From NCBI GenBank assembly GCA_021731005.1, contig JAKFYF010000081.1, positions 1 through 51,837 of the forward strand: a stretch of DNA of 51,837 nucleotides, written 5' to 3'. Below the pieces are notes generated by a model, which had not been told where the DNA came from, did no database searches, and was given only the letters and a program-made list of their open reading frames with translations. The stretch comes from Hyphomonadaceae bacterium. GTDB lineage: Bacteria; Pseudomonadota; Alphaproteobacteria; Caulobacterales; Aquidulcibacteraceae. The translations under genes and the position numbers were made by a program. How positions within the stretch are numbered: position 1 is the first letter of the stretch; each line of letters opens with the position of its first letter. Shown here piece after piece: positions 1 through 51,837 of this stretch.

Positions 1-143
1 AGGCGCTGCCGCTGTGGGCGGGCGCCGCGATCGTCGGCGCCTGGGCGGGATCATCGCTGAGTTTGCGCCGGCTTGACGGGCAGGCGATGCTGCGCGCCCT
101 GGGGTTGGTGCTGGCCCTCGCCAGCGCGGCGATCGCGCTCTGA
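1..143 (+). CDS. Partial (5'-truncated) TauE/SafE-like membrane permease, C-terminus
   Basis: Hydrophobic open frame from position 3 (ALPLWAGAAIVGAWAGSSLSLRRLDGQAMLRALGLVLALASAAIAL*); TGA overlaps the moaE ATG (TGATG). Confidence 0.55.
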   Translation, partial: ALPLWAGAAIVGAWAGSSLSLRRLDGQAMLRALGLVLALASAAIAL

Positions 144-607
144 TGCGCGCCGCACTCGTCACCCGCGCATTCGATGCGTGCGCCGAGCTCGCCGCATTCG
201 CACGCGGGCGCGCCAATGACGGCGCGCTTGCGAGCTTCGTCGGCTATTGCCGCGGGCAGCATGGCGAGGAGGCTGTATCGGCCCTGGAGCTCACGCACTA
301 TCCGGGGTTCAGCGATGAGGCAATCCTCCGCATCGGCGAACGTTGCGCGGCGCGCCACGCGATCAACGCCGGGCTCATTCTGCATCGGACCGGCGTGGTT
401 TTTCCCGGTGACGCAATCGTCCTGGTGGCGGCGTTGAGCCCGCATCGTGCTGACGCGCTTGCAGCGGTCGAGGAGATGATCGATGCGCTGAAAACCGACG
501 CGCCGCTTTGGAAGCGAGAAATCACCACTGCCGGAATGCGCTGGATCGAGCCGACGACTTCGGATTGGAGCCGTCGCGCGCGGCAGGAAGAAGGATCGCC
601 TCGTTGA
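143..607 (+). CDS. moaE: Molybdopterin synthase catalytic subunit
   Basis: GALASFVG, LELTHYPG, HRTG, LKTDAPLWKRE motifs; Moco operon context. Confidence 0.93.
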   Translation: MRAALVTRAFDACAELAAFARGRANDGALASFVGYCRGQHGEEAVSALELTHYPGFSDEAILRIGERCAARHAINAGLILHRTGVVFPGDAIVLVAALSPHRADALAAVEEMIDALKTDAPLWKREITTAGMRWIEPTTSDWSRRARQEEGSPR

Positions 608-1152
608 TGAAAATACCTGCCAGCGTTCAACTCGACGAGCATCGGGCTTTCGTCCCGGTGCGCATCTCCGTGCTCACCGTATCCGATACCCGCGACGCCG
701 AGAGCGACACTTCGGGTGCGCTTCTGGCTCAAATGATCGTTCGCGATGGCCACATCGCCGCCGAACGCGCCTGGGTTCGTGACGATGTGGATGAGATCAG
801 AGCACAGACGCGCGCTTGGATCGCATCACCGGACATCGATGTGGTGATCGCCACCGGCGGGACTGGTCTGACCGGGCGCGACGTGACCCCCGAAGCCATG
901 CGCGCGCTGTTCGAGAGAGAGATGGATGGCTTCGCTCATGTCTGGCACGCCACGAGTTTCGAGAGCGTCGGCCTGTCCACGTTGCAGTCGCGCGCCTGCG
1001 CTGGCGTCGCCGGCGGCACCTTCATTTTTGCACTGCCCGGGTCAAACGGCGCCTGTCGCGACGGATGGGAAAAGATCGTTCGCTGGCAGCTCGATAGTCG
1101 CGCGCGACCTTGCAATCTTGTCGAGCTGATGCCTCGGCTCACGGAGCGATGA
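607..1152 (+). CDS. moaB: Molybdenum cofactor biosynthesis protein B
   Basis: VLTVSDTR, DTSG, TGGTGLTGRDVTPEA, QSRA, LPGS, PCN motifs; TGATG coupling to moaE. Confidence 0.95.
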   Translation: MKIPASVQLDEHRAFVPVRISVLTVSDTRDAESDTSGALLAQMIVRDGHIAAERAWVRDDVDEIRAQTRAWIASPDIDVVIATGGTGLTGRDVTPEAMRALFEREMDGFAHVWHATSFESVGLSTLQSRACAGVAGGTFIFALPGSNGACRDGWEKIVRWQLDSRARPCNLVELMPRLTER

Positions 1153-1631
1153 TGAGCGACGTCCTTACCCATTTTGACAGCGAGGGCCACGCGCGCATGG
1201 TCGATGTCGCAGCCAAGGCCGAAAGCGTGCGCGAAGCCACGGCGCGAGGGTTTGTCCAGCTTTCGCCGGCGGCCTTTGCGCGCGTGTCAGAGCAGGGAAG
1301 CCCTAAGGGCGACTTGCACGCGGTTGCCGAACTGGCCGGTGTGATGGCCGCGAAGCGTACGGCCGATCTCATCCCGCTCTGCCATTCCATTTCACTGACG
1401 AGTGTCCGCGTGCAGGTTGTCTCACAACCTTCATCGCATCGCTTCGAAGTGACGGCGGTCGCGCGCGCAAAGGCGGCGACGGGGGTTGAGATGGCGGCGT
1501 TGACCGCGGTGAGCGTCGGCTGCCTTGCGCTCTTTGATATGTTGAAAGCGCTCGACCGAAGCATGGTCATCGAAGGCATCGAAGTCCTGCGCAAGAGTGG
1601 TGGAGTTCGAGGCGATTATGGCAAACCCTGA
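1149..1631 (+). CDS. moaC: Cyclic pyranopterin monophosphate synthase
   Basis: LTHFD..G.ARMVDV, KGD, AAKRT..LIPLCH, TGVEM, DMLKA, KSGG motifs. Confidence 0.95.
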   Translation: MMSDVLTHFDSEGHARMVDVAAKAESVREATARGFVQLSPAAFARVSEQGSPKGDLHAVAELAGVMAAKRTADLIPLCHSISLTSVRVQVVSQPSSHRFEVTAVARAKAATGVEMAALTAVSVGCLALFDMLKALDRSMVIEGIEVLRKSGGVRGDYGKP

Positions 1632-2817
1632 TCCGTTGCGCGACGCAAGTTCCGAGGATGCGCGCCAAGCCATGCTCGCCTTTGCGCCGCGTATTCTCGC
1701 ACGCGAGTGGGTTCCTTTGGGCGGCGCTTGCGGTCGTGTGCTGGCGACGGCGTTGGTTGCGGGCGGCGACCAGCCGCCCTTCGACGCGGCGTCAATGGAT
1801 GGTTTTGCGTTTGCCGCGTGTGGGCGGGAGCAAAGGCTCACTTTGGTTGGGGAGTCGCGGGCCGGGCGGCCGTTCGAGAGGGCTGTTGCGCGCGGAGAGG
1901 CCGTCTACATCTCAACCGGTGCGGTTATACCCCGGGGCGCCGACACCGTGTTGCCGCATGAAGTTGCCGTGATCGAGGGGGAGACCCTGATCGGCGATTC
2001 CCCAACGGGTGCGCACGTTCGGCGCGCCGGTTATGACTTTGCCCGCGGTGCGGTGCTTTTATCCGCCTCGCATCGTCTGAGACCATTCGATCTTGCCTTG
2101 GCGGCGGCGGTCGGGGCTGACCGGCTCTCGGTGCTGGCCAAGCCCCGTGTCGCGCTCATCGCCTGCGGCGACGAATTGGCAAGGCCTGGGGCGCCGCTCG
2201 CGAGCGGACAAATTCACGAGAGCATAAGCGCCTCGCTCGCGGCGCTGGTGTCGCATTGGGGCGGGCGTGTCACCTTGTCAGTCCTTCTGCCGGATGCGCG
2301 CGATGCGCTTGCGCACGCCATTGCGGAGGCCCGCCGCGATGCCGACCTCGCTGTCGTGATCGGGGGCGCTTCCGTCGGCGCTCACGATTACGCCCGCGAC
2401 GCTCTCGGGCGTGACGCGCGCCTGATCGTGGAGAAGATCGCAATGCGCCCGGGGCGTCCCACCTGGTTTGGCGTTGGCGCATCTGCGCCCGTGCTCGGTT
2501 TGCCGGGCAATCCCGTCAGTGCGCTGGTTGCGGGCATGCTGTTTCTCCGCCCACTCCTTGGCGCCATGCTGGGATTGCCGCCCTCACTGCACTATCGCTC
2601 AGCGAAGCTCTCAGAGCCTCTCGCCGCCAACGGCGATCGCGAGCATTTCATGCGTGCACGATATGTCGGAGAGGTGGTCGCTGCATTGAGTGACCAGGAT
2701 TCTTCTCTGCTCACCGCCCTGCGCGATTCGGACTGTCTCATTCGCCGCGCCGCCCGCGCTGTCGCGGCTCAGTCTGGCGCAGAGGTAGAAATCCTGCTCC
2801 TGGAAGCGTCTTGTTGA
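1618..2817 (+). CDS. moeA: Molybdopterin molybdotransferase
   Basis: PPFDAASMDGFA, ISTGAVIP.GADTV, GDEL, GGASVG, MRPGRP, LPGNPVS motifs. Confidence 0.93.
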   Translation: MANPDPLRDASSEDARQAMLAFAPRILAREWVPLGGACGRVLATALVAGGDQPPFDAASMDGFAFAACGREQRLTLVGESRAGRPFERAVARGEAVYISTGAVIPRGADTVLPHEVAVIEGETLIGDSPTGAHVRRAGYDFARGAVLLSASHRLRPFDLALAAAVGADRLSVLAKPRVALIACGDELARPGAPLASGQIHESISASLAALVSHWGGRVTLSVLLPDARDALAHAIAEARRDADLAVVIGGASVGAHDYARDALGRDARLIVEKIAMRPGRPTWFGVGASAPVLGLPGNPVSALVAGMLFLRPLLGAMLGLPPSLHYRSAKLSEPLAANGDREHFMRARYVGEVVAALSDQDSSLLTALRDSDCLIRRAARAVAAQSGAEVEILLLEASC

Positions 2818-2876
2818 GATAGACAGCTATCAGCCGCCGACGTTTTCGCGCGCGCCTGCAGGTGTGAGATCGGACA

Positions 2877-4319
2877 ATGGCGATTCCGGACGTCGAGCAC
2901 ATCCTGGAGCGGGGCTCTATCCCACAGCTGCGCGCGGCGCTCGTCGCACGACGCGTGTCGACCGAAGAGACCGTCGCTTGGCACCTTTCCCGGATCGCTG
3001 CGGTCGACCGGTCCGGCTCGGCGATCAACGCTGTCCGTGAAGTGTCGGCGCGCGCCATCGAGGACGCCAGGCGGGCGGACCAGGATATGGCTTCGGGCCT
3101 TGACCGTGGGCCGCTTCACGGCATCCCGGTGCTGCTCAAGGACAATATCCTCACCGCGGATGGCATGGCGGCTACCGCAGGATCAGCAGCGCTGTCAGAC
3201 TTCAGGCCATCGCGGGACGCTGACCTCGTGCGCCGACTTCGGCAGGCAGGCGCCATCATCCTCGGCAAGACCAACATGACCGAATTCGCCGACTACGTCT
3301 CCGACGTGATGCCCGCGGGCTTCAGCGGCGCAGGCGGGATGGTGCGCAATCCCCATGGCGGCGAGTACGGCAGGGGTCAGGGATCCAGTGTTGGTTCTGC
3401 TGCATCGGTTGCTGCTTCTTTGGCAATGGTCGCCATTGGCACCGAAACCCAGAACTCCATCCAGACCCCGGCCGCCTTCTCGTCGGTGGTCGGCTACAAA
3501 CCGAGCGTGGGCGTGCTCAGTTGCGCCGGCATTTTCCCATTGGTTCCCAGTCAGGACACGCCTGGACCAATAACGCGAAGCGTCTCTGATGCTGCGCTCG
3601 TCGCCGCCATTTTGAGCGGCGCAGACCCTGTTGCAACCGGGACTCGCTCCGCGTCCAGCCTGGCCGGTGTTCGCATTGGCGTCCCCAGACGTCAGATGGC
3701 TGATCGCTCCGAGTTCGATCACGTGATGGCGCTGTTCGAGCGCTGTCTGTCGAGACTGTCTGCGGCGGGTGCGGTCATCGTCGACCCCTGCGACCTACCC
3801 AGCGCCGAACAAGTGCAGGCGCTACGCTCGTGTGTGTTCCGCGCGGCGTTCAAGGCCGCGCTCAACGCCTTCCTGACGGAACAGGGCGCGCCTTGCGGCA
3901 TTGGCTCGCTGCAGGCGCTGATCGCGTGGAATGAGCTCCATTTGGACGCGATCCCTTACGGGCAATCGTTGCTTCTAGGCGCCGAAGCGACGTGTGGCTA
4001 CGAAGAGCCCAATTACCGGCCGGATCGCGAACGCGATCTTGCATTGTCCAGCACAGAGGGGATCGACGCCGCGCTGGCGGCGCACGACGTCCAGGTGCTC
4101 ATTGCGCCGATGGGCGCTGCCGCCAAGTGTACGGGGAAGGCGGGAGCGCCGGTCGTGGCTATTCCATCGGGAGTGGATTCGACAGGGGCGCCATTCGGCG
4201 TCAGCGTCTTTGCCTCCGCTGGCGCAGACGCGACGCTCGTGTCCGTCGCAGCCGGCATAGAGCGCATCATTGGCGAGCGAAGGGCGCCCTCGCTCGCACA
4301 AGACGCTTCAGCCCATTAG
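2877..4319 (+). CDS. Amidase signature family protein
   Basis: GPLHGIPVLLKDN, GKTNMTEF, GSSVGS, GTETQNSI (Lys-cisSer-Ser triad region). Confidence 0.9.
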   Translation: MAIPDVEHILERGSIPQLRAALVARRVSTEETVAWHLSRIAAVDRSGSAINAVREVSARAIEDARRADQDMASGLDRGPLHGIPVLLKDNILTADGMAATAGSAALSDFRPSRDADLVRRLRQAGAIILGKTNMTEFADYVSDVMPAGFSGAGGMVRNPHGGEYGRGQGSSVGSAASVAASLAMVAIGTETQNSIQTPAAFSSVVGYKPSVGVLSCAGIFPLVPSQDTPGPITRSVSDAALVAAILSGADPVATGTRSASSLAGVRIGVPRRQMADRSEFDHVMALFERCLSRLSAAGAVIVDPCDLPSAEQVQALRSCVFRAAFKAALNAFLTEQGAPCGIGSLQALIAWNELHLDAIPYGQSLLLGAEATCGYEEPNYRPDRERDLALSSTEGIDAALAAHDVQVLIAPMGAAAKCTGKAGAPVVAIPSGVDSTGAPFGVSVFASAGADATLVSVAAGIERIIGERRAPSLAQDASAH

Positions 4320-5210
4320 GTTGCTCGCGCGCAAACGCTCCGCCATCAAGTCGATGAATGTCCTGACCTTGGCGGAAGGGTAGCGATCTTCACAGTGCAG
4401 GATGTGCACCGGCACCGGTTTGATTTCGTAGTCTTCGAGGATGACTTTCAAGGTTCCAGAAGCGAGCTGAGAACCGACCTGATAGGAAATCAGGCTGGTG
4501 ATGCCCAGACCATTTTCCGCCGCCTCGATCGTCGACGCCGTGTCGGTGACCATCAGCCGTGGTTTCACCTTTATCGTATGATTGCGCTTGTTCCCCATAA
4601 ACTTGAACTCTGCGGCGGCATTAAGCCCCCTGGCGAGTATGACCTTGTGCATCGCCAGGTCGTCCGGGGTTTCGGGGACGCCGTGCTCGGCCAGGTAGGC
4701 GGGCGACGCGCATAGGACGCGGCGTACCGAACCCACCTTCAGGGCCTTGTAGCTTGAATCGGGCAATTCGCCGATGCGTATGGCGACATCGATGCCTTCC
4801 TCGAGAAGATTGACTAACCGGTCGACGAACACCACCGAGACTTCCACCGCGGGATAGCGTTGCATGTAATCGATGATGCCGGACATGACGTGCATGCGAC
4901 CGAACAGGACCCCGGCGGTCACCGAGATGGCGCCCCTGGGCTCGGTATTGGCGTCTTGAGCCGCCTGGTCGGCGGCGTCTGCGTAGGCGATGACCCGGCG
5001 CGCATCGTCCAGATACCGCTGCCCGGCCTCGCTCACGCGTACGAAACGTGTCGTGCGGCTGAACAATTTGACGCCGAGGTGGTCTTCGAGGGCCGCAATC
5101 GCCCGGGTGACCGCCGGCGGGGACATGCCAAGCCGCCTGGCGGCGCCCGCAAACCCTTCTTCCTCTGCGACGGTCACAAAAACCGTCATCAGGTGTAGCC
5201 GGTCCATCAT
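4308..5210 (-). CDS. LysR family transcriptional regulator
   Basis: N-terminal HTH (GFAGAARRLGMSPPAVTRAIAALEDHLGVKLFSRTTR) plus substrate-binding domain (VNLLEEGIDVAIRIG). Confidence 0.95.
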   Translation of the reverse strand: MMDRLHLMTVFVTVAEEEGFAGAARRLGMSPPAVTRAIAALEDHLGVKLFSRTTRFVRVSEAGQRYLDDARRVIAYADAADQAAQDANTEPRGAISVTAGVLFGRMHVMSGIIDYMQRYPAVEVSVVFVDRLVNLLEEGIDVAIRIGELPDSSYKALKVGSVRRVLCASPAYLAEHGVPETPDDLAMHKVILARGLNAAAEFKFMGNKRNHTIKVKPRLMVTDTASTIEAAENGLGITSLISYQVGSQLASGTLKVILEDYEIKPVPVHILHCEDRYPSAKVRTFIDLMAERLRASNLMG

Positions 5211-5365
5211 GACCCCCAAGCGTCGTCCATCTGCAGGATTTCACTGTGGGCCATTATTACGTTTTGTGGAACAATCTATAGCGAAAGTTCAAACGACAAG
5301 CCGAAAAGGCGGACGCCAGCGGGGAGGCCGTGAGGACAAGCCTCCGCCCCGGGCACCGTGTCGGC

Positions 5366-6232
5366 TCAATGGCTGAGCACGGTGAAGTACATCAGGCATC
5401 CGACAAGGACGAACAGGGCCGACAGTCCGAGCTTCATGACATCGGGCGGCAGGAACTGCTGCAACCTGGGCCCGATCTGACCGCCAATCAGCGCGCCGGG
5501 TATGGTGAAGGTTACTATGCTCAGCACCTGGGTGATGGTGGCGGGTGGCGAGCGCACGGCGAAGTCGTACATGTGCCCGATAGAGGCCGCCAGAACCGTG
5601 ACCACGACCGCGAAAACGGTCGTGGCGACCGCCACCGGGGTTGGAACCTTGCACCTCGACACCAGGTGGAAATCCATGAGTTCGCCCAGCCCCACCGAGA
5701 TCATTCCGACGAACATCCCGCCGACCGTCGCAAACAATTTTCCCTGTGCCGTGTTGCAGACAGTGTACCTGAAAACCCGGCCGCTCGCGTCCGTCAATTC
5801 TGACTCGAAGTCTTGGGCTGGCTCCAGCGGGGTCGGTGGCGCGGTGGCTTCTCTTTTGTCCTGCCGCCATGCAGCAAAGATCCGGTAACCTACGTAGATC
5901 ACGCCCGTCGCGAAAACCGCCTTCAGGATATCTGGCGGGATGTAGTGGCTGAGCAAGGTGCCGACGATTGCGGCGGGCACAGCGAATATGATCAGCGCCT
6001 TTCCCAGTGAATAGTCGATCAGGCCGCTCCTGATATAAGCCAGCAAGCCGGACGAAAACCCGAAGAGCTCCGTCATCAATGCAGCGCCGATCGCGACTTT
6101 TGGCTGCAGGCCGAGCACCAGAATGAACAACGGCGAGAAGAACACCGCGCCGCCAACTCCCGACGCCATCGCCATGGTCGATATGGCCATCGCGGCGGGA
6201 AGCAACGGCCACAGATCCCAATTGATTTCCAT
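5366..6232 (-). CDS. Sulfite exporter TauE/SafE family membrane protein
   Basis: GVGGAVFFSP motif, several TM segments, second repeat GMISVGLG; start chosen at MEINWDLW. Confidence 0.85.
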   Translation of the reverse strand: MEINWDLWPLLPAAMAISTMAMASGVGGAVFFSPLFILVLGLQPKVAIGAALMTELFGFSSGLLAYIRSGLIDYSLGKALIIFAVPAAIVGTLLSHYIPPDILKAVFATGVIYVGYRIFAAWRQDKREATAPPTPLEPAQDFESELTDASGRVFRYTVCNTAQGKLFATVGGMFVGMISVGLGELMDFHLVSRCKVPTPVAVATTVFAVVVTVLAASIGHMYDFAVRSPPATITQVLSIVTFTIPGALIGGQIGPRLQQFLPPDVMKLGLSALFVLVGCLMYFTVLSH

Positions 6233-6264
6233 GAGCCGCTCTCCGAAGTGGCCGATGTGACCGG

Positions 6265-7119
6265 TTATCCGCCCACCCGATTGTTCCGGGTGGCGAGGAC
6301 GATGCAGTGGGTGAGCGACGGCGCGCTGAGCTGACCGTGCAACACGTGGCGCACGAGCCAGGCGCACTGTGCGAGATAGTCTGGGCGCCAATCGGCCCGG
6401 CGGCACCGGTAGAGAATGTCGTCCTCCCAGAGAATGTCTCCGTCGGGGACCTCGCGCGCCGTCACCGCATCGAGCTTATCGCTTGCAGACAAGTGCCGTC
6501 TCCACCAATCGGTGGAATGGTACTTGTTGTATTCCGCATGCCATCCGCCGGTATCGGCGAACAGGTCAGGCAACCGGTCTGGCTCCTCCCGGAAACACCC
6601 CTGGGCGATGCCGATCTTTCCGCCTGGCTTGAGCAACGAGGCAAGGTAGGTCACCACCCATGGCTGCGCGCCAAAGCAATGAAACGCCTGCATGCAGAAA
6701 ATCGCATCAAAGCTTCCGGTTGCGATCGGCAGCCCACGACGTACATCGCCCTGCAAGGCCGTCACGCGCGGCCCAACGCCCGCTTCGGCGGCCCTGTGGC
6801 TGCGTTCCTCGGCGCTGATCCACAGATCCAGCGATGTCACCTGCGCCTGATAGCGCGTTGCGAGGAAGACTGAAGACTGCCCACGGCCGCACCCGAGGTC
6901 GAGGACCTTGGCCCCGACCTCAAGCGAAAGTTCTTCGGCCAGCATATGCGCCAACAACAAGCCGCCGGGCGCCATCCCGGCGCCTCCATCATAGATGACG
7001 TCGCGAGGCGCCTGGTCGAGCATCGGGTGGCGCCGCGCGTCCAGCAACCGACACCGGGACTCGATGAGCTCCCGGGTCGGCGCCGGACTGGGTGACGCTG
7101 TTGTGCCCGCTCCAGCCAC
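6265..7119 (-). CDS. Class I SAM-dependent methyltransferase
   Basis: VLDLGCGRG motif I, SFDAIF, LLKPGG; start uncertain (GTG 7119 abuts the upstream gene stop). Confidence 0.85.
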   Translation of the reverse strand: MAGAGTTASPSPAPTRELIESRCRLLDARRHPMLDQAPRDVIYDGGAGMAPGGLLLAHMLAEELSLEVGAKVLDLGCGRGQSSVFLATRYQAQVTSLDLWISAEERSHRAAEAGVGPRVTALQGDVRRGLPIATGSFDAIFCMQAFHCFGAQPWVVTYLASLLKPGGKIGIAQGCFREEPDRLPDLFADTGGWHAEYNKYHSTDWWRRHLSASDKLDAVTAREVPDGDILWEDDILYRCRRADWRPDYLAQCAWLVRHVLHGQLSAPSLTHCIVLATRNNRVGG

Positions 7120-8078
7120 TACAGGGGAACGTTATGGGCTTCGCCGGGGCGAAGCAGGTGCAGCGATGCGGTCAGGCCTGCAGCCTCGAATTCCCGCGCG
7201 ATGTACCAAGCGCCCTGCGTGAAGTGCCGCCAGCCTTCGAAGTGGGCGGGGTAGACATTCTTCAGGCCCAGCGTCCGGGTGGCGCGAACGCCGTCGGCGG
7301 AATTCATCGTCAGATAGTTGTCGCCAACGGCCGGCACGTTGGCGGCGCCCAGGTGCAAGATCGCGGCGCTGACCTTGAAGCGGCGGGCGATTTCATTGAT
7401 CTCGTCGATCCACACAGTGTCGCCGGAGATGTAGAATGCGCCTGTTTCCTGCCCCTCCCATTCGAGCATGAAGCCGGTGACTTCACCGACGATTTCACGC
7501 AGGTCCGGATTGCTGGTGTGTACTGCAGGCATCGCGGTGATCTTCAGCCGCTCGCCGGCTGCATTCGTGATCTCGGTGCTCTCCCAGGTGGGGAGACCTC
7601 TGACGTCATTGCCCGGCAGGTTCATCGCGGCGCTCGCGGGCGTGGTGAGCGTGACGGCGACATTCCCCAGAAGCCTGCGGCCTTCGTTGTCGAGATTGTC
7701 CAGATGCTGCGCATGGCTCAGCAGCGCCAGGTCGATCGGACCGATCTCGTCGACTGGAATCGGCGGCTCCATGACCTTGGTCAGGAGGTGGCCGGGGCCC
7801 TCGTTGCGCTCGGTTCCTTGAGGGTCGAAGCCAGGGTCGCTGATGATCCTGAAGCGCCCGATTTCGATCAGATAGGTGGGCCCGCCCAAATAGGTCAGCC
7901 GGGGCATCATCGTCAGGCTGTTGGGTTTGACCGCCATCGCATCGAGAGCGGCGAGACTGCCGCCGCTGGCTGAAGAGCCTCCGGTCTGCGCGCACGATGC
8001 AGTCGCGCTGACGGCGACGACTGCGACGCCTGCGCCCAACATGGCGTCGCGGCGGCTAGGTGAGTGTTCTTTGTGCAT
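7119..8078 (-). CDS. MBL-fold metallo-hydrolase with probable Tat (lipoprotein) signal
   Basis: SRRDAMLG..ASC signal; LSHAQHLDNLD, PAVH, YISGDT, PAHFEGWRHF motifs. Confidence 0.85.
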   Translation of the reverse strand: MHKEHSPSRRDAMLGAGVAVVAVSATASCAQTGGSSASGGSLAALDAMAVKPNSLTMMPRLTYLGGPTYLIEIGRFRIISDPGFDPQGTERNEGPGHLLTKVMEPPIPVDEIGPIDLALLSHAQHLDNLDNEGRRLLGNVAVTLTTPASAAMNLPGNDVRGLPTWESTEITNAAGERLKITAMPAVHTSNPDLREIVGEVTGFMLEWEGQETGAFYISGDTVWIDEINEIARRFKVSAAILHLGAANVPAVGDNYLTMNSADGVRATRTLGLKNVYPAHFEGWRHFTQGAWYIAREFEAAGLTASLHLLRPGEAHNVPL

Positions 8079-8423
8079 CTGGTTTCCCCTGTGAAGCGGT
8101 GGATCGGTCTGGCCGCGGCGAAACCGCCGCTTCCAGCGCAAAAGCAGCTTCGTTTAACAACGCGCGACGCGGAACATCCTGATCGCGCAATAGGCTCTTC
8201 CGCCCGAAGCAACAGTCGACGGCGTGCCGCCTTCAGGGCCGTGGCGGCGCAAGCGAACGGCACGCAGCGGCTCCTGCGCGTCGGCTGAACCACGTTGCCA
8301 GTGTGGAGCGGCGCTCGTTGCGATGGGGCTTGTGGATGCGACGCGAGGGCGCCGCGGCCGCGCGCATCAGCGCATCAGCGCGTCAGTGCAAGATCGCGTT
8401 GCGCGTGATCGCTTGATCACATC

Positions 8424-8906
8424 TCAGCGCGTCAATCGGACCGGAGGCACGTGCGCGCAGGCGCCGTCATGTACATGGCCGTGACTCAAGCGCAGGTTCA
8501 CGAGGTGCGCTATCGCGATGAGCGTGCCGCCAAGGGTCATAGTCGCTGCGTGAAGTACAACATCTTCGTGGAGCCCCGGCGCGAGCATGCCGGCCCAGAC
8601 TGCAACCAGGCCGGGCCCCAGAAAGGCAAACGCTCGAAAGGCGCGATGTCGGCGAAAGCTGCGCCAGAGACTGAAAAGGCCGAGCGCCGACGCGAAAGCC
8701 ACGTACCCGAACTCTGCCGAGGGCTCCCCGAGCACAACGACGCCGGCCACCGGCAACAGAGCCAGTAGCAAAGGCATGATGGCGCAATGCACCGCGCATA
8801 GCGCCGCGCCTATCGCGCCGACGGAATCGGCGACAACGGCCAGATGTGTTTGCCGCGGAGACGAAAGCGAAGGCATAAACTTCTGCATCCGCCGCTCTGC
8901 GCTCAT
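8424..8906 (-). CDS. MerC domain-containing membrane protein
   Basis: LCAVHCAIMPLL motif, 4 TM segments, AHLVNLR, His-rich tail HGHVHDGACAH. Confidence 0.8.
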   Translation of the reverse strand: MSAERRMQKFMPSLSSPRQTHLAVVADSVGAIGAALCAVHCAIMPLLLALLPVAGVVVLGEPSAEFGYVAFASALGLFSLWRSFRRHRAFRAFAFLGPGLVAVWAGMLAPGLHEDVVLHAATMTLGGTLIAIAHLVNLRLSHGHVHDGACAHVPPVRLTR

Positions 8907-9652
8907 GACATAGACGCCAGCAAGTGCACGGTTTCAGCGGTGCTCCACACGTCGCTCGCCAGCATGCGATAATTGACGAAGGCCGCCTCATAGCCGTCGA
9001 AGCCGGGAAACTGCGCCGCCGCAGTGGCGTCGGCCACGATCACAACGTGGAATCCCTGTTCCAGTAGTTCCCGCATGTGAGACTCGACACAAAGATTGGC
9101 CGACATGCCGGCCAGGATCACTTGGCTGATCCCGGCTTTGCGCAACTGCAGGACCAGATCGTTGGTCTCGGGTCCGTAGATCTTGTGGGGACTGGTGACG
9201 ATGGTTTTGCCGTCATTGATGTACGGCTTGTAGCGTTCCAGCCAGTCCGCTCCAGAGCCGGGGAAATCTTCGACTGTCAAGGCGCCTTTCCGGTCGAACA
9301 TGGTGAGCTGGTGCATCAGCGTTTCGAGCGCACCCTCGAATTTCCACCGGTGGTCATGCGCGTAATAGTAGTGTGGGCTCACGAAAACCGGAACTGCGAA
9401 GTCGCTCGCTGCTTTGAACAGACTCTCGAGGTTTTCCACTGTGTTATTGCGGGTGACGCTGGCGCCGACCGCGCCCCAGGCCACGCCCTCGACACTGAGG
9501 AAATCGTTCTGCGGATCCGTCACCACGACGGCGACGCTGCCTTTTCTCAAAGCCATCCCCGGACGCGGGATCGGCGCGTCCGGACGTGGGCCGTCTATAT
9601 AGTGAATGGTCGCAGCTGCGTCCGCTTTGGTTTCGTCCGGCTTCGGGGGCAT
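8903..9652 (-). CDS. Cysteine hydrolase (isochorismatase family)
   Basis: VVTDPQNDF, SPHK, AGMSANLCVESH (Asp-Lys-Cys triad). Confidence 0.9.
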   Translation of the reverse strand: MPPKPDETKADAAATIHYIDGPRPDAPIPRPGMALRKGSVAVVVTDPQNDFLSVEGVAWGAVGASVTRNNTVENLESLFKAASDFAVPVFVSPHYYYAHDHRWKFEGALETLMHQLTMFDRKGALTVEDFPGSGADWLERYKPYINDGKTIVTSPHKIYGPETNDLVLQLRKAGISQVILAGMSANLCVESHMRELLEQGFHVVIVADATAAAQFPGFDGYEAAFVNYRMLASDVWSTAETVHLLASMS

Positions 9653-9735
9653 CGCGTCTCACCTGTGTTTGCGGGCTCGACACAGACTGGATTGGACGAT
9701 CGGAGACGACAACGCATCGCGCGCGAAATGCTGTC

Positions 9736-9750
9736 TTGCAAAGAGCGCAA
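9736..9750. promoter_or_regulatory. Putative LysR-type binding box
   Basis: TTGC-N7-GCAA inverted repeat (contains T-N11-A) in the divergent region between the cysteine hydrolase and GST. Confidence 0.4.
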
Positions 9751-9894
9751 TATCACGGCGGGACAAAGCGACTGTATACCTGACTGGACAGGGTGGGCCG
9801 AAGCGCCGCGCGGTTCGCTCGTGCAGCAACAACTGCCGCGTCAGAAGATAAGCGGCCCGTCCTTCAACGGACGATCTCAGCAAGGAGCAGACAC

Positions 9895-10530
9895 ATGTCG
9901 CAGAAGCCCGCAGCGCCGGTGAAGATCTACAGCTTTCCGCTATCCGGCCATTCGCACCGCGTGCGCCTGTTTGCCTCGTTGGCTGGCATCCCGGTGGAGG
10001 TGATCGACGTCGCGCTGGGACAGGGCGCGCATAAGAAGCCGGAGTTCCTGGCCAAAAATGCATTCGGTCAGGTTCCGGTGCTGGAGGATGGGGAGACCGT
10101 CGTCGCCGACTCCAATGCGATACTGGTCTATCTCGCTCACGCGTACGCCGATGAAAGCTGGCTCCCGCGCGATCCCGTCGGTGCGGCCGATGTGCAGCGA
10201 TGGCTTTCGGTGGCCGCCGGCCAGCTCAACAACGGTCCGGCGAGTGCGCGTCTCGTCAACGTCTTCGGCGCCAAACTTGACCATGAGCGCGCGAAGTCAA
10301 TCGCCGAGGGGCTCTTCAGGGTTCTTGATACAGTGCTTGCCGGGCGATCCTGGCTTGTCGGCGACAAGCCCACCATCGCCGATGTCGCGCTCTATTCGTA
10401 CACGGCGCATGCGCCCGAAGGCAGTGTCGCGCTCGACCCCTACGCGAACATCGGCGCGTGGCTGAAGCGCATCGAAGCGCTGCCAGGCTTTGTCCCGATG
10501 CAGGCGAGCAAGGTTGGTCTTGCTGCGTAA
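9895..10530 (+). CDS. Glutathione S-transferase family protein
   Basis: LSGHSHRVRL, GQVPVL, DSNAILVYLA, PTIADVALY motifs; AAGGAG RBS. Confidence 0.95.
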   Translation: MSQKPAAPVKIYSFPLSGHSHRVRLFASLAGIPVEVIDVALGQGAHKKPEFLAKNAFGQVPVLEDGETVVADSNAILVYLAHAYADESWLPRDPVGAADVQRWLSVAAGQLNNGPASARLVNVFGAKLDHERAKSIAEGLFRVLDTVLAGRSWLVGDKPTIADVALYSYTAHAPEGSVALDPYANIGAWLKRIEALPGFVPMQASKVGLAA

Positions 10531-10554
10531 GCATTCGAGCCCGGAGCAACCATC

Positions 10555-12666
10555 TTGTCTACGTCGCCGCCCATCCCGGGTTGGACTCATCCGGAATCGC
10601 CCTTTCATCTTGGCGAACAAGCCGTGCAGGCGCGGCTTGGCGTGCGGGAGAAAATAGAGGCGCAGGGGCGCAAAGTCGTGCGCGACTATCTCCCTGAGCA
10701 GCAGCGCGAGTTCTACAGCCTGTTGCCGCTCCTCGTGGTCGCGATGCTGGATCGCGAAGGTCAGCCCTGGTGTTCGGTGGTGGCGGGCGCGCCGGGATTC
10801 ATCACATCGCCTGACGACCGGTCGCTTCGGATAGCGGCGCCGATCCTGTCCGGCGATCCGCTGTCGGACAATCTCCACGTCGGCGGTGAAATCGGGATCG
10901 TCGGCGTCCAGCTGAGCACGCGAAGGCGCAACCGTATCAGCGGCGTCATCAGCGCCGTCGATCTGGATGGCTTCACGGTGCACGTGAAGCAGACGCTTGG
11001 GAATTGCCCGCAGTACATCCAGGTGCGCGAGTTCTCGCCCACGGCGGAGCTTGGGCGCGCCTCGGAGAAGAAGTCGCGTTTCGAGAGCGATGCGCTGACG
11101 GCGCGCGGTCAGGAGATCATCGCCGTTGCGGACACGTTCTTCATAGCGACTGTGCATCTCGGCGCCGATCCTGAAGACAGCCTGCGCACAGGCGTCGACG
11201 CATCCCATCGCGGCGGTAAGCCGGGGTTTGTGCGCGTGGAGGACGCGCGCACGCTGACAATCCCCGATTTCGTCGGCAATTTTATATTCAACACGATCGG
11301 CAATCTGACGCTTGAGCCGCGTGCGGGCCTCGTCTTCATGGATTTCGCGACCGGCGACATGCTGTATCTCGCGGGAGAGGCCGAGATCATCTGGGACGGC
11401 GAAGAGGTCAAGGCGTTCGCCGGCGCCGAGCGCTTGATCCGCTTCCGGGTCACACGTTCCATCCTTGTCGATGGCTCGCTGCCGTTGCGTTTCTCCGCGC
11501 CGGAATTCTCGCCGATCCTGGCGCGAACCGGATCCTGGGAGGACGCGCAAGCCACGCTCGCGGCTGCGCACGAACGCAATCTCTACAGGCCGTATCGGAT
11601 AGAGCGGATCGTTCTCGAAAGCGACCTTGTAAAGTCTTTCTACCTCGAACCTGCCGACGGTAAGGGGCTTGCGCCCTACGAGGCAGGCCAGTTTCTGCCC
11701 ATCCGCGTTTCGCCGCCGGGGGCGGAAAAACCGCTGATGCGCACCTATACGCTCTCAGACGCGCCGAACGGGCGCGGGTATCGATTGAGCGTCAAGCGCG
11801 AGGGCGCGGCTTCACAACTTCTGCATGGCTTGTTGCAAGGCGATGTGATCGAAGCGGTGGCGCCACGGGGGGATTTCACGTTCGATCACGCCGGGCGCCG
11901 GCCGGTCGTGATGATTGCGGGCGGCATCGGTGTGACGCCGTTGCTCGCCATGCTGAACGACTTGCTTGTCAACGAGGGTCGCACCCGTCACCACAACCGC
12001 ATCGTCTTCATTCAAGGCGTGCGCGATGGCGGTGCGCATCCATTCCGTGAGCACTTGCGCGCAAAAGCCGCCAAGCACACGAACTTCACCTATCACGCCC
12101 GTTACAGTGCGCCGCGTCCTGGCGATGTATTGGGAGAAACCCATGACAGCGAGGGCAGGATCGACAAGGCGCTCGTGCAAGCCCTGCTCCCGCTCGACGA
12201 CTACGATTTCTACCTCTGCGGGCCGTCGGGTTTCATGCAGTCGCTTTACGACACGGTCCGTAACATGGGCGTGCCGGACGCGCGCATTCGGTTTGAGTCT
12301 TTCGGCCCGGCCAGCGTGCATCGCCGCCGGGATGCAAAAGCGGCCGCGAGCGCAACGTTGGCGCTTGGCGCCGAGGAGGCCGTGGAGGTTGTGTTTTCGC
12401 GCTCCGGCACGCGCGCGCGCTGGACGCCTGCGGACGGCACATTGCTCGAGTTCGCCGAGGCGCAAGGGCTGGAGCCAGCCTATTCCTGTCGCAACGGTGT
12501 GTGCGGTACCTGCGCGGTCAGAATTGTGAGCGGTGTCGTCGATTATCGCGAGCCGCCGGTGGCGGAAGTTCGCGAGGGCGAGGCGCTCATCTGTTGTTCA
12601 ACGCCTCATCCGGGACCCCATTTCGAGGGCCGCTTGGACCGCGAAGGCGTAACACTCGATCTTTAG
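10555..12666 (+). CDS. PNPOx-like domains fused to FAD/NAD oxidoreductase and 2Fe-2S ferredoxin
   Basis: SPFHLGE, RRRNR, GNCPQYIQ, DASHRGG; RTYTLS, GGIGVTP, YLCGP; CRNGVCGTC..C ferredoxin motif. Confidence 0.9.
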   Translation: MSTSPPIPGWTHPESPFHLGEQAVQARLGVREKIEAQGRKVVRDYLPEQQREFYSLLPLLVVAMLDREGQPWCSVVAGAPGFITSPDDRSLRIAAPILSGDPLSDNLHVGGEIGIVGVQLSTRRRNRISGVISAVDLDGFTVHVKQTLGNCPQYIQVREFSPTAELGRASEKKSRFESDALTARGQEIIAVADTFFIATVHLGADPEDSLRTGVDASHRGGKPGFVRVEDARTLTIPDFVGNFIFNTIGNLTLEPRAGLVFMDFATGDMLYLAGEAEIIWDGEEVKAFAGAERLIRFRVTRSILVDGSLPLRFSAPEFSPILARTGSWEDAQATLAAAHERNLYRPYRIERIVLESDLVKSFYLEPADGKGLAPYEAGQFLPIRVSPPGAEKPLMRTYTLSDAPNGRGYRLSVKREGAASQLLHGLLQGDVIEAVAPRGDFTFDHAGRRPVVMIAGGIGVTPLLAMLNDLLVNEGRTRHHNRIVFIQGVRDGGAHPFREHLRAKAAKHTNFTYHARYSAPRPGDVLGETHDSEGRIDKALVQALLPLDDYDFYLCGPSGFMQSLYDTVRNMGVPDARIRFESFGPASVHRRRDAKAAASATLALGAEEAVEVVFSRSGTRARWTPADGTLLEFAEAQGLEPAYSCRNGVCGTCAVRIVSGVVDYREPPVAEVREGEALICCSTPHPGPHFEGRLDREGVTLDL

Positions 12667-12678
12667 GAGGAGGGAGTC

Positions 12679-12825
12679 GTGACTGCATCGCTTTTGGATC
12701 ACTTGGCTGAGTGTTGCCCAGGCCGCGAGGATGCGCGGCGCGCGCTTGAGCAAGAGGCGGCGCGTGTGGTGAAGCCGGCGGTCAAGATCGTCAGGAAGCC
12801 CGTCAAGAAGGTCGCGCCGCGATGA
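12679..12825 (+). CDS. Small 48-aa protein (absent from ORF track)
   Basis: AGGAGGAGGGAG RBS, GTG start, MTASLLDHLAECCPGREDARRALEQEAARVVKPAVKIVRKPVKKVAPR*, ATGA overlap with the next gene. Confidence 0.65.
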   Translation: MTASLLDHLAECCPGREDARRALEQEAARVVKPAVKIVRKPVKKVAPR

Positions 12826-13439
12826 CGGCGCATTTCTTTGATCTCGCCTTCACGCCGTCTGTGCAGGCGGCCCAGGAAGCGAACGGAAGCCGTCGCGCCT
12901 ACGCCCGTCATCACACGGCAAGCGCCGAGCCAGATCAGCTGTCTGTCAATGAGACCGCTTTTATAGCGGAGCGCGACAGCTTCTATATGGCGACGGTGTC
13001 GGAAGCGGGTTGGCCCTATCTGCAGCATCGGGGCGGGCCGAGGGGATTCATCAAGGTGCTCGACGACCGCACGCTCGGGCTCGCGGACTTTCGCGGCAAT
13101 CGTCAGTATGTCAGCGTTGGCAATCTCAGCAACGACGATCGCGCCGCGCTTTTCTTCATGGACTATCCGCGTCAGGCGCGTCTGAAACTGCTCGCCCGGG
13201 TGCGCGCCGTGGACCTGGCGAACGAGTCGAAACTGGCCGCCGCTTTGGTCGATGCGGACTACAAGGCAAAGGTCGAGCGCGGCCTCCTGATCCGCGTGGA
13301 GGCGTTCGACTGGAATTGTCCCCAGCACATAACGCCGCGCTTTACTGCCGGGGAGGTGCGCCCGGTCATCGCCCGGCAGCAGGCCCGGATCGAGGAGCTT
13401 GAAGCTGAGATTGCGATGCTAAAGGCGCAGGGCGGCTGA
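12822..13439 (+). CDS. Pyridoxamine 5'-phosphate oxidase family FMN-binding protein
   Basis: GWPYLQHRGGPRGF, DFRGNRQYVSVGN, FDWNCPQHITPR motifs. Confidence 0.9.
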   Translation: MTAHFFDLAFTPSVQAAQEANGSRRAYARHHTASAEPDQLSVNETAFIAERDSFYMATVSEAGWPYLQHRGGPRGFIKVLDDRTLGLADFRGNRQYVSVGNLSNDDRAALFFMDYPRQARLKLLARVRAVDLANESKLAAALVDADYKAKVERGLLIRVEAFDWNCPQHITPRFTAGEVRPVIARQQARIEELEAEIAMLKAQGG

Positions 13440-13473
13440 CTGGTTTTGCGCTGAAAAGGAGCGGAAGAAGCCT

Positions 13474-13493
13474 TGTAACGAACGTTCGGTACA
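13474..13493. promoter_or_regulatory. Putative TetR operator
   Basis: TGTAACGAAC/GTTCGGTACA 20-bp palindrome with one mismatch, upstream of the operon that contains the TetR gene. Confidence 0.6.
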
Positions 13494-13550
13494 CTATCTC
13501 CACTGTGCACCGGCCGATCCAGGTTCGGCCCCGCACAGGAGATCATCCCC

Positions 13551-14102
13551 ATGTCCCGCATCACAATTCCCGCAGAAATTGACGCCGCCCCCGAAGCCTC
13601 GCGCGGGCTCCTGCAGGCGGTGAAGTCAAAAGTCGGCTTCGCGCCGAACCTCTACAAAGTCCTGTCTCACAGCCCTGCAGCGCTCGAAGGGGCGCTCGGC
13701 CTGTCAGCGGCGCTCGGCAAGGGCGCGCTCGACGCGCCAACCCGCGAGCGGATCGCGCTCGCTGTCGCGAACGTCAACGGTTGCGACTATTGCAACGCCG
13801 CTCACACCGCGATCGGCGGCGGCCTCAAGCTCGACGCCGCGGAGATCGAAGCCAACCGTCGCGGCCATTCCAATGACGGTCGCATCGACACAGCGGTGGC
13901 GTTCGCGCGCAAAGTCGCGGTCTCGCGCGCCGATGTGACGGAGGCCGATATTCAGGCCGTACGCCTCGCCGGCTATTCGGACGCGCAGGTCGTCGAGATC
14001 GTCGCCCATGTCGGGCTCAACGTTCTGACCAATTACGTCAATGAGGTCTTCAAGACCCCGGTCGATTTCCCGGCCACAGCGCCCGCCACCCGCGTCGCTT
14101 GA
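13551..14102 (+). CDS. Carboxymuconolactone decarboxylase / AhpD-like peroxidase-related protein
   Basis: RERIALAVANVNGCDYCNAAH (CxxC..H), TNYVN; AGGAG RBS. Confidence 0.92.
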   Translation: MSRITIPAEIDAAPEASRGLLQAVKSKVGFAPNLYKVLSHSPAALEGALGLSAALGKGALDAPTRERIALAVANVNGCDYCNAAHTAIGGGLKLDAAEIEANRRGHSNDGRIDTAVAFARKVAVSRADVTEADIQAVRLAGYSDAQVVEIVAHVGLNVLTNYVNEVFKTPVDFPATAPATRVA

Positions 14103-14110
14103 GTGTGTTT

Positions 14111-14139
14111 GCGCCGGGGTCGGTTTGCGGCCCCGGCGC
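14111..14139 (+). other. GC-rich intergenic hairpin
   Basis: GCGCCGGGG...CCCCGGCGC stem just after the CMD stop; no U-tract. Confidence 0.45.
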
Positions 14140-14177
14140 AGGATGCGCGGCTTCCGGCCGGGCAAAGGAGAGATCCC

Positions 14178-15428
14178 ATGTCTGACATCTATCTCGTTCC
14201 CGGCGTGCGCACGCCGTTTGCGAAGTCCGGCGGCGCGTTCGCGGCGCACGACGCCATCGCCCTTTCCACGCCGGTCGTGCAGGCGATGGCCGCGCGCACG
14301 CGGCCCGATTTCCTCGTCTGGGGCCAAGTGATCCCGTCCGCCACCGTGTCCAATCTCGGGCGCGAATTGCTGCTCGAAGCGGGGCTTGATCCCACGATCC
14401 CGGCCTCATCGAGCGTGCTGGCGTGTTCCACGTCGATGATCGGCGCGTTTCAAGCCGGCGCGATGCTCGGTCGCGGCGGCGCGCATCTCGCCTTGGTCGG
14501 CGGCGTCGAAACGATGAGCCATGTGCCGATCGCGCTGCACCAGTCGGTGGCCGACAAGATTGTGGGTCTTGCCATGAAAAATCCCGCAGAGGCGCTGGCT
14601 GAACTTGCGGCGCTGACGCCGGGCGACTTCAACCTGCCGCTGCGCGGCTGGGCGAACCGGATTTCCGGTCGATCAATGGGCGAGCACACCGAAGACACCG
14701 CCAAGCGCTTCGCCATCGCGCGGGCGGACCAGGATCGGCTTGCGCTTGTGAGCCATCAGCGCGCCGTGTCTGCACAGACAGCGGGATTCTTCGACGATCT
14801 GGTCATCCCGGTCGGCGAAGTTAAGCGCGACACCATTCCCCGCAGCGACACGACCGCGGAGAAACTCGGGGGCCTGAAACCGGTATTTGATCGCTCCGAA
14901 GCGGGCACGTTGACGGCAGGCAATTCCTCGCCGTTGACGGACGGCGCGGCGGGCGTCTGGGTTGCTGACGGCGAGGGTCTGAAGCGTCTCGGCGCGGCGT
15001 CTGCGGTGAAGTTGGTCGACTGGCAGCTCGCGGCGATGGACTACAAGGAGGAGGGCATCCTGATGGCGCCCGCCCGGGCGATCCCGCAGCTGCTCGCCCG
15101 CCACGGGCTGCGCTTCGAAGACGTGGCCCTTTGGGAAATTCACGAAGCCTTCGCCGCCCAGGTGCTTGCCAATGTTCAGGCGATCACGGACCCGGAGTAT
15201 CGCCGCGCCAAAGCAGGCGTGGACGCCGATCTCGGGGCCTTTCCCTGGGAGCGCTTGAATCCCAACGGCGGTTCGCTTGCGCTCGGCCATCCATTCGGCG
15301 CCACCGGCGCGCGCATCCTGAGCCAGGCGGTGAAGGAACTTTCGGCGCTGTCGAGTGGAGCCTACGCCGTCGTTTCTGTTTGCGCCGACGGCGGGCAGGG
15401 CAGCGTCGCGCTGCTGCAAAAGCCATAA
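14178..15428 (+). CDS. Acetyl-CoA C-acyltransferase (thiolase, HEAF type)
   Basis: VRTPF, LACSTS, TAGNSSPLTDGA, EIHEAFAAQ, GHPFGATG, VCADGGQG. Confidence 0.92.
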   Translation: MSDIYLVPGVRTPFAKSGGAFAAHDAIALSTPVVQAMAARTRPDFLVWGQVIPSATVSNLGRELLLEAGLDPTIPASSSVLACSTSMIGAFQAGAMLGRGGAHLALVGGVETMSHVPIALHQSVADKIVGLAMKNPAEALAELAALTPGDFNLPLRGWANRISGRSMGEHTEDTAKRFAIARADQDRLALVSHQRAVSAQTAGFFDDLVIPVGEVKRDTIPRSDTTAEKLGGLKPVFDRSEAGTLTAGNSSPLTDGAAGVWVADGEGLKRLGAASAVKLVDWQLAAMDYKEEGILMAPARAIPQLLARHGLRFEDVALWEIHEAFAAQVLANVQAITDPEYRRAKAGVDADLGAFPWERLNPNGGSLALGHPFGATGARILSQAVKELSALSSGAYAVVSVCADGGQGSVALLQKP

Positions 15429-15445
15429 GAAAGAAGGAGCGCGCG

Positions 15446-16669
15446 ATGACGGAAGCAGTGTGGATTCCAACAGCAAACGGCGGGCGCCTCGCGGGGCGAT
15501 TCGAACGCCCGGAACGAGTGGTGCGTGCGGTTGCGTTGTTCGCCCACTGCTTCACCTGCGGAAAGGATCAGATTGGTGCGGTGAAGGTGTCGCGGGCTCT
15601 TGCCGCCCGCGGCATCGCCACCTTGCGGTTCGATGTGACCGGCGTCGGGGCCAGCGCGGGCGGATTCACTGAGACCACTTTCAGCGCCAATGTCGACGAC
15701 ATTGTCGCGGCTGCCGATTGGTTGCGTCGAACCGAACAGGCACCGGCGCTCTTGGTCGGCCACAGTCTCGGGGGCGCCGCCGTGATCGCCGCCGCTCATC
15801 GTATTCCGGAGGTGAGGGCGGTCGCGACTATCGGCGCGCCGGCCGATATCGCGCACGTGTTGCGCCGGTTTGGAGATGCGCTGCCGACGATCGAGCAGGA
15901 TGGCCAGGCGGCCGTCACTCTAGGCGGACGCGTATTGCAGGTTGGGCGCGACTTCGTCGAAGACGCGAGAGAGCAATCGTTGACCTCACATCTGGCGAAG
16001 CTGAAGAAGCCGATCCTTTTTCTGCATGCGCCACGGGATGACGAAGTGGACCTCGACAATGCGACGAAGTTGTTCGCCGCGGCGCGCCATCCAAAGAGCT
16101 TCATCTCATTGGATGACGCGAACCACCTCTTGACAGGCCCCGGAGACGCCGAGGCCGCCGGCGCCGCAATCGCGGGCTGGGCGGAGCGCTACCTTCCCAC
16201 GGCGGCCGAGGCGGCGTCGGAGCCAATGCAACCTCCTGCAGGTGTGGTGCGCGTGCACGAAACCGGAGGCGGCGCTTTCGAGAACACGGTCGCTGTGGGG
16301 ATACACCGATTCTTTGCGGACGAGCCGGCCACGGTTGGCGGCGGCGATGCCGGACCCACACCTTACGATCTCCTCGCCGCGGCGCTGGGCGCTTGCGTGT
16401 CGATGACGGTTCGGATGTACGCCGCGCGCAAGGCTTGGCCGCTCGAACGCATCAGTATCGACGTCTCCCACGCCAAAATTCACGCCGCTGACTGTGCCGA
16501 TTGCGAGACCCGCGAGGGCAAGATGGACGAGCTACGCGTTTCGTTGACGCTCGAAGGGCCGCTCGACGAGGAGCAGAGGGCTCGATTGATCGAGATCGCT
16601 GGGAAGTGCCCTGTCCATCGCACCTTGCACAGCGAGATCAAGACCCGCATCGAATGGGCGAACACATAG
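15446..16669 (+). CDS. Bifunctional alpha/beta hydrolase / OsmC family protein
   Basis: FAHCFTCGK, GHSLGG; ADEP..VGG.D.GPTPYDLL, ALGAC, KCPVHRTL. Confidence 0.93.
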   Translation: MTEAVWIPTANGGRLAGRFERPERVVRAVALFAHCFTCGKDQIGAVKVSRALAARGIATLRFDVTGVGASAGGFTETTFSANVDDIVAAADWLRRTEQAPALLVGHSLGGAAVIAAAHRIPEVRAVATIGAPADIAHVLRRFGDALPTIEQDGQAAVTLGGRVLQVGRDFVEDAREQSLTSHLAKLKKPILFLHAPRDDEVDLDNATKLFAAARHPKSFISLDDANHLLTGPGDAEAAGAAIAGWAERYLPTAAEAASEPMQPPAGVVRVHETGGGAFENTVAVGIHRFFADEPATVGGGDAGPTPYDLLAAALGACVSMTVRMYAARKAWPLERISIDVSHAKIHAADCADCETREGKMDELRVSLTLEGPLDEEQRARLIEIAGKCPVHRTLHSEIKTRIEWANT

Positions 16670-16677
16670 GATCCGCC

Positions 16678-17247
16678 ATGACGCCCAGCTCACCAGAGCC
16701 TAAAGCCGCACTGCTGGGGCAGTTGTACGAGCTGTTTCGACGCAAAGGTTATGACGGGGTGTCGATCGGCGACATCTCGGCCGAGACTGGTCTGGGCCGG
16801 TCAAGCCTCTATCATCACTTCCCAGGCGGCAAAGCCGAAATGGCGCAAGCTGTGCTGGCGTTTACTCGTACAACGATGGAGGCGAATTTTCTGGCGCCGC
16901 TGTCGTCCGATGCGCCGCTCCCCGCACGCATCGGCGCGATGTTGGTCGCGGTTGATCGCGCCTATCAGTCCGGAGAGGGGCCGTGTGTTCTCGCGGCCTT
17001 GCTCAGCGCCTCCGACGACGGGCCATTGTCCGCGGGGCTGGCCCAATTGTTCCAGGACTGGGCCGCTGCCATCGCCGCGAGCTTGACCCAAGCCGGTGTT
17101 GACGCCGCAGAAGCCCGCCGCCGTGCGATCACGGCTCTAGCGTTGATCCAGGGCGGGCTCATCATTGCGCGCGGCCTGAAGGACAGGAGCGCGTTCGCTG
17201 CAGCCTTGGCCGCCGCGAACGCAACACTCGTGAGGGCGGCTGCGTGA
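16678..17247 (+). CDS. TetR/AcrR family transcriptional regulator
   Basis: FRRKGYDGVSIGDISAETGLGRSSLYHHFPGGK HTH. Confidence 0.93.
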   Translation: MTPSSPEPKAALLGQLYELFRRKGYDGVSIGDISAETGLGRSSLYHHFPGGKAEMAQAVLAFTRTTMEANFLAPLSSDAPLPARIGAMLVAVDRAYQSGEGPCVLAALLSASDDGPLSAGLAQLFQDWAAAIAASLTQAGVDAAEARRRAITALALIQGGLIIARGLKDRSAFAAALAAANATLVRAAA

Positions 17248-17287
17248 GCCCAGTAAAGAAGAGCCAAAGGCTGGCTGAAGCAGGAGC

Positions 17288-17791
17288 ATGAACATGGTGA
17301 AAGCAGACGCTGGACACATTGAAATCGGCATTTCGGAGCAGGAGCGCGCGCAGATCGCTGCTGAGCTCTCAAAGCTGCTGGCCGATACCTACACGCTCTA
17401 CCTGACCACGCACAATTTTCATTGGAACGTGACGGGGCCGATGTTCAACACGCTGCATGCGATGTTCATGACGCAATACACAGAGTTGTGGAACGCGGTC
17501 GATCCCATCGCTGAGCGTATTCGCGCGCTTGGTCATCCTGCGCCTGGAAGCTACGGCGAGTTCGGCCGCCTCAGTACGGTGGAGGATGCGCCCGCCAAGG
17601 CGCCCAAGGCGCTGGAGATGGTGCGCGTTCTGGTTAAAGGGCATGAAGCCGTTGCGCGAACCGCGCGGGGCATCTTTCCTCTTGTCGAAAGCGCCAACGA
17701 TCAGCCGACTGCGGATCTGCTGACGCAACGCCTCAATATCCACGAAAAGACGGCGTGGATGCTGCGCTCTCTGCTTGAGGAGCAGGACTGA
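17288..17791 (+). CDS. dps: Dps family DNA starvation/stationary phase protection protein
   Basis: HNFHWNVTG..F..LH, DPIAERIRALG, HEKTAWML; true start may be 17294. Confidence 0.95.
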   Translation: MNMVKADAGHIEIGISEQERAQIAAELSKLLADTYTLYLTTHNFHWNVTGPMFNTLHAMFMTQYTELWNAVDPIAERIRALGHPAPGSYGEFGRLSTVEDAPAKAPKALEMVRVLVKGHEAVARTARGIFPLVESANDQPTADLLTQRLNIHEKTAWMLRSLLEEQD

Positions 17792-17885
17792 CGAGGCTTG
17801 CGCTGCGAGCGCTGGCGACCGTCAGGGATGCGTTCGTCTCAAACGGCCTGATGCTTCATGTTGCGTCGCATGCATGCGCCATCTC

Positions 17886-17903
17886 AATGACCGGAACCGG
17901 CGA
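17886..17903 (+). repeat. 18-bp direct repeat, copy 1
   Basis: AATGACCGGAACCGGCGA; one mismatch to the copy at 18402-18419. Confidence 0.7.
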
Positions 17904-18025
17904 TGGCGGGACTTAGCGCACGCAGCATTGCGGGCGACGCGATTTGAGCGGGCAAGCCGCTGGTGAAATACTACGAATGGGCGGGCGGTGGCCCGATAGG
18001 ATCAGTTTGATCGGACGGGCAACTC

Positions 18026-18406
18026 TTGGCGACTGTTACTCTTTACCGGCCGATAGGCACTGCCGAGTTCGCGCTCTTGGAGCGTGCATTGTGGCGCGCG
18101 TTCCCAGCGATGCCGCAAGGGCACAAATTCTATGCCTACACCTCGCCACCTGAGGACGTGCTAGCCTGGAAAGAACGCTCGATGAAAATCGATGACATTC
18201 CAGAGGTTGGTCAAGCGGGCATTGTCCGAAGCTGGGAGGCTTGGGGCAATTCTCCTTCATCCGCGTTCATCGTGGCGTTCGAACTGGACGAGCAATCGCC
18301 CCTTCGTAAATCCGGATGGAATGATCGCAGCTATGAGGTTGATCAGATCAACGCCGCGCTGATTGGCATAATCTCGCTGCACGACTTGAACACTCCGAGC
18401 GAATGA
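18026..18406 (+). CDS. Hypothetical protein resembling the small 'ADP-ribosylation/crystallin J1'-annotated family
   Basis: N-terminus TLYRPIG..E.ALLE...WRAFP and C-terminal INAALIG.I recall that family; TTG start. Confidence 0.55.
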   Translation: MATVTLYRPIGTAEFALLERALWRAFPAMPQGHKFYAYTSPPEDVLAWKERSMKIDDIPEVGQAGIVRSWEAWGNSPSSAFIVAFELDEQSPLRKSGWNDRSYEVDQINAALIGIISLHDLNTPSE

Positions 18407-18419
18407 CCGGAAACGGCGA
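18402..18419 (+). repeat. 18-bp direct repeat, copy 2 (contains the stop codon of the preceding ORF)
   Basis: AATGACCGGAAACGGCGA. Confidence 0.7.
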
Positions 18420-18446
18420 AAGGCTTCCGGTGCGATGGCGGCGGTG

Positions 18447-18569
18447 TATGTCCGTTGTCGGGCGGATTCTCGCCGGTCCCTTGGAGCGTCGGCTTCTGGG
18501 ATCGAGCTCCTCCGCAGGCTCGCCGATCGGAAGGTTTGGAGCTGGCCTGCCGTCGGCAACACTGTGGCC
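18447..18569 (+). repeat. Degenerate ~125-bp intergenic repeat, copy A
   Basis: Collinear blocks GTCCGTT.TCGGG, GTCGGCTT.TGGGAT, CGGAAGGTTTGG, TG.GGCC shared with 20891-21015. Confidence 0.7.
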
Positions 18570-18655
18570 GCCCGGGCGAGATTGTCATCGACTCGCTCTC
18601 GGCTCCACAGGCGAGTAGGTTGTCCACATAGACGTGGGGTAGAGCGGGGCATTCG

Positions 18656-20845
18656 ATGGCGGTCACTGCGAACGAATGGGTGGGATCTGAATCCACCACG
18701 CAATCTGGCGCGAGCCAACGCGCTATAATCTGGGGGCTTTTTCAGATCGTCGCATTGGGCGGCTTGGCGCTTATCGGCTGGCTGGCGCTTGCGCCGCCGG
18801 TCCCCGTGTTCTGGCTGGGTGCTGGGTTTGCGGCTGCGGCGCTGCCTCAGCTCATGACAACCGCGCTGTTGATCCGCGAGGGTGCCCGCGCTCCTGGGCT
18901 GGCGCTTTGGACAACCGCTCTTGTTCTGTTCGCACTCTGCCTCGTGCTGGTTCAGGCGCCACGTTTCGGCGCTCACGATCCGACCATCGTGCATTCCGCG
19001 TTGGCATTCTTTGCGCTGGCGGCCCCCTATCTCGCGCTTTCGTTCAAGGTGCGCGAAGGCAAGGACATGAGCCCACGATGGCGATCTGGCGCCGTGAGCG
19101 CGATCGCGGCGTCGCAAACGCTCGCGCTCGCTGCGATGTGCGCTTCTCTACGATTTATCGCTGGCTTGGAAATCGAGACCTCTGCTCTGATCGCCTTCTA
19201 TACGATCATCATCGCCCAGCCTGTCGCCGCGTGCTGGCTGGAGGCGAGATCCGAGCATAAACTGCCGATCAAACCGGGCGGCGAACCCAAGCACGAGCAT
19301 ATCTCCGGCTTGGGCGTCATCTCGCTCGTCGTTTTCGTCATGACGATTGTGGGCCTGGGGCTATGGGCGGCTTCGAGAGCCAATAGCGCTTACATCAGCC
19401 AAGGCGCTGGCGTCATTGTCATCGCGGGTCTGGCCATCGCGTTTGCGCTCGTGGCTCTGGGGCCGAACGTGCGAGCGGGCGACCAGCTGGTGCGCGCACT
19501 GGCTGAAGCCAAGGTTATTTCCAGACTCGGCAATTTCGTCAGCCGAATCGATGGGGTTCTCGTGTTCGCGTTCGCCGGCGCGATGGGTGCAAGCCAAGAA
19601 CGCGGCGCGCTGCGCTACGGCCTGCTCGTCGGCCATCTCATTCCAAGCGCCATCCTCGGGTGGTTTCTGCCCGCGCCTTGGGGTCTGGTTCCGCTGGCTT
19701 GGGCGTTCATCGGCGCCATGGCGGTGGCCAGACGCTGGGCCTGGGTGGAGGAGGATCGCGAGAACGCGATGCTCAACAGGAAATTCGAAGGCCCGCATAT
19801 CAAGGTGGGCTTCGCCCAAGATCTCCGGGACGAAGCACTACTGGGTTTCATGTCGCTCTTTTTGCTTGTGCCGTTGGCGCTTCGGCAAATGCATATTGCC
19901 TTTGGCGGCAATCTCTTCGTGATCAATACCGGCGCGAGCGCCGATGATCTCATCGCCTGGATGAGCTTTTTCGGCACGGAGTTGGCCAAGGCAGTGCCGT
20001 TTGTCGACTGGGCCGAAATATATCAGGTCAAAGGCGATGCGCCGATCCATATCAATGACGCAAGCGTGGGGCCTGCCCAGCACGTTGTCTTCGCCACCCG
20101 CGTGATCGTCGATTTGGTGTTTCTCGCCGCTCTTCTGCAAGCCATCTCCATCTCGCAGCGCGCCGCCAAACTGAAGGACATGTTCTACAAGGACCGCACA
20201 CTCAACCGGCTTGATCCCTTTACGGAGGCCAAGGCGTTCAAAGCGCTTGTCGACGGCGAGAAGGGGTATTGGGTGCTGAGGGAGCCGATCCCTGAGCCGT
20301 TTTTGGCCTACGACGAGGATCGTTTGGAAGAACTGCAGATCAAGCACGAGAACGACGTGGTTGGTTTTGCCGCAAGCGAGCTATTGCGGCGCAACGCGCT
20401 GCGATCACCTGAACTATTGTTGGTCGAAGAGGCCAAGCTCGCCAAGCCCGATGCCGATAAGCTCGAAGACTACATCGAGCGCATCAGAGCTAAGCGCGAG
20501 GATCTGATCATCCATGACCTCAAGGCCGCGCACTACCTCTTGAATGAAGCGAGGACGCTACGGGCCGTTCGTGAAGAGATTGTCGAGATCATCGGCGAGA
20601 ACTGGCGAAACGACGGCGCCGTCAGCGCGCTTTCCGACATCCTGCTTGCTGGCGTCGGAGCGCGGGACGCGCGTCAAGAAGTGCGTCTAGCAGCGCTCAA
20701 GGGGCTCTATGCAGCAGCGGTGCACGGCGATCGGGAAGCGCGCATCGCAATAGTGTGGGCGGCGGACAATGAGGCGCAGAAGCTCAAGGAGCAGGCCAAC
20801 ACCTGGCTTAAGGAACATCCCGATTGGCGCGGCTCGCGCGCGTAG
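18656..20845 (+). CDS. Large polytopic membrane protein with helical C-terminal domain, unknown function
   Basis: 729-aa ORF, many hydrophobic segments, charged helical C-terminus (EVRLAALKGL, HEAT-like). Confidence 0.8.
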   Translation: MAVTANEWVGSESTTQSGASQRAIIWGLFQIVALGGLALIGWLALAPPVPVFWLGAGFAAAALPQLMTTALLIREGARAPGLALWTTALVLFALCLVLVQAPRFGAHDPTIVHSALAFFALAAPYLALSFKVREGKDMSPRWRSGAVSAIAASQTLALAAMCASLRFIAGLEIETSALIAFYTIIIAQPVAACWLEARSEHKLPIKPGGEPKHEHISGLGVISLVVFVMTIVGLGLWAASRANSAYISQGAGVIVIAGLAIAFALVALGPNVRAGDQLVRALAEAKVISRLGNFVSRIDGVLVFAFAGAMGASQERGALRYGLLVGHLIPSAILGWFLPAPWGLVPLAWAFIGAMAVARRWAWVEEDRENAMLNRKFEGPHIKVGFAQDLRDEALLGFMSLFLLVPLALRQMHIAFGGNLFVINTGASADDLIAWMSFFGTELAKAVPFVDWAEIYQVKGDAPIHINDASVGPAQHVVFATRVIVDLVFLAALLQAISISQRAAKLKDMFYKDRTLNRLDPFTEAKAFKALVDGEKGYWVLREPIPEPFLAYDEDRLEELQIKHENDVVGFAASELLRRNALRSPELLLVEEAKLAKPDADKLEDYIERIRAKREDLIIHDLKAAHYLLNEARTLRAVREEIVEIIGENWRNDGAVSALSDILLAGVGARDARQEVRLAALKGLYAAAVHGDREARIAIVWAADNEAQKLKEQANTWLKEHPDWRGSRA

Positions 20846-20890
20846 GCACATCGATGGTCCAGCCGCGGGCAGGTGCGCTGGCGCCCTGTC

Positions 20891-21015
20891 TACGTCCGTT
20901 ATCGGGTAGCGCTCAGTCGGCTCAGCGGAATGTCGGCTTGTGGGATGAAGCCCCGCTGCCGGTTGGGGTCGAACGGAAGGTTTGGGTTGGCCCGGCCAGT
21001 GATAACCTTGCGGCC
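20891..21015 (+). repeat. Degenerate ~125-bp intergenic repeat, copy B
   Basis: Collinear with 18447-18569. Confidence 0.7.
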
Positions 21016-21134
21016 ATCGGAGCAGGATTGGCCCCAATTTGCCGTCCAGCAATCGCGCGCCTGCCCACGATTTGGTTGCTGAAGAGGACAGCGCCTTCTA
21101 CGTTGCCGGCATCGGGTGCAGGCTGGGGGCGGCG

Positions 21135-21611
21135 ATGGGAGACGGCAGCGAGAGCAATCTTTATCGGTTGTGGGTCGAGGATATAGCACGCATTCGAGAA
21201 ATGCGGAGACAGACAACGGCTTTCTTTGTGTCGTTGAATTTGGCTGGTTACGGTGCCTTAGCCTTCGCGTTGTCGCCTAGCAACAACCTTCCGCGGCTCA
21301 CGGCTTTGGCTGCTTGCGTGGCGTTCTTGTTCGTCAACCTATCGTGGATTCTGACTGATCGAAGGTATGCGAAGCAGGCAGCGGCCAAATTTGCGTTCGC
21401 TCGCAAGCTCGAGGAATCGATGTCTCATCAGCCGCTTGCTAATGAGCACAAAGTTGTTGGGCAGCCTGCCGAACTCTCATGGTGGCTACTGATGGAGCGC
21501 TTGCTTCCCATACTCTTCAGCATCGGATTCGCAGGTTTGGCGGCTATCCAAGTGCCGTGGGCGATGCCCTTCAAAGCACCTGGCTGGTGGATTTGGCTTC
21601 TACAACGTTAG
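21135..21611 (+). CDS. RipA/Rip1-like small membrane protein
   Basis: Pattern LYRLWVE..ARI...RRQT.AFFVSLN, two TMs, W..TDRRY.K..A.KF.F.RKLEE.M..QP..NE, ERLLPILF matches my recollection of this family. Confidence 0.6.
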   Translation: MGDGSESNLYRLWVEDIARIREMRRQTTAFFVSLNLAGYGALAFALSPSNNLPRLTALAACVAFLFVNLSWILTDRRYAKQAAAKFAFARKLEESMSHQPLANEHKVVGQPAELSWWLLMERLLPILFSIGFAGLAAIQVPWAMPFKAPGWWIWLLQR

Positions 21612-21667
21612 AGACACGCGATTGGCCCCGCAGCATCAGAAGCAAGAAGGGGCAAGCTGGTGTGGCT

Positions 21668-23212
21668 ATGCGCAAGAGAGATAGCTCGCTTGACGAGGCG
21701 ATTGGCATACTAAAAACGTGGTCGCTGGGGCTCCACGACGAGGGCTTGATCGCGCGCGCCCTGCTGTTTGGAAGCGCCGTCGTCGATAAGGGGCGCAAGT
21801 TTTCGAGCGCAAGAAGCGACCTCGACGTAGTGCTGGAGGTGGAGTGGGAGAGCCTTCCGCGCCATGCCCGAGTTGTCGCAATGGATAAGCTGTTGGGGCA
21901 CAAAATCGCACTTGAGAAATCGCTTTCCGCGTTGCTCAGGCGTCCCGTCGACAAATCTGTGGCGAGTGTGGTGCTCATGACCCCATTCGAAATACGTAAT
22001 GGCGTGCACAAGGATGCTAACTCAACCATCATCTATGCGACGCCGATGGCGAGCTTGCTGGACGGTGGCGTGGTCTCGTCGCTAGGTCAGCGCAGCGATG
22101 CGGATCAAGTTTCACCCTTGTTAGAGGGGGCGCTCCGGTTTGTTCAGAAGAAGCGGAGCGAATACCTATCCGGAGCCTCGGATGGGGTATTGCCATCTTT
22201 GTCATCTCCGTTGGACTTTCGTGTGCCCAAGGAGCTGATGCGCAACTTTGCGATCTCCACCTTTAATGACGCCGAAGGAGACGACCCAGCGGATCTTTCG
22301 CGGGGCTTCAAAGAGCTGACATTATTCGGACTGGTGGCGACGGGGGCTCACGCGTTGGAACTCGATTTGGCGGAGTGGCTTGGGCCGAGGTTGAGTGAAG
22401 TTGGTTGCGTGGACAACTTGATGCCGAGGCAGGCATACATGCTGTGCTGTGAGAAAATCTACGACAACATTCGAGCGCAATTCGTTGGGCCAAGCGCCGT
22501 TGAGGTCATAAGAACGCCGCGAACCGCTCCTGTTTCCAGAGTCCCGGCATTGGCACTCGCGGACGCTTCTTTCAGAATATCCCAGACGAACAAGTTGGCG
22601 GGGAGCGCGGGACACAACATCAAGCAAATTCTGAACGCGCGTCTCAACCTGAGACTCTCGGCGGAAAAGTCGTTCGCGTTGTTGTTTGACGAGTCGCCAG
22701 ACGCGCGGGAGCTTGTGAACGCACCTGACGAGACGCTGCCGTTGAAACAGCACAAACAGAAGATCAAGATTCTGGAGAGGCGACTTACGGCCTACGGCCT
22801 GGAGCCCCGCATCGTCTGGGGGTGGGATAAGATATTGTATTATGCAGGGATCATCTGGGACGTTTCGGAGGATGAATTGCCGCCCTTAATCTTACGCGCG
22901 ATGCGGGCATGGGTGGATCATTGTTACCTTGGATTCGAAAATATCGGTGGCCGCTGGGAAGCGCTTCACGGAGGGATGTATCCGAGGATCCCGCTTGCTT
23001 TTTCCTTCTCTGTAAGTGGTGAACTCGACGGGCCAGAGCTCGGAGCTCAAGTTCCAGTCCGGCGCGTTTCCGATGAGGATCTAGCGGAGAGCTTTGTTCC
23101 CGAGTTGGTGTCAAAGGCCCGCCGCCTGTGCAGCGATGGCGTGTTGAAGGATGGAAGAGAGGAGCTGAAGGTCGTGTTCAACTGTGCAGAATGGTATTTC
23201 GGGTGGAAATAG
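21668..23212 (+). CDS. Pol-beta-superfamily nucleotidyltransferase-domain protein with unknown C-terminal region
   Basis: LLFGS..(12)..SDLDVVL signature; visibly lower GC than flanks. Confidence 0.65.
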   Translation: MRKRDSSLDEAIGILKTWSLGLHDEGLIARALLFGSAVVDKGRKFSSARSDLDVVLEVEWESLPRHARVVAMDKLLGHKIALEKSLSALLRRPVDKSVASVVLMTPFEIRNGVHKDANSTIIYATPMASLLDGGVVSSLGQRSDADQVSPLLEGALRFVQKKRSEYLSGASDGVLPSLSSPLDFRVPKELMRNFAISTFNDAEGDDPADLSRGFKELTLFGLVATGAHALELDLAEWLGPRLSEVGCVDNLMPRQAYMLCCEKIYDNIRAQFVGPSAVEVIRTPRTAPVSRVPALALADASFRISQTNKLAGSAGHNIKQILNARLNLRLSAEKSFALLFDESPDARELVNAPDETLPLKQHKQKIKILERRLTAYGLEPRIVWGWDKILYYAGIIWDVSEDELPPLILRAMRAWVDHCYLGFENIGGRWEALHGGMYPRIPLAFSFSVSGELDGPELGAQVPVRRVSDEDLAESFVPELVSKARRLCSDGVLKDGREELKVVFNCAEWYFGWK

Positions 23213-23440
23213 ACGCGAATTCTTCTCGCTTGACGTCACGGCCCTTCGACAACGGCAATCTCCGGCGATAAATGCTCGGTTGTGGGGCGAACTCATCCGT
23301 CGGCTAACCGGCGGTAAACGGCCGAACTGTCGGATTGGGGCGCCTCGCCGTTCGCGAACTTTAGCAGTCGTCTGACTGCCTGTTGAGGGGGAACCATCAG
23401 CGCTTCTCTGCGTATTCCCGCCAACACCGGCCAACACGCC

Positions 23441-23536
23441 GCGTCAGGGACCGACGCCCGAAGGGCCGAGCCGCGCAGGACCCGCGCGGCTCGGTGCGCA
23501 AGCACGAGGGCCCGGCCGCCAACGGCGGCGACGCCC
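23441..23536 (+). repeat. Multi-hairpin (cloverleaf) element, copy 1
   Basis: GCCC-GAA-GGGC, CCGAGCCGCGC/GCGCGGCTCGG, GTGC-GCAA-GCAC, GCCGCC-AAC-GGCGGC, closed by GCGTC/GACGC. Confidence 0.75.
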
Positions 23537-23742
23537 AGGTTCTGACTGCTTCAAGTCACCCCATTTCAGTCGGGTAGAATCCCTTGTACGACAAAAGCGC
23601 GATCGATCGTTCTCCCATCGCGCGAATTATCGCCTGTCAAGGGGCACGATCGTGTCCATCGACGCCGCCCCTGTTCTGAGTATTTGATTCGCACCCTGAC
23701 CGCCTGCGTGAGCGGCCACGCACCCGGCGCCAAGAGGGGTTC

Positions 23743-25770
23743 ATGCGCATCGTCATCGCACTCGCGATTGCTTTCATCATCGCTTTGGCGAGCTTGAGCG
23801 CCGCGACCCAAACCCTCGCCGCTATCTTCAGTCACCAAGCCGCCCTCGGTCCGCCGCTGCTGACATTGGGAAAGACCCGCCTTTACCCACCCTGGGCAGT
23901 GCTTTCCTGGACGCACGCTTATGCACAGCGGTTTCCCAAACCGTTCGCGGCGGCGCGTCTCATCGTGTTCGCGGGATTGTGTCTCGCGCTTCTCGCGATT
24001 GTGCTGGCGGTGCGAGCCAAGTTCGCCATCAAGCCATTCGGCAGACATGCGTGGGGCGGCGTCGACGACGTGGCCGCCGCGGGTCTTCTTGCCGAAACCG
24101 GCTGCGTGCTCGGCAGGTTCCAGCGCGAAGTCCTCTGCTTTGACGGCCCAGAACATCAGCTCCTCATCGGCGCTTCGCGCTCGGGCAAGGGCAGGGGCCA
24201 TGTGATCCCAACGCTGCTGGCCTGGCCGCATTCGGCATTGGTCTTGGACGTCAAGGGCGAACTCGCCGACGGCGATCTCCGCCATTCTTTCCCTGGAACC
24301 GCTGGCTTCCGCGAAACCTTAGGTCCCGTGCTGCGCTTTGCGCCCACGCGCATGGACTCCGCCGCCTTCAATCCGCTCCACGAAGTCAGGCGCGGTCCCA
24401 ACGAAGTCCGCGACGTGCAGAACATTGTCGAGATTTTAGTCGATCCCATCGGCGACGGGCGCCATCAGGATTTCTGGGATCGCTCGGCCAAGAACATCCT
24501 CGTGGGGGTCATCCTCCACGTCCTCTACGCCGAGCCTGGCGAGCGCAAGACGCTCGCAATGGTGCGCGAAAAACTCCGCGACCTCGACGCCACGGCGCAA
24601 GTCATGAAATCGACCTTGCACCGGCTCAACCCCGCGACCAATCGGCCCGAAGTGCATCCCGAAATTTTGCACGCCGCGGAATCCTTTCTCGCCGGCGAGG
24701 AACGGCTGCAATCAGGCGTCAAGGCGACCGCCGAGAGCTTCTTTGGCCTGTTCGCCGACGAGATCGTCGCCCAGAAAACCGCAGCCTCGGATTTCCGCAT
24801 CGGCGATCTGATGTGCGGGCCAAAACCCGTGACGCTCTTCTTGCAGCCCCCGCCCTCGGATGCGCTGCGCCTCATGCCGCTTCTGCGCCTCGTCATCAAT
24901 CAATTCGCCCGCGCGCTCATGGAAGACCAGAATGCCGACGCGCAGGGCCGTCCCAAGCGCCATCGCCTCATCCTCATGCTCGATGAATTCCCGATGCTCG
25001 GGCGCATGCAATTCTTTGAAACCATGATGGGGGCGATGGCGGGTTACGGCCTCAAGGCGTTTCTCGTCACCCAGAGCCTCAATCATCTCACCAAGGCCTA
25101 TGGCCGCGACAATGTCATTCTCGACAATTGCCACATCGTCACTTCGTTTGCCGCCGCCGACAACGACACCGCCAAGCGTATCGCGGAGATGGCTGGCGAA
25201 GTCTGGGAAATGCGCGAGAGCGAGACGCATACGCGTCCAAGATCGATCCTTGGATGGCGCAAGGGATCGACCACGATCCGCGAAGAACGCCGCCCGCTCA
25301 TGCTGCCCGCCGATGTCCGCGCGCTGCCCCGCGACCAGGAACTCATCTTCGTCTCCGGGGCCAAACCCATTCGCGCCAAGAAGCTCAAATTCGACCAGGA
25401 GCGGGTGTTCTCAGAGCGCTTGCGCCCGGCCTCCCCGCATCGCCCGCAGCTCTCCACCGGCCATGATTGGGCCAATGTGCGCCCGCTCGGATTCATCCCC
25501 CAGCCAGCAAAAGCGCCCAAAGTCCGGTCAGAAAGGGCAAAGCCCGCAATCGCGAAGCCCGCGGCGCCAAAGCCGGCGATGGCGCGGCCTCTGGCCCAGC
25601 AGCCCGATCTCTTCACCCAGGCCGCGGTGCGGGGAGGAACGCTCTCCGAGCTGGCCATGGCGGGCTTCCGCACTGTCGACGGAGCGCCGCTGCCCCATCC
25701 CTCAATTCCCTTGGCCGCCGAGCCAATTCCGGAACCAGCGCCGCGCGCCAGGCGCGCCAAAGGGGTTTGA
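23743..25770 (+). CDS. traG: Type IV coupling protein TraG/VirD4
   Basis: LYPPW, GASRSGKG Walker A, VIPTLL.W, DVKGE, FNPL.EVR, LMLDEFPMLG, QSLN, ILDNCH. Confidence 0.95.
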   Translation: MRIVIALAIAFIIALASLSAATQTLAAIFSHQAALGPPLLTLGKTRLYPPWAVLSWTHAYAQRFPKPFAAARLIVFAGLCLALLAIVLAVRAKFAIKPFGRHAWGGVDDVAAAGLLAETGCVLGRFQREVLCFDGPEHQLLIGASRSGKGRGHVIPTLLAWPHSALVLDVKGELADGDLRHSFPGTAGFRETLGPVLRFAPTRMDSAAFNPLHEVRRGPNEVRDVQNIVEILVDPIGDGRHQDFWDRSAKNILVGVILHVLYAEPGERKTLAMVREKLRDLDATAQVMKSTLHRLNPATNRPEVHPEILHAAESFLAGEERLQSGVKATAESFFGLFADEIVAQKTAASDFRIGDLMCGPKPVTLFLQPPPSDALRLMPLLRLVINQFARALMEDQNADAQGRPKRHRLILMLDEFPMLGRMQFFETMMGAMAGYGLKAFLVTQSLNHLTKAYGRDNVILDNCHIVTSFAAADNDTAKRIAEMAGEVWEMRESETHTRPRSILGWRKGSTTIREERRPLMLPADVRALPRDQELIFVSGAKPIRAKKLKFDQERVFSERLRPASPHRPQLSTGHDWANVRPLGFIPQPAKAPKVRSERAKPAIAKPAAPKPAMARPLAQQPDLFTQAAVRGGTLSELAMAGFRTVDGAPLPHPSIPLAAEPIPEPAPRARRAKGV

Positions 25771-25775
25771 GGCCC

Positions 25776-26228
25776 ATGCCGACGCGCAAGCTCAGCGTCT
25801 ATCTGCCCGACGCCCTCAACGCAAAAGTGCGCCAGGCAGCCCGCGACCAGCACCGCTCGGAATCGAGCATCATCTTGGAATCGGTGAAGGCGCGGCTTGA
25901 ACGCGGCGAGGCGACCAACGCCGCCATCGAGGAAAGTGCGCGCCGCCAGCTCAGCCGTGTGGACGCCCGGCTCGAAAAGCTGATCGGCGAAGGTCTCATC
26001 CTCAAGGAGATAGTGCTCCTCTTCATCCGGGTCTGGCTCGAACACAATCCTCCGATCGAGGAGCATCTGGAAGAGAGCGCTGCCGCCAGCGCCGAAGCGC
26101 GCTTCGAGCGCTTCCTCGATTTCGTTGCCCAACAACTCTCGCCGGGCAAGTCGCTCGGGGAAACGGTCTTCTCACTCACCGTCAGTGGAAATGGCGCGCA
26201 CGAGCCAGCAAGCGAGGCGCGAACGTGA
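25776..26228 (+). CDS. CopG/ribbon-helix-helix protein of the tra-trb operon
   Basis: KLSVYLPD..RSESSII, FIRVWL.HNPP, ARFERF; canonical position between traG and trbB. Confidence 0.8.
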   Translation: MPTRKLSVYLPDALNAKVRQAARDQHRSESSIILESVKARLERGEATNAAIEESARRQLSRVDARLEKLIGEGLILKEIVLLFIRVWLEHNPPIEEHLEESAAASAEARFERFLDFVAQQLSPGKSLGETVFSLTVSGNGAHEPASEART

Positions 26229-27175
26229 GCGCAGCGCCCATCAATATCGCGGCGGCCCGGCGGCGCTCGGCGCTCTCGCGCGCACTCGGGCCCGCCATCG
26301 CCGCGGCGCTCGAAGAGAATGACGTGGTCGAAGCCTTGGTCAACGCCGACGGCCGCGTTTGGTTCGACCGCGTCGGGAAAGGGCTCATCGCGACGCCGCA
26401 TCATCTGTCGCCGCAGGACCGCGAAGCGGCGATCCGGCTCCTGGCGCATGAGGCCGGGGAGACCGTCAGCGAGGACCGCCCTGCATTGGCGACCATTCTG
26501 CCCGACAGCGCCGCGCGCGTGCAGGCGCTTTTGCCGCCCTTGGTCGAAGCGCCAATCCTCGCCATCCGCAAGCGCCCCTCGGCGATTTACACGCTCGACA
26601 ACTATGTCAGCGACGGCATCGCCACCGCCGCCCAAGCCGAGAGGCTGGCGAATGCTGTACGCGAAAAACGCAACATCATCGTCGCCGGCGGGACGGGCAG
26701 CGGCAAGACCACTTTGCTCAATGCGCTCCTGGCCGAAGACGCCTTCCGCCAGGCCCGCATCGTCATCCTGGAAGACACCGCCGAGCTGCAATGCGCCAAT
26801 CCCAATTGCGTGCAGCTGCTGACCAAGCGCACCGATCCGCCCGTCACCATGCGCGAGCTGGTGCAAATGACGCTGCGCCTCAGGCCCGACCGCATCGTCG
26901 TCGGCGAAGTCCGCGATGGCGCGGCCCTCGAAGTACTCAAAGCCTGGAACACCGGCCATCCGGGTGGGCTGCTCACCCTGCACGCCAATTCCGCCGCCGA
27001 TGCGCTGATGCGGCTTGAAGACCTCTGCATGGAAGCGCGCGCCACCCCGCCCAAGCGTCTCATCGCCAGCGCCGTCGACATGATCGTGTTCATCGCCCGC
27101 CGCGAAGGCGGGCGGGTCATCACTGAAATCCTGGAGACCGAGAACCTAGTTGGAGGGGCGAGCCATGAGACATGA
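26225..27175 (+). CDS. trbB: P-type conjugative transfer ATPase
   Basis: GGTGSGKTT, LEDTAELQC, LRLRPDRIVVGEVR, WNTGHPGG..TLHAN. Confidence 0.95.
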   Translation: MSAAPINIAAARRRSALSRALGPAIAAALEENDVVEALVNADGRVWFDRVGKGLIATPHHLSPQDREAAIRLLAHEAGETVSEDRPALATILPDSAARVQALLPPLVEAPILAIRKRPSAIYTLDNYVSDGIATAAQAERLANAVREKRNIIVAGGTGSGKTTLLNALLAEDAFRQARIVILEDTAELQCANPNCVQLLTKRTDPPVTMRELVQMTLRLRPDRIVVGEVRDGAALEVLKAWNTGHPGGLLTLHANSAADALMRLEDLCMEARATPPKRLIASAVDMIVFIARREGGRVITEILETENLVGGASHET

Positions 27176-27479
27176 GAAAGTCCTGCGCGTTGCGGCGATT
27201 ACGCTGGGCGCGTGCATCCTGGCGGCGCCCGCTTACGCCGCCGGTTCCGGCATGCCCTGGGAAGGGCCGCTGCAGCAGATCGTCGATTCGATCACGGGTC
27301 CGGTCGCACGCGCCGCCGCCGTGATCGCCATCGTCATCGCCGGGGTGACCATCATCTTCTCCGAAGGCGGCGGCGGAGTGCGCAAGCTCGCCTTCGTGGG
27401 CCTCGGCATCGCCATCATGTTCGCGGCGGTCTCGTTCTTTCTCGACTTCTTCGGCTTTGCCGGCGGGGCGACGATATGA
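27165..27479 (+). CDS. trbC: TrbC/VirB2 pilin
   Basis: AAGSGMPWEGPLQQIVDSITGPVA, FFGFAGGA. Confidence 0.93.
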   Translation: MRHEKVLRVAAITLGACILAAPAYAAGSGMPWEGPLQQIVDSITGPVARAAAVIAIVIAGVTIIFSEGGGGVRKLAFVGLGIAIMFAAVSFFLDFFGFAGGATI

Positions 27480-27748
27480 ACGCCGCCGATCTCGAGCCCG
27501 AAGGCTATCGCATCCCGCTCAGGACCTCGCTCACGCGCCCGATCCTGATGGGCGGCGTGCCGCGCAACTTCGCCATTCTCAACGCAACCGTCGGCGCGGC
27601 GATCGGCTTCGGTCTGCAACAACCCTTCATCGCCTTTCCGTTATGGGCTGTGCTGCAAGGCGCCGCTGCGTGGGCCGCTGCGCGCGATCCCTGGTTTCTC
27701 GACACCTGGCCGCGTCACATGGCCAAGCCTCATTATTTCGGATCGTGA
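27476..27748 (+). CDS. trbD: TrbD/VirB3
   Basis: SLTRPILMGGVPR..AILN, AARDP motif. Confidence 0.9.
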   Translation: MNAADLEPEGYRIPLRTSLTRPILMGGVPRNFAILNATVGAAIGFGLQQPFIAFPLWAVLQGAAAWAAARDPWFLDTWPRHMAKPHYFGS

Positions 27749-27758
27749 GGCGCGACGC

Positions 27759-30251
27759 ATGATGGATCTGCGCCCTTACAAGAAGTCCGGCACGCAACTC
27801 AGCGATTTCCTGCCCTGGGCTGCGTTGATCGCGCCGGGCGTGGTCCTCAGCAAGGACGGCGCCTTCCAGCGCACCATGGCGTTTCGCGGTCCCGACCTCG
27901 ATTCCTCGACGCCGTCCGAACTGATGGGGGCGTCCGCGCGGCTCAACAACGCGTTCCGCCGATTGGGGTCCGGCTGGTGTCTTCATGTCGAGGCGCGCCG
28001 CGCGCCCGCACCGGGCTATCCGGACTCGGTATGGCCCGACGCCTTGTCTTGGCTCATCGATGAAGAGCGCCGCGCCGTGTTCGAGGCCGCCGGTGCGCGA
28101 TTCGAGAGCGCCTATTTCTTCACGCTGACATGGCTGCCTCCCGCTGAGCGCCAAACCCGGCTGGAAAGCTTTCTGTTCGAAGGCGCGCAGGATGGCGCGA
28201 GCGCGCCGACAGCTTCTGTCGATTATCGCCAGCATCTCGACCGCTTCACCAACGAGACCGATCAGATCCTGTCTCTGATGGAGACGCTCGCGCCCGAAGC
28301 GCGCTGGCTCGATGATGAGGAGACGCTGACCTATCTGCACGATTGCGTCTCCGATCGTCCCCATCGGGTGGCCAGACCGGACACGCCCTTCCATCTCGAC
28401 GCGCTTTTGACCGACGCGCCGCTCGTGGGTGGTCTCGCGCCGTGCCTTGGGCGCCATCATCTGCGGGTCATTTCGGTGCGCAGCCTCGTGACGGAGACGG
28501 AGCCCGGCTTTCTCGATGCACTCAATCGGCTGGCGATCTCCTATCGCTGGGTCAGCCGCTTCATTCCGCTCGACCGGGAAGAGGCGCGCCGCGAACTGGA
28601 GAAGACCCGCAAGCGCTGGTTCTCGAAACGCAAAGGCCTTCTGACCTTGCTGCGGGAAGCTCTTTTCAGGGAAGAGGCGCTGCTGGTCGACAATGACGCC
28701 GCCAACCAAGCCGCCGACGCCGACACCGCGCTGCAGGAACTCGGCGCCGATGCTGTCAGCGCGGGCTATGCCACACTCACCATCACCGTCGCCGATGCAA
28801 GCGAGGATATGGCCGACGATGCGGTGCGCCAGATCCAACAGATCGCCGATGGCCTGGGCTTCGTCACGCAAGTTGAGTCCGTCAATGCCGTGGAAGCCTG
28901 GCTCGGCTCATTGCCTGGACAGGCCTACGCCGATGCACGCCGGCCGATCCTCCTGTCGCCCAGTCTCGCGCATTTGCTGCCGCTCAGCGCGGTCTGGGCG
29001 GGGCCGCACGGCAATACGCATCTGAATGGGCCACCACTCATGCTCACGGCGACGGATGGCGCAACGCCGTTCCGGCTCGATCTCCATGTCGGCGATGTCG
29101 GTCACACCATGATCGTCGGGCCAACCGGCGCGGGCAAATCGGTGCTGCTCGCAACGCTAGCCGCGCAATGGCTGCGCTACACGTCGTGTCATCCTGCGGG
29201 TGCGCAGATCTATCTGTTCGACAAGGGGCGCTCGTGCCGCGCCACTATTCTCGCCCTCGGCGGCGACTTCTTCGATCTGGGCGAGGCCGATGCGTTGGGC
29301 TTGCAGCCGCTTGAACATGTGCATGAGCCGGATGAACGCGCCTGGGCGCAAGACTGGCTCGTCGGTCTGATCGCTTCGGCCAATGTGACCGTGACGCCCG
29401 AGGTGCGCACGGAAGTGTGGCGCGTTCTGGAATTGCTGGCTGATCGGCCGTTGGAGGACCGGACGCTGACCTTGTTTGCGGCGTTGATGCAGAACCAGGA
29501 CGTCCGCGCCGCGCTTCATCCGTTCACGCAAGGAGGCGCGCACGGCCGGCTCATCGACCACGATCGATCAACCTTGGGCTATGGGCCGGTCCAGGCGTTC
29601 GAGATGGATGATGTGTTGCGCCGTCCCGAAGCGGCGGGCGCGGTGCTCGGCGCGCTTTTTCATGCCTTGGAGAAACGCTTCGACGGGCGCCCGACCATGC
29701 TCGTCCTCGACGAGGCCTGGCTCTTCCTCAAGGACGCCTTCTTCGCAGCCCAGATTCAAGATTGGCTGAAGACGCTTCGAAAGCGCAACGTGGCCGTCGT
29801 GTTCGCAAGCCAGGAACTGGCCGATGTCGAACACTCTTCCATCGCCTCCACCATCATCGAAGCCTGCCCGACGCGCATTTACTTGCCGAACGATCGCGCA
29901 CGCGAGCCGCATTCGCGCGCTTTCTACGCCGCCTTGGGCTTGAACGGTCGCCAGATCGATCTCATCGCAAGTGCGACGCCCAAGCGCGACTATTACCTCG
30001 TCAGCCGCGATGGCTGCCGGCTGTTCGAATTGGGCCTTGGGCCTGCGTCGCTCGCTTTTGTCGGCGCGTCCCGTCCCGAGGATCACACGCTGATGGATCG
30101 TGTGTTGGCCGAGCACGGCGCAAGCGCCTTTGCCGAAGAATGGCTCGACCTGCGCGGACAGCGCGAAGCGGCTGACGCGGTGCGGCGTTTCAAGGCGCGC
30201 GCATCCCCGCGCGTCACTGATGAGCCCAAGGTCCGGATCGCTGCAGAATAG
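27759..30251 (+). CDS. trbE: Conjugal transfer ATPase TrbE/VirB4
   Basis: DFLPWAAL, FRGPDLDS, DVGHTMIVGPTGAGKS, LDEAW, WLKTLRK. Confidence 0.96.
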   Translation: MMDLRPYKKSGTQLSDFLPWAALIAPGVVLSKDGAFQRTMAFRGPDLDSSTPSELMGASARLNNAFRRLGSGWCLHVEARRAPAPGYPDSVWPDALSWLIDEERRAVFEAAGARFESAYFFTLTWLPPAERQTRLESFLFEGAQDGASAPTASVDYRQHLDRFTNETDQILSLMETLAPEARWLDDEETLTYLHDCVSDRPHRVARPDTPFHLDALLTDAPLVGGLAPCLGRHHLRVISVRSLVTETEPGFLDALNRLAISYRWVSRFIPLDREEARRELEKTRKRWFSKRKGLLTLLREALFREEALLVDNDAANQAADADTALQELGADAVSAGYATLTITVADASEDMADDAVRQIQQIADGLGFVTQVESVNAVEAWLGSLPGQAYADARRPILLSPSLAHLLPLSAVWAGPHGNTHLNGPPLMLTATDGATPFRLDLHVGDVGHTMIVGPTGAGKSVLLATLAAQWLRYTSCHPAGAQIYLFDKGRSCRATILALGGDFFDLGEADALGLQPLEHVHEPDERAWAQDWLVGLIASANVTVTPEVRTEVWRVLELLADRPLEDRTLTLFAALMQNQDVRAALHPFTQGGAHGRLIDHDRSTLGYGPVQAFEMDDVLRRPEAAGAVLGALFHALEKRFDGRPTMLVLDEAWLFLKDAFFAAQIQDWLKTLRKRNVAVVFASQELADVEHSSIASTIIEACPTRIYLPNDRAREPHSRAFYAALGLNGRQIDLIASATPKRDYYLVSRDGCRLFELGLGPASLAFVGASRPEDHTLMDRVLAEHGASAFAEEWLDLRGQREAADAVRRFKARASPRVTDEPKVRIAAE

Positions 30252-30260
30252 GAGGCGCGT

Positions 30261-30980
30261 ATGAAACGGAGAACAAGAACTGGAATGGCCGCCTTGGCGA
30301 TCTGCCTGATGCTTGGCGTGCAGCCGACGCCGCCCGCATCGGCGCAAATCCCGGTCATCGATCCCGCCAATCTTGCACAGTCGATCACGCAGGTGACGCA
30401 CATGGTGCAGCAATTGCGCAACCAAGTGCAGCAGATCGAGCAAGCGACGGCGATGCTGCGGCAGAATCCGCTCCAGCTCTCACCCGAGCTCTCGCAGTCG
30501 ATCGGGGAAGCCCGCGCGCTGTTCAACAGTGTGCAAGGCGTCGCCTTCGAGGCTCATCAGCTCGGCGAGGATTTGCGCACCCTCTATCCAGAGACCTGGG
30601 AGAATTTCGATCTCGAAGAGGTTCTGGGTCAGTCGGACCAGTGGATGGCGGAAAGCCGCCGCAGCCTTGAACGCGCGATGGCGGCCGAAGCGCGCGCGGC
30701 GGCTTCGATCGGACGCACGCAAGGCGCCATCGATCGTGCGCTGCAATCGTCCGGTAGCTCGGAAGGTCAGACCGGCGCCATCCAGGCCGGCAATCAGCTC
30801 TTAGGCATTCAGGCCTCGCAGCTTGCGGAGATTCACACGCTGCTGATTGCGCAGGGCCGCGCGCTTGAAACTGAACGCCTGGAGCGGATCGCGCGCGAAG
30901 AGCGCGCCCGCGAAATTCAGCGGCGCGCTTTCCCGACCGAAACCTCAGGCACGCTGCCACCAGCGCGCACGGCGTTCTGA
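30261..30980 (+). CDS. trbJ: Conjugal transfer protein TrbJ/VirB5
   Basis: Signal peptide, VIDPANLAQ, GAIQAGNQLL. Confidence 0.9.
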   Translation: MKRRTRTGMAALAICLMLGVQPTPPASAQIPVIDPANLAQSITQVTHMVQQLRNQVQQIEQATAMLRQNPLQLSPELSQSIGEARALFNSVQGVAFEAHQLGEDLRTLYPETWENFDLEEVLGQSDQWMAESRRSLERAMAAEARAAASIGRTQGAIDRALQSSGSSEGQTGAIQAGNQLLGIQASQLAEIHTLLIAQGRALETERLERIAREERAREIQRRAFPTETSGTLPPARTAF

Positions 30981-30996
30981 GCGAGGGCGCCGCGCG

Positions 30997-32037
30997 ATGG
31001 ATCCGGCATCGGTCAATTCTTTCCTCGATCAGTTTCTGGCTGTCGCCAATTCCGGCTTCGGCCTGATCCAGGGCGATGTGACTTATGTCCTGAATGCGCT
31101 GATCGTCATTTCGATCGTGCTGGCGGGCGCCCAATGGGCGTTGGCGCAGGAGGCGCCGCTCGCGCCCTTCTTCCGCAAGGTGCTATTCGTCTCGTTCTTC
31201 GCCTTCCTCATCAACAATTGGAATTTCCTCGCCACCGCCATCAATCAATCGGGCGCCATGCTTGGCCTGCGCGCCGGCGGGGGCGGGCTCACCATGGCGG
31301 AGCTGCACAATCCCGGCCGCGTGGGGCAGATCGGCGTCGAGCTTTTCGGCCGCACCGCGGCGCTCGCCGAAGGCATGAACATCCTCACCGACTTCTTCGC
31401 GATGATGACAATCTTCCTCGCGGCGTTCTTCGTCATGCTCGGTTTCTTCGTGCTGGCGCTGCAGCTCTTCGTGGTGCTGATCGCGTTCAAACTCGGTTCT
31501 CTGGTCGCGTTCGTGGCGTTGCCCTGGGGCGTGTTCAACGGCACGGCCTGGGTGGCGGAGCGACCGCTTGGCTGGGTGGTGGGCTCGGCCATGCGCCTCT
31601 TCGTGCTGGCCTTTGTCGCGTCGGTCGCCATCACGTTCGTCAACACATTGCCCGCGACCTTCACGCTTGACGCCGGGGGCGTGCTCAATGTGCTTCTGTT
31701 CGGCGCCACTGTTCTGGCGCTCTCCTGGTTCGCGCCCATTCTCGCGAGCGAGGTCGTCCAGGGACAGCCGCATCTGGCGGGACCGGCTGTCGCCGGCGCC
31801 GCCGCGGTCACCACCGTGCTTGGCGTCGCCGGTACGACAGCCTTCGTTTCCAACGCCACAAAACTCGCCGTTGGCGGCGCAAGAATGATTGGCGGCGCGG
31901 CGAAATCGGCGGGTCGCCGCTTCTCAAGCGGCGGCGGGCCTCAAGGCGCTGCACGGCCCGCCATCGACTATGCCGGCATGAAGCCGCCGCCACCGCCGCC
32001 GCCTGCAACGCCGCCATCTGGAGGAAGTAGTACATGA
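30997..32037 (+). CDS. trbL: Conjugal transfer protein TrbL/VirB6
   Basis: SGFGLIQGDV, KVLFV.FFAFLINNW, AFKLG, AERPLG; Gly/Pro-rich tail. Confidence 0.92.
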   Translation: MDPASVNSFLDQFLAVANSGFGLIQGDVTYVLNALIVISIVLAGAQWALAQEAPLAPFFRKVLFVSFFAFLINNWNFLATAINQSGAMLGLRAGGGGLTMAELHNPGRVGQIGVELFGRTAALAEGMNILTDFFAMMTIFLAAFFVMLGFFVLALQLFVVLIAFKLGSLVAFVALPWGVFNGTAWVAERPLGWVVGSAMRLFVLAFVASVAITFVNTLPATFTLDAGGVLNVLLFGATVLALSWFAPILASEVVQGQPHLAGPAVAGAAAVTTVLGVAGTTAFVSNATKLAVGGARMIGGAAKSAGRRFSSGGGPQGAARPAIDYAGMKPPPPPPPATPPSGGSST

Positions 32038-32717
32038 GGACGCCGTTCACGGCGCCGGCGCAATCCTATGCCGGCGACGAGCCCGACACGCCCTATAAGC
32101 GCGCGCGCCAGGAATGGGACCGGCGCATGGGTGCGGCGGTCATTTCCGCGCGCGCTTGGCGTCTGATGGCGATGGCGGGACTTCTCCTCTCCGCAGGCCT
32201 TGCGCTCGCGCTCACGATCGTCGCGCTGCAGAGCCGAACCTTTGTGCATGTCGTCGAGGTCTCGCCCGAAGGCCAGGTGCTCAATGTACGCGCCGCGAGC
32301 GGCGAATGGCGCGCGACCGAAGCGCAGACCGCATATCATCTAGGGCGCTTCGTGCGTCTCGTGCGGGCTTTGCCAACCGATGGCGTGGTGCTGCGCGAGA
32401 ACTGGCTGGAAGCGTACAAATTCCTGACGCCGCAGGCGGCGGCGCAATTGACCGAGATCGCACGCGCGGACGATCCGTTCCTGAGCCTAGGGCGCGTCGG
32501 ACGCACCGTCCATATTCGCTCGATCATCCAGCGTTCCGATCGATCCTGGGAAGTCTCCTGGATCGAGCGCGAGACCAATGCGACCGGATCGCCCGATGGC
32601 GAGGCCTATAGTGGCGTCTTCTCCGTCACGACGCGCCGCCCACGCACCGCCGATGAGATCGCCAGTAATCCGCTCGGTCTGCTCATCTCCGATTTCAGCT
32701 GGAGCCGGGTGCGATGA
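32034..32717 (+). CDS. trbF: Conjugal transfer protein TrbF/VirB8
   Basis: TPYKRARQEWDRRMG, NW..AY.FLT, NPLGL...DFSWSR. Confidence 0.93.
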   Translation: MRTPFTAPAQSYAGDEPDTPYKRARQEWDRRMGAAVISARAWRLMAMAGLLLSAGLALALTIVALQSRTFVHVVEVSPEGQVLNVRAASGEWRATEAQTAYHLGRFVRLVRALPTDGVVLRENWLEAYKFLTPQAAAQLTEIARADDPFLSLGRVGRTVHIRSIIQRSDRSWEVSWIERETNATGSPDGEAYSGVFSVTTRRPRTADEIASNPLGLLISDFSWSRVR

Positions 32718-33598
32718 TGCGTTTGATATTCGTAAGCCTGTCGCTGGCGCTGATGCTGTCGCCGCCAACGGCCATGGCGCAGGAGGTGAGCGCCGATCAA
32801 TGTCCCGCCTTGAGCGCCGCCGTATTGGAGGCGCCGCGCCGTGGCCGGCGCGAACCGACGCCCACCGAATTGCTCGCACGCGCCAATGAGGCGGCGCGCC
32901 AGCGCCCCGAGACGACAAGTTTCACGCAGGCGCGGCAGGTCTACACCTATGCGCCCGGCGCCATCTATGAGCTCTACACCAGCCCCAGCTTCATCTCCGC
33001 CATCCTGCTCGAACCCGGCGAGACTCTGGGCGATGTCGCCGCCGGCGATACGTCGCGCTGGATGGTGCAGGAGACCAGCGCGGAAGCCGAGATCGATGGG
33101 CGCACCATTGTGCTGGTGAAGCCCCAGACGACCGGCCTTCGCACCAATATCGTTCTCGTCACCGACCGGCGCACCTACACGATCGAAGCGATTGCGCAGG
33201 CAGGCTCTGCCTATTCTGCACAAATCGCCTGGTGCTATCCTGCCGAAGAAGAGGCGCGGATGGCGAGCGTCGATCAACTCCATTTCGGCTACCGCGTCCG
33301 CACCGTGCGCGGCGGCAGACCAAATTGGATGCCGACCCGCGTGTTCGACGATGGCCGGCGCACCTGGATTGAAATGCCGGAAGCGGTCGCATCGAGCGAT
33401 CTGCCGCCGCTCTTTGTCATCACCGGCGAGGGCGCCGAACTCGTGAATTATCGCGTGCAGGGCCAGCGCTACATGGTCGACCGCATCTTCGATGTCGCCG
33501 AATTGCGCCTCGGCACGCGTGCGCCAACGATCGTGCGCATCGAACGCGAAGGCGCGCCGACCCAGCGCCGGCCCGCGCGCCTCGGAGGTCGGCCGTGA
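32714..33598 (+). CDS. trbG: Conjugal transfer protein TrbG/VirB9
   Basis: AAGDTSRW, LVKP, TDRRTY, VFDDGRRT.I, PPLFV, LVNYRV. Confidence 0.93.
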   Translation: MMRLIFVSLSLALMLSPPTAMAQEVSADQCPALSAAVLEAPRRGRREPTPTELLARANEAARQRPETTSFTQARQVYTYAPGAIYELYTSPSFISAILLEPGETLGDVAAGDTSRWMVQETSAEAEIDGRTIVLVKPQTTGLRTNIVLVTDRRTYTIEAIAQAGSAYSAQIAWCYPAEEEARMASVDQLHFGYRVRTVRGGRPNWMPTRVFDDGRRTWIEMPEAVASSDLPPLFVITGEGAELVNYRVQGQRYMVDRIFDVAELRLGTRAPTIVRIEREGAPTQRRPARLGGRP

Positions 33599-34698
33599 CC
33601 GCAACCTATGAGGCGCCAGCGCCAGAACCGGGGCCCGATCTCTCGATCCGCGCGCGTCCGCCCAGTCCGCGTCGGCTGTCGCGCAAGGTGCTGATGGCCG
33701 GCGCCATCATCGCCGCCTCCATCGTCACGCTCGCGCTCTTCATCGGTCTGAGCGAACGCCCCGAGCGCGAGGTGCGCCAGGCCGACGCGCAAGCAGCGGC
33801 GAGCGGGCCGCCGGAATCGATCCGCAACGCATCCGGTCAATATGCAGCGGGCGATCTGCCGCGCGCCGAACTTGATGCGCCGCGCGACATGCTCTGGGGC
33901 GAGAACGGTCCGCCACAAGGCGCAACGCTGGAGCCGCCCGCGGATGCGGCGTGGTCAGGTCCGCCCCGCGGCGCCGATACAAGCGCGCGTGCGGCGCCGC
34001 CAGACCCGCAGGCTCTGGCGCGAACTTCGCCAATCATCTTTGACGGACGAGATCGCGCCACGGCGTCTCTAGCCGCCGATGCAGGCGAAGCGCGTCTCGA
34101 TGCGCGCCTGATGCCGCCGCGCTCCCGCTATGAGCTGATGGCGGGCGCGGTGGTGCCGGCCGCGCTCATCACCGAACTCAATTCCGAACAGCCGGGCCGC
34201 GCTATCGCGCAGGTGACGGCCAACGTCTATGACAGCGTCTCCGGCGCGCATCTGCTGATCCCGCAGGGAGCGCGGCTCATCGGGACATATGACGCGGACA
34301 CATCCTACGGCGAACGCCGGCTCGTGCTCATCTGGAACCGGCTTATCTTTCCCAATGGCTGGAGCATTTCCTTGCGCGGCATGGAGGGGAGCGATCCGAC
34401 CGGCGCTGCGGGCCTGCGCGACCGCCTCGATAATCATCTGGGCCGTCTCGCCGGCGCCATCGGGCTTTCCGCCATCGTCAGCGTGATCGCCGACAATGCG
34501 GAAGACGATGATGAAAACTCGTTTGCCCAGAGTGTTGGCGATGCGGCGGCGTCGGAGGCCGCGCGCACCGGCGGTCGCATCGTCGATCGCGAACTCGGCG
34601 TGAGACCCACCATCCGCGTCCGCGCCGGTGGCTCCGTGCGCTTGTTGGTGTCGCGCGACATTCAGTTGCGGCCTTACCGGGAAGACCGGAGACGATGA
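33595..34698 (+). CDS. trbI: Conjugal transfer protein TrbI/VirB10
   Basis: AGAVVPAALIT.LNS..PG...AQV..NVYDS, LLIPQGARLIG, WNRLIFPNG, G.AGL.D..DNH. Confidence 0.93.
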   Translation: MTATYEAPAPEPGPDLSIRARPPSPRRLSRKVLMAGAIIAASIVTLALFIGLSERPEREVRQADAQAAASGPPESIRNASGQYAAGDLPRAELDAPRDMLWGENGPPQGATLEPPADAAWSGPPRGADTSARAAPPDPQALARTSPIIFDGRDRATASLAADAGEARLDARLMPPRSRYELMAGAVVPAALITELNSEQPGRAIAQVTANVYDSVSGAHLLIPQGARLIGTYDADTSYGERRLVLIWNRLIFPNGWSISLRGMEGSDPTGAAGLRDRLDNHLGRLAGAIGLSAIVSVIADNAEDDDENSFAQSVGDAAASEAARTGGRIVDRELGVRPTIRVRAGGSVRLLVSRDIQLRPYREDRRR

Positions 34699-35012
34699 AG
34701 GTTCCGGCTGACCTTGTGCCGCAAAAGGTGGTGGCGGACGATCTTTGCGTGAGCCTCGCCACGCTCTGGCGCGCGCGCCGTAGCAACCTTCCGGGTTTTC
34801 CCGCGCCGGTCATCGTCCGCAACATGGTGTTCTGGAGGAAGGCCGATCTCGGCAAGCTGGAGGATGCGCTGCTGCAGTTCCAAGGGCGCGGCAAGTTCGA
34901 ACAGGAGCGCGAGCGGTCAAAACGCATCGCCGCCATGACGAAGGCCCGCCCGCAACCCAAGCGCATCAAACGCACGCGCCGTCCGGACGACCGCCAGCGC
35001 GATCTCTTTTGA
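34695..35012 (+). CDS. Small AlpA/excisionase-like DNA-binding protein
   Basis: VADDLCVSLATLWRARR...GFPAPV......FWR..DL winged-HTH pattern; ATGA-coupled to trbI; basic tail. Confidence 0.6.
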   Translation: MKVPADLVPQKVVADDLCVSLATLWRARRSNLPGFPAPVIVRNMVFWRKADLGKLEDALLQFQGRGKFEQERERSKRIAAMTKARPQPKRIKRTRRPDDRQRDLF

Positions 35013-35075
35013 TCCAATGGCGATGTGTCCGTCTTTCTTCTGCCTAAGGCGTATCGCGGGCGCAGGGTTCGCGGA

Positions 35076-36116
35076 TTAGCTCCAAACGCGGACCGCCTTA
35101 GGTGTTAATGTCACGCGGTCCTTGGGCGAGAGTTTGCCAGCCTCAGCGTGGTCGACCCGAACCTCCAGAGCTTCGCCGCTATCGAGGACGCAGTCGAGAC
35201 GCGCATCCGGCCCGGCGAGGAGAACGTTGCGCACTCGGGCAGCCAGCCCCGCACCTTCACCGCTTGCGACGCTAAAGCCATCAGGCCGAAGGTGTGCGAC
35301 CGCCGCGCCATTTCCCTCGGGCCGAGCGCCGACAATCGGCACGCCCGCCCCGGCGATGATGGCTATTCCGCCTTCGACCGTGCACGGCAATTGGACGCTG
35401 TCGCCAAGAAAATCGAACACAAAGGCGCTCGCCGGCTCGTGATAGAGTTCTTCCGGCGTGCCCACCTGTTCGAGCGCACCGTCTTTGAGCAGGGCGACGC
35501 GATCGGCAAGTTCGAGCGCTTCTTCCTGATCGTGCGTAACGAAGATGGTGGTGAGGCCGGTACGTTCGTGAAGGTCGCGCAGCCAACGGCGCAGTTCGCG
35601 TCGGACCTTGGCGTCCAACGCGCCGAAGGGCTCGTCGAGCAAAAGAATCTTCGGTTCAATGGCGAGCGCGCGCGCCAAGGCGACGCGCTGTCGCTGGCCG
35701 CCGGACAATTGGCTGGGATAGCGCCCGCCCAGGCCTTCGAGTTGCACGAGCGCGAGCAACTCCTCGACCTTCGCCTTGATCGCCGCTTCCGAGGCGCGGA
35801 CAGCGCGTGGCTTTGACCGCATGCCGAACGCAATGTTCTGAGCCGCGCTCATATGGCGGAACAGCGCGTAGTGCTGGAAGACAAAGCCGATGCCGCGCTC
35901 TCTTACAGGCTTTGCGAGCAGATTCTCATCGCGAAACCGCACCGAGCCTTGGTCCGCCGTTTCAAGCCCGGCGATCACACGCAGCAGCGTGGTCTTGCCA
36001 GAGCCGGACGGGCCCAAGAGCGCGAGGAACTCGCCATCCTCGGCGAACAATGAAACGTCCTGCAAGGCCGGGAAGCGGCCGAACGATTTGGCGATGTTGG
36101 AAATATCGAGCGACAT
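35076..36116 (-). CDS. cysA: Sulfate ABC transporter ATP-binding protein
   Basis: [42 protein letters not shown]. Confidence 0.95.
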
Positions 36117-36125
36117 GAGAATCCT

Positions 36126-36983
36126 TCAGCGCGTGCGCTGGGCGGCGAGTTCGTCCGCAAACTGCGCTTCGAGAAATGTCTTCACCGCGAGCGTGATGAG
36201 CGCGAACAGGGCAAGCAGTGAGGCGATCGCAAATGCGGCGACAAAGTTGTACTCGTTGTAAAGAATTTCGACGTGGAGCGGCATGGTGGCTGTCTTGCCG
36301 CGAATGTGGCCTGACACGACCGCTACGGCGCCGAATTCGCCCATGGCCCGCGCCGTGCACAATAGGACGCCATACATGAGCGCCCACTTTATGTTGGGCA
36401 GCGTCACGAAGAAGAAAGTGCGCCAGGCGCCGGCGCCCAAGGTGGCTGCTGCTGCTTCCTCATCGCTGCCTTGTTCCTGCATGAGCGGAATGAGCTCGCG
36501 GGCGACAAAGGGCAGAGTGACAAGGATTGTCGCCAGAACGATGCCGGTCACGGTGAAGATGACTTTGATCCCGAGCGCATCTAGGGTCGGACCGAACCAG
36601 CCATGGGCGCCATAGAGCAGGACATAGACGAGCCCCGAAATCACCGGCGAGATCGAGAAGGGCAAATCGATCAGCGTGACGAGCGCGCTCTTGCCCCAGA
36701 ACTCAAATTTGGTCACCGCCCACGCGGCGGCGATGCCGAAGATGGCGTTGAGCGGTACGGCGATCGCCGCGACCAACAGGGTGAGCCGGATGGCGGCGAG
36801 TGAGTCGGCATGTGTGACGCCTTCCACAAAGGGCTCAAGGCCGCGCCGCAATGCCTCAGCGAACACCGTCGCTAAAGGCAGGACGAGAACGAGCGCCAGA
36901 TAGGCGATGGCGATACCGATCAGGGCTGCGACGAGCACAGGCGGATCGCGGCGCGCTGGCGAGGTGGTGCGGGCTTGGCTCAT
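36126..36983 (-). CDS. cysW: Sulfate ABC transporter permease
   Basis: DLPFSISPVISG, PFVARELIPLMQEQG, ARAMGEFGAV, MPLHVEILYNEY. Confidence 0.95.
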   Translation of the reverse strand: MSQARTTSPARRDPPVLVAALIGIAIAYLALVLVLPLATVFAEALRRGLEPFVEGVTHADSLAAIRLTLLVAAIAVPLNAIFGIAAAWAVTKFEFWGKSALVTLIDLPFSISPVISGLVYVLLYGAHGWFGPTLDALGIKVIFTVTGIVLATILVTLPFVARELIPLMQEQGSDEEAAAATLGAGAWRTFFFVTLPNIKWALMYGVLLCTARAMGEFGAVAVVSGHIRGKTATMPLHVEILYNEYNFVAAFAIASLLALFALITLAVKTFLEAQFADELAAQRTR

Positions 36984-37846
36984 GCGCGCCCTCGCCGGCC
37001 TATCTGAGTCTGGAGAATATTGAGAACAAGCAGCAAGACGAGGGAGATCGTCAGCATGATGAGGCCCACGGCTGCGGCGCCGGCATAGTCAAACTCCTCC
37101 AGGCGAATGACGATAAGGAGCGGCGCGATTTCGGAGACATTGGGCAAATTGCCGGCAATGAAGATGACCGAGCCGTATTCGCCAACCGCTCGCGCGAACG
37201 CGAGCGAAAACCCAGCCAAAAGCGCGGGCAGAATAGCTGGCGCGATCACCGTCAGGATTGTTCGCAATCGGGTGGCGCCCAGAGTCGCCGCCGCTTCCTC
37301 GACTTCGACTTGGATGTCTTCAAGAACGGGCTGGATCGATCTGACGATGAAGGGGAAGCCCACGAAGACGAGCGCGACCATGACGCCGAGCGGCGTGTAG
37401 GCGATGCTGATGTCGAGCGGTGCAAACAATGCGCCGATGGCGCCGTTCGGCGCATAGATCGCGGCAAGTGATATGCCGGCCACCGCGGTTGGCAGCGCAA
37501 ACGGGAAATCGACAAAGGCGTCAAGCAGTCGCCGCCCCGGAAAATCGTAACGCACCAGAACCCAAGCGACGATGGTTCCGAAGACGGCGTTGATGCAGGC
37601 GGCGGCGAATGCTGCGCCGAAACTCAACTTCAACGCCGCTATGGTGCGGGGATGGGAGATGACGCCCCAAACATGATCAAGTCCCGCTTCCCAAGGGCGC
37701 AGCGCCAGCGCCGCGAGCGGCAGCAGGACGAAGAAGGAGAGATAGACGAGGGTGAAGCCGAGCGCTGGCCAGAACCCTGGCAAAGCGCTCGGCTCCACGA
37801 AGCGCCAAGCCCGGCGCCGCCGGAGACGAGGGAGGACGGCGGTCAC
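36980..37846 (-). CDS. cysT: Sulfate ABC transporter permease
   Basis: [41 protein letters not shown]. Confidence 0.95.
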
Positions 37847-38904
37847 TGTCGCTGAGCGCCTGCTGTGATCTGGTCGAACACCGCACCGTCGGCGAAATGC
37901 GCGGCGTGGATATCCGACCAGGTTCCGAACACATCACCGGCGGTGAACAATTCCAGGGCCGGGAATTGATCGGCGTGCCGCGCGAGCACTTCCGGGTCGG
38001 AAGGCCGGAAGAAGCGGCGCGCCGCGATTGCCTGCGCCTCGGGTGTATAAAGGAAGCGCAGATAGGCTTCGGCTACCTCTCGCGTGCCGTGCCGTTCGAC
38101 ATTGCGATCGACCCAAGCGACGGAGGGCTCGGCGAGAATACTAGTTGATGGCGTGACAATCTCGAACCGGCCTTCGCCGAACTCGTTCAGCGCCAGATGC
38201 GCTTCGTTCTCCCAGGTGATGAGCACGTCGCCGATATTGCGCTGAACGAAGGTCGTGGTCGAACCGCGCGCGCCAGTATCGAGCACGGGCACATTGGCGT
38301 AGAGGCGGCGAACAAAGTCGCGTGCGGCTGCCTCGCTGCCGCCCGGCTGACGAAGCGCATAGCCCCAGGCCGCCAGATAGTTCCAGCGCGCGCCTCCCGA
38401 TGTCTTGGGGTTCGGCGTAATGACGTCGACGCCGTCGCGGACGAGATCATCCCAGTCGCGAATGTTCTCAGGATTGCCGGCGCGGACCAGGAACACCATC
38501 GTCGAGGTATAGGGCGCGCTGTTGCGCGGCAGACGCGTCTGCCAGTCGGTTGCGATCAATCCCGTCGAAGCGATCTGATCGATGTCGTAGGGCACAGCGA
38601 GCGTCACAACATCAGCTTCGAGGCCATCGATGACCGCGCGCGCTTGCCTGCCTGAGCCGCCGTGCGACATCTCGATGGTCACGCCGGCTTCGCCGGGATG
38701 TTCGCTCGCCCATTGCGCTGCAAAGACCGAATTGACCTCATCATAGAGTTCACGCGTGGGGTCATAAGAGACGTTGAGCAATTGCGTGTCTGCCGCTGGC
38801 GGCCCGTCGCTTGGCGCGCCGCAAGCACTCACCGCAAGCAGGGCGCCCCCGAGCAGCGGGAACAACATCCGCCGCCGCAGACCTGATGTATTTGGCAGGT
38901 TCAT
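37843..38904 (-). CDS. sbp: Sulfate ABC transporter substrate-binding protein
   Basis: [46 protein letters not shown]. Confidence 0.95.
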
Positions 38905-38915
38905 GTCGATCTCCC

Positions 38916-40304
38916 TCAGAATGTCCAGGTGATGTCGGCGTAGCCATAAAGGGTGTCGCCCTCGCCGGTGGCGTTCGGGGCCTGCTCAAGAAAATCGCCT
39001 TGCAGCAGGGCAGCGGCGCCAACGTCGAGACGCAGGGCGCGCGGCACAATCCAGTAGCGCGCCCGCGCTTCGATCTGGTGGCCGGCGAAATCGCCCGATG
39101 CGCCGCTGGCGTCGCGTATGCCGGTATTGGCGACGCTGTCGCGCGCTTCATCGAGATAGAGCGCGCGATAGAAGATGAAGCCGTCCCAGCGGTCGTCGGG
39201 ACGCACTTCGAGACGCAGGCCTGGCGATGAGATGTTTGAACGTCCAAGCGGCCCGTAAATGCCCGTCGGGCCGAAATCCGGACGCCGTGGGCCATAAAGG
39301 CTGTCAAAGCGGCCGTACTCAGCGTCCGCCGAAGATGCGTCGCCGCTGGCGTAATCGTATTCGAAGGCCAATCGCGGCGCCCAAGGCGCATCCCAGCGAA
39401 AGCCGAATTCAAGGTGCGCGTAGGAGGCCTCGACATCGAGGTCGGTCACATCGGCGGGGCTGGAGGAGCCGCGCGTTTCGCCGCTTTGCACGCCGCCTTC
39501 GATCTCGAAATCCCAGTGGCCTGCTGCCGGGTCGCGATAGAAGCGAAAGCCTGGCGTGATCAGGTGGCGGTTGCGCGTGGGTCGGTCGGCCGAATCTTCT
39601 TCATCGAGCCCAAAGACGAACGCTTCGCCGCGCGCGCCGAACGGCAGATTCCGCGCCGCCAAAAAGACGCCCCAGAATGTCAGATCGTCCGTTTCGTCGT
39701 CCCACGCGATGTCGTTGTCGAGAATGGAGGCCTTGTCCGAAGGCAGGCGCGTATGCGGCAGGGTGTAGAATAGCGTGAGCTGCGTTTGGTCAGCGCTGGT
39801 CCAATCGAAACGTGCGCCGGTGAACGCATTCGTGGTGTTGCGGAAGTTGTTGCGGCCGACGAGACGGCGCGAGCCCAGATCGATGGTGAAGCGTCCAAGC
39901 TGCAAGTCAGCGCTTGCGCCGTCTGCAAACGCGTCATTGAAGCGGTAGCCGACATACGCTTGCGACAGTTCGAGAGCGTTAACTTCGCCCGTCCCCGCCG
40001 CGCCGCCGGCATCGCCTCCATAGGCGCGCGAGTCGAAGATTTCCCCGCCGATCCGGAAATCATCGAGACGCGCCTCGGCGAACAGCGTGGTCCTCAGGCT
40101 GACAAGCTGATCGCTTCCTGCGAGGCCCGGCCGAAACTGACCGTCGAGGCTTTCATAGCGCGTGCGGAAACTGCCGCTGAGCGTGAGCCAGTCTGGTGCG
40201 CCGGCGGCGTTTTCGAGCGTCCACGGCGCCCCTTCCTGCGCGGCGGCGGGCGCGGTGAGGGCCAACGCGGCGGCGCTCGCTGCCAACACAACACGAACTC
40301 TCAT
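38916..40304 (-). CDS. Alginate export (AlgE-like) family outer-membrane beta-barrel
   Basis: Signal peptide, [33 protein letters not shown]-terminal Phe. Confidence 0.85.
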
Positions 40305-40421
40305 CGCGATCCCCTCGCGTCTGCGGCGGCTCACCGCCCGGTCCGCCAGAGCTAAGTTCGTTTACTACACCGAGTCAATCGACAATAAACTATAGAGGAG
40401 GTTTAGCGGAGCTGAAGGGGG

Positions 40422-40895
40422 CTATTCAGCGCTCGCCGCTTTTTGATCGGCTTCGTGTGCGCTCAGGCTTGTCGGGAGCCCAGCGGCCTCGGAGAGCGTC
40501 ATGCCCTCCAAGATGACAGCGGAGGCGTCTCGAACCTTCAGCATCGTCTTGCGGATGGCGCAGATGGCTTCATCGCGGCAGTCTTCGCAGCGCTGATAGG
40601 CGGTGCGGCTGGTGCAGGGCGTCAGGGCGACGGGACCGTCTACTGCCCTGATAACATCAGCAAAAGTAATGAGATCAGGCGCTTTTGCGAGGGCATAGCC
40701 GCCCGCCTTGCCGCGGTGGCTGACCACCAGCCCGTGCTTGCGAAGCTCAAGCAGAATGTTCTCCAGGAACCGGCGCGGGATGTCCTGTCGTTCAGCAATA
40801 TCGCCGATGAAAAAGGGCCGCCGAGGACCTGCGCCCGTTTGCGCGGCCAGATCAATCATGGCCCGAAGGGCGTACTTTGCTTTACTCGTGAGCAT
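40422..40895 (-). CDS. Rrf2 family transcriptional regulator
   Basis: KAKYALRAMIDLA, IPRRFLENILLELR, RGKAGGY; Cys cluster C..RCEDC....C. Confidence 0.95.
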   Translation of the reverse strand: MLTSKAKYALRAMIDLAAQTGAGPRRPFFIGDIAERQDIPRRFLENILLELRKHGLVVSHRGKAGGYALAKAPDLITFADVIRAVDGPVALTPCTSRTAYQRCEDCRDEAICAIRKTMLKVRDASAVILEGMTLSEAAGLPTSLSAHEADQKAASAE

Positions 40896-41003
40896 GGGGA
40901 AACCAGAGCCATAGAATACTGACGCCGTCCATATATAACACGATAAAGTCGGGTGGGTAACTGAGGCGGACAAACCAATTCGGAGGTCTGCTTATGCTCC
41001 CAT

Positions 41004-41152
41004 GTTCGACCTCGGCCCGAGCAGGGCGCGAGGTCGAACGAAAACGGGACGTGGCTCCCACGTCCCGACACCTTCCGCGCCGCCATCGCGCGCAAGCCGG
41101 CGTCCAGGGCGAAGAGGCGAAGCCGTCCCTTGACGCCGGCGCGCACGATGGC
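41004..41152. other. Hairpin-dense non-coding segment
   Basis: GTTCGACCTCG/CGAGGTCGAAC, CGGGACGTGG/CCACGTCCCG, GCCATCG/CGATGGC enclosing GCCGGCGTC/GACGCCGGC. Confidence 0.65.
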
Positions 41153-41161
41153 AGGAGACCC

Positions 41162-41269
41162 GCGTCAGGGAGCGCGGCCCAGAGGGCGAAGACGCGCTCT
41201 TGATGCTGGCGAAGCGGCGCGGCTTCGTGCGTCAGCACAAGCGCCCGGCCGCCGCAGGCGGCGACGCCC
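41162..41269 (+). repeat. Multi-hairpin (cloverleaf) element, copy 2
   Basis: Same ends (GCGTCAGGGA ... GCCCGGCCGCC-N3-GGCGGCGACGCCC) and same stems as 23441-23536, with changed loops. Confidence 0.75.
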
Positions 41270-41305
41270 GGATCATGCGTCCTTAGGACATAACCATACG
41301 ATTTA

Positions 41306-41334
41306 TTGCAATGAGACAGGCTATAACCTATCTT
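41306..41334 (+). promoter_or_regulatory. Putative sigma70 promoter
   Basis: TTGCAA-N17-TATCTT in an AT-rich patch upstream of the mobile mystery A gene; overlaps an imperfect inverted repeat ACCTATCT/AGATAAGGT. Confidence 0.5.
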
Positions 41335-41362
41335 AAACAACCACCAGATAAGGTCATACCCT

Positions 41363-41815
41363 GTGAAAGCCGCCCCGACCCTGGCCCGCCGTCGGCTCGA
41401 TGAGCGCCTCAAAGCCTTTGCCGGCCTTGGGGCCGCGCCCCCTATGGGCTGGGTCCGCGCCCTTCGCGACGCCCTGGGCCTTACCGGCGCTCAATTGGCG
41501 CGCCGCCTGGGCATCCGCCCGGCGAGCCTTTCCGAGCTTGAGAAGAACGAAGCGAAAGGCGCCATCACGCTCGCCACCTTGAGGCGCGCCGCTGAAGCGC
41601 TCGATTGCACGCTGGTCTATGCGCTGGTCCCCAATCAGAGCCTCGATGCGATGGTGAAAGAGGCTGCGACCGCTGCGGCGCAACGCGAACTCGCCGCCTC
41701 GTTTCACACCATGGCGCTGGAAGGCCAGGACCTTCGCGCCGCCGACAAGCGCGAGATGGTGGAAGAGCTTGCAGCCGACATTGCCAGGGCGGGCGGCAAG
41801 CGCCTTTGGGGCTGA
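41363..41815 (+). CDS. Mobile mystery protein A (XRE-type HTH)
   Basis: PPMGWVRALRDALGLT..QLARRLG, E..GAITL.TLRRAAEALDC.LVYALVP, TMALEGQ, LW C-terminus. Confidence 0.9.
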   Translation: MKAAPTLARRRLDERLKAFAGLGAAPPMGWVRALRDALGLTGAQLARRLGIRPASLSELEKNEAKGAITLATLRRAAEALDCTLVYALVPNQSLDAMVKEAATAAAQRELAASFHTMALEGQDLRAADKREMVEELAADIARAGGKRLWG

Positions 41816-41885
41816 CTGGGCGCGCCAACCTTGTCCGCCTGCGCGCGGCGTGCGATCCCGGACTCGTTGGAATGAGGTGGGGCTC

Positions 41886-42617
41886 ATGCGTTTCTTGTGC
41901 GTTGCGATTTCGCTTACTCTGCTCGCAGGATGCGGTCCGGCGGCGGAGCAATCCGCTTCCGGCGCCTCAGACGCGCCTGTCGCATGCGCTGACGGAAGCA
42001 CGCGCCTCTCCGGAACGGGGCTCTGCCAGAGCGAAGCGAGTGCATTGCTTGTCTCCGATCCTGATGTGCGCACGCCCGAACTCGAAAACTGCACTTGGAG
42101 CGTGAAGGAAATCATGTTGCCGGGCGACGAGGCCTTGCTCTATCGCGCCGCCACGTGTGGAGGCGTTGAAACGATTCTCGAATACGCTGGCGGCGCGCAC
42201 CGCGCCGAGATTTCTTATGGAAGCTCCGCCGTCTACGGCGACGCTGCGAGAGGGCGCATTGTTGTTGCGCTCTACGGAACCGATCCTGATCCACAAGGCG
42301 CGCTAAACGCCGCCATCGCTGAGCTGCCTGCGCGCGATCGCGGATCGTGTCAGATCGTTCCGGCCGAACGCGAAGGCTGGCCAGCGGATGCGTTGCTGAT
42401 CGCGCCCAGCGCACAAGCGCGCGCAAGACTTTTCGAGGGCCGTCCCGTCGTTGCGTGCGGGCCGCTGGGCATCGACGAAACAAAGGTGAGTTACTGGCGC
42501 GTACGCCAAGGGTTTGCCTGGTTCTTCGATCTCGGCGATCGTGATCCGGATTTTAGCGCAGGCAACATGGCGGTTTTCTCGCGCAGCCCGGACGGCTCTT
42601 GGCGGCTCAAGGCCTGA
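41886..42617 (+). CDS. Hypothetical Cys-containing lipoprotein
   Basis: Lipobox LLAGC; six further Cys; GAGG RBS. Confidence 0.7.
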   Translation: MRFLCVAISLTLLAGCGPAAEQSASGASDAPVACADGSTRLSGTGLCQSEASALLVSDPDVRTPELENCTWSVKEIMLPGDEALLYRAATCGGVETILEYAGGAHRAEISYGSSAVYGDAARGRIVVALYGTDPDPQGALNAAIAELPARDRGSCQIVPAEREGWPADALLIAPSAQARARLFEGRPVVACGPLGIDETKVSYWRVRQGFAWFFDLGDRDPDFSAGNMAVFSRSPDGSWRLKA

Positions 42618-42799
42618 TCTTCGTTCGGCTTAAGCGCAATCCTAGCGGTCGAGGTTGATCGCGCGATACTCGCTCTCATTTGCGTTCGCCTGACCGTAGA
42701 TGTCATCCGCCGGCTCTCCGACCCAATCGCCGCCCCGGGGAAGAGGCGCGACATTGGAGCGCTTGCGCGTTAACGGGATTCCACGTCATAAGTGAGGGC

Positions 42800-43234
42800 A
42801 TGTTGCGGGGGCTACGCCACCATAGAACTGGGTTCGCCCAGGCGCTTGCAGCGTTCGCGCTGCTGGCGATGGTTGTGCGTGCGCTCGTTCCGGCCGGCTA
42901 CATGTTCACGCCGAGCCAGGATCAACGCTTCATCACGGTGACCTTGTGCTCCGGTCATGGACCCGCCGAACTCGTCATGGACCTGACGACAGGCGTCGTC
43001 GTTGATCCGGGTTCAACGAACCAGAACGACGCGCCTTCCAAGAGCGCGCCTGGCGCCGATGCGCCCTGCGTCTTTGCTGTTGCGGCGGCGCTCTCTGCGC
43101 CAGAGCAACCGGCGTCCTTGCCTTTTGTCTTCCGTCTCGCGTCCGCCGCCCTCCCGCGCGCGATCGCGGTTGCGCCCGGCCGCGGCCTTGCCGCACCGCC
43201 GCCCTGGTCCACCGGACCTCCGCTCACAGTCTGA
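42800..43234 (+). CDS. DUF2946-like protein (candidate copper-responsive leader)
   Basis: TM ending RALVPAGYM, LCSGHG, PCVFA, C-terminal APPPWSTGPP. Confidence 0.8.
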   Translation: MLRGLRHHRTGFAQALAAFALLAMVVRALVPAGYMFTPSQDQRFITVTLCSGHGPAELVMDLTTGVVVDPGSTNQNDAPSKSAPGADAPCVFAVAAALSAPEQPASLPFVFRLASAALPRAIAVAPGRGLAAPPPWSTGPPLTV

Positions 43235-43315
43235 TGATGTCTCAAACCGCGGCCTGAACGCCGCAGGGCAGGCGTGCGCGTAAGCGCCGCCGCATCATTT
43301 CGACTGTGAGCTTTC

Positions 43316-43630
43316 ATGACAGGACAAACCAGCGCGCAAGCGCGTGCACATCATGCGCCGATATCGAATGGCGCCGACTTATTCTGGCGGATTGCCAATC
43401 CGATCATGGCCGGCGCTATTGGATTTCACCTCGCCGACATCACGGGTGCGGTGGTCGGCGCCGGTCTGGCCATCGCGCTGCCATTTCTCCCGGCAGCGCT
43501 GAAGCGGCTCTCGCCCTTGCTGCGCAACGCCGCACGATGGATTGCGCCGCATCTGAAAACCGCTTGGGGCCGCTTGCTGGCCTATCTGCCGCTCAGTCTC
43601 GTGCGCGTGATTGAACGGAGGCGGTCATGA
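43316..43630 (+). CDS. Hypothetical small membrane protein
   Basis: 104-aa ORF with hydrophobic core; ATGA overlap with the next gene. Confidence 0.55.
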   Translation: MTGQTSAQARAHHAPISNGADLFWRIANPIMAGAIGFHLADITGAVVGAGLAIALPFLPAALKRLSPLLRNAARWIAPHLKTAWGRLLAYLPLSLVRVIERRRS

Positions 43631-44130
43631 GCATGGCCGATCCCGATCGCGTCTGGTTCGATGCGCGCATCGCGCCAAACCAGGCCATCAGCCGGCGCGG
43701 GCTTGCGCTGATTGGTGCGGGCCTGCTGGCGCCGGCCGTCCTCTTCAGCGGTTTCATGATCTTCATGGAGGCATGGCCCGCCTCGATCTTTCTCGGCGGC
43801 GAAGCGCTGCTCGCGGTCGCAGCGCTCTATTGGTGCGCCAAGCGTCTCTCCGAGCAATCCGAGCGCGTCCAGCTCACCGACAATGCACTCATCGTCGAGA
43901 ACTGGGATCGGGGCAGGGTCGTCGCCAGCGAGCGCATCGACCCGACCTGGGCGCATGTCGAGCGGCGCATCGACCGCGACTTCGGCTGCCAGGCCGTCTT
44001 CGTCCGCGTGCGCCGCCGCTACGTGCGTCTCGCCACAGCACTCAGTCCGCCCGAGCGTGCAGCCTTCGCCCAAGCCCTCGAGAACGCCCTCGATCAACGC
44101 AAAACCGGCTTCGCCAGAAGCGCGGCCTGA
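43627..44130 (+). CDS. DUF2244 family membrane protein
   Basis: FDARI.PN.AISRRG, GAWP-like EAWP, W..VE, LSPPER..FA.AL..AL. Confidence 0.8.
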   Translation: MSMADPDRVWFDARIAPNQAISRRGLALIGAGLLAPAVLFSGFMIFMEAWPASIFLGGEALLAVAALYWCAKRLSEQSERVQLTDNALIVENWDRGRVVASERIDPTWAHVERRIDRDFGCQAVFVRVRRRYVRLATALSPPERAAFAQALENALDQRKTGFARSAA

Positions 44131-44153
44131 ATTCATTTCGAAAGGAATAACCT

Positions 44154-46331
44154 ATGAAGCACTCTCTCTTTCTCTCGGTTGCGGCCCTATGCTTCACGCC
44201 ATCTCTTGCCATGGCTCAGGAAGTGGATCGAGTCGGCGTCGACACAATTGTCGTGATTGGCCAACGCACAGGGCCAGATTATCAAGCGAGCAATGCCAGC
44301 GCCGCTACGCGCACGCCGACCCCGCTCATGGAAACGCCCACGGCCGTGCAAGTGGTTCCACGCGCTGTCCTTGATGATCAAGGCGCGGTGCGCGTTGATC
44401 GAGCGCTTGAGAATGTGTCAGGGGTTTCGCTCGTTGACGGCCAAGGCGTCGAGAACTTTTTCCAGATTCGCGGATTTCAAACCGGCGATCTCTACCGCGA
44501 CGGCGTGCGTGCGCGCGCTGGCCGACTTCTTATGGGGCCGCGCGAAACCGCGAATGTCGAACGCATTGAGGTCGTCAAAGGGCCGGCGGCGGTGCTCTAT
44601 GGGCGCCTGGAGCCGGGAGGGCTCATCAACATCGTGCCCGAGCGGCCGCTTGGCGAAGCCTATGCGTCCGCGGAATTGCAGGTGGGTTCTGAGGAGTTCT
44701 CTCGCGGCACTCTGGATTTGTCCGGACCTCTGGGCGAGGGGGGCGCGCTGTTTTACCGGCTGAACGGCGCCTACGAACAGGCGGGCTCGTTCCGTGAGTT
44801 CCGCGAGAACGAGCGCACGTTCCTCGCACCCGTTTTGCAGTGGAACATCGGCCCCCAAACGCGCGCGCTGTTGGAGATTGAGTACCTCGATAGCCGCGAT
44901 CCGTTGGACTACCTCAACCCGGTGATCGGCGATGGCCCGATAGACTTGCCTCGAGCGCGCAATTTAGGCGAGGCGGGCTCGTTCATGGACACGACCGACA
45001 CGCGCACGACCTTCTCGCTTGCGCACGCCTTCTCCGATGCCTGGCGCATCACATTCAAGTACGACCATGACGATCTAAGCTTCGACATCCCGACACAAGC
45101 ATCGATCGGAGGACTCGTGGATCCGCTTGCATGTTCGCTTGCAAGCTGTGAAGTCTATCGCTTCCTAGTCGGCACGGACGGCGACGGTTCAAGCGACTAT
45201 GCCTCGCTCGAACTTGTGGGGGAGTTCGAGACTGGCGCGTTGTCGCACACATTACTAGTCGGCGCGGATTATCTTCGCGATCGCAATGACAACGTTTTCC
45301 AATTCAATTTCTTTTTCGATCCGATCGACATGTTCAATCCGGTGCATACGCCGGTCGACCCAAACGCGCTCAGTGCGCCGGATTATCGTTCGGACCAAAG
45401 CATTCGAGATACGTGGCGCGGATATTACATCCAGGATCAGATCGAGCTTCCGGGAAATGTCTTCCTGCTTGCTGGGGTTCGTTTCGACGACACGGAGTCG
45501 CGCAGTTCGCTGAGTGAGAGCCTGTTCGGCGACCCACCCACGCTGACAGCTAATTCCGCGGACGAAGACGCTACAACGCCAAGGTTTGGCGTGCTCTGGC
45601 GCCCGCGTCCGGAATTCAGTCTTTACGCGAATTATGTCGAGAACTTCGGCCGCTCCAACGGACGCAATGCCGATGGTGCGCTGCTGCCCGCGCAGACCGC
45701 TGAGCAGTGGGAAATCGGCGCCAAGACTGAATTTTCCGGCGGCCGCATTGTCGCCTCGGCGGCCCTATTCGACATTGCCAAGCAAAATCTCGCCGTCGCC
45801 GACCCTGATCCGGTTCAAGCCGCTGCCGGTTTCCAGGTCGCGGTCGGTGAAGTGCGGCACCGTGGGCTTGAGCTCGATGTGGCGGGTGAGTTGGCGCCCG
45901 GTTGGCGGCTTATCGCCAACTACGCCTACATCGACTCAGAGATCACCCGAGACGCGGTGGCGTCGGGCGGCGTCATTCTGCCAGGCAACACAGGTAATCG
46001 CTTGTTCGGCGTCCCCGAACACAGCGGCGCGATTTGGACGACCTATGAGTTCCAAGACGGTGCGCTGCAAGGATGGGATGTCGGCGCGGGCGTTGTGGCG
46101 CGAAGCGAGCGTGAGGGCGATAACGCCAATACGTTCACGCTGCCGGGCTACGCCACGGTGAACCTCATGGGACGATACAATTTCGATATTGGTGGACGCG
46201 ACGCCTCGTTCCAGCTCAATCTCGATAACGTCTTCGACGAAACCTACCACACGACAGCGGGCTCTCGTGACAGCGGCGTGGGCTTTGGCGCGCCGCGCTC
46301 GCTCCTTGCGTCCCTGCGTGTTGAATATTGA
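44154..46331 (+). CDS. TonB-dependent receptor (siderophore-receptor class)
   Basis: Signal peptide, TonB box DTIVVIG, ETP.AVQVV, IRGF, ERIEVVKGPAAVLYG..EPGG.IN, NLDNVFDETY, terminal aromatic residue. Confidence 0.95.
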   Translation: MKHSLFLSVAALCFTPSLAMAQEVDRVGVDTIVVIGQRTGPDYQASNASAATRTPTPLMETPTAVQVVPRAVLDDQGAVRVDRALENVSGVSLVDGQGVENFFQIRGFQTGDLYRDGVRARAGRLLMGPRETANVERIEVVKGPAAVLYGRLEPGGLINIVPERPLGEAYASAELQVGSEEFSRGTLDLSGPLGEGGALFYRLNGAYEQAGSFREFRENERTFLAPVLQWNIGPQTRALLEIEYLDSRDPLDYLNPVIGDGPIDLPRARNLGEAGSFMDTTDTRTTFSLAHAFSDAWRITFKYDHDDLSFDIPTQASIGGLVDPLACSLASCEVYRFLVGTDGDGSSDYASLELVGEFETGALSHTLLVGADYLRDRNDNVFQFNFFFDPIDMFNPVHTPVDPNALSAPDYRSDQSIRDTWRGYYIQDQIELPGNVFLLAGVRFDDTESRSSLSESLFGDPPTLTANSADEDATTPRFGVLWRPRPEFSLYANYVENFGRSNGRNADGALLPAQTAEQWEIGAKTEFSGGRIVASAALFDIAKQNLAVADPDPVQAAAGFQVAVGEVRHRGLELDVAGELAPGWRLIANYAYIDSEITRDAVASGGVILPGNTGNRLFGVPEHSGAIWTTYEFQDGALQGWDVGAGVVARSEREGDNANTFTLPGYATVNLMGRYNFDIGGRDASFQLNLDNVFDETYHTTAGSRDSGVGFGAPRSLLASLRVEY

Positions 46332-46342
46332 GGAGATTGGAG

Positions 46343-47479
46343 ATGAGGATGCTTAGGTTTGTGCACGCAATTGCGCTGGCCCTCTGCGCAATGGTGGTGG
46401 CTGCGGGTATCGGGCCTGGCGCGTTAGCGCAGCACGGCGACGGCGCAACGCCCGCGCCGCGACAGCTTGAAGTGGCGGTTCTTGTTTTTGAAGGCGTCGA
46501 GCTTCTTGATTTCGCCGGCCCCGGGGAGACCTTCGCGGTCGCGATGGACGCCAACGGCCACAGCCGCTTCAACGTTCACACAATTGGCCTGAGCCGCAGG
46601 CCCATCGTCAGCCAGGGTTTCGTGACCATTACGCCAGAGCGAACAATTCGCACTTGGCGGCGTCCAGACATCATAGTTGTTCCAGGCGGCGATCCAACGC
46701 CAATCTTCGAGAGCCCAACGGCGTTGGCCTGGCTGCGTGACGCCCACGCGCAGGGCGCGCTCATTCTCTCTGTTTGTAACGGCGCCACGGTGCTGGCGCG
46801 CGCGGGCTTGATGGACCGGCGTGAGGTTACAACCCACCACGGCGCCGTCGATCTCCTAAGATGGATGTCGCCGACGACGGTGGTGCACAATGATCGTCGC
46901 ATCGTCGATAGCGGCGATATCGTTACGAGCGGAGGAATCTCGGCGGGCATAGACGGGGCGCTTTACATGGTGGCGCGCCTCACCGACATCGATACCGCGC
47001 GCCGGGCGGCCATTCATATGGAGTACGATCAGTGGCGCGCTCTGGAGCCCGAAGTCCTACGGCTTCAGGCTTCCAGCGATGCGGTGAAGAGCGTGCCGGG
47101 CTATGTCTATCGCGATCCGCGCGACTGGGCGGTCTATCGCCTGTTCAACACCATCATGGACCGCGGTGTTCCGGCGGCGATGGCGGACTATCCCGCCATG
47201 TTCGCAAGCGCCGCGGGCCACGATCGCGAGATGATTGCAGAGCCGGGGATGATCGAAACCGCGCAATGGCTGCTTGAGAATGGCAGCGATCCCAATGTCA
47301 GCGCGCGCATCCTGGAATTCGTGGTGGCCGCTTATCCGGGCTCGGCCTCGGGATGGGAAAACCTTGCGCGCGCGCAAGCGCGCGCCGGCCGCGCGGAGGC
47401 CGCTCACGAAAGCTACAACGCTTGTCTCCGGATTGAGCCAAACAACCGTCGCTGCCGGGCAGGCGCGCGAGCCGCATGA
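46343..47479 (+). CDS. Exported DJ-1/PfpI family protein with C-terminal TPR-like helices
   Basis: Sec signal (..GALA/QHG), LLDFAGP, VPGG, SVCNGA, TSGGISAGID; WENLARAQ..G....A..SY..CLRIEPNN. Confidence 0.85.
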   Translation: MRMLRFVHAIALALCAMVVAAGIGPGALAQHGDGATPAPRQLEVAVLVFEGVELLDFAGPGETFAVAMDANGHSRFNVHTIGLSRRPIVSQGFVTITPERTIRTWRRPDIIVVPGGDPTPIFESPTALAWLRDAHAQGALILSVCNGATVLARAGLMDRREVTTHHGAVDLLRWMSPTTVVHNDRRIVDSGDIVTSGGISAGIDGALYMVARLTDIDTARRAAIHMEYDQWRALEPEVLRLQASSDAVKSVPGYVYRDPRDWAVYRLFNTIMDRGVPAAMADYPAMFASAAGHDREMIAEPGMIETAQWLLENGSDPNVSARILEFVVAAYPGSASGWENLARAQARAGRAEAAHESYNACLRIEPNNRRCRAGARAA

Positions 47480-47519
47480 GATCAACCAAGAAAACGCAAG
47501 CCACACGCAAGGAACTCAC

Positions 47520-47609
47520 ATGAAATATCTTCTGCTCTCCAGCGCCGCGGCGCTTTGCATCGCCCCCAGTTTGGCCTTTGCTCAAGAAGCAGGCGGCCCT
47601 GCGCACTGA
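47520..47609 (+). pseudogene. Signal-peptide-only remnant resembling the TonB receptor N-terminus
   Basis: AAGGA RBS plus MKYLLLSSAAALCIAPSLAFAQEAGGPAH* versus MKHSLFLSVAALCFTPSLAMAQEV of the receptor at 44154. Confidence 0.65.
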
Positions 47610-47626
47610 ATTTTGAGGAGAAGACG

Positions 47627-48466
47627 ATGACCAATCTTGATCGCCGCGCTGCGCTGATCGCAGCCATGCTGGCGCCGCTTGCGGCGTCGGCGTGCTCGCG
47701 CGGGCAAACGCAAACCTCCTCCGGCGTTGGCGAAACGCCGGAAGGGCCGGTCGTCCACGACATGAGTGACATGCCGGCGTCCTGGACCCAGGATAACCAG
47801 ATCGCCATGCTCTGTTATCCGCGCATGACGATCCTCGACCTGATCGGGCCGCAATACATGTTCTCGTCGCTGATGGGCGCCAAGGTCCATCTGGTGGCGA
47901 AGACGCGCGATCCGATCACGAGCGATACCGGCGTCACCATGGTGCCGACCGCAACATTCGAGGAAGTACCGCGCGACCTCACCGTTCTCTTCGCGCCGGG
48001 CGGCACGGATGGCACGCTGGCCGCCATGCGAGACGATGAGACGCGCAATTGGATGGCTGATCGTGGATCGCGCGCTCGATACGTCACTTCAGTATGCACG
48101 GGCTCGCTCATACTTGGCGCCGCCAGCTTGTTGCGCGGGTACAACGCGACATGCCATTGGGGCGGGCTCTCAGCCTTGAGCGAGTTCGGCGCCACGCCTG
48201 TCGACGCGCGCATTGTCAAAGACCGCAATCGCATCACTGGAGCGGGTGTTACCGCGGGCCTCGACTTTGGCCTGCAGATGCTGGCTGAGATGCGTGACCG
48301 CACCTATGCGGAAGGCGTGCAGCTCATGTGCGAATACGATCCGCACCCGCCGTTCAACGCGGGCTCCATTCACACAGCGCCCATCCACGTTCGGGCGATG
48401 ATCCAGGCCATGGTGGCGCCATTTCCAGGCCAGGTGCGCGACGTTGCGCGCGAAATTGCGACATAA
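47627..48466 (+). CDS. DJ-1/PfpI family protein, isonitrile hydratase-like, with Tat-lipoprotein signal
   Basis: DRRAALI..LAASAC signal; LDLIGP, RARYVTSVCTGSL.LGAA.LL, AT.HW, GVTAGLDF, EY.P.PPFNAGS..TAP. Confidence 0.85.
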   Translation: MTNLDRRAALIAAMLAPLAASACSRGQTQTSSGVGETPEGPVVHDMSDMPASWTQDNQIAMLCYPRMTILDLIGPQYMFSSLMGAKVHLVAKTRDPITSDTGVTMVPTATFEEVPRDLTVLFAPGGTDGTLAAMRDDETRNWMADRGSRARYVTSVCTGSLILGAASLLRGYNATCHWGGLSALSEFGATPVDARIVKDRNRITGAGVTAGLDFGLQMLAEMRDRTYAEGVQLMCEYDPHPPFNAGSIHTAPIHVRAMIQAMVAPFPGQVRDVAREIAT

Positions 48467-48475
48467 GAGGACACC

Positions 48476-49360
48476 ATGAAACTCAGATTGATCACAATGC
48501 TCGCCGCGATGTTGGCCGTCACGGCATGCGCGAGCACGCCGCCGTCAAGCGAGGGCCACCGGGATGTCACGATCCGGTTCGATGCCCGCGCCGGAGACAG
48601 CGCTATTCGCTGCGGGCAAGCGTTGACCGGGATCGGCGCATCGGGGGCGTCCGTCGCGTTGCAGGACTTCCGCGTTTATGTGTCGAACGTCCGCCTGATC
48701 TCTCGCGCCGGCGCCGAGACGCCGCTGCAACTGACGCCGGACGGCGCCTTCCAGAGCGATCGCGTCGCGCTGCTCGACTTCGAGAACGCGAGCGGCAATT
48801 GCAATGGCAACGTGCAGACGCACACGTCAGTGCAGGGTCGCGCGCCCGCCGGCGATTATGTCGGGCTCGCTTTCGATCTCGGCGTGCCGGTCGACCTCAA
48901 CCACCAGGACCCGACCATCGCGCCGGCGCCGCTCAACTTCTCGGCGCTGACCTGGCCCTGGCGCTATGGCTACAAGTTCACAACGATCGATCTTGAGACG
49001 GGTCGCGCGCCAGGCGCCGCACAGATGGGTCACGGGGCCAGCGGTTTCTCCATCCATCTCGGCAGCGTCGATTGTGGCGAGGGATCGCCCCGCACGCCGC
49101 CGGAGACGCCGTGCGCCTCTCCCAATCGGCCGAGCTATCGTCTCGACGCGTTTGACGCGCACACGCAGGTGGTTGTGCTCGACCTCGCGGCGCTTCTCGC
49201 CAATACGGATGTCACGATCAACCATCCCGGCAGTGCGTCCGGGTGCATGTCCACGGCCGATGATGACGATTGTGTCGCCATCATGGATCGTCTTGGGCTG
49301 AGCTTCCGTGGTCAGGCCTCGCGCGGTCAGCGCTTTGTACGAACGGCAACGGCGAACTGA
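48476..49360 (+). CDS. mbnP: MbnP family copper-binding protein (four-Cys metallo-mystery partner)
   Basis: Lipobox, QDFRVYVSNVRL, VALLDFEN..G.C, LGVP..LNH, WPW.YGYKF (WxW), HLGS..C, GCMS....DC. Confidence 0.9.
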   Translation: MKLRLITMLAAMLAVTACASTPPSSEGHRDVTIRFDARAGDSAIRCGQALTGIGASGASVALQDFRVYVSNVRLISRAGAETPLQLTPDGAFQSDRVALLDFENASGNCNGNVQTHTSVQGRAPAGDYVGLAFDLGVPVDLNHQDPTIAPAPLNFSALTWPWRYGYKFTTIDLETGRAPGAAQMGHGASGFSIHLGSVDCGEGSPRTPPETPCASPNRPSYRLDAFDAHTQVVVLDLAALLANTDVTINHPGSASGCMSTADDDDCVAIMDRLGLSFRGQASRGQRFVRTATAN

Positions 49361-49361
49361 C

Positions 49362-50537
49362 ATGCGGTGGGGCCGTGCTCTCGCAGTCTTGTTGGCGGCG
49401 TCGCTCCTGACCGGATGGGCGGCCAGCGGCGGCCTGCGCGAGCTCGGCGGCTATGTGCAAAGCCATTATGATTTCGGCCTTCCTTCGTGGACGCCGGCGC
49501 CGTTGGAGCCGGAGGGCAATCCGACGACGCCGGCGAAGGTCGAACTCGGGCGACGGCTCTTCTACGACACGCGCCTGTCACGGGATGGGACGATGTCATG
49601 CGCGAGCTGTCATCGCCAGGAGTTAGCCTTTACCGATGGACGCGCGACCTCGCCTGGCGTGACGGGGCAGCACACAGCGCGCAATTCGATGTCGCTGGCC
49701 AATGCCGGATATCAACCGGTGCTAACCTGGGCCAACCCGCTCATGCACTCGCTGGAGCAGCAAGCGCTGGTTCCATTGATTGGCCAGGAGCCGGTCGAAC
49801 TGGGGCTTGCGGGGATGGACGAAGAAGTCCGCGCACGGCTTCAGAGCGAGCGCATCTACCGGCGTCTCTTCCTTGAGGCTTTCCCCGAAGCGCGCGGCGA
49901 GATTTCGCTCGCCACCATCACGCGGGCGCTCGGCGCGTTTCAGCGCACCATCATCTCCGTAAGGTCGCCTTACGATCGCTATCGCTATGAAGGCGACGTC
50001 AACGCCGTTTCCGACGCCGTTATTCGCGGGGAGGCGCTCTTCTTCAGCGAACGCCTCGAATGCCATCATTGCCATAACGGTCTGCACTTCTCGGATACTG
50101 TCCTGCACGAGCGCAACCGGATCGGCGAACGCGCTTTTCACAATACGGGTCTCTACAACATCGATGGGCGAGGGGCTTATCCCGCCAACAATACCGGGAT
50201 TGCCGAGATCACGGGACGCCCCGAGGATATGGGCCGCTTTCGAGCGCCGAGTTTACGCAACGTGGCGGTGACTGCGCCCTATATGCATGACGGCTCGATT
50301 GCGACGCTGGACGAAGTCATCGATCATTACGCCGCCGGCGGACGTACAATCGCGAGCGGGCCAAACGCGGGCGTTGGCCGCGACAATCCGCTCAAGAGCT
50401 CGTTTCTTCCGGGCTTCGAGATGAGCGCCCAGGAACGCGCGGATCTGATCGCTTTCCTGCAATCGCTGACGGATGAACAATTCTTGCGCGATCCGCGCTA
50501 TGCCGATCCGTGGACGGAAGAGGAGAGACGGCGATGA
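49362..50537 (+). CDS. mbnH: MbnH family di-heme enzyme (bCcP/MauG superfamily)
   Basis: LGRRLFYDTRLS, CASCH and CHHCH heme motifs, FRAPSLRNVAVTAPYMHDGS; directly after mbnP. Confidence 0.92.
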   Translation: MRWGRALAVLLAASLLTGWAASGGLRELGGYVQSHYDFGLPSWTPAPLEPEGNPTTPAKVELGRRLFYDTRLSRDGTMSCASCHRQELAFTDGRATSPGVTGQHTARNSMSLANAGYQPVLTWANPLMHSLEQQALVPLIGQEPVELGLAGMDEEVRARLQSERIYRRLFLEAFPEARGEISLATITRALGAFQRTIISVRSPYDRYRYEGDVNAVSDAVIRGEALFFSERLECHHCHNGLHFSDTVLHERNRIGERAFHNTGLYNIDGRGAYPANNTGIAEITGRPEDMGRFRAPSLRNVAVTAPYMHDGSIATLDEVIDHYAAGGRTIASGPNAGVGRDNPLKSSFLPGFEMSAQERADLIAFLQSLTDEQFLRDPRYADPWTEEERRR

Positions 50538-50884
50538 AGCGTTTTCTTGGGGCCCTTCTGGCGCTGTTGATGATGACGGGGCCAGCCGCGGCGCACACGA
50601 CTCTACAAAGCACTTCGCCGGCCTCCGGCGCAGTGCTCACCCGGTCGCCGGAGCAAGTCACGATGACATTCGGCGAGCCGACGCGCCTTACGTCCGTGGC
50701 GCTTGTGACGGCAAGCAGTGAGCGGCGGCTCTCGTTCACGCCTTCGGGCAGCGCGACGACGTTTACAATTACCGCGCCCGCGCTCGTGGCGGGGCGCAAT
50801 GAACTGCGTTGGCGCGCATTGTCGCGCGATGGTCATCCAGTCGAAGGTTCGATCATACTCGTCGTCCGCCCGCCCAATCGGTGA
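50534..50884 (+). CDS. copC: Copper resistance protein CopC
   Basis: Signal peptide ending AAA/H, STSPA.GAVL, WRALS.DGH.V.G; no Met-rich loop. Confidence 0.9.
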   Translation: MKRFLGALLALLMMTGPAAAHTTLQSTSPASGAVLTRSPEQVTMTFGEPTRLTSVALVTASSERRLSFTPSGSATTFTITAPALVAGRNELRWRALSRDGHPVEGSIILVVRPPNR

Positions 50885-50887
50885 GGC

Positions 50888-51837
50888 ATGTTCGAAGCGC
50901 TTGCCGCAATCGCCAAGACATTGCTCTACGCCGCAGGTCTCAGCGGCGCCGGAATTGCGCTCGCACGCGCCAGCCTGGCTAAGGAAAGCGGATCTGAGGG
51001 AGAAGTGCTGGTGCGACAGGCTGGCCGCGCCGCTGGCGCCTTGGTTGTGGCGGCGGCTCTGGCGAGCGCCGCGATCCTTGTCATGCGGCTTGGCGGCTAT
51101 TGGGACGCGGGCACGCTTGGTGCGATCTTCCTGTCTCCAATCGGAGCGGGTTTGGCGCTGCACTGCGCAGGCGGCGTGGGGCTTATCCTAAGTTCGCGCC
51201 GCCTGCCGGCGCTAGCGTCTGCGGTGCTTGTTCTCGGCGGCTTTGCTTTGACCGGTCACGCTGCCGCGCGCGGCCCTGTGCTGGCGGTCGTGATGATGGC
51301 GCATCTTGGCGCCGCAGCTTGGTGGGTCGGAGGACTTTGGCTCCTTCTGCGCGGCAGTGGTCGCCTTCCGCTTGAACAGTTCAAGCAGCTTGTTGAACGC
51401 TTCAGCACGCTCGCGATCTGGATTGTCGCCGCGCTCTTTGCGGCGGGTGTCCTGACGGCGGCATTGCTGCTGGCGTTCAGTCCGGACCTGTCGCGGAGTT
51501 ACGACCGGGCGCTGCTCCTGAAGGCGGTCATTGCGCTAGCCGTGCTTGCGCTGGCCGTGTTCAACAAGCTCGTCTTGACGCCGCGCCTCAAACGCCCGGA
51601 CGGCGTTTCTTGGTTTCGTGGAGTTATCCGGGCAGAGTTTGTCCTGCTTTTTGGGGTGCTGGCGACGACCGCCTTCATGACAACCTACTTCTCGCCGCAC
51701 GAACCGCACGCGGCGCCTGTTGAGCGCGTGGCCGCTGAGGTCGAGGGGCTCGCCGTCATAGACCCATGGGCTTCGGTCACGCCCGGCGGCGTCTCCCAGA
51801 GCGCGGGATACTTCATCCTTCGCAATGACAGCCGCGA
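50888..51837 (+). CDS. copD: CopD family membrane protein apparently fused to a PCu(A)C copper chaperone; 3'-truncated by window edge
   Basis: ALTGHAA, AHL.AAAWWVGGL, ERFS, LLLK, FNKLVLTPRL, then in frame AVIDPWASVTPGG...AGYFILRN. Confidence 0.85.
   Translation, partial: MFEALAAIAKTLLYAAGLSGAGIALARASLAKESGSEGEVLVRQAGRAAGALVVAAALASAAILVMRLGGYWDAGTLGAIFLSPIGAGLALHCAGGVGLILSSRRLPALASAVLVLGGFALTGHAAARGPVLAVVMMAHLGAAAWWVGGLWLLLRGSGRLPLEQFKQLVERFSTLAIWIVAALFAAGVLTAALLLAFSPDLSRSYDRALLLKAVIALAVLALAVFNKLVLTPRLKRPDGVSWFRGVIRAEFVLLFGVLATTAFMTTYFSPHEPHAAPVERVAAEVEGLAVIDPWASVTPGGVSQSAGYFILRNDSR

Follow-up and report, generated by a model that had tools for sequence, protein, structure and literature searches.

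Genes and repeats of the locus

The window, by which we mean the whole 51,837-nucleotide stretch from a Hyphomonadaceae genome (G000) that was analysed here, contains, at 17886..23390, four genes set among repeats. The open reading frames confirm that all four are co-oriented, as had been noted in a preliminary description made from the sequence alone. The features are as follows.

17886..18006, + strand: three-site unit (linker), 71 bits, with hexamers A CGGCGA (17898-17903), B TTGAGC (17944-17949) and C TGGCCC (17989-17994)
17898..18413, + strand: putative A-to-A cassette, 516 bp, consisting of the linker and the 126-aa ORF, between the A hexamers at 17898 and 18414
18026..18406, + strand: 126-aa orphan ORF, its stop codon falling in the following A site's left arm
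18402..18600, + strand: site stack with A 18414, D CGGGCG 18459, E TGGGAT 18497, B 18537 and a decayed C 18583
18497..20940, + strand: mobile E-to-E cassette, 2444 bp, with the 729-aa gene (loose ends in other samples)
18656..20845, + strand: 729-aa protein, hydrophobic N-terminal half, no family match
20891..21046, + strand: site stack with D 20903, E TGGGAT 20941-20946, B 20983 and C TGGCCC 21029
21135..21611, + strand: 8xMP (RipA-like octameric membrane protein family) gene, Pfam PF24838, E 8e-14, start set at ATG 21135 by inspection
21668..23212, + strand: Pol-beta nucleotidyltransferase (NTase-conflict) gene, Pfam PF20697, E 3e-24, in one cassette with 8xMP
23251..23350, + strand: type-A site (hexamer 23263-23268), then two looser units (23271, 23326)
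23743..35012, + strand: traG and trbB-I conjugation module (context only)

The repeats in the window are the borders of swappable gene cassettes. The preliminary description had read them as an integron-like gene-capture array with non-attC sites, an interpretation that proved largely right and was favoured by each of its proposed tests that was run. All motifs given there were confirmed at their positions. The repeat AATGACCGGAAMCGGCGA does flank the 126-aa ORF: its only two copies in the genome start at 17886 and 18402, the second of them holding the TGA of the ORF. The two copies of the ~125-bp element flanking the 729-aa gene agree in 86 of 127 columns, with a score of 116 against 66 for the best of 1000 shuffles (z 10.4), and contain the related sub-units, at 18450/20894, 18488/20932 and 18528/20974; the looser units after the NTase gene are likewise present at 23271 and 23326. 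The repeat GATTGGCCCC was also said to flank the Rip-like gene, but its second copy, at 21620, is a chance occurrence with no arm (score -9.6); the genome has 14 occurrences against ~14 expected by an arithmetic estimate from base composition. Lacking an arm, the 21620 copy is not a site, and therefore the 8xMP and NTase genes lie in one cassette. The type-A site at 23251-23280 and the full three-site unit at 17886-18006 had been overlooked.

The 126-aa ORF belongs to no Pfam, NCBIfam, PHROG or PADLOC family, is absent from all family genomes (0/147) and has 6 homologs at 61-90%. A metagenome scan with the protein gave no match, so the cassette was not seen in another context; a metagenome scan with the D-E pattern gave no match either. 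The NTase gene is also found in 0/147 family genomes, and its pairing with 8xMP is absent in the single full-length NTase homolog viewed. Units are missing both from 27 loci of other genomes with distant homologs of the 729-aa protein (29-46% identity) and from the 19 loci looked at among 61 matches to 8xMP outside the window. These are ordinary genes, chromosomal in the case of the 729-aa relatives, and are uninformative on mobility. The tie to the conjugation module that had been suggested looks incidental: there are 0 units in 19 traG loci, and an array lies upstream of traG in 1 of 10 longer traG regions.

Site classes, linkers and their distribution

Each unit is a stack of two-armed sites ~30 bp long, whose central hexamer is constant within a class: CGGCGA in A, TgGAgC in B, TGGCCC in C and TGGGAT in E. 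The arms, A-n-n-G-n-C-n-G, lie four bases away from the centre on both sides of the non-palindromic hexamer and form a dyad of 29-30 bp with a centre of 5-6 bp. CGGCGA is present in 273/331 units, and the distance from A to B is 46 nt in 226/273 units, a fixed geometry. In the 52-kb window, the type-A site at 23251-23280 is one of only three sites with arm and CGGCGA, all of them within 17886..23390. No match was found in the window with Rfam or ARAGORN, and a promoter reading of the stack was dropped on inspection, as the candidate hexamers are 14 nt apart.

Stacked units had been taken for scars of lost cassettes. Mostly they are fixed and reused linkers of two or three sites (A-46-B-45-C) that travel with the cassette; some remnants may be present in the longer one at 18402-18600. 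Within that stack, 18411-18502 is 99% identical to G000:C2:48388-48479, the identity beginning at A and stopping at E. The stack at 20891..21046 is 83% identical over 107 bp to G000:C144.

Profiles seeded from the window units identified 53 units on 14/373 contigs of this genome, where 47 unit-bearing contigs would be expected, and 0 matches on the shuffled genome. Neighbouring units are co-oriented in 39/39 pairs. The units are therefore clustered and directional and not spread genome-wide, and 46 control loci (171 kb) contain 0 units. Three closed relatives have 33, 90 and at least 141. Outside the family, the A-B-C model gave only 2 marginal single matches on 150 other alphaproteobacterial genomes, which makes the A-B-C unit family-specific among those searched; a strict unit pattern run over GTDB contigs, too strict to map the distribution, found 1 locus, in a Hyphomonadaceae MAG. 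With the origin placed by the hemE proxy, 282/283 units in 16 clusters point in the leading-strand direction. This polarity may be linked to replication.

Across the arrays, 124/193 segments between sites contain one ORF, with a median coverage of 87%, and 35 of these 124 single ORFs (about 28%) are antisense. The cargo is like that of chromosomal-integron cassettes, including GFA, SnoaL, glyoxalase, toxin-antitoxin and DUF proteins, and 85/150 cargo proteins have no Pfam match. An enrichment in anti-phage genes was considered and is unsupported: in a PADLOC test on 146/154 cargo ORFs, matches were to 6/150 proteins, mostly partial, and to none of the window's four.

Cassette movement

Have these cassettes moved? 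The 729-aa gene recurs at >99% identity on contigs of other studies, next to three different upstream neighbours, and the joint is exactly at hexamer E; the loose ends at 18497 come from runs X5, X9 and X10, that is, three studies and three neighbours. The right end of the same cassette is at 20940 in X5 and at 20946 in X7, with 199 nt beyond it in that piece. A contig of run X9 departs from the window directly after the A hexamer, at 17903, and X9 also joins other DNA within the A hexamer at 18416. Of the 15 loose ends listed in 17886-23390, six coincide with an A or E hexamer or its edge (three at 18497, one each at 20940, 17903 and 18416), places that make up ~1% of positions; eight are off sites and one is two bases short. 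Breakpoints in other samples therefore map to the units, as the preliminary description had anticipated. The comparison covered eight of 19 runs, and no RNA sample was listed among the carriers. Array parts without cover in X5, X7, X9, X10, X11 and X15 were not counted as absence, and no cassette-skipping contig or circle was found in the contigs of other samples, which drop rare forms.

All three new arms at 18497 keep G-9 and C-7 and have an arm-matrix score of only 0.5-2.0, and in X5 the DNA beyond 20940 does not start with TGGGAT, so that this joint was made without hexamer homology. Compared with array-free dps alleles, the left edge of the array is 60-70 bp ahead of site A.

Duplicated blocks within four genomes (at least 250 nt, at least 90% identity; n=31) also bear on the exchange points. 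In 17/31 the end is no more than 3 nt from a hexamer of class A or C, and three blocks run from A to A with new neighbours, for example 909 nt at 99.6%. Four begin at a site but finish off any site, and 8/31 have neither end at a site. The exchange points are the hexamers, for classes A, C and E. The cassette at 17898..18413 is drawn partly from these duplicated A-to-A cassettes in relatives, its own mobility not having been seen.

A very small tyrosine recombinase

No recombinase is visible in the window, as had been stated, and none of the genome's 10 PF00589 matches is on its contig (C1). The associated tyrosine recombinase that was sought is present elsewhere in the genome and in relatives. 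It has 214-215 aa and is a catalytic-domain-only protein, in which about 35 residues precede the catalytic domain and there is no core-binding domain; in relatives its gene is located inside a site unit. The catalytic residues R66, K94, H163, R166, H189 and Y198 are invariant in 46 sequences, and intact homologs have both the R-K-H-R-H-Y set and the catalytic-domain fold. The nearest structures are XerA, XerH and Cre. The structure model is of low confidence (pLDDT 60). The only copy assembled in G000 is truncated: it matches no further than residue 191 of 215 and so has neither the final His nor the Tyr.

The surroundings of the gene suggest that this enzyme moves the cassettes. Close homologs have a C hexamer upstream in 17/20 cases and an A hexamer downstream in 12/18, with unrelated flanks beyond; in a second clade an E-like hexamer is upstream of 7/9 homologs, and in G092 there are units on either side of the gene, which speaks against a place at the head of the array. 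Units are present in 23/23 genomes with a close homolog versus 73/124 without. Among the 25 genomes with at least 20 units, only 11 have a close homolog and 14 have any homolog.

Comparison with known systems

Integrons, in chromosomal and CALIN form, offer the closest parallel. According to PMC4889954 and PMC5371416 they too are co-oriented site arrays with mostly single-gene cassettes in different contexts, each cassette a gene plus one site unit, with tens to >100 units, integrase-less clusters, a replication-orientation bias and similar cargo; targeting by IS110/IS1111 elements is shared as well, going by PMC11187229 on IS1111-attC. The differences are in the parts. There is no IntI in this genome (TIGR02249 below cut-off, best 76 bits vs 265; genome 91% complete), and the mini-recombinase profile, compared with XerA, has neither an IntI-type insertion before the HxxR box nor a core-binding domain. 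Its gene lies within the array, probably not at an attI head, and there are several hexamer classes, several clusters per chromosome and about 28% antisense cargo. The attC cores of integrons have the form RYYYAAC...GTTRRRY. This motif occurs in 1/114 full units on each strand, and an attC-like hairpin model was rejected as there was no conserved fold and no arm covariation, so that attC is excluded by motif, fold and covariation.

The pdif modules of Acinetobacter (XerC/XerD), as presented in PMC6449649, are similar in their short double-stranded two-armed sites, 6-bp centre and Xer-like chemistry. Their flanking sites, however, are described as inverted and dif-like with a variable centre. 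Ours are repeated directly, have a centre fixed per class, form stacks of three at a 45-46 bp spacing, lie on the chromosome and come with a recombinase of their own. Simple tyrosine recombinases (Xer, integron-like, Rit, TnpA) share the R-K-H-R-H-Y set, yet all groups are reported to have core-binding and catalytic domains (PMC8138268), whereas the present family differs, with about 35 residues before the catalytic domain.

The Caulobacter CIR repeat is, like our units, an intergenic repeat of about 115 bp in tens of copies; it is palindromic with paired GANTC (CcrM) sites. Two or more GANTC are present in only 3/114 units, unlike in CIR. The same size, placement and copy number are found in MITEs and REP elements (PMC10969869). 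The units differ from all of these in being clustered, polarised and at the bounds of mobile genes, without terminal inverted repeats or target duplications.

Proposed mechanism of cassette movement

We propose that the window holds a short part of a cassette array. Its accessory genes meet at co-oriented sites, and the very small tyrosine recombinase probably moves them as double-stranded DNA. The enzyme would excise and re-insert cassettes, like hexamers recombining with like. An A-to-A or E-to-E exchange would release a circle of one gene and one linker that could be taken up again by a different site of that class. The asymmetry of the hexamer would hold all sites in one orientation. The recombinase gene itself may be a cassette and not a fixed platform: its position is within units, and its mobility is suggested because its flanks are unrelated. 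An array would outlive the loss of its enzyme, and this genome, whose only assembled copy is truncated, would be such a case.

Could the host enzymes do this instead? Real cassettes might be recombined by XerC/XerD, activated by FtsK and hence polarised, as for pdif, with the mini-recombinase a passenger. The strict leading-strand polarity is consistent with this, as is the resemblance of 30-bp sites with a 6-bp centre to dif geometry (28 bp, 11-6-11; PMC6449649). Site-rich genomes without the mini-recombinase also exist: in closed G071 there are 33 units, and recent duplicates at 95-98%, alongside nothing better than 27% Xer matches, and G073 and G078 are like it. We consider this reading unlikely, however, since the best two-armed site of all is immediately 3' of the recombinase stop codon in 14/18 intact loci, and the arm motif adjoins homologous recombinases on alpha- and betaproteobacterial plasmids (12/4344 near vs 60/54714 far positions), a modest 2.5-fold enrichment from six loci. 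The centre fixed per class also stands against it, given the variable pdif centre.

Alternatively, the same enzyme and cassettes might use a single-stranded reaction at the replication fork, exchanging one strand and leaving replication to resolve the product, as integrons do. This would account for the missing core-binding domain and for the polarity of 282/283 units, and chromosomal integrons are biased for the same reason (25/30; PMC5371416). The A cores gain 1.3 kcal/mol in folding over shuffles, and the X5 joint lacks hexamer homology. Against this, whole units have no folding advantage over shuffles (59 units; mean z -0.38 and -0.24), the B and C cores have no folding gain, 0/11 arm pairings covary and the RNAalifold consensus is just -1.6 kcal/mol. 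A single-stranded route is for these reasons improbable.

That the units are MITE- or REP-like repeats inserted between island genes, with movement by insertion sequences and homologous recombination, is very improbable and largely refuted: near-identical linkers with different flanks on both sides (C25/C117, 100 nt at 100%) and IS110-family copies at site C would fit, but cargo travels with the sites and stops at the next hexamer, 114 units have no terminal inverted repeats (mean 8.9/20) or target duplication, and the single orientation and unit-free control loci speak against it.

With movement as double-stranded DNA by the mini-recombinase as the preferred reading, the repeats are likely part of an integron-like system for collecting genes, which a very small recombinase would probably operate, in a class that reportedly lacks integrons. 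PMC4889954 reports that integrons, In0 and CALIN are absent from 243 alphaproteobacterial genomes, an absence it terms 'extremely puzzling'. We lean, if only slightly, towards a second, independently built superintegron-like system that fills the integron role in an alphaproteobacterial family, with a mini-recombinase cassette, up to 140 or more chromosomal sites, non-interchangeable hexamer classes and alignment with the replication fork. In the open-access literature searched, no description of such a system came up.

With a cassette system parallel to integrons and made of different parts, the question of integron absence becomes testable. Such a system would also bring a large pool of accessory genes, unannotated and invisible to attC-based tools, and a recombinase apparently able to function with no core-binding domain. 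The almost complete leading-strand polarity suggests that recombination and replication are connected. The natural site classes may be orthogonal and useful for DNA engineering. Independent samples place the crossover of the 729-aa cassette to the base, which allows direct design of substrates.

Repeat units and their distribution

The window makes up the whole of contig C1 in an assembly of 3.37 Mb, 373 contigs and 91% completeness (genome G000). Each motif of the preliminary description of the array (17886..23390) was found where it had been placed; the second GATTGGCCCC, which had been read as a flanking repeat, is a chance match that has no arm, and an A site at 23263 had been overlooked. 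Identity between the two ~125-bp elements is 68% (z 10.4). Named by central hexamer (classes A to E), the two-armed sites follow the order A-B-C, 126-aa gene, A-D-E-B-(C), 729-aa gene, D-E-B-C, the genes for a RipA-like octameric membrane protein (8xMP) and a Pol-beta nucleotidyltransferase (NTase), and A with two loose units, a unit being the A-B-C stack. Iterated profiles seeded with these units found 53 copies in G000 and no match in the shuffled genome. Genome-wide occurrence had been raised as the mark of an ordinary repeat; the units are clustered on 14 contigs, against about 47 expected under uniform placement, and all 39 adjacent pairs lie on one strand.

Unit anatomy was taken from 331 units of G000 and three closed genomes, the latter carrying 90, at least 141 and 33 units. 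The unit comprises three cores. Core A has the hexamer CGGCGA in 273 units, B follows at a spacing of 46 nt in 226 of these 273, and core C, 44-46 nt beyond B, has the hexamer TGGCCC in 146. The cores are dyads: counted from the centre, G stands at nine bases, C at seven and A/T at twelve. Core B is shorter than the others by one base. Classes D and E (TGGGAT) in the window have arms identical in kind to those of A, B and C, and all ten arm-bearing E sites in array regions are on the array strand.

A unit model built from sequence only, scanned over the Alphaproteobacteria as had been proposed, had matches in 96 of the family's 147 genomes and 67 of the genus's 79, but in no more than 2 of 150 other alphaproteobacterial genomes, with one marginal match apiece. 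Counts of 23 units per genome in this search are a lower bound. The one named locus that bears units is from a Hyphomonadaceae MAG.

Exchange at the hexamers

Eight of 19 sequencing runs of other samples were compared with the window; X1 and X3 went uncounted as they may belong to the source campaign. Runs from four other studies contain pieces of the 729-aa gene that show 0-5 differences. Contigs of X5, X9 and X10, from three studies, all depart from the window at one position, 18497, where hexamer E begins, and the sequence joined there differs in each, with G-9 and C-7 of the arm kept and low scores for the new arms on the arm matrix. On the right side, X5 departs after 20940, the base preceding the next E hexamer, and its new neighbour does not start with TGGGAT; a piece in X7 stops at 20946, the last base of the E hexamer. 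X9 also departs after 17903, at an A hexamer, and at 18416, inside one. That breakpoints should map to the units had been anticipated: among the 15 loose ends listed in the array, 6 lie at A or E hexamers and one falls two bases short; of the 8 at other places, two are 21-23-nt matches. Joints that skip a cassette were not seen in the eight runs.

Four genomes together have 31 duplicated blocks: 17 end no more than 3 nt from A or C, 4 are insertion sequences, 2 are repeats within a gene and 8 have no end at a site. Three run from A to A and have new neighbours (909 nt at 99.6%, 621 nt at 92% and 312 nt at 95%); some begin at C, others are the linker alone, and four start at a site and end off it. 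The histogram of block ends is in part biased by hexamer conservation, and it is the long blocks on which we rely. One duplication, at 92%, covers a response regulator paired with a histidine kinase and ends at A, and a three-gene block starting at C is shared by contigs C2 and C112 at 92%; multi-gene cassettes exist.

Duplicated multi-gene blocks in G000
C2:1-6512, duplicated multi-gene block
C112:8735-10733, duplicated multi-gene block

In genome G070, a tandem 309-bp duplication from A, with an N at the joint (L151:15713-16386, read in array orientation), may be an assembly artefact.

A candidate recombinase

G000 has no IntI and ten PF00589 matches. One of these, 140 bp from a C core and antisense to the array of contig C106, supplies the associated tyrosine recombinase that was to be looked for, in a truncated copy; it ends after residue 191 of 215, before the catalytic tyrosine, and is the sole assembled copy. 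In relatives this mini-recombinase is intact, with 214-215 aa and six invariant catalytic residues. Its profile aligns with XerA from residue 112, with no insertion, so that it consists of the catalytic domain only; the available text of a recombinase classification (PMC8138268) has no group that is without the core-binding domain. In the structure model, which is of low confidence, the N-terminal 31 residues are unstructured; the model has matches to XerA, XerH and Cre.

Within the close clade, the gene sits inside a unit. Upstream of it are B and C, the latter in 17 of 20 loci; behind the stop, 14 of 18 loci have a near-perfect two-armed site, and A follows 46 nt past it (12 of 18). The DNA beyond A and C is unrelated among loci. 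In a second clade (65%), 7 of 9 loci carry an E-like hexamer 72-87 nt upstream of the gene, and this links the E sites of the window to the enzyme family. Of the 147 family genomes, 41 have homologs; others are on plasmids of alpha- and betaproteobacteria, and the clusters of homologs run into the thousands, with 7998 of 8000 candidates scored. Named records of close relatives are Hyphomonadaceae-labelled, Terricaulis and Ca. Viadribacter; together with the named unit locus they make an alphaproteobacterial host of the Caulobacterales probable.

Might host XerCD instead recombine the sites? Any mini-recombinase homolog is present in 14 of 25 site-rich genomes, and closed genome G071 is without one. 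Units occur in 23 of 23 genomes with a close homolog versus 73 of 124 without, the within-genus medians being at least 23 and 4 units, respectively, among kin that are not independent; fragments in G099 and G086 suggest that the gene has been lost there. We consider host XerCD improbable, and the mini-recombinase family is our candidate.

The mini-recombinases of G000 and of G062, from another genus, are 97% identical, and one and the same inserted end interrupts both at an identical base (L001:5738-6295, L016), which suggests recent transfer of an island with a dead recombinase gene.

Polarity and folding

With hemE, which we take to be an origin proxy for this group, G+C skew agrees by sign in 35 of 36 site-bearing 20-kb regions that have one majority strand. 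Among regions drawn from the best 150 of 264 matches, weaker isolated units being in part outside, 282 of 283 units and 16 of 16 clusters run along the leading strand. In G000, three single-site contigs have skew of opposite sign. The two-thirds sense bias of the cargo cannot yield this polarity and was rejected as its cause. Chromosomal integrons have a weaker bias of 25 of 30, as attC folds from single strands, according to the accessible part of one study (PMC5371416), and some insertion-sequence families are biased via the sliding clamp, according to extracts of another (PMC3971601).

A single-strand route would be in keeping with such polarity. The RNAalifold consensus of 28 units is -1.6 kcal/mol, and whole units gain nothing over shuffles on either strand (59 units). 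No arm complementarity above shuffled partners was found in 11 pairings, among which were the attC-like outer pair and the circle-formed pairs, and one B pairing is below them; taken by themselves, A cores gain 1.3 kcal/mol over shuffles. The sites are not hairpins. Cores of attC type occur in 1 of 114 units on each strand, and the view of the sites as non-attC stands. A single-strand route is unlikely. That these multicopy units are MITE or REP elements is scarcely credible, with no terminal inverted repeats or target duplications in the 114 units examined.

A highly probable gene-cassette system

Exchange occurs at hexamers A, C and E, and the 729-aa cassette (18497..20940) has moved. We regard a gene-cassette system as highly probable, in agreement with the integron-like gene-capture array with non-attC sites first proposed. 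The mechanism as a whole is likely: on the geometry and direct orientation of the sites, which are observed, the mini-recombinase family would catalyse exchange on double-stranded DNA, like hexamer would recombine with like, and cassettes would move through circles. In its working the array resembles a sedentary integron or CALIN, but it lacks IntI, the IntI insertion, attC cores and the attC fold. With pdif modules it has the geometry of the sites in common, and it differs from them in orientation and centre variability, as far as the available sections describe them (PMC6449649). Integrons, In0 and CALINs are absent from 243 alphaproteobacterial genomes in the portion of a survey at hand (PMC4889954). 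Within the open-access literature, a scope that excludes subscription papers and supplements, we found no description of such a cassette system. What is added by the window is threefold: breakpoints, exact to the base and taken from independent samples, for a cassette that it carries itself; the presence of several hexamer classes within one array; and the leading-strand rule.

Cargo

A simple purpose-made gene caller was applied to 193 segments of 150-2500 bp. One ORF was called in 124 (89 sense, 35 antisense), more than one in 34 and none in 35. Of 154 ORFs, 150 were taken; 65 have a Pfam match, including GFA four times, SnoaL, glyoxalase, beta-lactamase-fold proteins, BrnT, ParD, PIN, SMI1/KNR4 and DUFs, and 6 have PADLOC matches, mostly partial. 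Three IS110-family copies in G092, with sub-terminal inverted repeats, start directly after hexamer C, in parallel with IS1111 elements, which target attC according to the available text of PMC11187229. A G070 cassette holds a related IS110-family copy in opposite orientation; the loci of these elements are L126, L127, L138 and L151.

The 8xMP and NTase genes (21135-23212) share one cassette, in a layout like the signal enzyme and membrane effector of anti-phage systems; no 8xMP was beside the NTase homolog at the one full-length homolog viewed, on a Rhizobium plasmid (32%). The 729-aa gene has a paralog of 40% identity (G000:C82:4971-7337), which likewise abuts a unit and is antisense to it. 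Units were absent from 27 loci of 729-aa homologs in other genomes.

Neighbourhood of the array

Features flanking the array in the window
17288-17791, dps, left neighbour
23743-35012, traG-trb module, right neighbour

The four array genes have 54-61% G+C versus 65% on both flanks. A tie to the conjugation module, as had been supposed, is not upheld: units lie within 1.5 kb at 0 of 19 traG homologs, and 1 of 10 longer traG regions has an upstream array (G111). One of 8 dps relatives has a unit behind it (G080), with different cassettes, and two array-free dps alleles begin to diverge 60-70 bp ahead of site A. Because traG and dps loci are mostly without units, the array is island cargo outside the transfer module.

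The G111 array (contig C74, L201-L202) has A and E sites and two second-clade recombinases, 15-30 kb upstream of traG and on its strand. Between array and traG, a ~100-bp repeat unlike the units (23439-23537) has a further copy at 41160, two on C11 and one on C76; it is present in many relatives, and 2-4 copies at 77-79% identity occur on betaproteobacterial conjugative plasmids. It was rejected as a cassette site. At 43627-50537, a TonB receptor gene, two DJ-1/PfpI genes, MbnP and a di-haem cytochrome c peroxidase gene stand in a row as a copper-uptake-like cluster.

Follow-up and report, generated by a model that had tools for sequence, protein, structure and literature searches.

The two genes at 21135–23212 encode new, divergent members of two named but uncharacterised families. 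Gene A encodes a membrane protein of the 8xMP family (PF24838); gene B, a nucleotidyltransferase of the NTase-conflict family (PF20697), has a separate C-terminal domain. Both lie in a repeat array beside conjugation genes. Our preferred interpretation, which we hold tentatively and at a little under an even chance, is that gene B is a stand-alone abortive-infection NTase which shares a mobile cassette with an 8xMP passenger, the two proteins acting separately.

The two-gene unit and its repeat array

The window, that is the whole 51,837-nucleotide stretch of DNA analysed, makes up contig C1 of a 3.4-Mb genome that is incomplete. Its relevant features are as follows (repeat E-values are from a leave-out model, trained without the window copies).

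17885–17999, + strand, repeat R1, first of the window array (E 2.2e-17)
18026–18406, + strand, short ORF of 126 aa between R1 and R2, no Pfam match
18484–18592, + strand, repeat R2, before the P0003 gene (E 0.011)
18656–20845, + strand, P0003, a 729-aa multi-pass membrane protein in the preceding unit, no Pfam match
20928–21044, + strand, repeat R3, which bounds the two-gene unit on the left (E 1.8e-6)
21135–21611, + strand, gene A, 158 aa, 8xMP-family (PF24838) membrane protein
21668–23212, + strand, gene B, 514 aa, NTase-conflict domain plus C-terminal domain
21668–22477, + strand, NTase-conflict domain (PF20697) of gene B, residues 1–270, from Pfam and conservation
22550–23212, + strand, C-terminal domain of gene B, residues ~295–514, from the homologue cluster and alignment
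23250–23357, + strand, likely right boundary, from alignment: a stub resembling the repeat 5' end (~23250–23269) and a degenerate core (23298–23357)
23743–35012, + strand, conjugative-element genes for the VirD4 coupling protein and the Trb type IV secretion system (Pfam T4SS-DNA_transf, T2SSE, TrbC, CagE_TrbE_VirB, TrbL, VirB8, CagX, TrbI)

The physical description in the original prediction holds. The genes are on the same strand with a gap of 56 bp, their GC content (0.542 for gene A, 0.563 for gene B) is below that of the flanks (0.639 for virD4, 0.646 for the genome), and they lie directly upstream of the secretion module, where virD4 (PF02534) starts 530 bp past the end of gene B and is followed by the trb genes. 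Longer open frames exist for both genes (starts 21039 and 21479) and overlap one another; the homologue alignments begin at the shorter starts, 21135 and 21668. A low-GC plateau at ~21100–23200 spans the pair, and for GC3, 1.5% of 1337 reference ORFs stand at or below gene A and 11.6% at or below gene B. Searches for a sigma-70 promoter or terminator gave nothing above chance, and no Rfam family matched.

The ~120-bp repeat is present in 45 copies in the genome at E 0.01, arranged in same-orientation arrays; the shuffled genome used as a control reached 13 bits at most with the same profile. With one copy as query, at least 28 of the 80 genus genomes gave a match. In the window, junctions occur no more than 20 bases into the repeat. 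The left junction of the unit falls at ~20940–20946, inside R3: a contig from run X5 (study P2) is identical to the window as far as 20940 and then continues with 71 other letters, and one from run X7 (study P3) matches exactly to 20946, leaving 199 letters unaligned. Likewise, 18411–18502 is 98.9% identical to G000:C2:48388–48479, with the match ending inside R2, and a contig from run X1 departs from the window at 17896, inside R1. On the right, one short X7 contig begins its match at 23266 after 51 unaligned letters. A fourth repeat past gene B is visible in the alignment, but it scores below 5 bits by profile and was rejected as not significant.

These repeat junctions and the X5 and X7 contig breaks place the likely two-gene unit at 20947–23265 (GC 0.567), its left end being firm and its right end tentative. 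No contig joining across the unit was found in the runs compared. In runs X5, X7, X9, X10 and X11 gene A and gene B are nearly uncovered and P0003 is covered, which proves nothing; an X2 contig (21073–21668) carries gene A and the intergenic gap, and the study of X2 may be the source of the assembly. We consider it likely that this 2.3-kb unit moves with both its genes as a single gene cassette. The original prediction had offered two independent defence cassettes as one possibility; a single repeat-bounded unit contains both genes, which makes physically separate cassettes likely wrong, whereas functional independence may well hold.

The contents of the arrays bear on how far adjacency can be interpreted. 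The 39 ORFs in or beside arrays (crude gene picks) include PCMT, DUF5655, WD40, MarR, AlkZ and GGDEF among those that could be named, and no named defence family was found in the 39 scanned. Neighbouring units hold unrelated genes, so that adjacency in such arrays says little. P0003 itself is patchy and multi-copy across the genus (35 of 80 genomes), and was rejected as a third component because no 8xMP gene lies within 1.5 kb in 29 other P0003 loci. Upstream of virD4, 19 related elements carry ardC, parB, asnC or varied cargo, with gene A and gene B absent from this position in all 19 examined; a defence hotspot in the slot is thus unsupported among these relatives.

Within the unit, the two genes share one low-GC plateau and no repeat interrupts the gap between them, which tells against their acting separately. 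In the clearest arrays (C25, C106 and C112) most closed units hold a single gene, again by crude gene picks, and this points the same way.

Active site and C-terminal domain of gene B

Gene B matches PF20697 over residues 24–266 with 86.6 bits against a cut-off of 24 (model positions 11–255 of 259). The structural model (pLDDT 89) consists of a pol-beta head bearing G35, S36, D51, D53, S100, E108, H114 and K115, a helical lobe bearing Q160, R163, P187, K188, R192, G213 and E262, a disordered linker (residues 274–293, pLDDT under 50) and the separate C-terminal domain. The FGS..SDLD motif and the VASVVLMT strand (strand E99–104 in the model), which lacks the third acid, are present as first described.

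To assess conservation, a profile search of 1.84 billion representatives was used, giving 297 proteins at E 0.001; the best 150 of the 297 were listed, and the NTase domain could be aligned in 144 of these, with a per-residue cover of 132–142. Among the matches listed, G35 and S36 (139/139 each), D51 and S100 (141/141 each), R163 (142/142), R192 (140/140) and E262 (132/132) do not vary, and G213 is invariant where covered; D53 is found in 140/141, K115 in 140/142, H114 in 137/142 and E108 in 137/142, the other five having Asp. None of 141 homologues among these matches has an acid in strand 99–104, so the missing third carboxylate is a signature of PF20697, and the active site that had been called atypical is the norm for its family: unusual, but strictly conserved. 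Gene B retains every family-invariant residue, on which ground we rejected the idea of a broken or inactive enzyme. As Ser100 is invariant and Glu108, His114 and Lys115 are conserved as a family trait, the site is, as judged from sequence, likely to be intact, and S100, E108, H114 and K115 may stand in for the usual third carboxylate.

The fold of the head is less informative. Its nearest neighbours are minimal NTases (MNT; Z 5.9, rmsd 3.2 over 101 residues) and ANT(9) (Z 5.5, rmsd 3.7 over 118 residues), and scores in this weak range, 5.5–5.9, confirm the superfamily alone. ANT(9)/AadA lead the Foldseek list at E 3e-3, and the model had no match at E 0.001 in the PDB and none among viral structures; by sequence, too, the PDB gave nothing. 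PADLOC and NCBIfam gave no informative match for either gene, the one PADLOC signal being a weak PDC-S09 match to gene B residues 28–106 (E 9e-4).

MNT antitoxins are among these nearest folds (8xeh, Z 5.7, rmsd 3.0, 97 residues), and a two-gene unit on a mobile element would suit a toxin–antitoxin pair, in which gene A would be a membrane toxin that gene B neutralises by nucleotidylation, in the way that MNT neutralises HEPN, so stabilising the cassette or the conjugative element. A Z score under 8, however, may reflect a common arrangement only, each family occurs without the other at all other loci examined, and the near-core 8xMP paralogues have no antitoxin-like neighbour. We regard this arrangement as improbable.

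The unrecognised part of gene B is shorter than the ~350 aa at first supposed, as the NTase family domain reaches ~270 and leaves ~220 aa (~295–514), mostly helical and unnamed. This domain had no match in Pfam, NCBIfam, PADLOC or PHROG, an Atlas search with residues 275–514 gave no usable match, and a fold search for it within the full gene B model gave nothing clear. It is common to gene B and 24 homologues among the matches listed, which form one cluster of 25. More than 150 residues follow the NTase domain in 106 of the 144 homologues among these matches, and the C-terminal extensions of 107 proteins, gene B included, make up 30 clusters, the three biggest having 30, 25 (that of gene B) and 14 members. 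In 84 homologues scanned, the extras that could be named were NACHT, NB-ARC with TPR, nSTAND, WD40, HAD, metallophosphoesterase, kinase and FGE-sulfatase. Such exchangeable modules on the NTase domain point to the pattern of a one-protein sensor–effector with an N-terminal effector. In the portion of Kaur et al. 2021 available to us (PMC8195603), a novel pol-beta NTase is one of the variable N-terminal domains described as 'likely effector components'. For the C-terminal domain of gene B, a role as the sensor is likely.

The family is rare. PF20697 is present in 1 of 61 relatives (solely this genome) and 4 of 401 phylum genomes, a search with the full-length gene B alignment had hits in 3 of 401 genomes of the class, including one that is marginal, and a genome scan with alignment A4 found no relative. 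A degenerate motif search turned up 2 matches in genomes and 12 in metagenomes; L040 is the one true homologue among them. Viral contigs gave nothing for gene A or gene B. In the literature, searches for 8xMP (PF24838) and NTase-conflict (PF20697) returned only unrelated uses of the names, and we found no description of nucleotidyl transfer by PF20697, of the gene A–gene B pairing or of the gene B C-terminal domain.

For trigger, target and role in defence, we infer the following sequence for a stand-alone gene B. The C-terminal domain would keep the NTase head inactive and would sense a phage product; the freed head would then use a metal bound by D51 and D53, with S100, E108, H114 and K115 replacing the usual third carboxylate, to transfer NMP onto a host target, which could be a protein, a tRNA or a small molecule, and this transfer would arrest the infected cell. 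Gene A may form a membrane ring alone, like those paralogues in the genus which have no adjoining signalling partner. As gene B is compact and well modelled and has a single extra domain, the question 'toxin or messenger synthase?' is directly testable.

Gene A and the case for separate action

Gene A had been labelled RipA/Rip1-like, and the family found is instead 8xMP (PF24838; 52.9 bits against a cut-off of 30, model positions 3–134 of 136), to which its best Atlas matches (0.96) also belong. The model (pLDDT 91) is a bundle with long helices at 4–45, 54–94 and 112–143, followed by a short C-terminal helix, and hydrophobic segments lie at 55–73 and 123–141. The PDB gave nothing by sequence and no fold match at E 0.001, VIA-align retrieved generic helical bundles only (best Z 10.1), and PHROG had no match for gene A or for four other 8xMP queries.

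The 8xMP family turned up in 27 of the 61 relatives; at class level the count was 28 of 401 genomes. The closest homologue of gene A is P0006, 70–72% identical, and in a tree of 56 rows these two cluster with the asd-linked copies of the genus and with L051, a copy among housekeeping genes (support 100/99). No TIR or NTase neighbours occur in this clade; the TIR-linked copies lie outside it, on long branches whose order is unsure, and the tree root is not fixed. Among 22 annotated class-wide loci, ThsB_TIR is immediately upstream of 8xMP in five (L088, L089, L091, L103 and L115), a DUF2383 gene is upstream in three, a STING-domain gene follows in L104 and AbiJ-NTD4 follows in L095; the remaining loci have housekeeping or unnamed neighbours. 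In closer relatives, L057 has ThsB_TIR upstream, L050 has a weak TIR match beside a DUF262-type gene, and in L052 the 8xMP gene ends a PDC-M60 nucleosidase operon. ThsB-like TIR genes turn out to have 8xMP as a frequent partner, and the TIR–8xMP operons are at hand for testing what gene A and gene B do. Such operons, or MisC as an 8xMP member, may already appear in the supplements of the Thoeris preprint, whose Table S1 covers 29 types, and of the Metis preprint.

A role for the pair outside defence seems to us rather unlikely: gene A would then be a stray copy of a membrane protein that serves housekeeping or stress functions in the genus, and gene B would act like an aminoglycoside nucleotidyltransferase on a small molecule such as an antimicrobial or a metabolite. 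Such a role would account for the near-core position of 8xMP in the genus (23 of 36 genomes, most copies adjoining asd, with 23 asd loci), for the many class-wide loci beside stress or housekeeping genes, for the ANT(9)/AadA lead in Foldseek, and for the mostly non-defence genes in other array units and in the pre-virD4 slot of the 19 relatives. The two other full-length homologues of gene B with known context point in opposite directions: L040 (33% identical), the closer of them, lies tail-to-tail with BREX pglX-pglZ-brxL, whereas L049 (36% identical) follows a halogenase/NRPS cluster in a non-defence neighbourhood. The STAND, NACHT and TPR fusions and the rapid module exchange are, however, typical of conflict proteins, and the distribution of PF20697 is rare and scattered. 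The defence role originally proposed is therefore plausible for both families, given the NTase-conflict literature, the BREX neighbour and the TIR–8xMP operons, with phage protection itself as the inferred part.

The co-occurrence counts go against the conserved NTase–pore system that had been envisaged. None of the 5 other NTase loci (L040, L049, L117, L118 and L119) and none of the 57 other 8xMP loci contains the pair. Of the latter, 23 are near-copies of one orthologue; the sample is small and most flanks are 1.5 kb, three of the NTase loci having 1.5-kb flanks only. In L117 the NTase is fused to NACHT and in L119 it follows a TPR protein. Homologues with the same architecture as gene B have context in 2 of 24 cases among the matches listed, and P0006, the closest 8xMP, lies outside the count. 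The sample is thus thin as evidence for separate action, and L049 stands outside a defence neighbourhood.

Since the pair is absent from every other genome examined, gene A and gene B likely work separately. The preferred reading, a self-contained gene B with gene A as its passenger, draws on the 30 clusters of C-terminal extensions among the matches listed, with the effector pattern of Kaur et al., on the lack of 8xMP beside both full-length homologues with context (L040 and L049) and on the counts of 0/5 and 0/57. It also draws on the place of gene A in the genus clade with asd-linked and housekeeping-context copies and, as a weak indication, on the nearest folds, which belong to minimal and aminoglycoside NTases and not to cyclic-dinucleotide synthases.

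The alternative is a coupled system, in which gene B, replacing the TIR enzyme as a phage-sensing NTase, would make a nucleotide messenger to which an oligomeric 8xMP pore responds by opening. The single unit with its tight spacing and shared GC, and the TIR partnership of other 8xMP genes (the five class-wide loci and L057), keep this reading alive. The STING-domain gene, AbiJ-NTD4 and the PDC-M60 operon near 8xMP also fit it, the HAD and metallophosphoesterase fusions of NTase homologues fit nucleotide turnover, and the ring-forming, nucleotide-gated three-helix effectors ThsF and MisC, as far as the parts of their preprints cited below describe them, offer analogues. Against it, the pair has no second occurrence, the gene A clade has no TIR or NTase neighbours, and the NTase mostly carries sensors of its own within the same protein. 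We judge coupling unlikely on balance. A fuller version, similarly doubtful, would have the Ser/Glu/His-Lys enzyme of PF20697 make a new messenger that gates 8xMP, in a two-gene cassette of non-integron arrays with their own ~120-bp recombination site.

Comparison with known systems

Gene B is a member of PF20697 by its score above the cut-off, its complete set of invariant residues, the N-terminal position of the NTase domain and the exchangeable C-terminal module. It is divergent within the family (86.6 bits), and its C-terminal domain is not TRADD-N, STAND or a repeat.

In CBASS a CD-NTase is paired with a 2TM, 4TM or SLATT effector, and AbiE/MenT and MNT-HEPN are likewise NTase pairs. Gene B resembles these as a pol-beta NTase with GS and DxD motifs beside a membrane protein. 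It differs from them in lacking the third strand carboxylate, in its extra 220-aa domain and in a pairing that is not conserved, no synthase–effector operon of the CBASS kind having been found in the small sample of 5 and 57 loci. PADLOC CBASS profiles gave no gene B match at E up to 1 and AbiE profiles none, and there is no AbiEi or HEPN partner gene, the neighbours of gene B being 8xMP and virD4.

The closest parallels for gene A are effectors gated by nucleotides. In the part of the Thoeris preprint available (bioRxiv 10.64898/2025.12.03.692087), the type V effector ThsF/DUF2270 is a three-helix, ring-forming, nucleotide-gated protein and the type VII effector is ThsH/SLATT, in TIR operons. 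Gene A resembles these as a small multi-helix membrane protein, and elsewhere 8xMP genes form two-gene operons in which a ThsB-like TIR gene comes first; the ORFs neighbouring gene A and gene B, however, contain no TIR family, and 0 of 56 8xMP members matched DUF2270 or SLATT at E 0.05, a result compatible with remote homology. The type II Metis effector MisC is, in the accessible part of its preprint (bioRxiv 10.1101/2025.11.05.686725), a predicted octamer with three predicted membrane helices, nucleotide-gated, and its partner is a HAD phosphatase (misB). By this description of MisC, gene A is similarly a three-helix membrane protein beside a nucleotide-handling enzyme, but its partner is an NTase and no HAD gene adjoins it.

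Rip1, as summarised from Patel et al. 2026 in PMC13434031, from the part available, carries an amphipathic helix at its N-terminus and forms a 12-mer on the terminase or portal rings of phages; most examples come from prophages. Gene A shares with it a small size and, putatively, a ring, which in Rip1 disrupts the membrane; it is set apart from the description of Rip1 by its three-helix bundle, with no PHROG match. Gene A lies in a repeat array beside conjugation genes rather than in a prophage or terminase context. PDB sequence and fold searches with gene A listed no Rip1 chain, which leaves Rip1 homology possible, and a literature search on RipA found nothing relevant.

Finally, the arrays themselves recall integrons (attC) and IS91/ISCR elements, in that same-orientation repeats separate mostly single, unrelated genes and the junctions fall inside the repeat. 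Gene arrays linked to IS91 have been described; our literature search found no such paper. Array C106 adjoins an IS91-family transposase, as well as a large serine recombinase. The difference from integrons is the lack of an attC-type hairpin, the repeats folding no better than their shuffles (z −0.98 to 1.22; 12 folds of 6 repeats), and of any Rfam match. The repeat arrays point to a gene-capture system, other than a classical integron, that is able to load cargo onto conjugative elements.

Repeat-bounded gene arrays

The genome from which the window comes carries 45 copies of a ∼120-bp repeat. The copies in the window, together with a neighbouring membrane protein gene, are as follows.

17885-17999, ∼120-bp repeat
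18484-18592, ∼120-bp repeat
18656-20845, gene for a 729-aa membrane protein
20928-21044, ∼120-bp repeat

Further copies lie on contigs C2, C18, C25, C106, C112, C117, C144 and others. The repeat bounds arrays whose cargo consists mostly of single genes, unrelated to each other, and the array junctions fall within its first 20 bases. Folding like that of attC was not found for this repeat, and one of the arrays adjoins a transposase of the IS91 family as well as a serine recombinase. With one repeat copy as query, matches were obtained in 28 of 80 genomes of the genus.

The 729-aa protein has about nine stretches of hydrophobic residues, followed by a tail of helices, and matched no Pfam family. 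It is multi-copy and patchy across the genus (present in 35/80 genomes), and one of its paralogues, on contig C82, also adjoins a repeat.

A different, palindromic repeat was seen upstream of virD4 (window 23439-23537) and at 41160-41269, with more copies on C11 and C76.

NTase-conflict homologues

Among the matches listed, two large clusters other than that of the window's own NTase-conflict protein carry unnamed C-terminal domains, one of 30 members (P0032, P0037, P0039, P0040 and 26 more) and a second, with another such domain, of 14 (P0057, P0062 and 12 more). Also among these matches, P0036, P0042, P0043, P0087 and P0077 have HAD phosphatase or metallophosphoesterase domains fused to NTase-conflict, hinting that one chain both makes and removes a nucleotide mark.

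An unnamed 326-aa gene (L040:7772-8752), for which a family search gave no match, borders a BREX locus and is oriented divergently from the NTase homologue.

Genomic contexts of 8xMP genes

One 8xMP copy is near-core and oriented divergently from asd; it occurs at L002:1477-1959 (contig C54 of the window's genome) and at 22 more loci of the genus. Its codon use is genome-typical, and it is possibly a domesticated pore-type protein.

Elsewhere, 8xMP is the last gene of a PDC-M60 A/B/C nucleosidase operon (L052:2541-7567), is followed by a STING-domain gene (L104:409-1875), is fused with a PDC-S08-like domain (L053:7074-8279), or forms a tandem pair (G485:C8:197115-197968).

At six loci, a ThsB-like TIR gene is followed by an 8xMP gene in a two-gene operon, frequently with overlap of the two genes.

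L088:1459-2348, TIR-8xMP operon
L089:1486-2351, TIR-8xMP operon
L091:1136-1920, TIR-8xMP operon
L103:998-1905, TIR-8xMP operon
L115:1027-1965, TIR-8xMP operon
L057:6992-7830, TIR-8xMP operon

These operons are candidate Thoeris-like systems, with 8xMP as the effector.

Follow-up and report, generated by a model that had tools for sequence, protein, structure and literature searches.

A copper-associated operon at the end of the window

The window, the whole stretch of 51,837 nucleotides that was analysed (contig JAKFYF010000081.1, Hyphomonadaceae bacterium), ends in a genuine operon that begins earlier than first reported, at a CruR-like DUF2946 leader. A TonB receptor, two DJ-1/PfpI proteins, MbnP, MbnH, CopC and CopD had been named here by the initial annotation, and all were recovered on the forward strand at unchanged positions. 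The features are:

42800..43234, forward strand, DUF2946 / CruR-like leader (PF11162 E 0.0017, below cut-off; motif check)
43316..43630, forward strand, small hydrophobic ORF (no family match)
43627..44130, forward strand, DUF2244 membrane protein (PF10003 E 1.6e-24)
44154..46331, forward strand, TonB receptor A, siderophore (FoxA/FhuA/FetA-like) type (TIGR01783 381 bits, cut-off 223.5; PDB matches)
46343..47479, forward strand, DJ1A, Sec-signal DJ-1/PfpI and TPR protein (PF01965)
47520..47616, forward strand, scar of receptor B, 97 bp (match to locus L005)
47627..48466, forward strand, DJ1B, twin-arginine, lipobox-like enzyme of isonitrile hydratase (ICH) type (PF01965; 3EWN E 5e-98; ICH E 5e-51)
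48476..49360, forward strand, MbnP-family copper-binding protein (TIGR04052 270.7 bits, cut-off 140; WPW at 160)
49362..50537, forward strand, MbnH di-heme enzyme (TIGR04039 505 bits, cut-off 362.85; CxxCH at 80 and 234)
50534..50884, forward strand, CopC (PF04234 E 2.8e-19)
50888..51837, forward strand, CopD-PCuAC fusion running past the window end (PF05425 in window; PF04314 on contig C76)

The DUF2946 gene, the small ORF, the DUF2244 gene, the scar of a second receptor, and the TPR domain and Asn of the 46343 protein had previously been overlooked. Contig C76, sharing an overlap of 126 identical bases with the end of the window, completes the PCuAC portion of the CopD fusion, and the MbnPH pair comprises a TIGR04052 protein with WxW adjoining a TIGR04039 protein with two CxxCH motifs. 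The small ORF has counterparts in loci L005 (81% identical) and L006 (41%), and DUF2244 precedes the receptor in L005, L006, L007, L010, L011, L015 and L122. A promoter scan returned 0 sigma-70 sites, and terminators were no more frequent than chance.

The leader, the first gene of the operon, has a signal-like N-terminus and a C-terminal Pro-rich motif, ending LAAPPPWSTGPPLTV. Its C-terminus reads PPPWSTGPP, the RAPP of CruR being replaced by TGPP, and it holds two single Cys residues, whereas CruR leaders need a CXXC motif; across the compared loci, CxxC occurs in 16 of 44 CruR-like matches. Leaders of this DUF2946 subtype also stand first in the orthologous loci and in another PCuAC/PepSY locus, on contig C18.

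The earlier statement that the window holds no chelator-synthesis family is borne out by Pfam scans of 30 and 14 of its ORFs. As regards xeno-metallophore piracy, we found the receptor-enzyme gene pair and no PF05141, TauD or MbnB above cut-off in the source genome, which is 91% complete (best MbnB score 63 bits, cut-off 325).

A clade of predicted exported enzymes of isonitrile hydratase type

The ICH motifs quoted for the protein at 47627 (DJ1B) are genuine in an alignment to ICH (PDB 3NON, E 5e-51), where D71, C157, T158, D213 and Y237 correspond to ICH D17, C101, T102, D157 and Y181 and the PPFNAGS tail is also kept. ICH, an obligate homodimer, hydrates R-NC to the N-formamide, and its Thr102 has a functional role. 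Asp17 and Cys101 are described as the catalytic pair of ICH (PMC10462001, in excerpt), and DJ1B keeps both the Cys101 nucleophile (C157) and the Asp17 general acid (D71). At the ICH Gly150-Gly151-Ile152 loop it carries Ala-Gly-Val, with Ala at Gly150 in 63 of 107 clade members; in ICH itself, G150T lowers kcat by about 80% (PMC10462001, in excerpt). The DJ1B model (pLDDT 88) superposes on ICH with an rmsd of about 1.5 Å and a TM of 0.92 by target length, and the protein is predicted to have the ICH fold and keeps the ICH active site intact. Its closest solved structure (61% identity, E 5e-98) is PDB 3EWN, a ThiJ/PfpI protein of Pseudomonas syringae whose entry title states no function. The twin-arginine, lipobox-like signal, assessed like all export signals here by eye and by regular expression, also held up, both Arg being present in all 24 clade members that were aligned. 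DJ1B further carries a His/Met arm (HDMSDM), modelled with moderate confidence (pLDDT 58-70).

DJ1B belongs to one clade with support 99 (86 of 161 tree rows; 107 of 181 in a larger tree), defined by the tree and not by signal classification, in which an RR-like signal occurs in 89/107 members as compared to 8/74 sequences outside. Cys101, Asp157 and Tyr181 are each present in 107/107 members, as is Thr or Ser at 102, and Asp17 in 105/107 (2 gaps). A TonB receptor gene lies directly upstream of 48/86 clade genes and within one gene of 55/86, against 0/62 for related cytoplasmic enzymes. Copper markers, called with HMMs trained partly on the tested loci, were nearby at 23/46 clade loci against 0/40 for the cytoplasmic relatives and, within the clade, at 22/32 receptor-linked versus 1/14 unlinked loci; the other 10 of the 32 receptor-linked loci had none. 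The co-occurrence count that the initial annotation had proposed therefore shows a strong link of the exported clade to receptors and copper genes, with a clean cytoplasmic control on both counts. This exported-versus-cytoplasmic contrast represents one evolutionary origin, and independent-pair tests within the clade, limited to 6 and 3 pairs, gave a median p of 0.5 and had no power.

Pfam-confirmed neighbours of the clade include NosL, PCuAC, Sco, CusF and HMA. MbnPH adjoin only 5/46 clade loci (local HMM), which rules them out as an obligate partner of the enzyme. The clade is rare in even draws, being found in 3/400 Alphaproteobacteria and, at E<=1e-62, in 14/300 Caulobacterales, one of the latter cytoplasmic. 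Plasmid loci of Methylocystis/Methylosinus show the order kinase-regulator, receptor, enzyme in 3/3 cases. In Caulobacter crescentus, CC1775-1780 share the gene order of the present system.

In 31/86 exported members no receptor was found, which favours a role in defence, whereby isonitriles would act as antibiotics that deprive cells of copper or use copper receptors as their way in, and a periplasmic ICH would be co-expressed with copper uptake to destroy them. Published accounts treat ICH as an enzyme of defence (PMC10792529, PMC10462001, both in excerpt), one enzyme type adjoins aac(3)-II on plasmids, and the source genome also has a cytoplasmic ICH-like gene on contig C38. We nevertheless consider defence improbable, as it leaves unexplained the tight pairing with one receptor clade, the tandem receptor-enzyme repeats at locus L111 and the two-component layout.

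The isonitrile synthase family PF05141 was detected in none of 24 chosen genomes, of which 22 carry the exported enzyme and 2 were taken for receptor B (one of the 24, G673, carries both, but apart), while the same search scored above cut-off in 4/331 other genomes. At 4/4 Gram-negative isonitrile-synthase loci, neither receptor nor ICH occurred within about 10 kb, and a linkage of receptor or enzyme to producers was accordingly set aside.

The protein at 46343 (DJ1A) was said to share the Asp/Cys pair and to bear a Sec signal. Both features are there (Asp56 and Cys145, invariant in 26/26), but the likeness to ICH goes little further: Asn146 replaces Thr102 and the ICH C-terminal loop is missing, the alignment stopping at EYD, where a helical TPR region follows. 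DJ1A is 29% identical to DJ1B and only distantly ICH-like. At least 20 of the 120 relatives listed are fused to PF19335, PF04945 or PF13473, which we take to be HMBD, YHS and cupredoxin domains, with a visible Cys-rich motif. We also rejected DJ1A as an enzyme of the type of Sf​aF, presumably the ICH-type gene of the SF2768 producer: of 33 plasmid records, the five that were inspected, two of them from Streptomyces, held short DJ-1 genes, and the stretch viewed around these showed neither an isonitrile cluster nor copper genes.

Two receptors and a scar

The scar at 47520-47616 joins the signal-peptide start of receptor B to its last codons, with about 2 kb deleted, and matches L005 at 835-916 (85%) and then at 2944-2961. 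In the four sequencing runs used to check it, all from a single study and possibly with the source sample among them, a run X3 contig piece (47550-47962) spans the junction without extra letters, and an assembly artefact is unlikely because this single contig bridges the scar. Receptor B, the usual partner of DJ1B, has thus been deleted in this genome. The receptor at 44154 (receptor A), about 31% identical to receptor B, is ruled out as the conserved partner of DJ1B by this distance and the scar. With receptor B lost, import would fall to receptor A, and what that receptor carries is less certain.

Most partner receptors of the exported enzymes, 43 in number, form one clade (support 99). Receptor B occurs in 12/300 Caulobacterales genomes, 10 of which have the enzyme adjoining; it stands without an adjoining enzyme in G696 and G673, and at two plasmid loci an alpha/beta-hydrolase, an exported-looking serine hydrolase, fills the enzyme's slot beside it. 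Its ligand therefore need not be an isonitrile. A non-isonitrile copper chelate might instead be imported, with the DJ-1 protein hydrolysing the chelate or, by means of its Cys and His/Met arm, binding copper or acting as a thiol protein in the periplasm. Human DJ-1 binds copper. Besides the shared slot, this alternative draws on the strict HDM/HEM motif, present in 28/55 receptor-linked and 1/31 unlinked enzymes (a pattern picked after the data were seen), on the domain fusions of DJ1A relatives, and on the import of low-affinity Cu chelates by CrtA (PMC12914433). We regard it as rather unlikely: all ICH-specific positions and the PPFNAG tail are kept, beyond the needs of a chaperone, the arm is modelled with no more than the confidence given above, and MbnP, CopC and PCuAC already serve as chaperones.

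Receptor A and DJ1A form a cassette inserted relative to close relatives, and their function is less certain. The nearest relatives of receptor A are 35-36% identical, and no homologue at E<=1e-95 was found in 147 family genomes. Its best plasmid matches include cyanobacterial receptors annotated ferrichrome or siderophore; of the relatives it has on plasmids of cyanobacteria and methanotrophs, two are followed by PepSY and one lies behind an ECF sigma/FecR pair. The siderophore-subfamily matches and these plasmid relatives, together with the presence of MbnPH and of conjugation genes at 23743-34698 in the window, would suit a receptor, above all receptor A, that imports an iron siderophore or methanobactin, the DJ-1 genes being passengers in a mobile metal island. 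We judge this very unlikely, given that the receptor matches are only 31-37% identical, that nothing close to a Fur- or Zur-like box lies upstream (at least 5 mismatches), that the C. crescentus cluster is lowered instead of raised in the zur mutant, hence not Zur-repressed, and is listed apart from known Fur genes, and that the pairing of receptor B with the enzyme recurs in many families. The direction of the zur-mutant response also rules out a role in zinc uptake, although CobW-type neighbours at L015, L064 and L110 leave a small doubt.

OprC-type free-copper receptors have conserved Cys, Met and His metal-binding residues. The receptors here depart from that type: neither group shows an invariant Cys, Met or His, and TIGR01778 was absent among the 25 of 27 matches listed.

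A possible piracy of isonitrile chalkophores

We hypothesize, at close to an even chance, that the operon pirates isonitrile chalkophores through a conserved cassette set among its copper-uptake genes, in which a TonB receptor of siderophore type stands with an ICH-type enzyme predicted to be periplasmic. The DUF2946 leader would permit read-through under copper scarcity, like CruR, and the receptor would import the intact Cu-chelate, as suggested by the lack of invariant Cys, Met or His. The exported enzyme would then hydrate the isonitrile groups; the resulting formamides bind no copper, and such hydration is postulated as the copper release step (PMC13674278, in excerpt). If so, its His/Met arm might, speculatively, catch the freed Cu(I). 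From their established family functions, MbnP/MbnH, CopC/CopD and PCuAC (Sco, NosL and CusF elsewhere) could hand the copper to respiratory oxidases. What the analysis establishes is the gene content, the conserved active site, the modelled fold, the signal-bearing clade and the association of this clade with receptors and copper genes. Against the piracy reading stand the single origin of the clade contrast, the members lacking a receptor or a copper marker, receptor B with no adjoining enzyme or with a hydrolase in its place, the synthase loci devoid of receptor and ICH, the Ala at Gly150, the leader's want of CXXC and the ferrichrome or siderophore annotations among the matches of receptor A. 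Of the import of foreign Cu-isonitrile complexes and destruction of their ligand, as first proposed for this locus, the co-occurrence and the ICH active site stand, but MbnPH are a minority feature and the intact receptor is not the usual partner.

The layout resembles the enterobactin piracy system PfeRS-PfeA-PfeE of Pseudomonas aeruginosa, in which a TonB receptor adjoins a periplasmic enzyme able to break down a chelator of foreign origin, and the methanotroph loci share its divergent two-component pair (PMC8001512, in excerpt); here, however, the context is copper and not iron, and the candidate is a DJ-1 cysteine enzyme and not an esterase. ICH/InhA (PDB 3NON), SfaF and fungal XanA are alike in active-site residues, fold and postulated copper release (PMC13674278; XanA, PMC5974471; both in excerpt), but they are cytoplasmic or lie in producer clusters, whereas this clade is signal-bearing and receptor-linked, with PF05141 undetected in its selected genomes. 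The cruR-crtA-crpH (Bordetella), cruR-oprC, pcuABCDE and TccA operons share the DUF2946 leader, TonB receptor, PepSY, PCuAC, Sco, CopC and MbnPH (PMC9426467, PMC12914433, PMC12617631). Both receptors differ from CrtA: against 9RVQ, B reaches E 1.6e-22 and A does not appear at 1e-20, where a neighbouring receptor in L216 gives 9e-81. The term DJ-1/PfpI is absent from the main texts and the examined supplements of the CruR and CrtA papers. MbnT2 of Methylosinus trichosporium OB3b is an established case of chalkophore piracy via a TonB receptor, for which the excerpted source describes no ligand-destroying enzyme (PMC9601215).

That no such piracy had been described, as the initial annotation held, needs narrowing: for producers, the freeing of copper from diisonitriles by ICH has been postulated or reported (PMC13674278, in excerpt), and foreign methanobactin uptake has been demonstrated (PMC9601215, in excerpt), but the pairing of a Gram-negative receptor with an exported ICH appears undescribed, and we found no earlier account of it by words, sequence or place.

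More broadly, and somewhat short of an even chance, a dedicated form of isonitrile-chalkophore piracy may exist in many Gram-negative families, with a new TonB receptor family and a Tat-exported ICH whose His/Met arm catches copper, Caulobacter crescentus CC1775-CC1780 included. Cu-isonitriles made by fungi and actinomycetes would be taken up, the enzyme disarming the antibiotic and the copper passing to periplasmic chaperones. Few copper-importing TonB receptors are known so far, the natural ligands of CrtA are unknown (PMC12914433), and the machinery for diisonitrile import and copper freeing has been called largely unknown (PMC13674278, in excerpt). With this pair come a candidate receptor family, a release-enzyme candidate that has a relative of solved structure (3EWN), and a model organism amenable to study. 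Should the piracy reading hold, isonitrile antibiotics would also be a public copper source, ICH would acquire a nutritional role and methanotrophs would have another way, besides the known one, of obtaining foreign copper; even with a different ligand, an orphan DJ-1 clade would gain a function in metal uptake.

The copper operon and its signal-bearing DJ-1 proteins

All of the genes that the initial annotation had assigned to a candidate isonitrile-chalkophore uptake and copper-release system were found in the window by ORF calls and family profiles, although the operon begins earlier than proposed, with DUF2946, a small ORF, and DUF2244 preceding the receptor. The window is an entire contig of a 3.37 Mb genome (91% complete) whose nearest named relatives are Hyphomonadaceae/Terricaulis MAGs; a second contig, C76, carries the end of the CopD-PCuAC fusion, after which the copper-gene run stops.

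Features at the 5' part of the copper operon
42800, + strand, DUF2946 leader
44154-46331, + strand, TonB receptor (receptor A)
46343-47479, + strand, DJ1A, Sec-signal DJ-1/PfpI protein with TPR
47520-47616, + strand, scar of receptor B, the usual partner of DJ1B
47627-48466, + strand, DJ1B, twin-arginine DJ-1/PfpI protein of isonitrile hydratase (ICH) type

According to one report (PMC9426467), DUF2946 proteins are CruR-type leaders, with which downstream receptors are switched off when copper is present, and stand first in operons that carry TBDT, PepSY, Sco, PCuAC, CopC, and MbnPH genes. CruR bears a CXXC motif, whereas a motif check of the window's leader found the Pro-rich end common to both and no CXXC. 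This alphaproteobacterial subtype, in which two single Cys replace CXXC and a PPP..TGPP end replaces RAPP, also occurs in loci L005-L015, L048, L063, L071, and L076, and heads a second copper locus of the source genome:

L228 2139-7608 (G000:C18), PCuAC, Tat-type Cys-rich copper-storage-like ORF, CXXC-less DUF2946, FetA-like receptor, PepSY_TM

The four-helix copper-storage-like ORF was identified by eye and had no Pfam match at 1e-8.

Both signal-bearing DJ-1 proteins had been called ICH-like, which held for DJ1B and only in part for DJ1A. DJ1B matches 3EWN (E 5e-98) and P. fluorescens ICH (E 5e-51), and its alignment to the latter retains the reported catalytic pair Asp17 and Cys101 (PMC10462001) as well as T102, D157, Y181, and the PPFNAGS tail; Gly150 is replaced by Ala. 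Its predicted structure (pLDDT 88) overlays ICH at ~1.5 A. DJ1A, 29% identical to DJ1B, has ICH as its top structural match and keeps the Asp and Cys, but has Asn at Thr102, lacks the tail, and carries a TPR domain. Fusions were present in 20 of the 120 listed DJ1A relatives, to PF19335 (9), PF04945 (10), or PF13473 (1), which we take to be heavy-metal-binding, YHS, and cupredoxin domains. In P0146, P0150, P0163, P0164, P0193, P0218, P0227, and P0229, secreted DJ1A-type domains are joined to a domain of Cys-rich metal-binding, YHS, cupredoxin, or dioxygenase-like type; they represent an uncharacterised family with a hint of its own link to copper.

Pairing of receptor and enzyme across genomes

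ICH-like loci were collected from GTDB genomes, plasmids, and metagenomes by sampling seeded with DJ1B, and 181 genes (~11 rows being close kin) were placed on a tree from which 30 repeat or near-repeat loci, listed by hand, and a single short row had been removed. One clade held 107 of them (support 99), as it had held 86 in an earlier IQ-TREE of 161 rows (support 99). RR-like signals, called by regex, were found in 89 of 107 genes inside the clade vs 8 of 74 outside. Where at least 1.5 kb of upstream sequence was available, a TonB receptor lay no more than one gene away from 55 of 86 clade genes (directly upstream of 48) and from none of 62 outside, a contrast that represents one evolutionary origin, independent-pair tests inside the clade being underpowered. 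Where at least 4 kb was available on both sides, a copper marker lay within 6.5 kb of 23 of 46 clade genes vs 0 of 40 outside, with a marker HMM training set that overlaps the tested loci; 14 of the 46 had a marker when the leader was excluded. The expected co-occurrence was thus borne out for receptors and copper genes, but MbnP/H accompanied just 5 of the 46. Copper markers track the receptor (22 of 32 receptor-linked vs 1 of 14 unlinked clade loci), and Pfam confirmed NosL, PCuAC, Sco, CusF-Sco, HMA, PepSY, and CobW among the 102 of 190 listed neighbours that were run.

On plasmids, twin-arginine ICH-like genes directly precede aac(3)-II (L060 5842-6669, L061 7842-8564) and adjoin EF-hand and heavy-metal-sensor genes; by score, 13 of 17 plasmid matches are of this weaker type (two inspected). 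Exported-enzyme copies in L010 (near 8000-8135) and L151 (3770-4523) are frameshifted, through sequencing error or decay.

On the receptor side, 43 of 78 receptors grouped in a single clade (support 99). All of these had been sampled via the enzyme, and all adjoin a clade enzyme: 41 immediately precede it, one is separated from it by a second DJ-1, and one lies downstream. A receptor-seeded search found receptor B in 12 of 300 Caulobacterales genomes, with the enzyme beside it in 10. In G696 it sits within a DUF2946-MbnPH-CopCD-PCuAC operon without the enzyme, and in G673 it is flanked by PCuAC and a superoxide dismutase-like gene, the enzyme being encoded elsewhere in the genome. Five plasmid matches were obtained, and among the three inspected one had the enzyme while in two the receptor lay between an upstream DUF2946 and a downstream alpha/beta-hydrolase, which in one case had a signal-like start. 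In L215 and L216 receptor B is followed by the hydrolase, and L216 continues with PepSY and a receptor resembling CrtA (9RVQ, E 9e-81). Receptor A groups with eight other receptors (support 99) whose loci also hold a clade enzyme, and alignment of either receptor group revealed no invariant Cys, Met, or His. Sequence comparison ruled out CrtA identity for receptors A and B. Two cassettes lie in tandem in L111, and a divergent kinase-regulator pair precedes the cassette in three methanotroph plasmid loci.

Fe/Mn superoxide dismutase recurs within the receptor operons of L072, L078 (Pfam-confirmed), and L211, possibly as a copper-sparing replacement enzyme. L072, which has receptor B together with a clade enzyme (GntR and SOD identified by eye), shows the gene order of a Caulobacter crescentus cluster comprising CC1775 DUF2946, CC1776 GntR, sodA, CC1778 receptor, and CC1780 ThiJ/PfpI (PMC4176598, Table 1). 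That report describes CC1775-CC1780 as two- to four-fold down in a zur mutant and as lacking a Zur box. By gene order only, this cluster would be orthologous to the receptor B/enzyme cassette.

History and possible mobility of the locus

In five close relatives (L005, L006, L007, L009, L010) the order is leader region, receptor B, DJ1B, MbnP, MbnH, CopC, and CopD-PCuAC, with PepSY/PCuAC/Sco optional between DJ1B and MbnP; DJ1A is absent from all five, and their receptor is only ~31% identical to receptor A. Between DJ1A and DJ1B the window retains the first 76 bases of receptor B joined to its last 18, a junction spanned by one contig of sequencing run X3. From this gene order and scar, we infer an insertion of receptor A with DJ1A and a loss of receptor B, in either order. 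Among 147 genomes of the family, none gave a match to receptor A at E<=1e-95, and the nearest relatives of this receptor are 35-36% identical. The locus is patchy, exceeding 85% identity in 3 of 36 genus genomes, and this spread together with nearby conjugation genes suggests mobile cargo.

Other features of the window
18656-20845, 729-aa ORF, no Pfam match at 1e-8
21479-23212, adjoining 577-aa Pol-beta nucleotidyltransferase of conflict systems (PF20697), with the 729-aa ORF a possible defence locus
23743-34698, conjugation genes (VirD4/TraG, TrbE, TrbL, VirB8, CagX, TrbI)
35076-40973, sulfate ABC operon with alginate-export-type porin and Rrf2 regulator
41363-41815, mobile mystery protein A (TIGR02612), partner B not found among the ORFs listed

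An integrative element may carry the sulfate-ABC and copper operons that lie downstream of 23743-34698; in L011, too, the copy is followed by a coupling-protein ORF of similar type.

Ligand and proposed mechanism

Given a dedicated receptor, an adjacent enzyme whose ICH site is intact, and copper chaperones, the simplest reading of the gene set is that the siderophore-type receptor would import a Cu-isonitrile complex and the signal-bearing enzyme would hydrate the isonitrile in the periplasm, yielding formamides that do not bind copper. The layout matches that of PfeRS-PfeA-PfeE (PMC8001512). The absence of chelator biosynthesis noted initially extended, for the families searched, to the source genome (91% complete), which had no PF05141, no TauD match, and no MbnB over cut-off. 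In profile searches, PF05141 was absent from all 24 selected genomes and exceeded the cut-off in 4 of the other 331. These four producer loci have neither receptor nor ICH nearby, so a direct tie of the receptor to an isonitrile does not emerge. Isonitrile piracy we put at a little short of an even chance; another ligand, or a copper-binding role of the enzyme, is less likely, a role in defence improbable, and import of iron or methanobactin the least likely.

The initial annotation knew of no description of such piracy, and no receptor-ICH pair appears in the titles and abstract beginnings listed by literature searches, mainly of open-access papers; an earlier mention may exist. The term DJ-1 is absent from the main text of the CruR and CrtA papers, and DJ-1/PfpI from three and six text supplements. 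Hydration of isonitriles to non-copper-binding formamides has, however, been postulated or reported in producers (PMC13674278; for XanA, PMC5974471). The cassette in copper-uptake operons is real and conserved, and apparently undescribed so far. Were its ligand confirmed as an isonitrile, it would represent a variant of xeno-metallophore piracy.
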